A program made the position numbers and the translations under genes. From NCBI GenBank assembly GCA_023920165.1, contig CP089280.1:558001-622000 (forward strand): a DNA stretch of 64,000 nt, given 5' to 3'. This document shows, one piece after another, positions 1 through 64,000 of the stretch; position 1 is the first letter of the stretch, and each line of letters opens with the position of its first letter. Source of the stretch: Curvularia clavata (lineage: Eukaryota). The notes under the pieces are model-generated. The model was not told the DNA's origin. It searched no databases and saw nothing but the letters and a program-made list of their open reading frames with translations.

Positions 1-700
1 TATGCTTACTAACTTATATTTTTAATATTAGATCCCAACTACTAGCTTATCTCTATATAAAATACTAATCTTTATATTTCTAGCTATTTTATCAGCTGAG
101 TTATATTCAATCTAAAACTACTACTTTTTAGAGCACCTTTTTGTTATGAACCCCCACTATAATATTTATACATAGTATCTAATATATCTTATTTTTAGAG
201 TTTAGAATCTAAAATTCTATATTTATATCTTTACTTGGATAGTATCTTTCATTTCAACTTTCTAATTTCTAGTAGATTTAGAGGCGGTCTGCCGCTTATT
301 TATATCATATATATTTTAGGCCAATCACTATAGACGAGCTACTTATAGGAAATAAATATAGTCAAATTATATATATATATATATACTAGAAACTATAATT
401 ACTAAAATATTTAAGCGCGAAAAAGTCGCATTTATCTTACTTTTTTCTTTACTCTACCTTAATAATTTACTAAATTTTTTATCTACTGACTTAGGTAAAT
501 ATAAGAGTATAGTCTAAAACTACTAGCCAATCCCTATATAAAACACTAATCTTTACATTTATAGCTATTGCATTGGTTGAGTCATAGTAATTCTAAAACT
601 ACTACTGTTTCGAGTACTTTCTTTCTATGTCCACCCACTGTAAATAATCCGGCTCTACCCTAGTTTATATACTACATAATCTTGTCCTACCCTAATGTAT
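1..700. repeat. AT-rich, TpA-rich RIP-like degenerate tract containing a diverged direct repeat (37-163 vs 518-644)
   Basis: Very low GC, abundant TA dinucleotides and stops in all frames. Two ~125-bp segments align without gaps at offset 481 (shared AACTACTAGC, CTATATAAAA, ACTAATCTTTA, TCTAAAACTACTACT). Confidence 0.75.
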
Positions 701-1916
701 ATGCTAAGTAACCCAGCTCTACCCTTAACCTACTGCGGGTGCACCCAACCCATTTACCAGCCTACATTGGAATCGCCTCTTGTGTTATCTCTTTGCCAAG
801 CTCCATTCTGTTATCTCGACACTCATGCAGTTTATCAACATTTAGTCGGCATAAAATGTCTACATGAATCCATAGACTTAGGCACTCGCGAAATTGCTTT
901 TGGGCACGTCCATTTACTTGAGTACATGTCATAGGCAAGCCGAGTTTGCAATAAGAATAATGATATCGGTTTCTCGAACGCCAGGAGACCCAAGTCCAAA
1001 GCACCTTTTTCCTGTCACTACGAATTGATGCGACCCAAGCTCGAAAACTTTGGTTCAGATCGCTAGCCAGAGTCTTTACTATTGACTTCAAGCTATGCGT
1101 TTCGCACAAGCAGCTTTTTAAGCACCATCTCCAGCTTTTAAGTGGAGCAATAGAATTACTCGCTACTTCTAGAGACGAAGAGTTCGCTCGATTCGTCTCG
1201 GAAGCGCTCTTGCTTGAAGACGCTGGGCGAGATCCTTCTTCACGCAAGCATCAGCCATAATGCAGACAAGGGCAACCTCACTGTTGCCGCAGCGACAAAG
1301 CGTAAGCTGTTCTTGACGTTACTTACGAAGTGGAGTCCAACACTGCTAGGTTAAGCAGCTGAACGAACATCTGAGGCTCTGGAGGTCGTTTGTTATCAAG
1401 TTGCACATGCGCACCAAACGCACAACAGTCTCTATGCGATCAACTGAATGACTACCAAAGGCCGTCGGAATTTAAAGTTACAGATACGCCGCTAAATATA
1501 GTCGACAGCGGTTGCTTCACGGGGGGCCGAGGCGCAATCCAGATGTGGGCTGCGGCTAAGTCCCAGCTTGAAACCCCGCTACCCGTGCAGTAGGCTGACC
1601 GATCTTCCAGTGTCCCAGCCTCTCAACTGGTATTGGTCCGACGGGCGTAGCCTTGCGACTGCACGCAAGTAATAGGGGGCCTGATTATGTTCCTTCGGCG
1701 CGCTCGTAGCATGCACTACAATGTGAACCGTCAGCCTGGTCGACATCTTCTCGACTTTTCTCAAACCCTCGCTGCCACACTGGGAAAGACTCGTCGCCGT
1801 CATGCATCGAGCACCCACGAGGTACCGAAGAATTGACGAAAGAAATTCTAGAGAGTACGCTGACGACATCGAACTTTTGGGGCATAGGTGAGACGGCCAT
1901 CAAATTTGGCGTTGAG

Positions 1917-4326
1917 ATGGCATTGCTAACCGATCGTAGAAGCGACAACAAAAGCAATGTTGGTGCTGATTGTGCTTTGGAGCAGGTCGCAACCATCGAA
2001 TTCGACGCATTCGCAAAGAATGCACGTACGCGGCCTTCCGACTCTCCTCGGGCCATCTTGAACGCCAAAGAGCACCGTTTCCTCTCAGGCTGGCGTGTAG
2101 GAGCTCTCGTCTCGCTCATTGGCGTGCTTTTGGTCTTTACTTGCAATCTTACTCTTTTCTTGACCGTCCGGTTAAGGCATGGTACCAAATTAGATGGCTC
2201 CATCGGAACTCTGTTTGAAGGCGATTGCGACAGAACAAGGCGGTTGAACACCTGGGTCCATCTTATCGTCAATGTTTTGAGCACGCTTCTGCTCGGCGCA
2301 AGCAACTATTGCATGCAGATACTTAGCGCACCCACCAGGGAGGAGCTCGTACGTGCTCATGGCCGTCGCACCTGGCTCCACATTGGAGTACCCAGCTTGC
2401 GTAATCTTCGTCATATTGGTCGCAATCGGTCAGCTTTGTGGCTAGCGCTGTGCTTGTCCTCAATGCCGCTTCATCTCCTCTTCAACTCGGTCGTTTTCAC
2501 CAACTTGCAAGCAAACGAATACGCTGTTGTCCCGACTACTGAGGACTGGCTCCATGGAGGAACATATAATACATCTGGTTTCATCGATATGGACAGCTCC
2601 CTCACGGCCAGCGTCATCGATTACATTGACACCTATCGAATCAATGAAACTTCCACGCAAGGATCATACACTAACACGAGGGGGTTCGTGACTGCTTACG
2701 ATAAGGTGAACGTCGCTGAATGTTTCAATACGTATAATGATCAGTATGTCTCCAACGCTGGCAATGTCTACATTATTCAAGACGGGGCAACAGTCTGGCG
2801 TAACCTTAGTCACTGGTACCTCAACAGGACAGTTCTTGACGGCAGTTATCATTGGAACAGGAGAAACTACCCTATCGGGAGCAGATCATCTTACAGAAAC
2901 ACCCCATTATTCAACAGTGCACCCTCTTTCTACCCGTCTAATGGTTGGCGATGCCTGTCACACGTGGCCAGCGAATGCGATATCGAGGATGGCTACGAGG
3001 TTCCCAAGAATCGATCGCAGTGGCGACCGTTCGAAGCCCCTATCAAGTATTGCCTCATCGAAAAGGTCGAGGAACGCTGCAAACTGCAATTCAGCTTTCC
3101 GATTGCGCTTTTGGTCATTGTATCTAACGGCATCAAAGCCCTATGTATGCTTTTGACCCTTATAGTGTACAGAAAGCACCTGCCTCTTGTTACACTTGGT
3201 GATGCCATTGCGCACTTCCTGGACGAACCAGACCCTGAGACCAAGGCCGGTGCCTATACTCGAAAAACTTGATGGAAGCTCAGTGGACGTGGGAGCTCAC
3301 GCATGGTGCACAGAAGGACGAGCTTGGTGTATGGCCAGAAGCATATGATCCAAAGCGACGGCTATGGCGAAAAGCACCAAGCTCTCTCAGGTGGGCGACC
3401 ACATATTTTCTGTATGTAGACCGCTCTGTACTTCCTGATTGGCACTAATAGTTACCAGTTATTGCGTTGCCATCATCTTTGGAAGCGTCTGCGCAGCTCG
3501 ATCCATGGACGGCATGCCGAAAGATCCTCGGAAACTGTTCAAAGTTGGCTTTGGCACTGTGACGGGCAACAACCTCTTGAGTATGAACACATCGCTTATT
3601 GGCGGCATTTTACTCGCAAATCTTCCACAGGCACTGCTGTCCTACATTTATCTCGCCTTCAACGCCTTGTACACCAACATGTTCGTCGGACAGGAGTGGA
3701 GCTCGTACAAGGACACACGAAAGTCACTTCGCGTCACTGCGCCGATCGGTGAGCAGCGTGACACATACTGGCTCAACGTCCCTTTTCGATACGCTGTACC
3801 AATGATCGTCATTTCAGGTATCTTCCACTGGCTTGCATCTCAGAGTCTCTTCCTGGTTCAGGTTACTGTCATGGACGATCTCACACGCCAAGTCTCCAAT
3901 CAAATCTCGACATGTGGGTTTTCTCCCTTTGCTATAATTATGTGTACTGTGCTAGGGTCTATTCTAGCTGGAGGCGGTATCGTCATTGGAAGATTGAGAT
4001 ATCCTGGAGGTATGCCCTTGGCAGGAAGTTGCTCGGCTGCGATCAGTGCATGCTGTCATCCACCGCCAGGTGACATTCATGCGAGCATACTACCAGTTCA
4101 GTGAGGTGCTGTTTCTCACGGTCAGGAAGTAGAAAGCTTACTCCCTGCAAGCGCAATCTCTCTCCAAACAAGCGAAAGGTTGGGTACAAGCACGATACCT
4201 TTAACTTGGCATGAGGTAGTAGAAGGTACGAAAGGAACGGGCAAGAAGGCGTCAGTAGTTCTTGGTCATTGCACATTCACCAGTTTGCCCGTAGAAGAGC
4301 CAAGACCTGGACATCTGTACGCTTAG
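1917..4326 (+). pseudogene. DUF6536-like fungal multi-pass membrane protein, disrupted by a frameshift and a premature stop
   Basis: Family-like motifs HLIVNVLSTLLLGASNYCMQILSAPTR, LSSMPLHLLFNS, TLGDAIAHFL..PD, LANLPQ, HWLASQSLF, SCSAAISACCHP. A 1-nt loss at ~3245 is needed to read TK-GRCL. Intron 3412-3458. TGA at 4102-4104 lies in PVQ[W]G and the frame continues to GHCTFTS..GHLYA-TAG at 4326. Confidence 0.8.
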
Positions 4327-7300
4327 CACGCGGAACAATAACTTTACTACAAATTGCTGCAGGCAACAGGAAACCTCTAGTTCGCAGATTTTCAAGTTCA
4401 CGTTCCTACATTACTTAATAGCATTGACTGATCGACATTTATAAAGATTCTGTATGCCGGCCATCGACTATCGGAAATTGCAAAGATTTCAGAACTTCTG
4501 CATGCATGACAACTTTGCCCTAGACAAGGATTAGCCTAGTATCTCGTATTATCACTTACATGTTGTACAACTCCTATAACCTCTACAAAGTAAGTATCGA
4601 GCATATAGTTATTAAATTTCGCCGTAGTCTGTAATCAATATCTCTGCCTATAGACTATGTACCTGGCTTTGAACCCGCTATTAGTTAGACATAGCTTGGT
4701 AAGTCACGTAATGGATGTCTCGTACAAATTTCGCAAGTCTTCTACGTTTTTACGAGTATTGAATTGTATATGAAATATGCTATGAACAGTTTAGTGTATA
4801 TAAGCGGCGGGCAATCAAGGTGCTATACTTGTGGCGATACCAGGAGGGTCAGATAGCGACGATTCGTTGATGCGAAGCGCGTCTCGACAAGCGAGTTCCG
4901 TGTGTACATTTGACCATAACAGGAGGTGGCGGCGCCACTCTATCTCATTTCTGAGGCATTGGCAATCTATTCATCCGATCTGAATTTCAATTGGAGTCTG
5001 AGATGCTCATATCAAACGAGCTCGTATTCCCAGCTGCTCGGGGTCAGGCCTCTAGGCAAAGGCCGAAGCAACAAAAACGAAGCCAAGATCGCATTGACCT
5101 TTCTTTGGAGCCTTGAAAACTCGATGGATCCAATATACAAGTCCGCCCTGTGTTTCATCCAAATCAGCAACACTTGGCAGTCCTCGTGTCGTATAACCAA
5201 CTCCGCCGAGTAGAATACCTAAGCCAGTGCAAGGTAGGAGGAGGAAACATGGGCAGCATCAATTCGAGGATCGAAACCTGAAATAGGGGTGGGACCCTGT
5301 TAAGAGACCAGCTGTCCGAACGCTTTGGGCTCGAGGTAGAAGGGATAAGTAAGAAGAGGGTCGGACTTCTGATTGCGGCCGAAGGAGCAAATGCAAACCT
5401 CAATCATGCCGATCTTCTTGACTTCGGGGATGCTCATTGCATCGATATAAACGTCATTCGTCACAGCGACGGAAGTAAGCATGGATTTTCCTATTGACTC
5501 TTCGCCCCTCGCAAGGGTTTCACCACCTGACGAATTGCTTGTACTGTGCTCTTTTGGTACTCTCAGCTAGTGTTTCTAGCTATGGAAAATATTCGCACAT
5601 TCCTCTAAGCTTCGCCAAGATCGGTAGTCAACTCACTATGCACACCACATCTTGAGCCGCCCGAACTCATTGGTCTTATGTGATTAACATACCGTAATCG
5701 GCCTGTGAAACTTAAAATAGGCCCTGCTTTGTCACAGATAAAATCTGTTCTTGTACGAGACGACTGTAAACGTATCAAGCACTGCTCCCACTAAGATATG
5801 GTTTGATTGATTCAGGTGCAGTTAAATTATAGATTCATCACGTCTGTTTCATCCTGCTAGAGGGTTAGTAGGACAAAAACGTGCACTCAGCATTCCTTGA
5901 ACCTCATTTCATCATACCAAACATAAATATAAAAGTCTTCGCTATCACTCCAGCTCTACGTCTTATGACTGCTCCTACTACCGCCAATCTTAGAGATGTT
6001 TCATATAGGAATCTTCAAATTCGTTCTCAAAGCAGTTCCTATACTATTCCACAACTTTGTTATGACTTTTTAAAAAAGCAGATCCTCGCTACTAGTACTA
6101 TCTGATTGAATTTCGCTATTACTATACTCCACCTACCGATATAGATATTGAAGTGATTATCTACATTTTATAGGCCGATCTTGTAGATAACAACTTTGCT
6201 AAGTGAAAGGTTACGTCTACAACCAGTATATAGTTATACAGTGATGATATGTAGAAAATGTTACTAGCTTTAGAATCTCCAAGTAGAATTAGAGCGTGTT
6301 ATGGCTGTGCTATAGCTACGTTTTGGAGTAGCTACAATCTAGCCAAAACAGTAGAACCTTTCTAAAGTAAGTTTGTATATACTATAGTTTGAGCTTTAAT
6401 GCAACCGATGACTAGCCACAGGTAAACCCTGCAGGTTATGGATCTTATGCGAACCTCATATCACACACTGGAGTTCAACCATGTGTTTTTCTCGTGTTCC
6501 AAGGTTGTCTTATTCGATCCTTGTATCTTCACGACCAGATCAAGATATACCTGTCTCAGATAAATCCAAGAGCGACTTGTAAGTGGAGAATAGGCGATAA
6601 TAGATTCTTATATCATTTTTAACTCACTAGCCCTCAAATCAGAATCGTACTGCACAACATTGGTATCGCCATAAATACAGTCGGAGTACAAACACAGGAC
6701 CTTATGCCCTACCATGGTCCGTCTCACACGATGGAACCGCTCCCATGTTTGCACACATGACGTGCCAGCTTCTGGAAGCGACAACATTGTATAATCTGAC
6801 TGAGATTTAATGTTCATCTCGGCTGTTTGTTGGCGATTTAACTTTGTGGCAACGTCCGCCACATGATTCAGGACATTTACAACTATGTTTTTGCTCAACA
6901 CAGAAAGCCAATAAAATGGAAGAGTACTTCTTATCACCAGTGTGAAATCACTCCTTAGACTGAAGCACCATTGTAGCCCAACCAGGACAGCCCGCCGATG
7001 CAGGGCGCAAAATCCAGGCCAAATTCAAGGTGCCAACTGCAGAGCCCCAACTCCAGAGGCTGAATGCAAAGCGTCAGCTTAGGACGCTGGGTACAGAGCG
7101 CCAACTTAGGGTGCTAAGAGCATTAGCTTAGAGCGCTAAGTATAGAGCTTTGCCCAGGCTTAGCCCGGGCAACTTGTAGTTTCACCTCAAACTGAGGCGC
7201 AAATTGAAAGCATGGAATGCCAGGCGCGAAGCCTTCTTGGCAGAAAGAGAAATACAAGGGAGTGGCCTCACGATATTGCTGGCCTGAAAGGAGAATGGAG

Positions 7301-9151
7301 AGCGCCAATGCGACAGAGTGCTACTCAGCGGATATTCTGTCTGCTCTTTTCGTCCTGGGCTATGCGAAAATTTACATTCGCGTGTGACTAGGTGACAACA
7401 AGAGGAGCGGTGAGATCCACGGATAGATCGCGGGGAAACTGAAGGTCAAAAAAAAATCAGGGTATGTTGAGAGTGACGTTGCTAGTAATCTGTCAGTAGA
7501 AGCAATAAGTATTCCGTTCATGAGCCAGTGTTGCCACCTAATGTTCTCGCGTATCTTTAGAGCCACCTGACCAATAACGCCAAAACCTGACCAATTTCCT
7601 TTAATTCCATCTCGTACTACATGAGGGCAAGGAACTACTCCACAATATGATCATCAGTCCCGTATGTTTGGCGTTGTGGCAGGGCTACCTAGCCCACAGT
7701 CACATGATGCAGATTGTACGCGAGTTGCATCTGGACCCCAGCGAAAAACCTATTATACGAAGCTCAAGAGTATACCCAGGGTTCCAAAGATGAGCACCCG
7801 GCCCCCCCAGAATGTCAGCCACTTGAGCTTGTCTCTACGATCAACTCACAGAGTCCACATACTGTTAGAAGCGCGACAAAGCATATATTCTTGAATGGGG
7901 TCAAGTTGACTTCGTAGATACGGAAAAGTAACAGACTTGCTATATGAAGATGTGTTAGGTCTTGTGCGTCTAAGCCACCATCCGAAAGGTACAAATCGTA
8001 GCAAGGTGTCCTCGGCATCCGGCCCACATGATTGAGTCAATGAGCGATCAATCGGTCCCAGTTCGTGCAGTACTGTTGCTTGCCTAGTATCATATCTCCT
8101 GCGGCTGCGCAAGTTTTCGGAAAATATCAATTGGTATGATACGAGGGTTTCCTTAAAAGTTTTCGACTTCGAATTTGTGCAACGAAACCAAGAGATACAT
8201 TACTCAACAATATTAGTGAGTAAATTCCGTGCTATAGGGATCAAGATATCTTCCCAGGTAAACAGTCCACGAGTACGATATTCAGATCTACAGCGGGAAG
8301 GAGATGCATTTGATATTGTTTTCAGCCTCGAGTAACCAACGTGGCCGTCATTGGTGACCATTTTATGCCAAGAAATGGCCCAGCTTGCTTTGGTGGATCG
8401 GACTTGGCAGTCTAGGCAAAGCCCGAGAGAGGTACCCAAGACAAGAACCTATCCCTGTCAGAGTGGTACAAGAATCAGACGAAGCATAATAGGAAGATGC
8501 TTGCCTACAACGCGCTTCAATACATCTCGTCAAGCATTGCTATGCCTCGGCAACTTCTGCCTTTATCACTGTAGCTAAACCTTTTGTCTAGGTTTTCAAC
8601 CTCCTTCCAGTCTATCCGACATTTAAAGGCAACAAGACACACAAGAAGAATGTGGGCGGACAATCCCGCACAATACGTTAGAAATCGCTGTCACTTCAGC
8701 TCGGCACAGATCGCCACCAACCATTTGCTTCTTGGCTCGAGCTGCGATGCTCGGCATACTCTCCATGGCTGCTTGGCTATACCCATCCTTACAGCTATTG
8801 TTTCACGTTAGCGCAGTCTATTATCTCTGTGGAGAACCCAGAGACATGAAGTAGCAGCGCCTACCACCCAGGTGGCCTAGGGAGTTGAGGCAATCTTGTC
8901 AACTAGTCTTCTCCTTGTCATACCTCACATCTCTTCCGTGAGGCCAACCTCTCCTTATTCTTTTTGCACTTTTCTTCTATCGGTAATAATCGTTGATGTG
9001 AACACGGCTGGTCCGCTATCTACCTCCTATTCCTTTCGCCGGTCGAACCCATTGTCTAGTACCTCTCTTGTATTCACTTTTGTCTGCAACATACGCGATC
9101 TTGATAAAAGTCACTGCATCGTATCTTTTCAAGTTCTCTAGCCTTGCCAAC

Positions 9152-11111
9152 ATGCCGACACTCGACGTCAGTGAGCTCAACGTTGTTATCGCCATCTTGG
9201 GTACGTCACTAGTGCAACCATTCCAGTACGAAGTCGACTAACACTGCTCCAATATAGGCGCCTTCATTGTCTGCTATGGCTTCATTTCTATCAAGATTAA
9301 GCAGGTATGGTACCTCGGTGAAGCATGTAAGTCCATAAACATCATTCAGATATGTTCTCTCCTGGATCAACGTTTCACTTACAAATCTTAGTACCTGCCG
9401 TGATTATTGGTATTGTGCTGGGTCCAATAGCCGCCAAATTTCTCGATGCAGAGAAATGGGGCTCTGCTACTCAAGGGCAGCAGGAGGCTATCACGCTGGT
9501 AAATTCACGAACAGCATATCTCTACAGTAGACATGGCTAACATATATGCAGGGTATGTGTCGCGTAGTAATTGGCATCCAACTTGTCATCGCCGGCTTCC
9601 AGCTTCCCGCCAGATATGCACAGACTCGATGGAAGGAGATGGCGTTGTGTCTTCTTCCAATCATGACCATCATGTGGATTTGCACCAGTGTTTGTGTCCT
9701 GATCACAATCCCTAAAATCTCATTCTTAGCTGCACTTGTTATCGGGTCCTGCGTCACTTGCACAGATCCTATATTATCGCAGGCCGTAGCAAAAGGTCCC
9801 TTCGCCGACAAGTTTGTTCCTCGTGCACTACGAGAGATTATCTCATCAGAAGCTGGCGCCAATGATGGATTCGGTTTTCCCTTTCTTCTATTAGCAACCT
9901 ACTTGATCCGCCATGCCGATCTCGAGGGCGTCAAGTTTAAGGAAGGCCTCTCCGAGGGCACTACAGGGATCGCACATCGAACAATCGACATACTCACTAA
10001 GCGCAGTGAGGAGGGCGTTGGCCGTCTTGGTGGGGGTGTTCCTATGGCCATCGAACAATGGATTGTAGAGGGATGGTTGTACATCATCGTCATGTCCGTC
10101 GCCATTGGCGTGATCATTGGAGCTGCAAGCATGTTTGCCATAAAGTTTGGTCTTCGTAAAAAGTGGATAGACTCAGAGAGTCTTCTACTGTGGCCGATGG
10201 CTATTGGTCTCTTCATTCTCGGCATTTGCGGTGCACTCGGCACAGACGACCTCCTTGCCTGCTTCGTTGCTGGCAATGTCATGAACTGGAATGGTGTTTA
10301 TCTCGAAGAGACTGAGAAACGTCACGACGAGGTCAACAGCTGCTTTGATGTCATTCTCAACTTCGGTGGTTTCATGTACATCGGCACCATCATCCCTTGG
10401 AGGGAATTTCAGCTTCCAGATGTGACCGGTATTTCGATTGGAAGACTCATGATACTTGGTTTTCTAATCCTTGCTTTCCGGCGGATTCCAGCAATATTCA
10501 TGATGTACAAGGTCATGCCTAATGTTGTCAAGGACTGGAAAGAGGCACTGTTCATGGGATACTTTGGGCCCATTGGTAAAGAGAATCGAAACCAGCGGGA
10601 AATAAGTTACTGACTTTCCATAGGAATCGGTGCAGTTTTTTACGTCGAACACACACGTCACCTATTCCCAAAACCTGAAGAAGCCCAAACGGATGAGGAA
10701 GAAAACCTTGTTGCAGCCATGATACCTGTTGTTTACTTCCTTGTAATCTTCTCCATCGTCGTCCATGGCCTTTCTATCCCAGCTCTGGATGCCTTTTACC
10801 GCTACAAGAAGATTCCACCTATCCAAGAAGCTGAACCAGCAGAGATTCGCCCACTTTCTGTTTACGAAGCCCTACCCAACAACGCCCGTATGGACACCAA
10901 ACGGAACTCAGTTTTTGTGCACAATCGCTTCTCAAGGCCTGTTTCTACGGGCCCCGCTCCGCAGCTATACAGGTGGAACACCGAGTCTAGGGACAGCGAT
11001 GTGACATATAAGGTCGCGTCGCAACCAGAAAGCGTGGACTATGCAAAGCAGCTGGAAAATATCCGGTTTGCAGAGGATTATGCTCACGAGAAGGCTTATA
11101 TGGCCCGGTAA
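9152..11111 (+). CDS. Plasma-membrane Na+(K+)/H+ antiporter (CPA1 family, Nha1/Sod2-like), multi-exon
   Basis: ATG 9152 (MPTLDVSELN), first intron 9201-9257 and further introns. Motifs YLGEA, TDPILSQAV, SEAGANDGFGFP, GTDDLLACF, RRIP, FGPIG, SIVVHG. Confidence 0.9.
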
Positions 11112-11730
11112 GTTGGTGTGGGATAACGGGAACCAGAGAACAGCGAAGAGAGAAGCTATATTGACACGAGTTTGATGTTGGAGCATCTCTCTTTTTTGTG
11201 TCAACAACGACCAATTAGCTTCGTCTCACGGTATGAGGAGGACAGTGATAGGGTTTGTTCATCTCAGTGTCCTTCATTCACAAAGCTCAGTCTCGGTCTG
11301 GTGCAATTGGTCACACCAGCTTGGGACATGTCCTTAGTTACAACTCACGACGCCACTCGTTTTTGAATTTCATTCACTGCATAGAATTATTTTAGAATGA
11401 AAATCCACTCATTTCTGCCCGATGGCTGCCATGGGCGTCCCAAAAGCATCTATACCCGGCCTTTGTTGTCGCCATCACCAAATGTAGCGAGACTCATACC
11501 TATGGGAAAGCGACGTTAGTAGATATGTGATATGAGTAAGGCGAAATGATTGTTCTGTCATCGCTCCTTGATCGCTTCTTGAGATCCCATTCACTACCTG
11601 TTGTCCCAAGCCTCTACGCGCTTTTCTTCCTTTTGCTTCTTGTTGCTGCCCCGAGGATGGCGTCAACCATTGGTCGAATTCGGAATATGCCAAAGCTATG
11701 CCAAGTCTCCGCTGCCAAGGTATGGCTGCC

Positions 11731-11885
11731 TCATTCGTGCCGTTCTTTCCGGTACCCTTTCATGGTCCCGCCGCCGAGTCTCTTGCGTCTTCTCATCCGT
11801 GCCGTTCTTTCCGATACCTCTTCCTGTTCCCGCCGCCAAGTCTCTTGTGCTTTCTCATCGGTGTCGTCCTTTCCGGGTCGTCATG
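11731..11885. repeat. 62-bp minisatellite, about 2.5 copies
   Basis: Units start at 11731, 11793 and 11855 (TCATxCGTGCCGTTCTTTCCG...CCCGCCGCCxAGTCTCTTG). Confidence 0.85.
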
Positions 11886-12447
11886 TTGCCTTGTCAGTTT
11901 AATTTTGTTCATTACTTTGGTTGCAGGCCAAAGTTTTGTAACTGGATCCGTGCGCAAAAGATGAGAGTAAACTCGATCAGGTGATTAAATACTCTTCCGA
12001 GCCAATGATAGCCTCGTAAAGTCTCGAATCTAGGGGTTTTTGTCGATTATGTGCGAAAACTGTATAGCGTCGGAGTGACAAAACTTACGCCTGCAACCAT
12101 AGTACTTCGATTGTTCAAGCCACGACATTCACTGAGTGATCTTGTAAAACGATTCTTGCCTTAAGTTTGTCTCATGTCAGACAATACAAGGAATGATATG
12201 AGAATGACTAGGTTGTTGTTCGTCTGCAAGTGAGTCAAGATTATTAGCTTTCTTTCCATCAGTTCTCACTTCGTGCCACAATCGCCCCATTGATGTTCTA
12301 CTGAACCCTGAAAAGATCGAAGAGGCTTATCGTCATGACTCCCAGTTTTCTCCGTCTTAAGATTTGCCTCTGCTTGTGTGGCAACGAAGCATAGATACTG
12401 AGTTTTAAAGAATAAGGTAGATCCAAGACATGTCCGCTGCGTTGGTT

Positions 12448-14445
12448 TCACAATGATTTAAGTACACTGTCAAGCACTCCAGATCTTTTCACCCAACTTC
12501 GCGCCCGCTTCCCGTAAATATACATCGGTACTGTTGTTAATGTAACAGCAGCCGTGGTGCCTCCAATAACGTAAAATGCGTGCTTGACACCTTGCGCAGC
12601 GATCCAATCGTTTGCGTAGAAGGTGAGCCCGAATGCGAAAAGATTCTTGATAAAGTTCATGATGGCAAAAGCTTCCGCCGACTGCTCACGATGACAGTCT
12701 GTCACATAGGTCACTACCGCAGTAGTGCCAAGCTGAACACCAAGATTTATTATACCTAAGCAGACAATGACAGGAATAGGCCACGGGTCGGCATTAGAAA
12801 GGGATCTTCCCCATGCAAAGAAACCAGATGCGGTGAACATGAGGTATGATATCATGACGGGAAGACGAAATTCGGGTTCTAAATGTTTATAAGCAATCAT
12901 CACGAGAAGTCATAACCGGGAGTACCCACCGAATATGCCCTTGTTCCGCTTAGATATCAGCTTCGCGACACCGTCTATAATTGGTCCGGCTACCATAGTG
13001 GCTAACAAAGATGCGACGAATGAGGAGACATTCGTTGCGCCTACCTCACTGACCGAGAAGTTGTATGGAGGAGCTGAGAAAATCTGTGACAAAGTTATAG
13101 ATATTAGGACCAGCCAGGATATACATATCGTGAACAACAACGTTGCCCACAGAACGACTGGGCTTCCAATCATGACAAAAGGACGAATGAGTGTTCTCCA
13201 AAAGGATACCTTGTCCCAGTAGCCTGACCAGGGCATCAGGGTCATGATGAAAGGATGGCGCAGATCCGATGATGGAGTCCTCGATAGATGGCTGTCCTCG
13301 ATGCGCTCCACAGATTGGTTCGTATTTTTCTCCAGTGTTTTCACTGTATGAGCGCCTGTGTCAATATTCATAGTACTGTGTCGATGGAACGATGATTCTG
13401 GCATAAAGAAGATGACCAGAACGAGCATGATGACAAATGCTCCGCCCATAGCATGCAAAGCGATACGAAAAGAGCCGTATTGAATGATAGATCCCGCTGT
13501 TTTTGTTGATAAGCCGTTCGTTTGCTCGTGTAGGATTGCATACCTATTGGGCTCGCCAGATTCTGCTCACACTGTCAGTACTTCGTCTAGTAGAACATGT
13601 ATGGCAAACCTACAATACCACCAAGGACTCCAAGATTAAAAACAGCCATCCGAAACCCACGTTCATGTACGTGCCATATGTCTGCAATAGATGCTGGGAT
13701 CAATGCCTCGAAAGGAGCTGCTAGGTTTAAAAATCATGACCAGCGTAAGTGTTAATCTCTTAACCTACCCAAGCAGAAACCCTGAAGAGCTCTTGCAACA
13801 CAGAGCGAAGCAAAACTTCTCGACTCTGCGGCCCAAAAGCATGACACCGCTAAGCCGACTGTAGTGGCAAGGTAGATCGGCCGTTTCCCTACTTTGACTG
13901 CTAGAGTGTTGCAAATTAGACTTCCAACAGCAATAGCCAAGATGCAAAAACCATTGACACCTAGGGGAATCTTAGTCAGATAGAAGAGTCCCATCTTGTG
14001 GAAATGTGTTACCTAGAGTAAATCTTTGTAAACGAACATTCAGCTCTTGCGCCAAAGGCACGAACGCTGACGTCAAAAGAGGCCCAGCCGCTTTTATGGT
14101 CGAGGTCAACTTTGTATATTTGGATTGATTATCAACAGCTTACCTCCTACGCAACCACATCCATACGCAATCACAACCGTGAACTTCTCAATATTAGCCT
14201 TTCCTTTGTGCGCTCTATGAACAGCTGTGACATACCATCTCTTTCTGCCATCTTGGCCAATTATATGGATCGTTTGGTGAATCGGAGGGCTGTGGTACCA
14301 GTACGATTTGGCCAGTAACATCATGCTTCAGCAGCCCAGAGTTAATATCAGCTGCTATTTCCAGGTCCGTTCGGCCTAACTCGTGAAGTGGAGCTGTTCC
14401 CGGGACATGTTCGAGTTTGTAATCTTCCAAAATACCCAATGGCAT
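12448..14445 (-). CDS. MFS transporter (HOL1/DHA1-like), multi-exon
   Basis: MPLGILED..HVPGT start, LVPQPSDSPNDPYNWP, KVGKRPIYL, FFMPES, FSAPPYNFS, EPEFRL, YIYGKRARSW; about 12 hydrophobic segments across spliced ORF pieces. Confidence 0.88.
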
Positions 14446-14581
14446 GATCTGGCGATTGGTTATTGTAGTCAGGATAGCAATGCAAGTTTAACGATGAAAG
14501 AAGAACAGCGAAAGGTGACATTAACAGATATCTAGTAGGCAGGGGGAAAAACAAGATCCCACATCCACTAAAACGGCAGAG

Positions 14582-14723
14582 CCCCAGGTTTTGAGATGTG
14601 GGGTAGCACCATCGTGCGGCAGTTGTACAGGAGGCGGGGAACAATGGTGCACATACTTGCCGTGCGGGGGACGTGGATGCGGGGATCGACTTTCGTCTCT
14701 CCAATACATTAGCTTATCCCCGC
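14582..14723. promoter_or_regulatory. Cluster of six SYGGRG (CreA/Cre1/Mig1-type) sites upstream of the MFS gene
   Basis: CCCCAG 14582, GTGGGG 14598, GCGGGG at 14634, 14664 and 14679, CCCCGC 14718, all within ~140 bp and 140-280 bp upstream of the ATG at 14445. Confidence 0.55.
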
Positions 14724-15100
14724 TCTAGGGCACAAAGTCTCGGAGTCATACTACCGATACACTTATGGCTAAGAGGATCATGTAATCTGCATGTACAAGC
14801 ATGCTTTTTCACTCGAAAGAAGTACGATTCTTAATTTTATTGAGCACTTGTCCCGAAGATAGGAGAAGGACAGTGAGAGTGCACACGAGATATGTCTAAT
14901 CGGCGAGTAGGCACTACGATATTACTAAACCCCTCTTAACGATTAGGCGAGTGTCTTGCTTATGATACTAACCATTGGCATTCAAGGATAAGTAGGGGTA
15001 GAGTAAATCCTCTAAATGTCCCCTTGATCAAGCATGCATTCTGGTAACGCATCTATCCCCAAATTGAGGTTCGAAATCCATTCTTTCCTTATCTGTTTGA

Positions 15101-16347
15101 TCATATATTGTACATGCGTTCCAACTCGATGCACACTGCATCAGTGACCTCATTTGTTGAAGCATTGCCTCCAAGGTCGCGGGTCGCAACACCTCGCTCG
15201 GTTATTGTCTCTACGCTCTCCATGAGCTTTTTCGCTGCTTGTTCTTCTCCTAGCCATGCAAGCATTTCGCATGCCGTCCAGAAAGTTCCTACTGGATTTG
15301 CAATACCTTTGCCAGTGATGTCGAAAGCTGAGCCATGGATTGGTTCAAACATTGATGGGTTCCGACGGGTCGGATCAACTAAGGGTGGTCAGGGTTAATG
15401 AGCGGACTGGAAGCTTAAGAGATACTCACGGTTGCTAGTGGGCGCGATGCCAATCGAGCCTGCCAAGGCCGCTGCAAGATCAGAAAGAATATCCGCATGC
15501 TTTACCAATCAGCGATTGAACGGTCGAATCATCGAAGCGTCTACACCTACCAGGTTCGTCGCCACTATTGTATCCAATGACTTCGGGTCAAGGACCATCC
15601 TGCAGGTCATGGCATCGACAAGCATCTTATCACACTTGACGTCTGGAAAATCTCTCGCAACCTCTGACGCGATCTCATCCCACATCACCATTCCATTGCG
15701 CTGTGCATTACTCTTGGTAACAACTGTTATGTGCTTCCTTGGCCTCTTCTGTGCTGTCTCGAATGCGAAGCGCAGGAGACGCTCTACACCATGACGCGTA
15801 AAGATTGAAACTTCGGTGGCAATCTCCCATGGTTGTCCTCGATGCGATCTTCCTCCCTGACCTGCATATTCGCCTTCGGAGTTCTCGCGTACAATGACCC
15901 AATCTAGATCCCCATGTTCAGCTTTGCGCAACGGTGACGAAGTCCCGCGGAATATTTTGGTAGGCCTAACGTTTGCAAATTGCTGAAAGGTTTGACATAT
16001 AGCGAGCCGTAGACCCCATAGAGAGATATGATCTGGAACATCTGTAGGACTTTAGTTAGCTGCGTGCACATCAGTCAGATGTTCTACATACCAGGCGCAC
16101 CAACCGCTCCAAAAAGGATAGCGTCATATTTTTTGAGTTCCTCCAAGCCTCCATCAGGGATGTACTGTCCTGTCTTCTTGTACGTTTCGGAGCTCCAATC
16201 ATATTCTTTGAATTGCAACTCAAAGGTGCCATCCAGTTGCGCGAGCTTCTTCAAAACTTGCACACCAGCACCAATGACCTCGGGACCGATGCCGTCTGCA
16301 CCTATTGTTGCAATCTTGTGTATGCGCTTGGACTTGCTCGAAAACAT
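15101..16347 (-). CDS. Tartrate dehydrogenase/decarboxylase (isocitrate/isopropylmalate dehydrogenase family), multi-exon
   Basis: IATIGADGIGPEV, DAILFGAVG, VPDHISLWGLRL, IVRENSEGEYAGQGGRSH, VTKSNAQRNGMVMWD, DILSDLAAALAGSIG, MFEPIHGSAFDITGKGIANP are typical of TtuC/DmlA-type enzymes. Confidence 0.9.
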
Positions 16348-16605
16348 GGTCAAAGTGGGCAAGACTGTTTGCGGTATTGAAGTTTTGAGAAATGTGCGTC
16401 AGGGTTTTCGTATGAAAATGAGCTTGTACAAATGTCTTTATAGAAAATCTACTGCAAGCAAAGAATGGCCCTCATTCGATATTGTCATGAGCTGGCCACT
16501 CTTATGCAGGATCTGGCCCAAGTGCGGGGAACGCCGGAGTAAGAAAGCCCGGTTAGTTCTCAGGGATCCTCACGATGACAACTCGCCCAATTGAAGACTT
16601 ATTGT

Positions 16606-18631
16606 CTATTGTGGGAAATCCCAATGTTGCTCTTGTTCGAACCAAAACGGTATATCAAACCCCGAGAATGCATCTAAGCCGTTTGAGGTTCCTAGGGTTG
16701 CAAAATCATTGAGTCCAGCTGCCATGCATGCATCCCAATAGTTACTACCAAAGCTGAGATCTGGCCCCCTCTCTGCGGGAACCTCAGTAAGTTCTGGATT
16801 CGGGGTAGTGGTAATCGCTGATTCATTGCTTATTCCAAGAGGGGCTTCGTCCGAATATAGCGGATCATGTCGTGCAGAGGATTGCAGAAAGCCAGTATGA
16901 GGTAATTCGCTAAGCGCGACGTTGCCTATTTCACTACCCAGAGTGTCCCTGTTAGCAGTTTGCACTGGGCGGCCAGCCATGCGAGCTTGTAAGTCGCGTA
17001 TAGCAGCTGAGCTTGCCTCCGGCCATGTGCTTCCGCGCTTAGAAAGATGCCGAAGTATTTCCAAACTTTTGTTCGCTAACCTTGTGGTTGTAAGTCGCCA
17101 TACGAAGACATGTTTTGAGCATACCACCTACCTTGTAACAACGGCTTGAGAAGCGTGCCCTCCGTTGGCAGCAAAGAACATGATGAATGTGCTGATCCAC
17201 ACAGCCCACGTGCAAGAAGGCCACAGTAACATTAATGAACCAGATGCAGCTTTGAGATTAGAGTTGGGCTGTATAGTATGATGTAAACAAGAAATGATGC
17301 TTCGGGCTGAGTTAATGCACTGATGCAGGGATGCATCATACGCAGCGTCTTTGTGGGAGACTGCCAGGACAGGGCGATGGAAAGAGATGATCGACTCGTG
17401 TTTAAGCAAAGTCAGGATGGCTGTGGAATAAGGTGAAGCATCATGAGAGCCATCAGGGTCGATGTAATCCTCTACATCGTTCCACCATTGACTAAGCTCA
17501 GCTGTTATCGCCGTCGCTCGGTCAGGGTCGTTATGGACAAAATGTACGGATTTGTTACGTAGTTCTATGATTTCACCCCGGATTTTCGCCTGTTGAGCTA
17601 TGAGGTGCAGCAGGCGAAGGCGGCTATCTTTATATCGTTAGAGTAACATTGATTCAGATGTAATGAGACCCACCATGTTCCAACGAAGTTCGGATATGTT
17701 TTTCTGTAAGCGGAAAGCAAACATCAATGTCATTATCATGAAGCCCTAGAGGGAGACCCATGGACTGACTGAGAAAACGGTCCATTGCGTAAATCGTCCA
17801 GAAAATGCGTTGTCGAAGCTCTCTGTCTTCTGGAGCGAAGGCAGAAAAGCGAGCAGGGCATCGATGAAGGCCTAGTTGGACAGCCATACGCGTGATGAGC
17901 CCACCCAGACGTGAAGCAGCGTTCAAACGCAGCATGGATATAAGAAAGAGTTGCACACTCAGAGTGGCCTGTAGTGCAAGTAATGTTGTGGGCTGCGATA
18001 TTGAAGCCCAAATGCTATTCATAGCGGACTCGTACGTGGTGAAAACGAGAAAGGCAGGACATTGCACGTTTCCACGTCCATTTGATTGTCGGTGATCTGC
18101 AAGAGATATAGAAATAATTGCTCGGAGTATGACCAAGCGAAGATCTTGACGGGGCTTGTCTTCTGGAAAACCATTGCGTGCGAACTCGTCAAAATACTCT
18201 AGGATAGTTGGTGCATGGAGAAAAGGATAAAAAGGATGCCAGTTCGTGAAGTAGCTTGCTGAGAGGGCGACCATGTCTTCAAAAGCTATGTGACTTTGTG
18301 GAGTAGAGTTGATCTCGGCTACTCTCCAACATTGGTCAGATGAGTCGGGTTTCATTAAAGGCAGGTGGTCGTCTTCACCCGGTACGATTTCACTACCTGG
18401 TGTTTCTGCTGCAGCAGGGCTTCTTGGCTGAGAGCGATTGATGGCACCATATACTGATCTGATGAAGAATATACCACTGGCACTACCGACAAACCCTGTA
18501 AACCTGTCCGCAGGACTGCGCATCAGTCCGACTTCACGCGCCAGCCGTGGTGTAGTACGCTGTCGCTTTGCAGGTCGCCCGTTCTCTGCAAATAGCTGTG
18601 GAGAAGCATGCTTGTCATATTCCTGTTCCAT
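16606..18631 (-). CDS. Fungal-specific transcription factor domain (middle homology region) protein with no zinc cluster
   Basis: FVGSASGIFF, YFTNWHPFYPFLH, AVQLGLHRCP, RQRIFWTIYAMDRFLSQSMGLP, FHRP, two introns. No Cys6 motif in its own N-terminus. An alternative ATG lies at 18643. Confidence 0.85.
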
Positions 18632-18797
18632 GGCAGTAATCATGATGGATAACCTGACGAGAAGTTTGGTTGGAGATGACGATTTTCGGAAGAAGAAACC
18701 CCGCTTTGTTGCATGACTCAACAGCAATCAGATCTTTCGGACGGCCTGATTCAAACAACGCCTGATCCTAAGGACTGTTGGAAACGAGCAACCGCCA

Positions 18798-19464
18798 CTA
18801 GAAATAGTTTCGCAGCCATTGCCTTGAGCTTGTAGTATCAACCAAAGAGTTGGGAACAATTGGCTGATTGCATTCCTCCAAACGTTCGAGAACTGTTTGG
18901 GTTGACGCTGATGCGTGGGGTTGGGGTTCAGGTATCGATGCCCTGCAGTTTGTTTGAGGCACAGCTGCTGCCACGCTCTCGTCACTTCGCGCTCGAAGCC
19001 ACGCAAGCAGCTGAGTGTGTGTCTGCAACGGTAGCCGCTTCCAACTCGCCATCCTCTCTGCCTTTGAGATCTTTCGTGACTGTGAATGAGAGATTGCGTT
19101 CAGCGATAAGTCATCTATACGATGTTCTGCAACCTGATTTTGAAGGGCGATGAGAGTGGCTGAAAGTGCGATTTCCGTTGCTTCAAGTCGCTCCTCCAGC
19201 GCTTTCATATAAGCGGCAGGCAGTCCTCGTTTTCCACCCTCTTGGTAGTGACAATCTGTTAGAGTTGATCGGCATGGAGAGCAGGATGGACTGCGGCAGT
19301 TAGACTTGGTATACTGGTGCTTGTATGAGGTGCACTGACAGTTTTCGGTCGCATTTGCATTTCTTGATCCTGCAAGCTTCGCAAGCGATGGCGTTGAGTC
19401 GGTCCTGTAGAGATTGAGTCAGCGCGCAGCGCCAATGAACTCATGCGACAGTTTTCGATACCAT
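18798..19464 (-). CDS. Small Zn2Cys6 binuclear-cluster protein (~185 aa) with no regulatory domain
   Basis: Spliced model: ATG micro-exon 19464-19462, intron 19461-19405, intron 19339-19291. It reads MDRLNAIACEACRIKKCKCDRKLPSCSPCRSTLTDCHYQEGGKRGLPAAYMKALEERLEATE...WLRNYF*. Confidence 0.85.
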
Positions 19465-19855
19465 GAATAAGCTGTGAGTATTTGATTCAATGGGGCAGTT
19501 TTGGTTCTGCGTCGTGACCATGCACCAACAGGCACACAGCAGAAAAGTTAGGTACCTATTAGGGACTAGCTGGTTGCACCAGGAAACCACTTTCAGCCCA
19601 GTGTATGTTTTCCAGGCCCCTTGTTTCATGAATAACGACTCACCCCAAGACATGATCCAAACCTATGACATGGCTCATTTTTCATGCTTCGAGCTCCATT
19701 GCATCCGCAAATACACAAAAAACTCTAATCACTTAGTCCTTGTACTCCACTACGACATCGCGGCACAAAGCAAGTCTAGCCTTACAAGTCACCATTCCTC
19801 GTCACCATCGACCATTTAAAAGGTATCGCTCACTAGCCATTTCAGAGTTGCCTCG

Positions 19856-22800
19856 TCATGGCATCGAACTTTCCTTGTCTGGATGAAGAAACTTTGCACT
19901 ACTCGCTGCGGAGCTCGCGCGCGTTCGAATGACCCGCTCGCTTTTGGTTACCTCCATCCTCTGGTAGTTGTTCTCAATCAACCGGTAAGCGTGGCCATAG
20001 TCGCGCCATTGCATCTGAAATGCAATCAACATGACCGGCAAGACGCTTATCAACTCTCCCAAACCGGCCCATTGCGGCTTGATTCTGATCTGATTTCCTA
20101 CTGGGACGAAGGCACCAGCTGCAAGCAAGATTGCGGAAATGTTGTACAGGCCTGACCAGCTGAAATTAATGATCATGCGCCGATATGCAGCGCCAGAGAT
20201 ATCAAGTAAGATCAAGATGTCGTGAAGGCGGGTGGTCATAAAGACGATGTCAGCAGCGCTCTTCGCCACGTCCGAACCTTCACCAACATGTACTCCAATG
20301 TTCGCTTGTTTGAGCGCAACGGAGTCATTTGTGCCGTCACCTACAAACATGACAATTCTGCCCTGATCTTGAAGATCTTTGATGTATGTGCGCTTCTCAT
20401 CAGGTCTACAGCGCGACTTTGTGCAGTCCTCGTGAATGTGGAGAGCACCCGCATCTTCGTCCACAGCGCCTTCGGTGTCACCGCTGATCATATGTACCCG
20501 CACCTGGCGAGTATGCAGCTTCTCAATGACCATCTCGGCTCCAGGACGGATTTTATCCTTGAGCTCAAAACTAGCCTGAAGATCTCCTGCAATCGTGAAG
20601 TAGCATCTTGTATTGGTTTCTTGCCCAATTATATTGATCTTTAGCCAATCCGCATTCCCGGCACGTACTACGACTCCAGTCTTTACGCAAGTACCTTGAA
20701 CCCCTTTGCCAGGAAAGCTGACGATGTCGCTGACTTCTAGAGGGTCGTAGCTTTTGTTGAGGATCCTGTCATTTGCAAGATAGTGCACAATTGCTGCAGC
20801 AACAGGGTGCTTGATGTCTTTCAATAAACCCGTCATCAAGCCCTTGATGCGAGCTCTGTCCGTGCTGTGGTATCGCGGAACTCCTACAACCTCAAGCTTT
20901 CCACAAGTCAGTGTCCCGGTCTTGTGAAAGACTACGTCTGTGACTTTGTAGGCGTTTTCTAGTGTCTGAGGATCTCTGAGGATTATCCCATATCGTGCTG
21001 CCACGCCACTTGCAATGAGGACAACCATAGGCACGGCCAAACCAATAGCGCACGGACAAGAAACGACAAGAGTCGCTATGGTGTAAGTTGCTGATGTAAC
21101 GACCGCCATCCTCCAGGTGTGATGGTGACGAAGCCTCTCGACAAGTAGCCAGAAGACAAAGACCGCAGTCCCTATCATGGCGATTGCAGGCACGAACCAG
21201 CCAGCAACGCGATCTGCAAGGCCCTGAGCTTTCGGTTTACTCAATTCGGCATTTTCTACCAGAGTTGCAATCTGATTGACGGAGTTCTCATGAGGCAGTT
21301 TTCGCAAACCGACGACTAGCGAACCATCTTGGTTGTTGGTACCTGCAAGGACCACAGATGAAAGACCCTTGGCCTTGGGTTTGAATTCGCCAGTCAGCAT
21401 GCTCTCGTCAACATTGGAACCTCCATACAAGACGATTCCATCTGTAACGACCCTTGTATAAGGCGGCACGACGAAAACATCGCCGTATTGAAGAAGACGA
21501 GAGTCGATACGGGTGGTCTTAACGCTGGCCCAGGTGTCATTGGGTGACGGTAACACTAGAAGCGTCTCCTCAACCTGAAGAGACCGAAAAGATACCGACT
21601 TTGCAGCTTGGAAACGTGCAAATTCACTGAAGAGGCGACCCAATAGGATGAGCATTACCAACAAAGCCGATGTCTCGAACAAGGACCCTGATTGCAAGTG
21701 GATATCATGGACCTCAAGCACGTACGACACAACGCTGAAAGAGTACGCCATAGTGGTGCTTAGAGTAATCAAAAAGTCCATTTCCAAGACACGTGAGTGG
21801 CAGAGTGATCGCCAGGCATTCGGGACAAACTCAGCGAAAGCCACAATTTGAACCAGTGTTGCAAGAACCAAGGATGCATGGAGGTCAGCACTACGAGTTT
21901 GTTTGATCGGCGCCCAAGCAAACACAAGCACTGGTATTGTGCAGGCCAATGTCGGAAGGAATAACAACAAAGCTCGTCTTGTTTGCTTGGCTCCGAGTTC
22001 GATTCCAGGGTCTACCGTTGGAGGTGCTAGGCGAAGATCTGGATCGTATTGCAAAAACTGTTCGAACACATCACGGGCGCCTATCTTAGTTGGGTCGTAG
22101 TACACCTTTATTGAAGGTGCTTGAACTTTGGGAATCCCACGCGTTGGGTCCTTTCTATGATCCTCGGTGGTGTCATCATCGCTGGCAAATCCACATATTG
22201 TTGATCCAGTCGACTCTGTTAAAATTGTCTTATTGCATCGACTCAAGCTGTGGAATGGCCTCCATGGTGCTCTCTCAGGCACTTCCACGCGGAGGACGCC
22301 TTTTGGTCGACTAGCATGTGTCAGGCGCCGAGGTTCGGCGGTGAGGAGTTCTAACATCTGCCCATCAGACGCAACGTGCTCCTCAAGGTCGTACCCGGTT
22401 CTTTTAGTCAGCAATTTGATGACATCTTCAACACTGAGATGGTTGACATCTATGTCAAACTCGATTCGACCCAGAACGGCGTTCACGTTGTAGTTCCTGA
22501 TAGCAGCAATGCGTTCGAGGGCCTGCGAGAGCCCTCTTCCACAACACCCACACTTGAGCCCGTTGATTCGGAGGACTACACGCTCAAACCTGGGGGGTCC
22601 CTTTTCAGCATCATCATTGTCATTACCGATAGTCCTATCACCTGAGTACTTTGTCAATAAGTTTCACCTGGGCGATACAGCTCCATATAACAAACGCTAG
22701 ACCGAACAAAGGAAGAAGACGGACCATAGACCTAGGCCTTCCTTTGGACTCACATGTTGTTTTGACATTGACATTTTTCATTGGTGGAAGGTCATTAGTG

Positions 22801-23393
22801 AAGCATTGCACTCCCCCTGGCGCGAAAGCAGGGCGGGGCATAGAGCAACAGCTCGGAGCCAATCCAAACGGTCGATGAAGAGTTGCGACACTCTGGCATG
22901 ATTCGAGCTGCGCTTGTAATAGGCCACCCTCTTTAGGAATATGCGTGTCTGTATGTGCACAAATGCTCCACGGAGCGGTCGGTTCCAAGTTTCCTCGATC
23001 AAACTCTGCTCTTGAATCCACCACGGGCATTTCGGAATCCCTCTTCGACTCGCTGTCGTATTGGCCTTGTGCAGCTGGCATATCCGGAGGCACCTCTGAC
23101 GTTGAAAGATACACATCTGAAAGATTACGGCGTACAGTTTCGTGAGATGCCCTCTCTGGCGGAGTTCCGTCGCAACCAAAACCACCAGTGTCGGATACAT
23201 GAGAGATATGAGGAGCCTGTGAGTTGATATGATTGCTAGGTTTGGTAGTCTGAGGATGTGAATCTCGCACACGGTTTGTGGTTGTATGTGGGTTCGGTGT
23301 GATGGGCGACAGGCTTCTGCTTTGATCGGAAGTGAGTTTTGGTTTCTCTGCATGATCTGTGCCGCGTTTAGGTAGTATTATACGCATCTCCAT
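19856..23393 (-). CDS. Heavy-metal P1B-type ATPase (Pca1-like) with the phospho-acceptor Asp replaced by His; N-terminal join uncertain
   Basis: HMA-like GLKCGCC, LTGE, CPC, HP, SGD, GDGTND, YN and GELISVLP motifs are present, but VVFHKTGTLT replaces VVFDKTGTLT. Main ORF 19856-22657; upstream ORF 22638-23393 is in another frame. Confidence 0.8.
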
Positions 23394-24182
23394 GACGGTG
23401 AATTATGGCGGTAGTAATGGAAGATGGTGTCGATACTGATGTTCCGTGTGCAAAGGATATGTGGTACGGAAGCTGACTTAGATTTGCTATCGTGGTTTCA
23501 CAGACATAGGCAGTAGCAACAGCGCCTTTGGAGGACGGTCTCTACTGCACAAAATTCAGAGGGGTAAGGCTCGGCCATGCTCAAGACGCGCCTCCCGTAT
23601 TGATGGAATTCATCCCATGCCACATAATGACGTCTCACGGCTCCCAACGGGGATACGATTCGAGAAATAGCTGTTCTGTATCAGCAGCTAGCATCGTAGC
23701 GCTATTTTCACAAACAACAAGCTTGCTGGAACCTAGGATACATAGAAGGTCTATCGCTGGTGCCAGAAGTCTGGAGAGTATGAATACCATCTGTGAGGCC
23801 GACAGAAAGTGCCTTCTTCAAGCCATGCGCCGATGCATTGTCCGAAAGCTGCTACACAGTCAATGAGTCATCATGTTGCTTCTCATCGAATGGCTGTAAT
23901 GAGATTGGATGATGACTGTGATTTTGTGCAGTCGCATGGTCCAACAAGTCAGCCTTCGATTGCCAAGCATCAAGCACGTGACAGCGCGCCTTGCGTGCAT
24001 GTTGCGTCATTGCTGTCGCCTGCTTCATCTACTTACAACAACGCCTGGCTTTTGCAATGCCGGCCTCCTAGAACCCGCATGCCCGCCATGAAAATCGACG
24101 GGTTTCATCCCTGGAATCAGCAACGCATACCACAACTTGTCTGACGCCACAACTCACGCCTGTTCGATAGGTGACCGCAGAC

Positions 24183-27170
24183 ATGGCAGGCACTCGCACC
24201 AGACTACACAAGACAACTAAGCCAGCCATACCAAGGAGGTCGGCGCGGGGGGCACAGAAAACACAGCCCGAGGATGAGGTGCCGGCCGTGTTCAAGGACA
24301 TGCTGCGCGACGAGGAAGCATCCAAAGCCACCAGCGCCGACGAAGATGGTCCCCCGCCAAAGAAGAGAAAGACGGCGCCAACGCGGAAGAGTCCAAGTCC
24401 TACTGGACCTGCTTCGCCGGGATTATCGCATACGCGAGCGCAGTTCACAGCTGCAGTTCAATCCGCAGAAGATGCACATGAGAATACGAACGGCCGAGTA
24501 CGACAGACCATTATTGACTCAGACGAGTCGGAAGACAGCGACATGGAGTGGGAAGACGCGTTGGCCGACAGTAGCGACACTGATGATGCTGACGAGGGTG
24601 GAAATGCCACGCCGCAGATTGGGAACATATCCATTGCAATAGGCGCCAAAAAGACAGACGACGCTGGTACAAGGAGGAAAGCGCGTCGGCGAGCCATAAC
24701 CTCTGTCGACAAAAAGCGTCGTCTGGATATCCACAAAATGCACGTGCTCTGTTTACTTTACCATGTATACCGCCGAAACGCCTGGTGCAACGACAGAAGA
24801 GCTCAGAGCACCCTATGTAAAATGGTTCCTCCCAAAATTTTATCTAACCTTGTGCCAAACCCCGACTTGACACAATATTCTGCTTCGAAACAATTCATTG
24901 ACGGTATGAATGAAATTAAGATATTTTGGTCGAAGCGATTCAAGATCACTGCCCAGGGCATGTACAAGCCTCGGTGGGCTGAAGTCGACGCTGCCATTCG
25001 ACCCTTTTCTGACTTTGACGAACTTGACGGTCCCATGGATAAGGACGATTTTCGCACTGCGGCACACACATTGCAAGGGTCTCAAGATATTGGGACGCAG
25101 CTTTTCTGCGCCCTCCTTCGCGGGATTGGCGTTGAAACTCGCCTGGTTTGTTCTCTGCAGCCTCTGCCCTTTTCCTCTGCAGCCGAACGCGCAACTCCGC
25201 AAAAGACGAGTGTCCACCAAAATGCCATCGTCATTGACCCATACAACACGCCTGCAGAGCCAAGTCCCACAAAGTCTAGAACACAAGGCCCGCGATCTAA
25301 GAAACTGTCCAGATTAGAACGCATGATGGGTGAACGACATGCAGTCTTGAACCATACTGGGGTGGCCCCTAAAAAGCAGAAGGCATATCACACCCCATAC
25401 CCTGTATATTGGGTCGAAGTCTTGAATCCTGCTTACCAAAAGTGGATACCAATCGACACGCACTCTACATTCACTGTCAACTCACCAGAGAAATTAGAGC
25501 CACCCCTTAGCTTTACTGACAATATTTTAGCTTACGCAGTAGCATTTGAAGATGATCATACAGCAAAAGATGTTACTCGAAGGTATGCTAAAGCATACAA
25601 CGCCAAGACACGGAAATATCGCGTCGAGAGTACTACAGGAGGAGAAAAGTGGTGGCGACGAACCATGAATTTTTTTCGACGTGTGTCTCCTCTCGACAGA
25701 GACCAGATTGAAGATGCTACATTGGCACGCAAGGAGGCTTCTGAAGGCATACCGAAAAATGTCCAAGACTTCAAGGGTCATCCAATTTACGTACTCGAGC
25801 GGCACTTGAAACACAACGAAGTAATATACCCTCTCAACCAGGTCGGGAAGGTCAATTGCGGCACTGCCATGAACCCTAAAATGGAGCCGATCTATCGCCG
25901 CACCAATGTGCACGTGGTCAGAACTGCAGACAAATGGTACCGCATGGGGAGAGACGTGAAGTTTGGCGAGCAGCCGCTCAAGCGTGCGAAACCAAAGAAA
26001 GGACGGAGGTGCTCCATTGGTGCAGATATGGATGTTGAAGAGGAAGTAGACGAGGTTGGGGCTGGACTCTTCGCCGAGTTTCAAACCGAAATCTACGTTC
26101 CTCCTCCTGTTGTCCGAGGTCGAGTTCCACGTAATGTCTACGGTAACCTCGACCTGTACGTCCCATCCATGTGTCCAGCAGGGGGGACACACATTCGACA
26201 CAAGCTTGCATCTAAAGCAGCGCGTATTGTTGGTGTAGACTTTGCAGACGCTGTTACTGGCTTTTCCTTCAAGGGTCGACATGGCACTGCAGTTGTGCAA
26301 GGCGTCGTAGTTGCGCAAGAATATGCGGATGCCGTGCAAAGCGTCATTGATGGCATGATATACCAACAAGAGGAAGCAGAAACTGCAGCGCGCCGGGCCG
26401 AATCACTTCGGTTGTGGAGGCGCTTCTTCCTTGGTCTACGTATTGCACAACGCATCAACGCGATTGAGATTGATGGTGAAAAGGGCCCAGTCATCAATGT
26501 GCAAGACGAGATAACTAGAGAAGATCGTGAGCTGGCTGCCCAAGAAATGGCAGGAGGCTTCTTCCCTGACGAAGGCGATGTCGCCGAGCCCTCAGGCGGC
26601 GGCTACCAACCACCACATGAAGATCATGATGGGGGAGGCTTTATGCCAGACAGCTATGATGCTGGTGACGACGACGACGGTGGTGGTGGATTCATTCCGG
26701 AAGAGGAAGACGCAGCACCTATTGCTCTGAACCGACACCAAAGCTTTGAGAGCTCTATCCTCGACTCACAACAACTTCGACCTCCGCGTAGAAGCAGCTT
26801 CGGCCAAGTTTACTCATCAAAGGATGACGATGAAGGCGGAGGCTGGGTTCATGGCGACTTGGTAGAGGACGTTGAGCCTGCCTTTGCTGCCGAAGATGCC
26901 AAAGCAATATCCGCGCAAGTCGACGGCATTGTGGAAGAGGAGACCCAGTCGTTGAAGCCCAATGAATCTTCTGCTACAGACACTGAACAACAACGCAAGC
27001 CGGAAACCGAGAGAGGTGCGACGCCACCAGAACAGCCTACAGAGGATGTCTCGATGAAATCGCCGCCGGCTCAATTGCCCTCTTCATCGCCCTCGGACAC
27101 GGGGTCGCTGCTGTTGGAGGATCCTGAAGACGAGGATGCTGATCCTGATTGGCTGGTTGATGCTACTTGA
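24183..27170 (+). CDS. RAD4: Rad4/XPC nucleotide-excision-repair damage sensor
   Basis: IHKMHVLCLL, LFCALLRGIG.ETRLVCSLQPL, YWVEV, AKDVTRRYA, DFKGHPIYVLERHL, GRVPRNVYGNLDLY, ADAVTGFSFK, and the centrin-binding-like helix LWRRFFLGLRI. Confidence 0.95.
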   Translation: MAGTRTRLHKTTKPAIPRRSARGAQKTQPEDEVPAVFKDMLRDEEASKATSADEDGPPPKKRKTAPTRKSPSPTGPASPGLSHTRAQFTAAVQSAEDAHENTNGRVRQTIIDSDESEDSDMEWEDALADSSDTDDADEGGNATPQIGNISIAIGAKKTDDAGTRRKARRRAITSVDKKRRLDIHKMHVLCLLYHVYRRNAWCNDRRAQSTLCKMVPPKILSNLVPNPDLTQYSASKQFIDGMNEIKIFWSKRFKITAQGMYKPRWAEVDAAIRPFSDFDELDGPMDKDDFRTAAHTLQGSQDIGTQLFCALLRGIGVETRLVCSLQPLPFSSAAERATPQKTSVHQNAIVIDPYNTPAEPSPTKSRTQGPRSKKLSRLERMMGERHAVLNHTGVAPKKQKAYHTPYPVYWVEVLNPAYQKWIPIDTHSTFTVNSPEKLEPPLSFTDNILAYAVAFEDDHTAKDVTRRYAKAYNAKTRKYRVESTTGGEKWWRRTMNFFRRVSPLDRDQIEDATLARKEASEGIPKNVQDFKGHPIYVLERHLKHNEVIYPLNQVGKVNCGTAMNPKMEPIYRRTNVHVVRTADKWYRMGRDVKFGEQPLKRAKPKKGRRCSIGADMDVEEEVDEVGAGLFAEFQTEIYVPPPVVRGRVPRNVYGNLDLYVPSMCPAGGTHIRHKLASKAARIVGVDFADAVTGFSFKGRHGTAVVQGVVVAQEYADAVQSVIDGMIYQQEEAETAARRAESLRLWRRFFLGLRIAQRINAIEIDGEKGPVINVQDEITREDRELAAQEMAGGFFPDEGDVAEPSGGGYQPPHEDHDGGGFMPDSYDAGDDDDGGGGFIPEEEDAAPIALNRHQSFESSILDSQQLRPPRRSSFGQVYSSKDDDEGGGWVHGDLVEDVEPAFAAEDAKAISAQVDGIVEEETQSLKPNESSATDTEQQRKPETERGATPPEQPTEDVSMKSPPAQLPSSSPSDTGSLLLEDPEDEDADPDWLVDAT

Positions 27171-27633
27171 GTTTTTCTTATACTGAGTACATAAAGAACC
27201 ATATATCGGATATATAGGAGATTTGCATGTCGATGAATATACCATTTGTAGTTGTGATAGTTTACATAGTTTCTCATCATATAACATGATGAAATACAAG
27301 GAGTAGTTTTGTACCGCTTTTCTATTGCGTGAGTGGTACGAAGGTGTTGTGATTACGAGTAGGGTTATAACAATGTAGTTGTTATTGGCTTTTCTGTGTT
27401 ACCAGACGAAGTATTGTATAAACGTTTTTGATCAGGGAACAGTCGAGGGTATAAGGAGAGATGCTGTGTGAGAGTATCGAGTGAACCATAGCCATGTCAT
27501 TGGTTGCAAATATGTGTGCAAAGAGTCTTGTCAAGGCACAGATTTCACTTCAGGGATAGTGCCAAATCTCGTGATCAAGAACCTAATGGAATTATCCATT
27601 ATAAATCTGAATACTCTATATTTTGCCAACCCT

Positions 27634-29174
27634 CTATTTCTTTTCCAACATATCATCCAGACCCTTGATGCCGCCCTCAAAGCCATCGAGATCATATTCC
27701 TTGGGATACCTCTGTAGGATATCTTTCAACTCCTCAGCATGAGCCCTCTGTTCCTCTGTCAGATTTTCCCAGACACCCTCAAACGCATTGCGAATGCTGG
27801 GTTTCTTTTCCTTCTCAGCCTCCTCGAATGCCTTGAGGACCTCTTTTCTTGTGGTGCTTCTCAGCGCCTTTTCCTTGTCCTCGTCCCACAATTGACGTCC
27901 TTCGAGCCACTTTCTTAATCGCGTAATGGGGTTATCGCGGCGTTTCCAGTCTTCGACTTCGACGCGCTGGCGGTAGGCAAATGAGTCGTCCGAGGTGCTG
28001 TGGTGGCCGACACGGTATGCCATCATTTCGATCAAGACGGGTTGGCCACCGTCTTGGAGGGCCAGGCGGCGTGCTTCGGCTGTGGCGCGGCGCACAGCGA
28101 AGATGTCGTTGCCATCTACGCGAAGGGTGGCAATGCCGTATCCTGCACCGCGAGATGCGATTCCGTCTCCCCGGTATTGGTCCGATGTGGGTGTGGAGAT
28201 GGCATAGCCGTTGTTGCGGCAGATGAAGATACAGGGAACTTGGCGGGTCGCGGCAATGTTGAGGGCTGCGTGGAAGTCTCCTTCACTAGCAGCGCCTTCG
28301 CCAAAGTAGCAGACTGCGACTCGTGGCTCTGTGTCTGGATTTTGAATGTTTTGCATCTTCAGCGCGTAGGCTGCACCGGCTGCGTGCGGTATTTGCGTTG
28401 CGAGGGTGGAGCTGATGGTATGTATGTTGAGTTCTTTGCTGCCATAGTGTACAGGCATGTTACGGCCCAAACCGTTGTCTTTGGAGTTTGCAAAAAGCTG
28501 GTTCATGAAGGATGAGAGTGTGAAACCACGTTGAAGGTATACGCCCGACTCGCGGTATTGACAGAAGATGACATCGGATGGGGAGAGAGCACTGGCGGAT
28601 CCGATGGAGATGCCTTCCTCGCCAGCAGAGACCTTGTCAAATCAGTGTGAAGTTCCATGAATATAGGTCTTGAAGTCTTACCATGTAAAATGACAATCTC
28701 CCTTGCCGTTGTGCTTCAAACATGAGAAGATCCATTATGCTCACTGTGACCGGTCAACCAAGCGTCCAAGAGCGGAGAACCATTTACCACTGACGCTTAA
28801 TCATATTCTTGTACAGTGTCAGAGCCTCTTCGTCTGAAGTCTCGACGCCAATTTCCTTGTCTATTATGTCGCCATACTGGTCCATGACGCGGTAAGTGGA
28901 GATCGCCTTGGCCTTGGATGGATGGATAAACTCCATGGTGTTTGTGAACTCGCTGTTCAAGGCACCAGGAAACAGTACTCTATAACGCCTTGTCAGCCTC
29001 CCCGTAATAGCCATTCCGAGACAAAACAGCTCACCTCTCAGCCGTGGGCGTGGAAGCAACACCCCGGCAGGCCTGCCAGGGCGTGTTTGTTGTCCTTGTG
29101 GACGCATTGGGACGGATCTGAGGGCTCAGCAGCCGCTGGAGTTGCAGCCTCCGCGAGGTGTAGCGGAAAGACAT
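27634..29174 (-). CDS. BCKDHA: Branched-chain 2-oxoacid dehydrogenase E1 alpha subunit, mitochondrial, multi-exon
   Basis: Presequence MSFRYTSRRLQLQR, QRQGRLSFYM, GRNMPVHYGS, YFGEGAASEGDFHAALN, RNNGYAISTP, YRVGHHSTSDDS. Confidence 0.93.
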
Positions 29175-29464
29175 TTTTGTATATGCTACATTCTGGGATT
29201 GCGGGGGGAGTGGCTGGATGAAGGTATATCAAGAGTCTGGGGAAGTCCGGGCGGCAAGCGTCGGCGTAAGTGGGAACCAGCGTTACCGCGGCCAAAGCCC
29301 ACGCACGGCATGCCCACTGCCCGTCCGCCGTGCGTGCAAGCTGATGATGCAGGCGGGCGCTAACCAAAAGTCGCTCCCCGGCCTTGGGCGTGTCATAGCG
29401 CATCGACAAAGTTACGTTGCCAAGGCTTTCTTTTGTTCAGCCATTACCACATACAGTGCCAACT

Positions 29465-30517
29465 ATGCATGCCCCCAGACAGCAGATGGGCCGCCAATTG
29501 CTGGCGAGCAGCAAGAGAAGGACAGTAGGAGAGTCGTATAGGTGTTTTTCTTGTTCCATCAGACAAGCCCGCCCGCAGCAGCAGTCGCCGCCACCTCCAC
29601 CGCCAAAGTCTCCGCAAGATGGATCACCGACGACGCACTTTGGCTTTGAGACGATTGCCGAGGCGCTGAAGGAGCAGCGAGGTAGGTCCAATGGCTCATG
29701 ACCGGTTACAAGAAGTCTCATGGCTAACAAGAGACGTCACACAGTCGGCGCAGTCTTCTCCTCAGTCGCATCGTCATACGACTCGATGAACGACTTCATG
29801 TCGCTAGGCATCCACCGACTATGGAAAGACCACTTTGTACGCAACCTGAACCCGGGACGGAACCCGCTCACCACGTCGTCGTCGTCACCCCAAGACCGCG
29901 GCATGAACATCCTTGATATCGCAGGTGGCACAGGCGACATTGCCTTCCGCATGCTGGACCACGCCTCGCACATCAACCACGACGCCCACACGCGCGTCAC
30001 CGTCGCCGACATCAACCCAGACATGCTGGCCGAGGGCAAAAAGCGCTCGCTGCAGACGCCGTATGCGCGCTCCCCGCGCCTCGACTTCATCGAAGCCAAC
30101 GCCGAGAATCTGCACATGATCCCCAGCGAGAGCGTCGACCTGTACACTGTGGCGTTTGGCATTCGCAACTTTACCCACAAGGATGTTGCGCTCAAGGAAG
30201 CATTCCGCGTGCTCAAGCCCGGCGGCGTGTTCGCCTGCCTCGAGTTTAGCAAGGTCCAGAACCCGCTGTTTGATGCCGTCTATCAGCATTGGAGCTTTGG
30301 TGCCATTCCCTTGATTGGCCAGTTGGTTGCGGGCGATAGGGATAGTTATCAGTACTTGGTGGAGAGCATTGCACGTTTCCCGAGCCAAGAGGAGTTTAGC
30401 AATATGATCAAGGACGCGGGCTTCCTGGTGCCTGGAAAGGGTTATGAAGACCTGACTAACGGTATTGCGGCTATCCACAAGGGTGTCAAGCCTGTTGCGG
30501 CTGCAAAGGGAGCGTAG
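29465..30517 (+). CDS. COQ5: 2-methoxy-6-polyprenyl-1,4-benzoquinol methylase (ubiquinone biosynthesis)
   Basis: TTHFGFETI, intron 29682-29744, VFSSVASSYDSMNDFMSLGIHRLWKD, LDIAGGTGDIAF, YTVAFGIRN, YQYLVESIARFP. Confidence 0.95.
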
Positions 30518-31148
30518 ACTATTCTGTACGGATTATGAGCGTTGTACGATTACATGTATACTTTGCGCCCGTTCTCGTAGACACGTTTAGCGCATCATTT
30601 CAACAGACAGCTCTCAGTATTATACCGACATGCAAAATGAGCGGAGTAATGACATATTGATTCATAGGCAGAGATAATATCTTGACCAAGTTATCCCGGC
30701 TGACCAGCTAGGATGATGCCCTTAACCATTCCCAATGTTGACCCCCCAAAAGAAAGAAGAAACTCCGTTCGCCTGCCTTGTGCATCAAAGCGTGTTGTGA
30801 TCTACAAACAATCAACTGTAGTCAGATCCATCCGTCTGGTATATGTAAGAGCTAGATGTCCTTCCCGACAATGCGCAAGATCCATCATGATAAACGCCGG
30901 GTCCATCCAGCCCCAGGCCAAGATGGCCATGTACTCAATCTGAGAAAGGAGAACAGAGAAGAAGGGAAAAGAACAAGAAGAAAAATATACAATATGCGCG
31001 TTGCCTACGGCCTGCTCGACAAGTGAAACACCAGATTGGAAGAAATTATTTGAACACCCAAACCATTAACGCCCATTGAAGCAAAGAGGATGTAGTAATA
31101 TAGTCAAGAAGAACAAGAAGGGATGTGTCTGCATGTGCGCCAAACTTT

Positions 31149-34020
31149 CTAGCGGAAGTATGAGGCACGCTTTCCGGCGCTGCCTGAACTGAGCCTGCCT
31201 CTTGCTTCCTCAAGACTGCGTCGAGAGCCACCGGCTCCGATTTCGCTCATCTGGAATAGCAAGGGTTCGTCGTCGTCTACGTTTGTTGCAGCGCGGCTGT
31301 TGAAGTTGTAGCGGCTCTGCCGCTCGGTCGAGCTGGTGCCACCAGTGCTGACACTAGTGGACGAGCTGTGTGAAAAGAAACCTCCTCGTTCTCGTGGACC
31401 GGCCTGGGTACCGCGCTTGGCGGCAATATTGGATGTTGACGCCGGCCTGGGCAAGTCGTCGCGAGAATCGTTATCGGCATTTTGGTTATCGCGGTTGTTC
31501 GCCAGCATTTCGGTTTGCGCAAACAGCCCACTAGACGTCAGGCCGGCGCTGGTAAGGCGATGCAGATCATTAGCCCGGTCAACTTCCTCCGATGGAAGAC
31601 TGGCCGAACGCACGCCGAACACGTCTGGTTCGTCGTCAGGCAGTGTACGACCCTGTTGAGCTACCGAGCTGGATCTGCGGGTGTAATGCCAGGGCCGTGG
31701 GGATGTGGGAATAGCAATGCCATTGCCACTCTGGTCTTCGCTCTCGCTTTGCTCTTCGACATGAACAGGATCATGGTCGCGTGACCTTGGGCCAGGTCGA
31801 CTACGACTTCGTGTGGGCTGGTCGTATTCAATGATACTATTTGCGCTCAGACGAGAAGGAATAGCTGGTGTATGTGGTGTATGTGGCGAGATTGGCTTGC
31901 CAGGCGATGAAGCCGTTGAAACGGAGGTACCAGCGATCATGGCGGGCACGCTAGACAGATGACGACTTGAAGAGGACGATGAGCGATGGAACATGGTCGA
32001 GGAAGACACGGATTCGGCAAGCCCAGTGTGAGACTCTCTCATGCGCTGGTACTTGGACAACTGGGCCGTGGTTTTGTGCATGGTGGCCGTCTTGGCGGCG
32101 TTGTCGCTGCGAGTAAAACTCTTGAGATCCTTTTTGGACTCGAGGAGTTTAAGGAAATCAGAAATGTTCTCATCGTCTGTCCTGACTTCTCCCGAGCTCC
32201 CGCCGGCACCCTCATTCAGCGTGTCGGAGCCACGTTGTACCGAAGACGATGGACTAGCCTTTCCACTGCTGAGATTGTCGTCTTCTAATTTGCTGCCGCC
32301 TCCAGAGGAGAACTTGCTCCTCCTGTGACCAAAGCTGCTGCTGTAGCGGTTGATGGGTGCGGGCTTTGGTGAGCTGGATGCAGACGAGGTGATGGCGGTC
32401 TCATTGGGCAACGAGGGCGCTCGAAGAGCTGCCTGTGGAAGGGCATTCAGGGAGGTGCGGTTGCGAGGCTGGCTGAGCGGACTCGGGGTAACATTCCGGC
32501 CTAGTGAACTTCCTGGCCTTCCCAGTGAGCTAGTCGGAGAACCAGGGATTGCGTTTCCGAGTGCTGGCGAGGACGACAACGAGCCTGCCTTGAATGGCTG
32601 AAATGAGACCGAGGTTCGACGCTGGTGCAGAGGCGTATCTACAGAGCGTAGAGAGGATTTGGATCCTTGGGCAGTGCGATGATTCGGTGGTAGTTTCTGC
32701 GGCGGTGACTCGGTTGGCGACGACGACGGCATATCTCGAGCAGCGCGGAGAGCTGAGATGGGACTGGTGCCGGTGGGCGGACCAACCTGATGAAATGTCG
32801 AGAGGCTACCGTAGGCTTGGCCAATATCGGGACTCTCTTGGGCGTTCATCTTGTCGACGGGGAGCGAGCCAGGCATCTGGCGAGCCCTTTGCTCAAAATA
32901 GGTGTCGTCTAAGCCCATGAACTGCGAGCTTAAGAGCGACTCGGAGTTTTCCACAGTGAACTCGCAGTTGGCACGATATTCGACCGTCACACTCAAAGGG
33001 CCTACGGGCGAGTTGGTCGGGTCGATGTTCTGGACCTCTGTAATTTCGTCTGCGTGTTGAGAAGGATAGAGGGGCAGACGCAGGGTGTCGACATGGGGAC
33101 TCTTGAAGTCTCCATTGGATATACGGTAGTTGAGCTTGAGCGAAGGGGTGGTGGCTGGCTGTTTGGCAAGAAGCTTATTGTACCTGAAGGCGGGCATGAA
33201 GCGAAGGGATGCGAAGAGCGATCGGAAGGTAACGACGGCTTTTTTGTAAACGTTGGGCAGGGGATCGTTGAGCTCTGATGGCTGGACCAAGCTCTTATCT
33301 CCGACGTGGACTCTCCAGCGCTCAAGGACTACCTGTGTGGGTTTTGAAGCACGACTCGAGAATGCAGAGGCGGCGTCGGCGGAGTTGAGGGCAGCCGCGA
33401 CATCCCATTTCTTTCCGTCGTCGTCTTGTATGGCAAGAGATTGTGTGTGGCCGAGTGCTTGTATGTCGAGGTAGATGTCGATGCAGAGGGATGGGTGCTG
33501 GCCGGCCATGGCGTCCATGACTTTCCAGTCTGTGAGTTGGCGCTGAAGCACGTCGCTGTCGGGTAACACAACGTTGAACTGGGAGCAAGTCAGCGCATGG
33601 ACGGGGTGCTATAGAGGGAATTATGCCGTACCCATTTGTTCTGCTTGAGCTTGCCATCTTTGTTGTATGCTGGAGGCAGCACGACTCGAGAGGATATGAC
33701 GGCGAGGGCAGCTTTTGTGAAGAAGTTCTGGGCAAGTATTGTCAGCGTGCGGCACGGGGCAAGGACCAGAGGATAGGTACCTGAATGACTTGGTTGACCT
33801 TGTGGTAGTGCTTCTGGTCGGAGTGAGCGGGCTGCTCTCCGCCTCTGGACATCATCTCGCCCTCGGACTCGTCGGCGGCGCGATCGGAGTAGGGAGGGGT
33901 TGTCGAGTATGGCGTCATATCCTGAGTGGTATGCCGCTGGTTGTTTGTTCTTGTGGGATTGGTTTGGAGGCTGTTTGCGGGAGAGGCGGTCCGAGGCGAG
34001 GGGCGCGAGTAGGGATGCAT
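31149..34020 (-). CDS. ATG13: Autophagy-related protein 13 (HORMA domain plus Ser-rich disordered tail), two introns
   Basis: MHPYSRPSPRTASP.., KVNQVIQ|NFFTKAA, NKW|FNV, VLERWR, LPNVYKKAVVTFRSL, GPLSVTVEYR, DENISDFLKLL, DDDEPLLFQMSE. Confidence 0.92.
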
Positions 34021-35105
34021 GCCAACAGCCTCGTGCAGGTACGGGAGAGCAGAGAGTGGGTGACTTGAACGAGGCTGGCAGCGGCGAAGGAAAGTAGTTG
34101 GGTAAGACGGTTATCGTTGGGGCGGGAACAGGCGAGCATGAATGGATGTAGCCATCACGAGCGCAGGCGGAGTCAGGTTGGCGGCGGGACAGTCAGAAGA
34201 GGCTCTCAGGAGACTGGAGCACGCGGGGAGGCAGCAAAGGCAGACAGGAGGGCGGACTCAGGCAGCAGCCATGGTATGGAGCGAGGACTAGGCGATGTGG
34301 GACTGGCAGGCGGCGGTGCGAGGGGACGGGTTGAGTTGAATGCCCCAGGACAAGACGAGGCCAACAAGGTGGACCAGGAGCAACAAGACGGATGCGGCGA
34401 GCTGAGGCGGCACGCAGGTGACGGCGATGACGGGTACTGCAGCGGGGGGGGTGGGAGGGAGGGCGTTTTGTCAGGGCAGTGAGAGTCACGCGGCGAAGAT
34501 GGAATGACGAGGGCGCGCGAGATAGCTAGTAGAGAGAGGTACTAAGCTAAGCTCGTCGACTATGGTACGGTAGGTAAAGTGGATAGCCGAGGAGCACGAT
34601 GGGACAGAAGGACACGATAAAGCTACCGGAAGCTGCAGGAAGCTAGAGAGCGACGACGAGATGGGTCGAGGCGAGGCGAGAGGGAGCAGAGTCTGGGGTA
34701 AGAGGATGGATGGGATGCATGACTCTGTGGTGTGCAGCCGTGATGATGGGCGCGCTAATGACGCTCGTGTACAGGTGGGCATGCATGGGGGATGGCGCCG
34801 ATCTCTCATGTCGATATCATATCTCGCCCTCTCTGTGTGATGCTATCTATCTACGATGTGCGTATCAATCACATGGCCATGGATCCATGTGCGGCCTCTT
34901 GGTGTTGCGCAGTCGCCGCACCACGGCCAGCACGCCATCACTCTGGCCGTCTTTCACCATTTTCCACCATTGCGCGCCGCCATGTCTCCATTCCGCAGCC
35001 TCGGTGCCGGTCCTCTGTCGCCTCGCCCTCTGACCGGTCGCACAGAGATTCTCGGCCTGTCTGTGCTGCCCTCGACACGCCCCGTCGCCGGTGAGATGCG
35101 GCGCC

Positions 35106-35230
35106 GCTGCTGCTGCTGCTGCTGTCGTGCCGCTGTGCTATTAGTCCCATCTGCGCTGTGACGAGTCGCTCTGCATACGTACAGTGTGCGTGTGTATGCG
35201 CGGCCAGGCATCCATCCATCCATGCATCCA
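35106..35230. repeat. Microsatellites (GCT)6 and imperfect (CATC)n in the ATG13/BTB intergenic region
   Basis: gctgctgctgctgctgct at ~35106 and catccatccatccatgcatcca at ~35209. Confidence 0.7.
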
Positions 35231-36690
35231 TTCCCTCTTGCTTTTGCTATCGATATGCGTCTTGGCGCTCTTCTCAACAACTACGGTTCGCTCAGCCCAT
35301 GCATGCTCCTACACCCAAGGAACCCAAGGCGTTGAGCACCCACATGGCTGGATTTCGCATTGCTTCTGCTCGACCCTTCCACAAGTGGCTGTAGTGGTGA
35401 CAGTTGTTGGTTGTTTGCTGCCTTCTTAGCTGACAACGATACTTGGAAACCCAACTGTAGCTGCGACCGTTGTTTATCCATCCATGACTATGTCGATAGC
35501 TCGTCTTTGCCGATGCGCTCGATTCCATTTCCCACTTCTGCTGCCTGCTTGTGCCAGAGGGCCATGGCAGGTCAGCCCTAGCCTAGGTACCACACAACCC
35601 AGCAACACCCTGCCAAACTTCACGGTGCCGTTGCTTCTAGCTCCCTTCCCCAAGCTACGGTGCGTGCCAAGTACCCGTCGCCGCACATAGCTGCTTCACC
35701 GCCTGTCGGAGTGGAGCAGAAGCGTGCGCTGTACAAGTATATAATCTCCATGATCTCCGTTCCGCCGCCCCTGTCCTCTCCGGACGCCTGTCTGCTCTCC
35801 CGTCCATGTACAACTTGCAACTATGGACTCATAGCATGTGTATGCCGTCCAACGTCCAAGCATCGGACGGCCCGATGACCCCAAAGTCGTCATCACTGCC
35901 GTAGACGGTCTTTACACACACTCTTCCCTCATGCAACGTCGTCCTCCGAGAGCAGCTTGTGGACGAGAGGCGGCCTCCGATTGGCTGCGTCGCCCACGGC
36001 TTCTGTAGAGACGTGCTGCCATAACGGCGCCCGCCATGCACCACTACCACCACCCAAGTACATGCGCCCGCCTTGCTCCCACAGCTAACTCTTCCTCTTC
36101 TACATCTCTTCACCCATTGCGCTAACGAGCCCAATCCTCGAGCGCATACAGTGTGCCTCATTCTGACTCATCCCCTTCAGCCTGCGCGACACTTCGACTC
36201 ATCATCCCTCTCGTTATCGCCTCGGTGGTTTCGTCATCGACCGCCGTCACTCTAGCACCATCGTACCTTCCCACAACCATTTCGCATCCCCCGCCACTCG
36301 CGCCTTCCCCTTGCTCGTAGCCCACGCACACACCCTCCTACCACTTCTACCCACGCCTCGATCCCCCTATTCGCCACATCCTATCCATCGCCCACCTCGA
36401 CCAGATACCAACAATCACTGTGCGACCACTTGCCACCTTGCCCTTCCCTCCGCGCGCACGCCCATCAACCCCTACCTTTCGTTACACCCCACGCACTCGA
36501 CGGCCCAAACCGCCTCAGAAAAAGCACTTTCGGTCGCACAAACCCGCCGGCTACTTGCGCCCGGCGCCTCTTTCCCCTCGAGCCATCCACAGCTTTACAG
36601 CCAGCACCTTTAAATACGCTTTGACCCAACGAGGTTGAGGCCAGGTGCTACTCGTAAAAGCCTCGGATTGCTCCTTCTTCTTATCGGCAC

Positions 36691-39600
36691 ATGAGCGGCT
36701 ATCTCTGGAAATACTATCTCGAAGATGATGTCGACAACTTTCGGCATGTCCTCGCAACTCCCCCGCATACCAGCCGGGCGACAGCACACAAGAGCTTTGG
36801 TGGCTGGCAGCCCGGTGCGTCTCCCGCACCTATGAATGCTAGCCCCAGTAGTCACAACGCTTCTCCCATGGCAAATGCAAAGGCTCGCAAGATGGGTACC
36901 GGTGCGGCCGCCAACTTGAGCCGGTTTGACATCAATAGCCGCGATGCTGCTGGAATGACCATACTGCACCATGCCGCCTCGTCCATGTCTGAGACGGCCG
37001 TTGATTTCGCCCAAGCCCTTCTCGAGCACCCCTGGACTGATCTCTATGTGCAAGATGCCGAGAATGGCTGGACTGCCCTCCATAGAGCCTTTTACTTTGG
37101 AAACATTGCAATTGCGCGCCTCATCTTGAACAGAGACACGCAGGATATCTTGGGCCAGGGCTCCAGTGGCTTCAACCAACATGCCCGTGGGCTTGTCAAG
37201 ATCAAAGACAAGGAAGGATATGGTCCCTTAGATCTATTCTCCATGACCATAAAGGATCGTACTTTGCGCCCGGAACAATCTCCCATTCAGGAAGACGACG
37301 ATGACGACGACATGGCTCATGGCGACAGTGGCGATGTTGACGATGAGATGCGCAAGAGGCTGATTGTCCCGCTTGTTTCCCTAGATGGAGATGAGGTATA
37401 CACGTTTGGCAGCAACAAGAACGTCACCCTTGGCTTTGGAGATGAAGACGATCGCCAATTTCCTGAACGCATCACTTTGCGTAGACCAGACCACCTCCTG
37501 CAGCGCTTTTATAAAGAACATCTCGACCGACAAAACCAACGTTATGCAGCCATGGGTATACCCACCCAGGACTCAGGCTTCCAGCCGCGCAGTACAGTAG
37601 ATTTACCGACACACATTCGTAATACCCCGATAGTCATCCAAGATGTCCGCATGTCTAAGCTGCATACCGCCGTCCTAACAACTGACCCCGTATCCAATCT
37701 CTACATGTGTGGCCATGGCCCAGGTGGTCGGTTGGGCACAGGCAATGAAACTACAAGATACCAATTCACATGCATTGAGACTGGCGGATTGGGTCAGAAG
37801 CATATTGCTGCCGTCGCTTTGGGACAAAACCACACACTAGCCATTACAGAAGAAGGTGAGGTATTCTCGTGGGGTAATAATGCTTACGGACAACTTGGCT
37901 ACGCATTGCCCAAGCCCACTGTCAAAGATGACGACCCAATCTCAACCGTACCCCGTCAAATCTTTGGCCCGCTCAAGCGCGAAATCGTCACAGGAATCGC
38001 CGCATCGCGCATTCATTCTGTTGTACACACGGCAACTTCCTTGTATACATTTGGCAAAAATGAGGGTCAGCTAGGCATCGTTGACTCGGACGCTCGATCT
38101 CTAGAAATGCAAGTCGTTCCTCGGAAAATCGCTGCTGCACTTTTTTCAAGTCCAATCCACTCTGTGTCGGCCATAGACGGTGCCACAATATGTCTTCTGG
38201 AGAGTCGCGAAGTCTGGGTCTTTGCAAATTACGGCTATGCAAAGGTCAGCTTTCCTTTGGATGGATTCACTAGCAATTTTCTCAAGGAGAGCTGGTTGAC
38301 CACAAAGTACGACACTGCGCCAAACAAGATCAACAAAATTACATCAGGAGGCGATACCATATGCGCACTGTCCACATCAGGCGAAGTCTTTACTGTCGCC
38401 GTCAGCCGACGATCCGAATCTTCACAAGATGCTAGCACGTCAACAACAAATCCTAAGCAAATCAGGGGGGCTCTCTCTGCACCTTTCCGCATCTGGTCGT
38501 CCAAGAAGAGCCACATGGCCGCTAGAGACGTGGATGTAGATCAGGACGGGTCGATCATATTGACAACCGAAGCCGGAAGTGTCTGGAAACGCACCAAAAG
38601 AGCAACCATCAAGAATGCCACCATTAGTGCTGCTGTCGAGAGCAAACCAAAAGATTACAAGTTCCAGCGAGTCTCTGGTCTTACTCGAGTCATTGCGGTT
38701 CGCGCTTCTGCTTTTGGAGCCTATGCTGCGATACGCAAGGATTGCAATGTTACTAGGACGCAAATAGGTGTCGACGAAGCTAGTCTATGGGACCATTTCT
38801 CTCCTCTGCTAGCCTTCCACGAGTTGACCAACTACGAAGAGACTTCAGATGACGAGGAGCCTACCCCCAGATTCTGGACTAGAGGCACAGACGCCCAAGG
38901 CCTTCGTAAGCGAGTTTTGAAGTCCAAAGACTTGGAAACTGAGGTAGCCGATATTGTCCAGCGCACTTTGGCATCGTCAGACCACTCCTACAACATGGAA
39001 ATCGGATCTACCCTCTCTGAAGTACGCATACCCGTCCACGAGTTCATCTTGGCTGGACGCAGTCGCATTTTGCGGGATGCTCTGTTAGATTTCCGAGTCA
39101 AAGGTTCTAACCACACCATCACGGATTTACTCACTATAACAGGCGAGGATAAAAAGATTGTGGTACTGTTCCAGGGTGTTGACTTCCTTACCATATTCAA
39201 TTTGGTCCTGTACGCCTACACCGATTCAATAATCGACTTCTGGAACGTCACGCGGCACTACCCTACTATGGCGCACAGATATCGTGCTGTGCGCATTGAG
39301 TTGATGAAAATCGCTCTCCGTCTGGAAATGAGGCAACTGGAGCCTGCTGTACGCCAAATGGTAAATCCCCGGAAATCTTTACACATGGACATGGAGTTGG
39401 CCATCAAAGAACAATCCTTCTTCGAGAGCGGCGACGTCATTGTCGACCTTGCAGATGGCGAAATGTTGTTGCATTCGGATGTCATCTGTCAGCGCTGTCC
39501 CTTTTTTGAGGGTCTGTTCAGGGGGCGTGCTGGAGGTCAGTGGCTTGCTGGCAGGCAGAATGAGGAGTCTTCCCTCATTCACATCGACTTGACACACGTC

Positions 39601-41642
39601 GAGACTCGTCTTTTTCAGCTTGTGGTGCGCCATTTGTACACTGATGCTGGCGAAGAGATCTTTGCAGACGTCACTAGCGAGGATTTGAACGACTTGTTGG
39701 CCCTTGACGAACTGCTTGATCATGTCATGGACGTCATGTCCGTTGCTAACGAGCTAATGCTTGACCGCCTCTCGCAAATCTGCCAGAGATTGATTGGTCG
39801 CTATGGTATGTTGTTACTATACCATGATTGTACATGATTGCTAACTTAGCCGTAGTCAATGCTCGCAATGTTTGCTCTCTTCTTACAGCGGTTGCGCCGA
39901 GCTCGGTAGCAGAGTTCAAGGATGCGGCTCTAGAATACGTGTGCCTAAGTCTAGAAGCCGTAATGCAAAACGGCTCTCTAGACGAACTTGACGACGACTT
40001 GTTGTTAGAGCTTAACCAGGTCGCCCATGAGAACCAGCTTGCTTATCTACCTTTTGCACGAAGTGGGCGGGCTGAGGCGCTTCTGTTCGATCATCATCCA
40101 GAGCTTGCCGAAAGGATTGAGCGAGGAAAACGAGCCAAAATCGATGCCATAGTGTTGTCCAACAAATACGCAGAGAGCGATAATTTGTCGAGCTCGTTTC
40201 GAGCCCAGAGTCTGGAAGAGGTAGCAGCTTCTCCCCTCCGCCAGCGCAACAAGAGACGCGTATCCAAGGAAGCAAAGAGTCCCGCACTCGCTCCCACTCT
40301 CAAGGGCAAATCCTCTGCCCAGGATCTGATGTTTGAAATGTCTGATGGGGAAGAGGAGATCGACATACCCAAGAAGATCAAGCCTCCACAATTCACTGAT
40401 TACGGTGATGACAAGAAAGGTGTTGAAACACCTGTCGGTTCCCTTGAGTCGCCATGGGGTTTGGTTCAGAAGTCGAGTCGGTCATCGCCTCAAGTTTTGG
40501 TAACAGATAGAGATATATCCCTCAAGTCTATCAGTCCTCTGCCTCCGCCGGCCATCAAAGAGACCCGACTACCAGATCAGCCCTGGGGTACGGCACCACT
40601 GGCAGGTCCCAAGCTTGATCTCAAAGATATCATGGCCCAAGACTCTTCAGCCACTCCTTCAAACCTATCTCTCGGATTCTCTCGAAAGGAGGACGAACGC
40701 ATTGCAAAGGCTGCCCATACGAAACTTTCCCAAAAAGAACGCAAGCGTCTTCAACAAGCTCAGCAGCTGGGTACACCGCTTGAGAAACCACAACCTGCGC
40801 CACCAGCTGTATCGCCGTGGCAGGCTGCTGCGCATCGAAAACCAAGTCACAGCCCAGCTGTGCCCCCGACAACACAGCCGTCGCCCAAACCATCGCCGCA
40901 ACCTTCGCGTGCCTCTAGCACCCCTCAACTCACAATGCGCCAGACTGTTGCCAACAAGGGGCCAAACTCAAAACGCAAGGAAGGCCTTCCTGCGTCACAA
41001 AGTCAAGATGCGCACGGTAGTACATCTCCTTCGCAGAAACGCCCTGCAGCTTCGGAACGAGGAATGTCGGTTTCAACTGATCCAATCCCAACACCGCGAT
41101 CAGTGCGCCATATCCCCATGCCCCAGCATTCTCCGACTTCACCCAGCCAGCATCTCAGCATGATGGAAATCTTGTCTCTACAAGAGGCTGAGAAGACATC
41201 AATACGTGACGCGGCAGCCAAACGTAGTCTCCAGGAGATTCAACAGGAGCAAGAATTCCAACAATGGTGGGACCAGGAAAGTAGGCGCGTCATCGAGGAA
41301 GAAGAGCAAACGAAGCGCCTAATCGAACGATATTCTAAAGCCGCTGGCCAGGGTCGAGGCAAGGGAAGAAATAACAAAGGCAGCAAGGCCAAGGCTCAGG
41401 AAAAGAAGGACGATGGGCAAGAAAGCTCGCGTAGCAAAGGAAAGAAAGAGGTGAAGGCTGATCCTACGGCTTCTACTAGTGAGCACACACAAGTAAAGCA
41501 GTCTACGAAGCAAGACGGGTTCAGCCGAGGTGGCCGAGGGCGAACCGGTCGCGGCGGTCGAGGTGGCGCAAGAGGCGGACGACCCCAAACACAGCCTAAA
41601 GATGGCGCCACACAGCAGGGACCGGTCGCAGCTTCGCAATGA
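36691..41642 (+). CDS. Ankyrin + RCC1-repeat + BTB/POZ protein (IBtk/Btb1-like Cul3 adaptor)
   Basis: Ankyrin (GMTILHHAAS, ENGWTALHRAFYFGN), RCC1 (YTFGSNKN.TLG, GRLGTGNE, FSWGNNAYGQLG), BTB (VHEFILAGRS, LHSDVICQRCPFF), intron 39806-39855, SLQEIQQEQEFQQWW, RGG tail. Confidence 0.9.
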
Positions 41643-42671
41643 TGAATTTTGGAACATTATCCTGTAAATATTTAGCATCACAGCATACAATAGAATATAC
41701 ATGTGTATAGTAGAGCAGTTGTAACAGTACAGGGAATACGAAGCCGTTCTTCTCGTCTCTCTAGACCTGAAATGCATTCATATCATGGCAGCATATGAGC
41801 TATCCAAGTCTAATTAGTGGTCAGATAACGTGCTCTTATTATCGTTCAAACCTTACAATATCAACCGGCCAGTATATCGAGTACCTTTATCTTCACGCCA
41901 CAGCATTGCAACAGATGAGCGACCCAGAGCTATCTATCCACTTTCCTCGTGACAATCTGCACTTTGACAATTCGTATATATCTTTTCAAGCAAATGTGTG
42001 AGCGCGGAAAATGGAGTTTCGACATACCAGGGCCCGGAGTCATTATTACTCACTAAATCGTGTTGTGTATAGATATCATGACTGAGGAAAAGCCACTAGT
42101 CATGCTTTTGTCCATTCTCTTAATTGTTCCCCCACGTCCTGCTTTTATTAAATGATTATTATAACCTGCAATATAAGAAATCACATTATCAAGATTCACA
42201 TCACGTCCTTGACCTCAATCTTCAAAATAAAATTCTTCTCATTTTCAATTTCTAAAACACAACCATGCGAAAAAAAAAGAAGACAAAAAAAAAGAGTTCT
42301 GATTATACACATTTCCCATAGAAGCGAAGACGCTTTTTTCACACCCTCTCCTTTCCTACTAATTCCCCGCTCTCTCTTCTTTGAAAATAAACACAAACAG
42401 AAAACCGCAAAAATGCATAATCGCCATCCCATGAATCAGTCTCTCTTCTCGTAAACACTACATAGTCGCGCGCGAAAATAAAATAAAATAACAAACTTGT
42501 TCCGTGAGGAAAAAAAAGGGGGCAGAATGGATACGGATGTGCCACCATCCTTGGTAAGTCTTGAATCCGAAAAAAAAAACTCAGAACTCAACATGCACAT
42601 GCTACGGAATGACTAACTTCACACACCATGCAACCGAAGACCTCAATCCCGTCCAATCTTTCCGACTGATG

Positions 42672-45600
42672 CTATCGGCTGGTAACCAGCAAGTTGCGGT
42701 AGTAGCTCGTGCTCAGGTCGATCGAGTGTTTGAGCCAAAGGTCTTCGGTAAGTGGTAGCTTGAGGATAGCGTTGCGGTTTGCGCTCTGCAATATTGTTAG
42801 TGGGATTGTTTGGATGGTCATAACAGGGTTAGGAAGACATACCTGGTTCTTGGTAATGAGGTTGGCGACAGTACCGGCAATGTCCATGAGTGCGACACGC
42901 TCTTCCAGCCCACAAGAACCTAATCGGTCGCGCCCAGCAACCTCCAGCGCGCGCTGCAGCTTGACAAGGAGCTCCTCGACCTTGCTCTCTAGCTCCTCGT
43001 CCACGCGGTACGCGGAGCGTTGACCAGTTAGATCGATCAGCTCAATGTAATCAAAGTAAATCTGCCCACCCTGCGCCCAGCCTTGAACGGGCTCCCTTGG
43101 AAGAGGTACGTTGGACTCTGCAACAAATCCGGCCATGAGCTCACGCAGAGCATCGTAATCGCGGGAAATGATTGCCTCAGGACCAACCTTCCTACATAAC
43201 ACTTCATGTGCCTCTTCCAATTCATCGGCCTTGATGAGATGTGTTGCCTCGCGAAGTGCATCGCCGTTTGACTTTGCGTGCAGGGCAGCAGCCGCGTGGA
43301 GCCAGGTCGAAGGAACATGGAGATCAGTCACAAGGTGCGTATAGGTCGGGTCGTTGCTGTCCAGAGAGAATAGACCAGCAAATTGGGTGAGGAGAGAGCG
43401 AATGTAGTGCTCACGCATCGGCGCAGAAGATACGTGAGTGTAGACCCAGATGGCAGTTGTCCAAAGCTCTGGTGTATGAAGCGAAGCTGCATACGTGAGA
43501 GCAATCTTGTCGCTCAGCTCAACAAGCGGATCCGCTGCTTGAACGTCGTCTTGGGCCCCTGGAGCAGTCCACGATTGCAGTGAACGGCGGAATCTATCAT
43601 CGCTATCGTCTTCATCTCGGACCGTGGGCATGGCCACTTTGCGTTCGTCTGCCTCGCTGACATCTTCTTGACGGGACTTGAAGAGCTGGAACAACTGGAA
43701 TGATAGCCGAGCGTTGAAGGGATTGCCAGAGACATTCTCAGGAGCCAGCACATTCTCAATGTTTGCAGGAAGATCCATCTTCGCGGAGGCATAAAGCTTC
43801 AAGATACCCCAAAGAAGGTCTTCTCGGTGTTCCGAAGCAGGGTCGTTCCAGCCCATGTCGACTTTGTCCTTCACGAACCAAGGTACTGGCTTGACATCTT
43901 CCCTGCCATCTCTGACAGCATCCGCAAATTGAGCTACAGCCATCTCGATAGGCTCATTGACTAGAGTGCCATACCACAAACGCAGTCCGAAAGCGCGTCG
44001 CCAGTCGAGTCCGAAACGACTGGAAATGTTGAAGGTAGAAGCCCGGTTTTCACTGCCTGCTCCAGTCTTGCCCTCTGATTGGGTGCAGTTTCCAGCAAGG
44101 AGCTCGTACAATGCACGATGAGCGTCCTCCATCTCGGAAAGTGTATCAAGACGACGCCACTCTTCAATCTGGGCGGCCATACTCTGCCTCATGGTTTCGT
44201 CGCCTCCAATCTGAGCGACCATCGTAGCCAGTCGAAGATCGAGACCATCAAGCAAAGTATGACAGGCATCGGCGACGTTGTTGCACGATAAATGCGCAAG
44301 AGCACGCTCCTCCGGAGACACGGCTTGTTGAACATGTTTTTGTGCATCATCCCAGACCAATAGCCTCCAGAACTCTGAAAGCTTTTCCTTTCGATACAGC
44401 TTCATCTCCTCTACTTGAATACCCGCGGGAACCCTATCGGCATCGTCAAACAGAAGAGAGAGCAATTGCCAAGCCTGCTGCTCCTGAGTGCCAGCGGTAG
44501 TATCGAGCGCGACAGCCTTTGCCATGGTCGAGAACTCCAGTGGAGCAGGATCTGTCATAACCTTTGCCGATGGAATACCATTCGGGGTATAAATTCGGGT
44601 ATGTTGTTTCTGGATTTTCAAAGTCTCGGGTGCAGCCTGAGGTTGTTAATGCTAAACTTGCGACATCCGAATGACCGTTTGTACTTACATCGTCGAACGT
44701 AGGCATCTTGGCAAATCGTACGTCCTTGTTGGCGCCAACGAGTGGTTCTTGAGCAGTTGGAAAGACACCGCCTTCGAGATGCGTGGGGCCTTTGTTGCCA
44801 TAGACCAGGACGTTCGCTTCGCTGAAGTGCGGTTTGCTGCAGGCATGGAATTCCTTCTCGACATCATTAAGCTGGTCGAGATCGGACGAGGTTTTCGGTC
44901 GCTTGGAATAGGGTAACTAGAGAAAAACGTTTCAGCAATCTTGTCACATTAATAACTACATACAACATGGGCAGACTTAAGGTCCAAGCGTCAGTCTATA
45001 AAGGAAACCCCACATAAGGAACCTGCTGCAGACCACGTCCCATGATATCAAAACACTAAAGGGAAGGGGAAGTCAAACCTCTATACCGTGTCCTCCACGC
45101 TTGGCAAATTGTTGCTTTTCCGGTTCTCCGAACAAAGAGTCCATGAGGTCCATTGCAGTAGTGATTGGACGTGCCCGAAAGGACTGTGAGAACTGTGATG
45201 TCTGGAAGTCTTGTTCGCGCAAAGCATGACCCTGGCTTTCGCGAAGGGCTTGTCGATCTTGCTTCTTAGGACTGATCGTGCGTTGCAGCTGATTTGCCCA
45301 ATCGTCATCAAACACTGTCTGCATTTTCGAAGGTGTGCCTGTTGCCGGCTTGAGATATTGACCGGCTTTGAGAATGGATTTTGGCATCAATGAGCCCCTA
45401 GAAATATCTTCCTTGGCGGTGATTTGCTCCGTGGTCTGAACTGGGCTTGACACAGAATCCGCCATGTTCTGGTCGTGCGCCAATTCCGATTCGCTTTCTT
45501 CGGAATAGTCAGCATCTTGCTGTCCATCAAGCGAACCCACGGAGCGATGCCCTAAAAAAGACTCGCCGTGGGTGTCATGCATCTCTTCCTCATCATCATA

Positions 45601-48600
45601 AACCGTGTCATCACCGAACCCACCCGGCACATTGGCACGGCCCCCACGCATACCCTTTTTGAAGTCAAAGGTGTCATCAGGGCTCGACTGCGTAGGACTA
45701 GCAAACGAGTCATCTTGGGGCGTGCTAGTCATCTGGCTTGAGCGATGTTGCTGATCCAGAGGTGTATCGGGAACATCGCTGAGTTCGCTCGAAGAACCAT
45801 CATCCTCGTCATCGCTGTAATCGTCGTAATCCAGACCATACGAGGAGAAATGTGGGACAGTGAAGGTCCATTCGCCAGTAGCTTGGTTGTAGTCGATGAA
45901 GGTGGTACCGGCGACTCGCTTGAGGCGCTCCAGGTGCTTGACGTCCTTCTTACCAGCCTTGTTGCGTGGCCAGGAGTTGCCAAGAACAATTTCTGAAGGC
46001 TGATTCAGCGCAGTGCCAAGTGCAGGCTTCGGCAGGCAGGTGCAGGTTTCGCCATAGACAGTAGCGTTGCGTGCATTCAGCTGCACGATATCTCCGAACA
46101 GCTTATCAAGATCGACTTCAGACAGGTCGACAGGTTCGCCGTGATTGAACTTGATCTGGCCAATGTGTTGACGACCAACAACGAAGTTAGGGATACTCCT
46201 TAGCTCCTGCTTGCTCATCTTCTTTAATCGATCCATGGATGGGCTTGACCAGTACTCGCCTGGCTTGGGGTCCTGTCCAGGCTGAATGTTGACTGACGAA
46301 GACGACTTGGGGGCGAGCACGTGGTCATCGTTGATACGCGCGACTTCCGTGCCGTTAACCTGTTGCATCTCTGGGCGAGAGCTGTCGTTGCTTGCATCAT
46401 GGCTTCCAGACCTAGGAGAACCCTCTTCCTCGTCCTGTCGAACAACCAGTGCAGTCTCTCCATTCGTGTTGCCGTTTAGAGTCTCACCTGCAGCAAAGCT
46501 AACACGCTTCTGTGATGGCTCGTCAAACAGCGGAGTGCGGGCAGCATTGATGTTGCGGTTGATGTTAAGCCGCTTCAGACTGCCGTTGCCAAAGTTGCGT
46601 CCGGTGGTTGAAAATGCACCTGGGGACAGGATGCTCGTCTCGGCAGTGAAGTTGTTGCGAAGGTTGCTGCTGGACAAGCTTTTCCCGAGTGATCGGGAAA
46701 GTCCGCCATTGGCGAAGAGACTTCCACTCAAGCTTGGGGTACCGGCCTGGCTGGATGATCCACTAGCTGGGGTGCCATAGTTTGAGTAGCTGAATCCATA
46801 ACCACCCCTCTTGGTTTGTGGGGTAAGGAGGCGAGTCGATGCAGCTGGATTGAGCTTGTGCTGAGGTAGTATGGCATTCTTCTTGTTCTTTTGGCTGCTT
46901 GAAAGCGGGGTGGCAAGTGGGCCAGGGCTCTGAGTCGGGGTTCCAAGTCCAGCAAACAAAGCGTCATTACCATATGGGTTAGTGTTCATGGATGTGTTCA
47001 AGAGAGAGCTTCCTGAAGCACCGAATAGGCTGTTGCCATTTTGCTGCTGCTGCTGAGGCTGCTGGTTCTGGCTAGAGAATAGAGATCCACCCAAGGTCGA
47101 CTGCTGGTTGTTGTTCTGCTGGCCAAGAGTGCTGCCAAACAAACCGCCGCCAGTGTTTGTGGTGTTTGTAGAACCACCGAAAAGACCACCGGGCTTCTGT
47201 TGATTGTTATTCTGACCGCCGAAAAGACCTGAGCCACCAGTGTTCTGCTGGTTGTTCTGTGTGCCGAGGTTTCCAAACAGACCTCCACCAGTTGTTCCAG
47301 TGTTGGTGTTGGCGCCTCCAAACAGTGAAGTACCGCCAGTAGCAGGCTTCTGACCAAAGAGTCCGCCTCCAGTGTTGTTGTTTGTTGTAGAACTTCCGAA
47401 CAGCCCACCAGTAGCTGGCTGGCTTTGGTTGGTCTGGCCACCAAAGAGACCACCCCCTGTAGTACCAGTGCTTGCACCCCCGAAAAGGCCCCCAGGCTTT
47501 TGCTGGTTTTGTTGGTTGTTCTGGCCGAAACCACCACCGAAGAGACCTCCAGAAGTTGTGTTCTGTGTCGAGGTCTGGTTGTTCTGTCCGAATCCTCCGC
47601 TGGTTGCACCGCCGCCAAACAAGCCACCACCAGTGTTTGTAGAGGTGTTATTCGCACCAAAAGCCGGAGTAGAAGAGGCCTGATTGGACTGACCAAACAG
47701 TCCGCCGCCACCGGTATTGGATTGGCCGAACGCACCACCCGTGTTTGTAGCACCGCCACCGAAAGGAGTCGAGGTAGTGTTAGTGGTACTGCTGCCACCA
47801 AACAGACCACCGCCAGTCGCAGGCTTGTTTTGGCCAAACAGACCACCGCCTGTTGTCGATGATCCGAAGCCACCAGTTCCTGATCCAAATCCTCCAGTGG
47901 TGTTTGTAGTGGATCCACCTCCAAAAAGGCCACCCGTTGTTCCGGTCGAGGCATTATTGGTAGAGCCGAAGAGTCCTCCGGTGGCAGGCTTGCTCTGCCC
48001 AAAAAGACCTCCGCCAGAAGCGTTGTTGTTCGAGCCGAAAGCAGAACCCGTGTTCTGACCAAACGCGGATGTGGTAGTCGTGTTGCCGCCACCGAACAAG
48101 CCGCCAGTGGTGTTGTTGGTGGCACCGAAGCCGGTGGTACCAGTGGAGGTAGTGTTGTTGCTGCCAAAACCTCCGAATCCAGTACTCTGTCCGAACGCTC
48201 CAGCCTGGCCATTGCCATTACCGTATCGTCGACCTTGGTTGTAATCGGCTACTCGTAGCTCTTCAAGAGAGTAATTCTGGTAGGGTTGTTGGAAGGTGAT
48301 AGTCTGGTATTGCGAGTTGCCAGTGGTGCCATCTTTCTCAGAGAAAGCTTGGAAAGGAGTACTGGCGGTGCCATTGTTGGCAGGAGGGTTGCTGCCTCCG
48401 CCGAAAGCACTACCAGTGTTGGCACCAAAGCCACCTGTAGCGGTAGTAGTGTTGGTCGAGCCGAATGTGCCTCCAGTACTGCCACCTCCGAAGAGGCCGC
48501 CTCCAGTCGTTGTTGAGCCGAAGCCCGTCTTGTTCTGACCAAAGAGACTGCCTCCAGTATTGGTATTGCTGCCGAAAGCTGAGGTAGTGTTGTTGGTTGA

Positions 48601-49255
48601 TCCGAAACCTCCAAACGTGTTTCCGGTAGTGCTGCCACCACCACCAAAGAGGCCGCCGCCTGTAGTTGAGCTGCCAAAGGGCTTGGAGCCGAAAGCAGTG
48701 TTGTTGTTGGTATTAGTGCCGAAGCCACCTGGAAAGTCAAGTTAGTTTCTGATCCGGGCCTTTGTTCAGTACATGGATCCACGCGCGAAGTAGAGCGCCT
48801 CGCAATCGATCGTTCGAGCGCACAAAACGGAGCAGACATATCGAGCGAAAAGATTGAAGCCGGCGGGCCCGCAGGAATCCCGCGATGGACGCGATGGCAG
48901 AGCGCAAACTTTCCACATACCTCCGCCTCCAAAAGGAGAGCTCGAGCTGGCATTGTTGGAACCAAACATTGTGCTGCCCGTGGTGGCGTTGTTGCTCGCG
49001 CCAAATATGCTTGAGCCAGTGTTCGTGTTGGAGCCGAAGCCTGAGGCGGGAGGCACGTTAGACACGGTTCGTGGACCAGGCCGTGGCGATATCGCAGTGC
49101 GCATCAAAGCAGTCGCGCGAGGAATCTGTGCATATTCTAAAGAGAAAGGCTGACTTACCGGTAGAGTTGTTATTAGTTGATCCGAATCCGCCAAAGCCAG
49201 TGGACTGGGTGTTGTTGTTGTTGGAGCCAAAGCCCCCAAAGCCGCCGAAGGACAT
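42672..49255 (-). CDS. NUP98: Nup98-Nup96 nucleoporin precursor (SonB/Nup189/Nup145-type), multi-exon
   Basis: Dense GGLFG/FG repeats, GLEBS motif (YSLEELRVADY), autoprotease site HF|SSY at 45852-45841, Nup96 domain (LDWRRAFGLRLWYG), introns including 45078-44917. Confidence 0.95.
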
Positions 49256-50538
49256 GGTGAATGGTCCAGCGGGTTGCGCGCGTGCTTTGTTCCTAGTTGA
49301 CGAGGTATGCGCGCAAGAATCGCGTGGGCGCGGGGTAGTTGATAAAAATCGAGGTGCAAGGGAGCTCCCGGAGAGGCAGTTGTTTGTGAGAGCTTCGCGG
49401 AAAACGCGCCAAGAGCAGGGCTGCTAGAGCGAGCGCAGCAACGTGCGCGGCGGGCGGGGGAAAAGTGAAGGAAAGTGATTAGAGAGAAATATGCTCAGAC
49501 ACGGAGCTGATTAAGTAGTAGAAGAGGCCGTCATGGAAGGGAATGCGACGGGCGCGATGAGTTTGGTGGGACAAGCAGAAGTGAGGTTGCACTTTAGGAG
49601 CAAGGCACGTCGACATGACGCTAAGCCGCAGGCGGACATCACGTGGACGGTTTTCATGTCTTTTTCCCGCCAGGGCTGTTTCTCTCCGGCCCTAGGCGCT
49701 GCAGATATGACAAAGCATGCTCGCAATTGGCGAATCACACTGTGCGTTTTCGAGGCGCAAGGCGTGGTGCTGTGACGCCTTTTGGATACCTACCGCTGCC
49801 TATGGCTGCCTGGCTGCCTGGCTTGCGGAGCATTCTGTATCTCTCCCATCAGACACCCGTTATGCCAAGTCCAGTGGCCTACAAGTCTCTATGCTGGTCC
49901 AGTCTGTGAGACAAGACCAGAGTGTGCCAGCAAAATGATATGCTGCTTACTAAATCATGCTCTGGTCACACTCGTCGCGTCAGTCAACTTGCTAGCGTGT
50001 CTGTACGGCAGCCTGAGCATGAGATACAATGTAGCCTGGAGCATTGCTGAGACTAGGAAGAAGCCATGGAATTCATCGCAGTCGCACATGCAACCAACCA
50101 CCGTCAACGTCCTCTTCCCGTTCCTTTTCCTCGTCGCACAGAGAGTGGCATGTTTTGCACCCTCCATCTCAGCCCTACTAGAGCCATGAGCCCAAGTCCC
50201 ACCCGCACCAGAAGCAAAGTCGCGCTAAGCTGCAACTAAGCTTCCCACACGTCCACACGCGTCGCGCGTCTAGGGCTGCCGTATACCCTCGCTTCGACGA
50301 CGAAACAAAGAACAAGTCCTGCGGCGCATGGTTGCAGCAGAGGCCACCTTGAACCTGTCCAAGCTCAACTCTCTCCAACTCACTTGCGCTATTCATTGTT
50401 GACCTCACATGTCAACTTGACCGCTGCCGGCGCAACTGCACCATCACCATCACCACCCACCTAGAACAATCCGTGAACATCGCAAGCCACCCTTCTCTAC
50501 CGTCGCAGCGCATATTCTAAACCCTCCAAACCATACAT

Positions 50539-51276
50539 ATGGCGACATCCTCCAACCCGCTCGGCTCCGGCCCCCGCTATGGCCTCGGCCGTACCGCACC
50601 GCCTCCCCAGCCCTCCACGCAGCCTGCCTTCAGCAGTACACCAGCCTACCCACCCAATCCCAAAAACGCCCAGCGCCTTGAATCCGAACGTCTGGAGCGC
50701 GAGCGCGCCGCCCGCGAAAACGCACAACGCATGGAAGCCTCTGGCGCCGCCTCGTTCGCCGAGCTAACAGAGGAACAACGAGAGGAAATCGGCGAGGCCT
50801 TCAACCTATTCGACCTAGACAAGGACGGCTACATCGACTACCATGAGCTGAAAGTGGCCATGAAGGCGCTTGGCTTCGACTTGCCCAAACAAGAGATTCT
50901 GGCTATACTACAACAGCACGGCTCGCCTGCGTCCTCTGCTCAAAACTCAAAACAATCGTCGCGCCAACAGCAGCAACAACAACAACAGCAGTACGCAGCA
51001 CCTGGTCGCCAATTGCTCAGTTTCCAGGCTTTCCAGACACTCATGGCCCAGAGGATCCTGAGTCGTGATCCAAGAGACGAGATTCTGAGGGCGTTTGAAC
51101 TGTTCGATGAAGGCGGCAAAGGCACAATCACGTTGCAGGATCTCACAAGAGTGGCCAGGGAGTTGGGTGAGGCCTTGTCACATGATGAGCTAGTAGCCAT
51201 GATTGAGGAGTTTGATATGGATAACGACAACGCGATAAGCAGAGAAGAGTTTATTCAGATCTGTATGGGCAATTAA
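50539..51276 (+). CDS. CDC31: Centrin (EF-hand spindle-pole-body protein) with a polyQ insert
   Basis: [62 protein letters not shown]. Confidence 0.93.
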
Positions 51277-51519
51277 GGAGGAATGCACAAATGAAAGCTT
51301 TATATCAATATTAGCAGTCTCATAGTCGTACAAGGCGTTCGCGGTGTTGGGGGCAATTTTAGCCTGGATTCCATGAGCATGTCATTTGTGATTCGATTTC
51401 AAACTTGCTTTATTCGCACCGAGAAACTATGTATTTACAGCTCAGCTCTTCGAGTAGCAGCATGCCGAAAGAAAATCTCAAAATACCAAAAAACATGCTT
51501 AATACACACAGGCCCACGT

Positions 51520-53143
51520 CTACTGTCCGGGCGAGACGAGCTGTCCCTTCTTCGCAGCATCATGTGCCCAGCCTCCAGCCAATGCCTCACCACCGTTCTT
51601 CAGTCCATAGTCCTTTATCCTAGCCTCAAGCTCAGGTCGGAAATGCCTAATGAGACCCTGCAGGGGCCATGCAAACGCCTCACCCAAAGCGCAGATGGTG
51701 TGTCCCTCAACCTGCTTGGTCAACTCCTGCAGCATGTCAATCTCACGCTCACGAGCCTGGCCCTTGGCAAAGCGGTCCATGATCTGGTGCGTCCACTTTG
51801 AGCCCTCTCGGCAAGGTGTGCATTGGCCGCAAGACTCGTGGTGATAGAACTTAGCAAGACGGGTAATGGCACGGACCACGTCGGTCGACTTGTCCATAAC
51901 AATCACTGCAGCAGTACCAAATCCAGATTGAGAGTCCTTGAGGGCATCAAAGTCCATGAGCTGGTCATCGCAGATGTGCTTAGGGAGGATAGGGGTAGAA
52001 GAGCCACCTGGAATGACGGCCTTGAGGTTGTCCCAACCGCCACGAACACCTCCACAGTGCTTCTCAATGAGCTCACGGAGAGGGATAGACATCTCTTCCT
52101 CAACAGTGCAAGGGTGGTTCACGTGACCGGAGATAGCAAAGAGCTTGGTGCCCTGGTTACGTTCACGACCGAAGCCGGCAAACCAGCTGCCTCCTCTTCG
52201 GCAAATGGTGGGTGCAACGGCGACAGTCTCGACGTTGGCAACAGTGGATGGGCATCCGAAGAGACCGACGGCAGCGGGGAACGGGGGCTTAAGACGAGGC
52301 TTTCCGGGCTTGCCCTCTAGCGACTCGATGAGAGAGGTCTCCTCACCGCACACGTAGGCGCCCATTCCTCGGTGGATGTAGACGTCAAAGTCATAACCGG
52401 AGCCACAAGCGTTCTTGCCAATGAGGCCGGCTTGGTATGCTTCCTGAATAGCGCGCTGAAGCACAGTGGCCTCGTGATAGAATTCACCACGAATGTAGAT
52501 GTATGCGGCGGTAGCATTCATGGCACGGCCGGCGACGAGACAACCTTCGATAAGCTTGTGGGGATCTTTGCGCATGATTTCGCGGTCCTTGCAGGTTCCG
52601 GGTTCACCCTCGTCGGCGTTGACGACCAAGTAGCGAGGCTTGTCATCCTTGTCCCAATCCTTGAAGTTCATGAAAGACTACACACGTCAGTGATGCCCTA
52701 TGTGCATGTGTTTATAGAGCTGCATACCCATTTCAGACCAGATGGGAAGCCAGCACCGCCTCGGCCTCGCAGACCGGATGCCTTGATCTCAGAGATGATC
52801 TATATCCGTCAGCCCATGTTGTGTGATTCCAATGCATCCGTGTCCGTACCCATTCGTGGCCCTTGAGAAGGATCTCCTTGGTCTTGTACCAATCACCGTA
52901 CTTCATAGCGCTCTTCAAATCGGCGCCATGGTGTCCATACAAGTTCTGGAAGATCCTGTCTTGGTCCTTCAAGCCACCGTATGTCCTCTTAGGTGGCGCG
53001 TCCTGGACAGTTGCGAGTGTCCTCTTCTGAGTGCGGTTGGCCGGGGCCGCGGTCGAAAGTCGAGTCGCTGCCGAAGCCGCGGGCAGAGCTCGATGGGCGG
53101 CCGCAGTGAGCGCCTTCGGGGCGGGTGCGTGTCTTGCGAGCAT
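51520..53143 (-). CDS. NUO51: NADH:ubiquinone oxidoreductase 51 kDa flavoprotein subunit, two introns
   Basis: [72 protein letters not shown]. Confidence 0.97.
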
Positions 53144-53699
53144 CTTGGGTGCGAATAATGTGTTGTCTCGCGCAATTGATGCTCGGGGGGCCGGCGAGCG
53201 GTCGTTGTCGATGCAGGTGGTGGCGGTCGTGAAGTTCCATCTGGATGACCTACCTTTTTCTTGGCATCTCTGATTGGTCCGCGCCACACATCGTTGACAT
53301 CAATCCACCAGCCGGTCCGATTTCACGACACCAATAGCCGGACCATCATCTGCGCTATCTACAGATTACCTATACCAGCTTGGCAGGTCTTGACTAACCT
53401 ATGAGCCCAGAACAGTAAAGTCATCGCTCACAGCCCGGTTTAAGTGCGCTTCAATGCGCTCAACAGCAGCGCTGTTTAAGCTTGGGCTGTTGAAGTTCAT
53501 CATCTACGTCTTGCTAAATACACGGGTGCCCCAAGAACAGTAGTGTTCGGATTAGGAACAACACACCAGATGTGAATTACACATTTTATCCATATCTTTT
53601 CTGGTATTGAGCAGCCTCTTCCAACACTCTGTCAACAAGCTGCTTCTCTCATGCAATCTACCAACTGTGCAACACAACTAGCCCGCGCATCAATCATCA

Positions 53700-54300
53700 G
53701 TAGCTTAATTGCTTACGTGACTACCTGTACTAATATCCTAAGACTAGGCCCTGTGTGGTACGCCGGCTCTGCCAATACTTCTTCAGTAGGAAATTCCAAG
53801 TCTAAGTTCAGATAGTTTAGTTTTAGGTCTGATTGATAATTGTCTTGTAGTAACCTGCTACTCCATATAAGAGGTTTAGTGGTCATAAATAGAGTTAGAG
53901 TAACGTGGCGAGATACATGCATCTGCAGTCGGTATTGCAATATTCAAATGTGTGTTAACTAGTTAATATAGTTATGCGACACGAAGAGCGGTTACCTAAG
54001 GCATTGCGCTAAAACACCTACTCCTATAAAGACCTATTTCTTAGTGTGACTAATTTATTTCGCTAATGCGTTGAAAAATAAAGAAGAAAACATTATCTAC
54101 GTACATAACTATACGCTTATAGTTATTGACTCTTGTTCTCAATATTATAGCTGTTAATTGTAATAGAGCATTAGGTAACTAAGATTTCGCTATATAGCTG
54201 TCTTATGCATAGATCAAACATGACAAGCATAAGCCGAAGTTACATTAGCTCAACACCAGGCAGAATAGAGGCGATAATTTAGGTACCAAATCGTTTTTCG
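53700..54300. other. AT/TpA-rich RIP-like degenerate DNA at the end of the conserved core block
   Basis: Drop in GC, many TA/TAG/TAA, no credible ORF. Confidence 0.5.
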
Positions 54301-55621
54301 CAGCTAAAGCGCTGTTGATGGAGTATACCGTCGATAGACCACAGTAGCAGCACGGAATACGATATGGTGCCTGGAATAGCATTCAATTTTCTAGGAAGAG
54401 CCCTCTCCTTCTGAAGATATATCGAAGAGCTGCAACTCCCAGGCCTGCTTATGAAACGTATTCTCTTCAATGTCTCAGCATAGGCGGCAACATAGCTAAA
54501 AAAAACAGACGTTGATGAACAAACTGTTGAGAGTCTTCATTCGCAGTCCACGAGATCTATCGAATGGAGAAACATCTTTGGCAGCTCGAAGGTCCATGAG
54601 GACAAAGAGCTTTGCGAGATGCATTGAAAAGCAGTAATGGTGAGGAGGGTAAAAGGGGTGGTTTTGTCACGCTGTGCTGTGCCACACCCCTGCATACAAG
54701 AAATTACATAGGACTTGTCACACCGATGAACCTGTAGATCATAAATCCACTAGCGCTTCTGAGACAGTTGCCTGAAGGATCGGACCCCAGTTACTGTTGC
54801 CTTTTTGCCTACAAGAATAGTGCAGTAGCGTTAGCGACGATTGATCGCTCCACGCCTATCAATCTCCATATCACCACTAATTCTCATTCATACTGGGCCT
54901 TAGGTCTGTATAAAGGATTCACATACACTAGTATTAATGCCGAATGATTTTGCACGCTTAGCATTGGCCTACCGTGTTGCTGTACATGTTCATTCTTGTG
55001 GGCGCGCATAGACGCAGGGGACTCGGGCAGTGGCACACTTGTATTGATTCACACTTGAGTCATACACCTTGGCAGATTTCCTGAATCTCTATGTCAAAAC
55101 GCATGGCGCTGACCACTTGTGGCGCTCAACAATAATGTGCTCTCACCATGTGTCCGTGAACCACGTCCTCCAACTGTCAGTGCTCACTTGGCAGGACTAA
55201 GGTGATATGACAGCTGCGGTTTACTGGAAGATAGAGCGGCTAAGAGGCAAGCTTCCTGTCTATCATCTAATCTTGCTATGTTCGCTTGATGGAATGAGCA
55301 TCCTCAAAGCAAGGATAGGTCGTTTCAAGCACACTTCGCTTTTTCTTCTTATAGGCTGATTGCAATCGGGATGGCATGGAATGCGCAGTCCTTCAGGCAC
55401 CCCGGTTCAGGACCGGTGAGGCTTCCATGGTGACTTGCCATGGCTTCTGTCAGGTTGTTTCGCGTACGTGATTTCATTCTGTTTGCTTTCAGCAACTTTC
55501 TTTCCATCATACCTCCTCCTGAAGTCCTACAAGCTCACACCTCAGCTTTACTCGCCAAACATCCTCTTTTAACTTGACTTTTGTTATTTGACAGGGTATC
55601 ACCCTACTTTCATAAGCCATC

Positions 55622-57573
55622 ATGTCTCAACTTACCCAAGCTAAGATAAAAAGTCATCTACAAGATGCAGCGTCAAGCAAATTTTCGAAGGACAAATATG
55701 GCAACCTTCTTGGCTTTTATTCGACATCCAAATCAAAACAGGGTCGCCCAACTTATCAAGGTAAAGTCAGGGAGTTCAATGACGCGGCCAGCAACATAGC
55801 TCATGAGCTTTTGAGGAAGTATGGCTCGTTGAATGAACTTCAAAATGAGATCAAAACGCAGGAGAGATTCACAGAAAGCCTCATCGAGGATATGATTAAG
55901 CAATACGGTCCAGCCATCTGGAACGACAACGAATCTCAGTTTGTGACCGCCACAGTGAACAAAGGCGATGGTGAATCCGACTACCCGCGACACCTTATCT
56001 ACAGCAATGAATCCGATCGCATATGGTTAGTAGAAGGAGTTTTCTCAACGTCGGCATATCAAACCAAGCTAATGATTCTTGCAGGATACGAACTTTCGCC
56101 TACTGCTTTACACTGAAGAGTGCATGGCACAAGATGAGGAGCACAGGCTTTCAGCCTCGTGATGATACCACGATACCATCGGAGTTTTCGCATACTGCTC
56201 CTCGCGGCTCCAGAGTCAGGGGATCAACTATAAACGTACGAAACCCAGACGCGGCACCCGTTGAGCCGACAAGAACCTTACCAACAACTCCAACGTCATC
56301 AAATACGAGCGAAAACGGATACTTACAGGAGTACCAAGTCCCTGTAGCTCAGATGCTTCCCACGGAAAACGTTGAAGGTATCTCTTTATCCTCAACTATG
56401 CCACCATCAAACACTGCTGGACCCTCCGTAGCGGCGAGCAATGATTTCAACGCAACGGAAGATCACTGCCGGCCGATTGAGATGTCACATTCACGAAGCC
56501 TACGAAAAGCAGTGTCATCCGTACATCAATCCTCAAATTAACCCTCTGGACAGAGGGAAGAGATGGATGAATGCCTCCCTCTCAGGAAACGCAAAAGGAG
56601 TCTATATGGAGGGGCAGCAGATGCAAGTTTCCAGTCACTGCAGTTGTCAGAGTTTACCGGTCGCAGTGTACGCCCAAGGAAAGGCCTTACATATAACATC
56701 TCTCGTTCAACCTCACCAGATGTAACCCTTGAAGACCCCGATAACTCTGCAGATCAAAGGCCGAGGAGTATATTTCGCAATCGAACTACAGTACACGATG
56801 CGATCGAAACAGCCTCTGTGAGATATCAATCTCGTTGTGACACCGATGCGAACGATGATTCAGACAACGATGCTGTCGTTGCAACGAGTGTTACGATTTC
56901 ACACATTCACACGACAAATGCAAATATGCACATTCCAGGCGGAGGTATAGGCGAATTTGACTCGGTCATGGGCTCACCTCAGCCTTCGCCAACAATAGAA
57001 GAGCAAGATTCAGATGACGAGCCTACCTTGATCGTCAAGCTGAAGGTCAAGAGTCAAAAAGAAATCCGCCAGCGAAAGTTGTATCGGAAATACTTGGCCT
57101 CCAAGTTACTGAGCGCATTTGAGATGTCGAGTGAGCAACTGAAAGTGCTTGAAGATGTGGTCAAATTGATCAAAGGCATAAGAGACCTAGATGCCCCTTT
57201 ATTACAGAGCGGCCGTGGTGGTAGAAATGTACCGTATCAATTGGTACTCGACCAATGGTTGCGCCTTGTCAACATCTACTTGCGCTTCCGTAACAATCCC
57301 AACTTCAACTATGACCCAAGCACATGGGCCGTGCATCGTCGTTCTCTCGAATCGGCTGAACGTATTCGAAAAGATCAAATCATCAATACGGCTCGTGCGG
57401 AGATGATGGAGTGGAGTTTTGAGCATGACAAGTATGATACGAATGAATGGTCGAGATGCGCAACAGCTATTTTACTGGAGATGGCGGACTGGGGGTTCGA
57501 GTTGAACGCAGAGGATGTGGAGGAGATTAGAGGAAGGTTTGTGAAGTTCAACAAAAGCCTTCTAGAAGGTTAG
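55622..57573 (+). pseudogene. Orphan protein gene (one intron) interrupted by an in-frame TAA
   Basis: ATG 55622 and intron 56026-56084 (GTTAGT..GCTAAT..GCAG) join the first two ORFs. TAA at 56539-56541 is followed by the same open frame to TAG at 57573. Confidence 0.55.
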
Positions 57574-58872
57574 CTTGCATTGTCACTTTTGTGGTCTTTC
57601 AGATTGTTTTTCCTATAAGTTATAGTTCTTATAGATAGCTGATCCTATAGATGGTTGCTTTTATAGATTTTTATTATTGTAGGGTCATAGATAGAAGGAA
57701 GGGAGACAGATCTGCCAAATAGCTTGATGCATCTAAGTCTATGGAATTTTAGGTGGTGAAATCCTATCCAATGGCCAAGACGGCAGGTAGGCGCTAGGTG
57801 GTGACATGAAACGCGTCTCATTACTGCTTACGCAAACCGAACGATTGGTTAGAGTTGTCTCACTCTTATACATACTCTCTCTTATCCCGCGGCTTGATAG
57901 CAATCCTTCATCTTACATAGCACAAGGGACGCCTGCTCGGCTGTCAGATTTAGCAGCCTAGCGCAACCTCTCTGCAACGTCAGACTAACTTTACCACGCT
58001 GACCTAGAGTCACGCCTATTAATTGGTTTTGTTCAGCCTCAGGGCGACCATCTCGGCTTAGCGAGAAAGCAAGCGAGATTGCTGACTGCACCTATAACGC
58101 AGCATGTATTGAATTAGCAAGCCAAGAGACCCTTAGAGTAGTTAATAGATATCAGTGAATCCCTATAAAGACACAATGCTTGCGCGCACGCTAAAAATAT
58201 GATTTAAATGATGGGTTGTGGTGTCAGTATAGGGACTAGACGTATCGTCAGACTTCCAAAATGCTATCGTCTCAATGTCCATGAATCTTAGTTTTATATA
58301 TAAAGATGCGATTTTGATCTTTCTTTGTTTCTCATCCGAATACGAAATACATTTGTTTCGACACTGGGAGCCATGTATGCGATTCAAAGGGCGATTGCCA
58401 GTGCAGATTTTAAATTGAAACGCAAGTCAATATGTCCGGTACTAGAATACGAATTGCGTCTAAATCGCATACGACTGGATAGTCGAATGACACTCACGCA
58501 AGTACTTGGGAGACAGGGAAACAATGCTACCGCTCTTGTGGGCTCTGGTGATTGCGCAGCGTATGGTGCGTTGATGAAGGAGTCAAACACAATGTCAAAC
58601 CCCTCGTTTGCATGATTATGGTTCAATTTGATCGTGTGATGAGTTTTTCTACTTAGGCCGCGAGGCACTTGGAAATAGCGGCCACATGATTCAAGGCGCG
58701 GTCATGTGCCTGTCAAAGTACATAAATGCTAGAAGGCGATACAGTGTTCAGGCAGGGCACATTCGTATCCGACCGCATTTGGGAAAAGGCAGATAGATTC
58801 GAGAGGCGATGGTAAGCTGCCTCTCGGAACGTTTTGCAGGCTTTTCGCCGAAGACAGTAACTAACTGTGGCT

Positions 58873-59940
58873 TCAGACAAATGTCGCCGGGTCTTTTCTG
58901 GAGCGGTCAACCTTGAGGTCGAAAACGTCGAGTCGTTGGTAGCCTCCCACGACATCGTGGTATTGTTTTCCTTCAATGCAGTCGTCCAGGTTCATGTCCG
59001 CATACAATATGCCTTCCTGCGATTGGAGTGAATCTGTGTACAGCTGTTCCGAGCCATCATAAGTGAAACTCTGGAGTGGCGCGCCAGTAGGATCCAGGAA
59101 GAAAGTCGCAGCCCGCGGCATGCTACGCAGCGTGTCGGCGATAACATCAGGCTGACTCGCACCGTCGATAATTGTCTCAATGGCGTCTTCTCCCAGTTGA
59201 CCGGAACATGCGATACCGAAGCACTTCGCCTCGAAGCAATGCGCCGCTGCGCGTGTCTTGTTAGCTGCAAGATTATCGTAGTTAGCGCCTTGTGGGATGT
59301 TTGGACTGGTCTGGTGGTCGCCGGTCTCGGCGCTTGTTGTGATCTTTCGCGATGTTCTGGTCGGCCAAATTGCGGGCCAAGTAGAAATGTGAACCTGTTC
59401 AGCTTGTGCAATCAAAGAATATCTTGCAAGTGCGTTGGTATTTTCACCGCATATGAGCGTGCCGATGCGTCCAAATTGTGAATGAGCAACGCGTAGCCCA
59501 TAGCCATCGCCCGGACTCCAGGTCAATTTCTCAAAGAAAGTCGGAACAAGCTTTCTGTGGTGCACTAGCACCTGGCCTTCGGTACCAATTGTCAGGTTTG
59601 AGTTGTAGAGGCAGCCGTTGCTATGACGGGACTTTTCGCTGAATCCGATACTGACCAACACACCGCTTGATCGTGCTGCCTCGCGAACAGCCTCCATCTC
59701 TTCGCCATCTGCATAGACTGACTCTTGCACCATCCGCTGAAATAGCCAGTGATTATCCGTTGGCGGCCTTAGCGAGCTCCAAATGGGGAACGCAGAGATG
59801 AAGGTTTCGGGAAAGACGACCAAGTTGGCCCCATGCGAGGCTGCTTGCTTGACGAGGGATATCGCCTTGTCCGTTGTCCGTCGCGCATTAAGAAATACTG
59901 GCGAAGCGTGGCATGCTGCGGCGCGGAGGATGCTTGCCAT
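58873..59940 (-). CDS. Nitrilase (carbon-nitrogen hydrolase), intronless
   Basis: Catalytic triad contexts VFPE, HHRKLVPTFFEK and LICGEN; also WSPGDG and HDVVGGYQRLDVF. Confidence 0.92.
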   Translation of the reverse strand: MASILRAAACHASPVFLNARRTTDKAISLVKQAASHGANLVVFPETFISAFPIWSSLRPPTDNHWLFQRMVQESVYADGEEMEAVREAARSSGVLVSIGFSEKSRHSNGCLYNSNLTIGTEGQVLVHHRKLVPTFFEKLTWSPGDGYGLRVAHSQFGRIGTLICGENTNALARYSLIAQAEQVHISTWPAIWPTRTSRKITTSAETGDHQTSPNIPQGANYDNLAANKTRAAAHCFEAKCFGIACSGQLGEDAIETIIDGASQPDVIADTLRSMPRAATFFLDPTGAPLQSFTYDGSEQLYTDSLQSQEGILYADMNLDDCIEGKQYHDVVGGYQRLDVFDLKVDRSRKDPATFV

Positions 59941-61677
59941 AGCGAGTTCAGTTATGGTACAGGAAGCACGGCGTTGTGAACTACTAGTCATCTGCTAAGT
60001 GCCCCCCGCGTCTTATTAGGCGTGCCTTCCCCGCATTGTGCAATCCGTCTCTATTGACTTTCATCCTTTCGAAAAGCTTTGTTCAGTCCTCTCAACGCGT
60101 CCTGTATTATATGTATCGGTCCCAAGAGAACATGCGACGGATAGTTCGACACGTTCGTCGGACAAATTGGGTCCGGTTTGTATCAAGATCCATGGCTCGG
60201 CCAATTGTGCTGGAATTAGAACCGTAACTCGCCCGTACCTTGGATATTAACAACATATGGCTGCCAGATACCCCACCGTCTGTCCAGACACGTCATGTAA
60301 ATGCGAATCTAATCGTGAGAATTTTGCCACGCGGCGACGGCCGTTCTCGAGAGGATACAAAAACAAGAGACCAGTACCTAGGGCATACTTCGGCGCACCA
60401 AGCGGAGACGCCGAAGACAGCTTCCGACGTTTCCAGGTTGCTTTTCTGTCTTCTCCGGAACCTGCTTGTACCCTGCGCGTCGCATTGAGCCGAAGGCGAT
60501 GGGGGGTGTTTTTTTTCTGCAGCCTACTCGCGCACGATGCTACTCCGTAAGAGGTGTATGTTTAGTGAGTGAGAAGAGAGTGCTGATATGTGCGGGGTGC
60601 CAAGCACTATCTAGCATGTCCAGCCCGCTTCATATCATTCCCTACAGGGCTGTCATTAACATGATGCCGTCCAAACGCTCGGCCTGCTCCACCGGGAATC
60701 CTGGTACCGACATGATAGCCAGCCGCCGTATCGGTGCTGGTACCCCTATGCATTGGGATTGCAAAAAGCCTCTAGGCTTTATTTCGGAGCTATCAGCTGT
60801 TTGTAGTGAAGGATTATCTGATCCATCACCCAAGCATCTCATCTCCTGAAACAGCAGATACCGTCCCCATGGCCATAGAGCTTTCGCGGTTCTAAGAACC
60901 AGTCATCTGGATGAAACAAATGACTTGCAGCGACGAATGCATACCAGGACTGTGCGCCGCGTACGAGTCGAGCTCTGGGTGTTCTGGCTACATACTTTTG
61001 ATGGCGGTCATAGCTTCCAACTCCACGTCAATGACTTCATCCACGCGATTTTCCCCTGCGCGCAACGCATAGCGCTTGCCTATCGCTTAGTCGTCAAGTC
61101 AAATAGGAAGGAAGGTTACATGATATTGACCCCGGAGCAGGTGACGTTTCGGTCAAGTTCCGCGAACCTTGGCACACCAATTTCAACTTCTTTCCAATCT
61201 TTTCACCCAAAATGACCAATCATGGTTCTAAGATGGCGGGACCGTTCCGTTGGTGACAAACTCTTCTAGTGGATCTCCCGTTTGCTTGAAGTGACAAACC
61301 TGTCATAAGTCCGCTCGGACCGATACTGTTGCAGCATCCGGGGCGGCTAATTCATGCCAAACGTGAATGTGGATGTAGCCGCCTCTGGAACATCTTGGCA
61401 GCACCCATGGGAGATAACCCGGTCCACCTCCGAATTTTGGTAAGGATTTTTAATATACACAAAAAATGTTGACGGCCCTTTTGGGATGACGCACATTGGT
61501 TTCAAAACGCCTCCTTGGCAGACTATACCACTTGCACCAATCTACAGTACACATGATGTTGAGGCAGGGATCGGAGAAAGGTATGGAATGAAGGCCGTTG
61601 TCCGGTAATGGCGACCTAGTTACGACTTTTTCGCGCCCCTGCAATAATCCTATGAACGTGTGCCCAGAGTAACAAGA

Positions 61678-61684
61678 TATAAAA
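61678..61684 (+). promoter_or_regulatory. TATA box of the alpha-hydroxy-acid oxidase gene
   Basis: TATAAAA about 85-90 bp upstream of ATG 61768, followed by a CT-rich leader. Confidence 0.55.
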
Positions 61685-61767
61685 GTCTTAAGCCTGCTGC
61701 CTCTTCCGAATTTGTTCGTTACAGCTGGACTCTAACTCTTCCACACTCTTTGTCTCAATCAAACAAG

Positions 61768-62937
61768 ATGCGTCTTTCACTCCTTGCCCTCGCTACCAGC
61801 GCTCTCGCTGCAAGCCCTTTCCTGGAAGAGCCAGACACCGGCATTGACCAGCAGCTTGCCGCATTTGTTTCCAACAACACACTGCCTCCACTGAAGTCTT
61901 TGGTTGGTCTTCCTGACTTCCAATGGGTCGGTCGTAATTTCATGAACACCTCTGCCTACACCTACTACCGCAATGGCGCAGCTGGCGAGTGGTCATACCG
62001 GAACAACCTGGAAATCTTCTCCCGTTACCGACTTCGCCCACGCGTCCTTCGTGACATTACCAACGTCGGAGCGTCCCTGCCAACAACCATCCTTGGCCAC
62101 AACTTCTCGGCTCCTTTCTTTATCTCACCATGTGCTCGTGGTGGATATGCAAACCCAGAAGGCGAGCTGGGCCTGGTCAAGGGCGCTGCTGACGCCAACA
62201 TCCTATACATGGCGTCGCTCTTCTCATCCAAGAGCATCGACGACATCTACGCCGCCCGCGGTAACGGCTCACAGCAGGTCCTCTTCCAGCAGGTTTACCT
62301 GACTAGTGACATGGACGCGACTCAGAAGCTCTTCCGCAAGATTGAGCAGCTGGGCTCCAAGGCCATTGTTCTGACTGTTGACTCTCCTGGCGATGGTGTC
62401 AGGCACCGTGCTGCACGCTACGGTGTCGGATCTGCAGATCCTGAGCTCAGTCTTCTGACCTGGGATCTCTACCACAAGCTCTCCAATATGACCTCACTTC
62501 CTATTATTCCTAAGGGTATCCAAACCGTTGAGGACGCCCGCGAGGCCGTCAAGCAGGGTGTCAAGGCCATTTTCCTCTCCAACCACGGCGGTCGTCAGTC
62601 CGATACTTCGCCCTCTGCCCTCCAGGTCGCGCTCGAGATTCACCAAGAGGACCCCGAAATCTTCAAGCAAATCGAGGTTTACGCCGACGGTGGTGTACGC
62701 TACGGCACTGATATCCTGAAGCTCCTTGCTCTTGGCGTCAGGGCCGTTGGTGTCGGCCGGCCCTTCATGTTTGCCAACATCTACGGCGCCGAGGGTGTCT
62801 CAAGGGCCGCTGAGCTGCTCAAGTACGAGCTTCTGAACGATGCAGCCAACGTCGGTATCCCTGACCTCAAGAAGATTGGTCCCGAGTACGTCAGCTGGAA
62901 GTCCGCCAACCCCTGGGTTGGTAACAGCGAGCTTTAG
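61768..62937 (+). CDS. FMN-dependent alpha-hydroxy-acid oxidase/dehydrogenase with N-terminal signal peptide and no cytochrome b5 domain
   Basis: MRLSLLALATSALAA signal-like N-terminus; LRPRVLRD, LTVD, PKGIQTVEDA, LSNHGGRQ, YADGGVRYGTDILKLLALG, GRPF. Confidence 0.92.
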   Translation: MRLSLLALATSALAASPFLEEPDTGIDQQLAAFVSNNTLPPLKSLVGLPDFQWVGRNFMNTSAYTYYRNGAAGEWSYRNNLEIFSRYRLRPRVLRDITNVGASLPTTILGHNFSAPFFISPCARGGYANPEGELGLVKGAADANILYMASLFSSKSIDDIYAARGNGSQQVLFQQVYLTSDMDATQKLFRKIEQLGSKAIVLTVDSPGDGVRHRAARYGVGSADPELSLLTWDLYHKLSNMTSLPIIPKGIQTVEDAREAVKQGVKAIFLSNHGGRQSDTSPSALQVALEIHQEDPEIFKQIEVYADGGVRYGTDILKLLALGVRAVGVGRPFMFANIYGAEGVSRAAELLKYELLNDAANVGIPDLKKIGPEYVSWKSANPWVGNSEL

Positions 62938-64000
62938 ATGAGGCGCATTGTCCCGTTCTTTGAGAGCAAAATACCCCTTTATTTCTTTACTGTATATACT
63001 TCCCTGTTCTTTGTATAGATAGTTTCCATCTAGATGTATAAACAATCTTTCTGCCATTTCGAATGTCCTGTAAATTTTGTTCTAACGGTGATCATGTCAT
63101 CTCATTTCACGGGAAGGATCCGTGCTGAGTATCACACAAATTGTAGTGAACGCGCTAAAGATTGGCATGGGCGCTCTCCAGTGACGCAATGTTGTACAAA
63201 AATTACGTGCATGTTCCAGGGGTACCTGGATATCTCTTAGAAGGCTCGCTCTAACTACAAAAGTTCGCGCTAAGACTTTGTGGGGCATGATTATGCAACA
63301 ATGGGATTGTACCAACTCGGAAGGTCATGGCTGTCTCTTTCTTGATATGGACTACTACTGTGGATTCATGATCCGCGTTATCTGGTCACGAAGCACTTGT
63401 TGTTAGCTATCCGCAATAATCAGGATTCTGGGTCACACAAACGACCGAGCATGCCCACGAAGGTGACTCTTCGCTCAGCTCGTCAGTACAACCGTCGCAT
63501 AGTCGAAAATGACACCCAAAAATCGTTCAAAATAGAAATCTGGATACTGAATCACTAGTAGAAATCAGGAAACCACTACCTGTAATAATGAAATCAAGAA
63601 AGTGGATAGAGAAGGCAGGCAATTTGAGTCTCGAGTGCTTGTAACAACGTGATATATAGGGTTATTACAAGGTTGACTACAGAGAACAAGTCAATGTCTT
63701 CGAGCCTAATTGTTGGTCACGAGTACAACTATGATATGTCTCAAAATGGAGAAACTTGAGTATGAGGTGACTTTCCTTCCCCTGAACTCATTCCAACAAT
63801 AGGCACTGCACGACCTGTCACGCGGACCATATCCCCTGATCTAAGAACTGGTGGTTGTGAAAGATGTGATAACTCAGAACACAGTTCATAGCGTCTGTGT
63901 CTTTAGGGCATATGCACCCAACGTGAGCTGCTGGCATCCCCGGTAAGATGTAAAGTTCCGTCCGATGGTGGCGTGCAGCATTCACTACTTCGAACTGCAT

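Follow-up and report, generated by a model that had tools for sequence, protein, structure and literature searches.

Transcription factors that combine a Zn2Cys6 cluster with a middle homology region (MHR) are the largest class of fungal transcription factors, and the function of the MHR is still poorly understood. Gene pairs such as AflR/AflS and Tri6/Tri10, in which a DNA-binding protein and an adjacent partner without a DNA-binding domain act on neighbouring genes, serve secondary-metabolite clusters. To our knowledge, these partners are not halves of one canonical architecture, and no conserved C-terminal docking peptide has been described for them. Polycistronic transcripts of fungi occur mainly in Agaricomycetes and in a few ascomycete clusters.

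The canonical factors Gal4, Ppr1, Put3 and Leu3 of the ‘CeGAL’ family carry a zinc cluster, a linker and helix, the MHR and an acidic/aromatic C-terminus in this order. The study that defined the CeGAL family judges more than 90 per cent of MHD-only proteins to be annotation errors, with a region coding for the DNA-binding domain within 1 kb upstream, and leaves open whether the MHD can act alone (PMC10141177). FarD of Aspergillus niger, a Fungal_trans protein without a DNA-binding domain, belongs to the same pathway as the zinc-cluster protein FarA and is confined to Eurotiales; the available part of that paper reports for it neither a small partner of its own nor any docking peptide or linkage that is conserved (PMC10512302). 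Our literature searches brought up neither a zinc-cluster/MHR pair split in this way, nor the family described below, nor an experiment on any of its members, although the CeGAL supplementary tables may include ORF2 orthologues among their ‘corrected’ errors. The accessible part of a paper on A. nidulans transcription factors offers just an unrelated mis-fusion, AN9221, of alnG and alnR.

At the locus described here, the modules of a CeGAL factor recur in the canonical order, divided between two polypeptides, ORF1 and ORF2, instead of the one polypeptide with zinc cluster and MHR by which CeGAL factors are defined. We consider it probable that the locus encodes a genuinely split Gal4-type regulator, made as two polypeptides from linked separate genes. 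As with CeGAL factors, there is linkage to a catabolic gene that is probably controlled by the pair. Unlike in CeGAL factors, a break that is kept from class to class in Pezizomycotina divides the chain after the dimerisation region and before the MHR; a conserved C-terminal peptide with a free YF end, predicted to dock on the MHR, has been gained by the DNA-binding part; and the halves can sit on opposite strands. ORF2 resembles FarD in its domain content, but its partner is small, whereas FarA is a full-length Zn2Cys6-MHR protein (PMC10512302). The two ORFs also recall polycistronic fungal transcripts in lying on the same strand, 154 nt apart, under continuous contigs; however, pairs of this type also occur in divergent and convergent arrangements, so that co-transcription is not their defining trait.

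Structure of ORF1 and ORF2

Both genes lie on the minus strand of the window, the 64-kb stretch of DNA that was analysed. ORF1 (19464–18798), spliced in silico, encodes 186 amino acids without an internal stop, starting MDRLNAIACEAC and ending QWLRNYF. This agrees with the preliminary description of a cleanly spliced zinc-cluster gene of about 185 residues with an ATG-only exon, intron 2 being removed in transcript contigs and intron 1 inferred. The transcript evidence consists of Logan contigs from four runs of three studies, whose RNA nature was guessed; the contigs of all four runs lack GT–AG introns, with seven joints over six introns. Such contigs drop rare variants, and transcript starts, ends, strand and minor isoforms are not readable from them.

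Intron 2 of ORF1 (19291–19339, 49 nt, GTCAGT...CTAAC...CAG) is spliced out in the contigs of all four runs (X1, X3, X5 and X16), with the joint at 19290/19340. It separates exon 2 (19340–19404, in contigs of the four runs), which codes for the first half of the zinc cluster, from exon 3 (18798–19290), placed by sequence and by the homologues found, which includes the stop codon TAG (18800–18798). Exon 1 would be the start codon alone (19462–19464), with a junction present in no read, followed by intron 1 (19405–19461, 57 nt, GTATCG...CTGAC...CAG, CTGAC being a branch-like site), whose joint is absent from the contigs. These two elements fit the data: from the preceding stop codon down to exon 2, there is no ATG in frame, and the contigs of all four runs end at 19405, one base (G) past exon 2, as expected from a branch between ...ATG/GACC and ...CAG/GACC. 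Moreover, N-termini in the ORF1 family read M(D/E)xLN(A/P)IACExC, and the commonest distance from the Met to the first Cys, eight residues, is that of ORF1.

The Zn2Cys6 binuclear cluster (19251–19383, CEACRIKKCKCDRKLPSCSPCRSTLTDC) occupies residues 9–36 of spliced ORF1, where a regular expression matched C-x2-C-x6-C-x6-C-x2-C-x6-C. The unspliced exons gave no Pfam match to PF00172, since the cluster is interrupted by intron 2. Scores above the cut-off of this family were obtained for the orthologues P0124, P0133 and P0152 (E = 4e-9 to 5e-8). The cluster is followed by a conserved linker and putative dimerisation helix (19143–19226, GLPAAYMKALEERLEATEIALSATLIAL), a stretch that includes the conserved segment LE.RL..TE.AL and has six positions invariant in 30 sequences: P24, E32, R34, L35, T38 and E39 (exon-3 numbering). 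An alignment of homologues revealed a further motif, SKAE..(E)WKRLPLQT..QL..W (18996–19067), in which W83 and W97 are invariant and K76, P87 and L88 nearly so (same numbering). The protein ends in a predicted docking region (18801–18893, VLERLEECNQPIVPNSL...QWLRNYF-COOH), recognised by a conserved tail and a modelled interface.

ORF2 (18643–16606) encodes 646 amino acids in three exons, and contigs show both of its introns spliced out. Exon 1 (17674–18643) opens at 18643, although it is probably the second Met, at 18631, that represents the conserved start. Intron 1 (17628–17673, 46 nt) is removed at its productive acceptor in X3 (joint 17627/17674); in an X1 contig, an acceptor 4 nt further on (17623) is used and the frame is broken. 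Exon 2 (17132–17627) is supported by contigs and homologues, and intron 2 (17081–17131, 51 nt, GTAGGT..CACAAG, limits read from the sequence) by joints in X1 and X3. Exon 3 (16606–17080, stop included), placed by sequence and homologues, ends in FSGFDIPFWFEQEQHWDFPQ, an aromatic/acidic tail that may be a candidate activation domain.

The claim that the downstream gene has a full MHR and no zinc cluster was confirmed. Exon 1 of ORF2 matches the Fungal_trans family PF04082 (17687–18256, beginning SYFTNWHPFYPFLHAP) (E = 1e-27; 97.3 bits, the cut-off being 23), and Pfam detected no zinc cluster in this exon; the orthologue P0002 scores 93.1 bits. The AF2 model of P0002 is all-helical, with pLDDT mostly above 84 (means of 10-residue blocks) over residues of about 100–530. 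Its ten best Foldseek matches in the PDB are all Cep3/CBF3 chains (2QUQ, 2VEQ, 6GYP), a weak but consistent likeness (TM 0.41–0.54, E = 1e-3 to 1e-2, best 1.1e-3, about 12% identity), and a PDB sequence search with an MHR profile returned nothing at E ≤ 0.01. Cep3, of the yeast CBF3 kinetochore complex, is thus the best solved match, but it unites zinc cluster and MHR fold in one chain and has a kinetochore role; the modelled likeness speaks only for the MHR fold of ORF2.

The spacer between the ORFs (18644–18797) is 154 nt long, has stops in all three frames and is crossed unspliced by transcript contigs; the ORF1 stop lies 166 nt from the conserved second Met of ORF2, close to the 155–165 bp given at the outset. 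The two ORFs are in different frames, that of ORF2 being closed until 18727, a point already past the ORF1 stop, and read-through of the ORF1 TAG would meet the next stop after nine codons. By reading the sequence, we found before the ORF1 stop no canonical GT donor that leaves the conserved tail intact, in line with the earlier remark that no good donor fuses the ORFs. The contigs of all four runs, which do splice other introns, contain no splice joint across 18644–18800 and are unbroken over 18088–19290 or further, with neither joint nor indel; zinc-cluster exons spliced to ORF2, the outcome named beforehand as contradicting two genes, were not observed. As the contigs of X1 and X3 continue beyond ORF2 and enter the next gene as well, their continuity does not show one mRNA molecule. 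A 24-codon uORF with its ATG at 18714 ends in ATGA, its TGA overlapping the first ORF2 ATG. Other isolates carry SNPs, with no indel or nonsense change in the ORFs; those in ORF2 (six synonymous versus five non-synonymous) are too sparse for a selection test.

One candidate for a fusing intron, with a length of 1 mod 3 and an acceptor in the open ORF2 frame, was considered and rejected: it needs the weak donor GTTGAT at 18842 and deletes the conserved tail. No contig joint uses this donor.

Conservation of the two proteins and of their linkage

A word search returned 23 homologues of ORF1, all of 136–245 aa and all ending W..NYF. A profile search with the ORF1 family extended the set to 638 representatives, 341 of them at E ≤ 1e-10. 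The best 150 of the 638 measure 124–499 aa (median 217), with no member longer than 499 aa; 135 end in YF or FF and another four in YY. The tail consensus is L..C..P..PN...W..NYF-COOH, and within the tail conservation is highest in the residues reaching up to the stop, tail and stop position being kept down to 22–39% identity. The proposal that the small protein has a C-terminus of its own is therefore well founded, the stop after W..NYF being conserved. In a protein atlas, nothing more specific turned up than generic clusters of small Zn(2)-C6 proteins from Ascomycota. By these comparisons, ORF1 is a member of a large family of small proteins.

Homologues of ORF2 at E ≤ 1e-20 number 172. The best 120 of these, from Dothideomycetes, Eurotiomycetes, Leotiomycetes and Sordariomycetes, carry PF04082 only, without PF00172, and share a common N-terminal start point. 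ORF2 and its orthologues share 59–69% identity over the whole length, C-terminus included. Orthologues in the form of single fused proteins, the other adverse outcome foreseen, did not appear, with one exception: P0001 of Neocucurbitaria (822 aa) is the sole annotated model joining ORF1-like sequence to the MHR, and it lacks the conserved ORF1 tail, the junction falling exactly at the MHR start Met. Judged from sequence, the MHD-only state of the ORF2 type is conserved as such.

Adjacency was counted in 36 non-redundant metagenome locus groups for which 1 kb or more of upstream sequence was available. In 21 of them a small zinc-cluster gene is linked to the MHR gene, with 13 tandem, five divergent and three convergent arrangements, so that the expected conserved adjacency is present in three orientations. 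The two genes thus lie on opposite strands in eight of the 21 linked groups, and the divergent and convergent arrangements establish that there are two genes rather than one. The gap in tandem pairs ranges from 182 to 1076 nt; 18 of the 21 linked small genes end directly in YF or FF, and of 14 loci searched for the first half-exon of the zinc cluster, 13 contain it. In five annotated genomes, the small protein and the MHR protein are on contigs of equal size. No adjacent small gene was found in the other 15 groups, several of which have little downstream flank; they include L010, the closest relative by its dehydrogenase (90% identity), and a clade of nine groups with the dehydrogenase gene in the upstream position. 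A relaxed HMM search (E ≤ 10, no filters) detected no weak remnant of the small gene in these loci.

Predicted docking, a CGG-N11-CCG element and the neighbouring genes

The structure of the complex was predicted by ESMFold2 without family alignments, using the MHR protein P0002 and the small protein P0124, which come from two Bipolaris species. The pair scored 0.70, 0.63 and 0.73 (median 0.70), against 0.00 for the best of three controls; pLDDT of the partner was moderate (58–64), and at least 28% of contacts agreed between runs. In calibration, 51 of 78 solved complexes came up to the mark, compared with two of 108 mismatched pairs and seven of 44 neighbouring genes drawn blind. The confident interface on P0124 is the conserved tail (residues 157–173, 182 and 184–187). 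On P0002 it covers residues 117–148 and 176–183, including the invariant F128, P136, L144, D179 and Q182, and in the model this surface is the start of the MHR, its most conserved N-terminal helices. The prediction favours contact through the conserved tail. Together with the conserved stop and the separate linked genes, it supports the original idea of DNA-binding and regulatory modules as two proteins that cooperate in the control of adjacent acid-catabolism genes.

A pattern search located the element CGG-N11-CCG, which has the spacing of a Gal4 site, at exactly two places in the window against 0.16 expected, and two of 100 shuffles also reached two matches. Both share the orientation of the genes and sit where the model predicts them: CGGGGTTTCTTCTTCCG (18687–18703) in the spacer, 44 nt upstream of the ORF2 ATG, and CGGGCTTTCTTACTCCG (16535–16551), about 190 nt upstream of the dehydrogenase ATG. 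In the window, neither the MFS gene nor ORF1 is preceded by a site of the refined type. The element recurs in spacers of this type in L002, L007, L016 and L070, at sites that were not used to derive the pattern, and is absent from those of L009, L011, L012, L014 and L028; N12 variants occur in divergent intergenic regions of distant loci. In the intergenic region equivalent to that before the dehydrogenase, a site of this type is present in L002, L006, L008, L010, L016, L032, L070 and L073. The overall enrichment, 26 observed versus 2.6 in shuffled sequence, is partly circular, the pattern having been derived from some of the counted sites. The conserved element in the spacer points to a promoter of its own for ORF2, rather than to a dicistronic arrangement.

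Downstream on the same strand lies a tartrate-dehydrogenase-like gene of the Iso_dh family (PF00180; 15101–16347, low end approximate), with three introns evident from contigs. Each of three exon pieces has its highest family score with TIGR02089 (251.9, 90.9 and 119.4 bits), with a simple sum of about 462 against the equivalog cut-off of 470.4, a fourth short exon lying outside the sum. A dehydrogenase gene adjoins the MHR gene in 31 of 80 loci, and we regard it as the likely target of the pair. Further downstream, an MFS transporter-like gene (approximately 12451–14713, minus strand; MFS_1 at E = 1e-5, below cut-off) shares this synteny in L002 only and is a possible co-regulated member.

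A proposed split regulator and its rivals

We propose that subunit A (ORF1) would contribute the Zn2Cys6 cluster, a linker and a probably dimerising helix, a variable spacer and a C-terminal peptide with a free carboxyl end. Subunit B (ORF2), with no DNA-binding domain, has a basic KR-rich stretch (putative NLS), conserved N-terminal motifs, the MHR and the aromatic/acidic C-terminus. A dimer of A would bind CGG-N11-CCG before the dehydrogenase gene and in the spacer upstream of ORF2, and its tail would plug into the first helices of the MHR of B, thereby recruiting B. B may then contribute signal sensing and activation, and the site before its own gene would allow its auto-regulation. Docking and cis element are predictions, the former from modelling, whereas binding by A, the role of B and the regulon are inferred. 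Whether obligate two-subunit Gal4-type factors of this kind form a large old family across Pezizomycotina, with the tail plugged into the MHR and the MHR gene under the element of the pair, seems to us evenly balanced; the small subunit comprises hundreds of clusters at 50% identity.

It is very improbable that the two ORFs belong to a single conventional Zn2Cys6-MHR gene and are connected through an unrecognised intron, read-through or frameshift, the zinc-less models being annotation errors. The verdict of the CeGAL study on more than 90 per cent of MHD-only proteins (PMC10141177) and the fused P0001 speak for it, and a minor spliced isoform may have escaped the contigs, which drop rare variants. 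However, no joint crosses 18644–18800 in any of the four runs, the frames differ and read-through ends after nine codons, conservation of the tail is best right up to the stop, P0001 lacks that tail and is joined at the MHR start Met, the genes can lie on opposite strands, and the best 150 small relatives never exceed 499 aa. Even less credible is recent decay of a once-fused gene by nonsense or frameshift, leaving ORF1 and/or ORF2 as pseudogenes: nothing specific favours it beyond the default suspicion raised by a stop between domains that normally share a chain, and it is refuted by the conservation of the stop, the tail and the whole length of ORF2, while other isolates show SNPs without disruption and both ORFs are covered by transcript contigs.

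Two genes without a heteromer are an unlikely reading, yet one with points in its favour. The small protein would need no partner and might, as a DBD without further modules, repress or compete at CGG sites, the MHR-only protein would use another DNA binder, and linkage would reflect co-regulation in one catabolic cluster, not binding. The MHD-only FarD is genetically required along with full-length FarA in A. niger (PMC10512302), 15 of 36 locus groups have the MHR gene without an adjacent small gene, and some neighbouring genes drawn blind pass the complex test. Against this stand the score well above its controls, with an interface on the family-defining tail of A and invariant residues of B, the free di-aromatic end of 135 of the best 150 representatives, which calls for a binding pocket, and linkage that survives rearrangements of orientation. 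The dicistronic reading, by which translation of ORF2 in tandem lineages relies on re-initiation or leaky scanning, perhaps with the help of the uORF, concerns how the subunits are made and is compatible with a split regulator; we give it a rather smaller chance. Contigs continuous from ORF1 into ORF2 in all four runs, the short spacer and the uORF ending at the ORF2 start would suit it, but the X1 and X3 contigs run on through the next gene too, co-transcription is impossible in divergent and convergent loci, tandem gaps reach 1076 nt, and the spacer carries the conserved element, as for an ORF2 promoter. In eukaryotes, moreover, ribosomes re-initiate inefficiently once they have translated an ORF of 186 codons.

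The split regulator, if it is one, bears on the current view that MHD-only proteins are overwhelmingly annotation errors, to which this locus is a conserved counter-example; as judged by conservation, at least some zinc-less regulators are real. With a DNA-binding region within 1 kb upstream, error-tracking pipelines would ‘repair’ ORF1/ORF2, although the former is a separate protein with a conserved end, and the locus is thus a caution for automated ‘correction’ of gene models. For acid catabolism of the tartrate/D-malate type in many ascomycetes, it also supplies candidates for the regulator, its binding site and its target gene, and it presents the two modules already separated by nature, along with a short, predicted docking peptide. 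If such a family exists across Pezizomycotina, a real fraction of MHD-only and very short Zn2Cys6 proteins would be halves of split factors, not errors, and the contact between tail and MHR would reveal how the MHR is coupled to DNA binding in single-chain factors.

Structure and transcription of the two genes

Reading of the minus strand from 16000 to 20200, with all stop-to-stop frames listed, bore out the preliminary description of both reading frames, a small Zn2Cys6 gene (ORF1) and a neighbouring regulator gene without a zinc cluster (ORF2). In the spliced model, ORF1 has three minus-strand exons (19464-19462, 19404-19340 and 19290-18798, the last including the stop), the first being an ATG that directly abuts a GT donor. 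The product of 186 residues begins with MDRLNAIACEAC, ends in QWLRNYF, contains no internal stop and carries the motif C-x2-C-x6-C-x6-C-x2-C-x6-C at residues 9-36. Pfam detected no zinc cluster in the unspliced ORF1 frames because intron 2 cuts the cluster; complete ORF1 orthologues pass PF00172. A spacer of 154 nt with stops in all three frames separates the ORF1 stop from the first ORF2 ATG at 18643 (minus strand). ORF2 also has three minus-strand exons (18643-17674, 17627-17132 and 17080-16606) and encodes 646 residues; its first exon carries the middle homology region (MHR; Fungal_trans, PF04082, E=1e-27), and a zinc cluster is absent. The sole ATG of the spacer, at 18714, opens a 24-codon upstream frame (18640-18714, minus strand) whose TGA overlaps the first ORF2 ATG (ATGA). 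The conserved ORF2 start is more likely the second Met, at 18631, in the context GCCATGG. Profiles of both families run over the whole 64-kb window found a single pair, ORF1 and ORF2.

Transcript contigs from four runs (X1, X3, X5 and X16) of three studies, none on record as RNA, were mapped onto 15000-20200. They lack GT-AG introns at seven joints over six introns (intron 2 of ORF1, both ORF2 introns and three introns of the dehydrogenase gene further downstream), which is what cDNA gives. Contigs of all four runs cross the ORF1 stop and the entire spacer with no joint and no indel, rare isoforms not being visible in such contigs; unbroken cover extends over 17674-19290 in X1 and X3, 17933-19290 in X5 and 18088-19290 in X16. 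Compared with the window, the contigs carry SNPs that alter one amino acid in ORF1 and amount to six synonymous and five non-synonymous changes in ORF2, so the break between the two frames is not peculiar to this assembly: other isolates show the same stop and spacer. In all four runs the contigs end at 19405, one G past exon 2, exactly as a branch between the ATG-ending exon and the retained intron would produce.

X1 and X3 each yielded a single spliced contig of about 4.1 kb (15000-19405, minus strand) comprising ORF1, ORF2 and the whole dehydrogenase gene, which would come either from transcriptional read-through or from overlapping UTRs that the assembler joined. Since these contigs extend into the next gene too, continuity between ORF1 and ORF2 is no proof of a single molecule. 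Splicing of ORF2 intron 1 (17623-17674, minus strand) ends at either of two acceptors separated by 4 nt. In the X3 contig the acceptor is 17628, giving a 46-nt intron that keeps the frame; in the X1 contig, which comes from the same study, it is 17624, and the resulting 50-nt intron causes a frameshift leading to a stop after eight codons.

Relatives of the two proteins and linkage of their genes

Searching for ORF1 among proteins of similar length gave 23 matches of 136-245 aa, all of which end in W-x-x-N-Y-F and share L..C..P..PN upstream of it. A family profile built from 30 members and searched against 1.84 billion representatives retrieved 638 proteins at a threshold of E<=0.001; of these, 341 also pass E<=1e-10 and 50 pass E<=1e-30. 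Lengths among the top 150 range from 124 to 499 aa (median 217), and the C-terminus is YF in 127 of them, FF in eight and YY in four. Modelled N-termini in the family comprise M and a few residues before the first Cys, eight being the commonest number and that found in the window. Named members come from many Pleosporales, Aureobasidium, Bisporella (Leotiomycetes) and Pseudomassariella (Xylariales).

The ORF2 search among longer proteins gave 172 matches at E<=1e-20. All of the best 120 of these 172 carry PF04082 only, at lengths of 587-822 aa; they come from Pleosporales, including a Bipolaris oryzae homologue with 69% identity, Aureobasidium, Cladophialophora, Aspergillus section Nigri, Botrytis, Fusarium, Colletotrichum and others. 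In an alignment of 24 homologues the common start is a Met about 20-30 residues ahead of a KRRR-like stretch, which is followed by RE(V/I)GLMR and then FVGS(A/S)SGI(H/F)FIRSVY.

The alternative, that the two frames belong to one Gal4-type protein, would find its support in P0001, an 822-aa Neocucurbitaria sp. model and the sole match of ORF1 among longer proteins, whose alignment to ORF1 covers residues 19-170 and to ORF2 begins at residue 164. Judged from the protein model, we read P0001 as a predictor's bridge: half of the zinc cluster, the first, is missing, the conserved ORF1 tail is skipped, and the two parts meet precisely where the other MHR proteins have their start Met. The only 499-aa relative of ORF1, P0150 from Paraphoma chrysanthemicola, is a small protein mis-fused to an upstream alpha/beta-hydrolase. 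Both models look like gene-prediction artefacts.

Genomic arrangement speaks for two genes. We retrieved 80 metagenome loci by MHR alignment and scanned all stop-to-stop frames with the profiles of both families; the loci form 60 groups at >=97% nucleotide identity, and in 36 of these the sequence extends 1 kb or more beyond the MHR gene on its upstream side. In 21 of the 36 the MHR gene is linked to a small zinc-cluster gene of the ORF1 family, which lies tandem upstream in 13 groups (with 182-1076 nt between the end of its ORF and the MHR match), divergent in five and convergent downstream in three; the opposite-strand arrangements leave no doubt that the genes are separate. YF or FF are the last residues of the small gene's frame in 18 of the 21 linked groups; of the others, L035 is truncated where the contig ends, L041/42 continue for four residues after HYYF, and the frame in L043 stops earlier. 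Of 14 loci tested, 13 have the first half of the zinc cluster on an exon of its own. For five annotated genomes, the contigs that encode the small and the MHR protein are identical in length. That the split into two genes is real and old we regard as nearly certain.

The small gene was not found in 15 of the 36 groups, several with little downstream flank, even by an unfiltered search at E<=10. Nine of the 15 form one clade (about 48% identity) with the dehydrogenase gene divergently upstream of the MHR gene. The loci of this clade (L019, L022, L023, L024, L025, L026, L030, L076 and L079), Aureobasidium-like by protein hits, contain no small zinc gene within the available flanks, and the intergenic region shared by their MHR and dehydrogenase genes bears CGG-N12-CCG elements. 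Aureobasidium genomes do contain members of the small family (the P0202 and P0249 cluster). Another of the 15 is L010, the locus nearest to the window by its dehydrogenase (90% identity). No small zinc-cluster gene precedes its MHR gene (L010:1-1900); an unrelated ORF (327-1127) occupies the place, so the partner has been lost or has moved. In L034, the strand opposite to the MHR gene carries a second, weak Fungal_trans-like match upstream of that gene (526-822, minus strand).

Upstream of the pair on the same strand is a heavy-metal P-type ATPase gene (19859-22663, minus strand; E1-E2_ATPase, HMA, HMA_PCA1), whose stop codon precedes the ORF1 ATG by about 390 nt and whose synteny with the pair is retained in L002 and L003 (60% identity). 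None of the other nearby genes is kept beside the pair in the metagenome loci: a Na+/H+ exchanger (9531-10610, plus strand), a Rad4/XPC homologue (24171-27167, plus strand), a dehydrogenase E1 component (27637-28641, minus strand) and a COQ5/UbiE methyltransferase (29702-30514, plus strand).

Predicted contact and candidate target

The complex was predicted for two Bipolaris proteins, P0002 (B. oryzae MHR protein, 643 aa) and P0124 (complete small protein of B. maydis, 187 aa), without family alignments. Scores were 0.70, 0.63 and 0.73 (median 0.70) against 0.00 for the best of three controls, with partner pLDDT of at least 58 and contact agreement between runs of at least 28%; in calibration, 51 of 78 solved complexes reached the mark against two of 108 mismatched pairs. 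The confident interface on P0124 (residues 157-158, 160-161, 163-165, 167-173, 182 and 184-187) corresponds to the conserved L..C..P..PN stretch, the Trp and the terminal ENYF. On P0002 it comprises 117-148 (SYF.NWHP.YPFLHAP.VL), 176-183 (SISLAD.RQ) and three further patches, and includes F128, P136, L144, D179 and Q182, invariant in 44 sequences. The prediction supports binding of the small protein to the MHR protein, and it is fairly probable that the two form one regulator through contact between tail and MHR. AF2 models P0002 with a confident, all-helical core, and the solved structures that match this model best are Cep3 chains; a sequence search found no solved relative of the MHR protein.

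The dehydrogenase gene (16347 to about 15101, minus strand; Iso_dh family) lies 258 nt downstream of ORF2, and among NCBIfam families each of its exon pieces matches tartrate dehydrogenase best. It adjoins the MHR gene in 31 of the 80 loci, across all three locus groups. Its promoter contains CGG-N11-CCG with a T-rich core (16535-16551, minus strand), common to the equivalent intergenic regions of eight loci (L002, L006, L008, L010, L016, L032, L070 and L073). The pattern drawn from these promoter sites has exactly two matches in the 64-kb window (0.16 expected; two were reached in two of 100 shuffles), the other lying inside the spacer, 44 nt before the ORF2 ATG (18687-18703, minus strand). 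Over the window and all loci together the pattern occurs 26 times, where block shuffles give 2.6 (at most 7, n=30), a count that is partly circular. Sites outside the pattern derivation occur in the spacers of L002, L007, L016 and L070; those of L009, L011, L012, L014 and L028 have none, and in distant divergent loci the region separating the two genes contains N12 variants that keep this core. From these sequences we infer that CGG-N11-CCG may be the site of the small subunit and that ORF2 may have its own, auto-regulated promoter. On balance we lean towards a regulator that would control the dehydrogenase gene and ORF2 through this element.

Relation to known MHR-only proteins

The CeGAL study attributes more than 90% of about 17,000 MHR-only (MHD-only) proteins, which lack a DNA-binding domain (DBD), to annotation errors on the ground that the kilobase upstream contains a DBD-coding region, and leaves open whether the MHR can act independently (PMC10141177). 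FarD of A. niger is a genetically proven protein of this type; its partner FarA is a full-length factor, and the accessible text describes neither a linked small subunit nor a docking peptide (PMC10512302). We found no description of a pair of the ORF1-ORF2 type in the article texts searched. By the CeGAL criterion (PMC10141177), the tandem form would count as an annotation error. The pair is of clear interest both for work on fungal transcription factors and for the curation of gene models.
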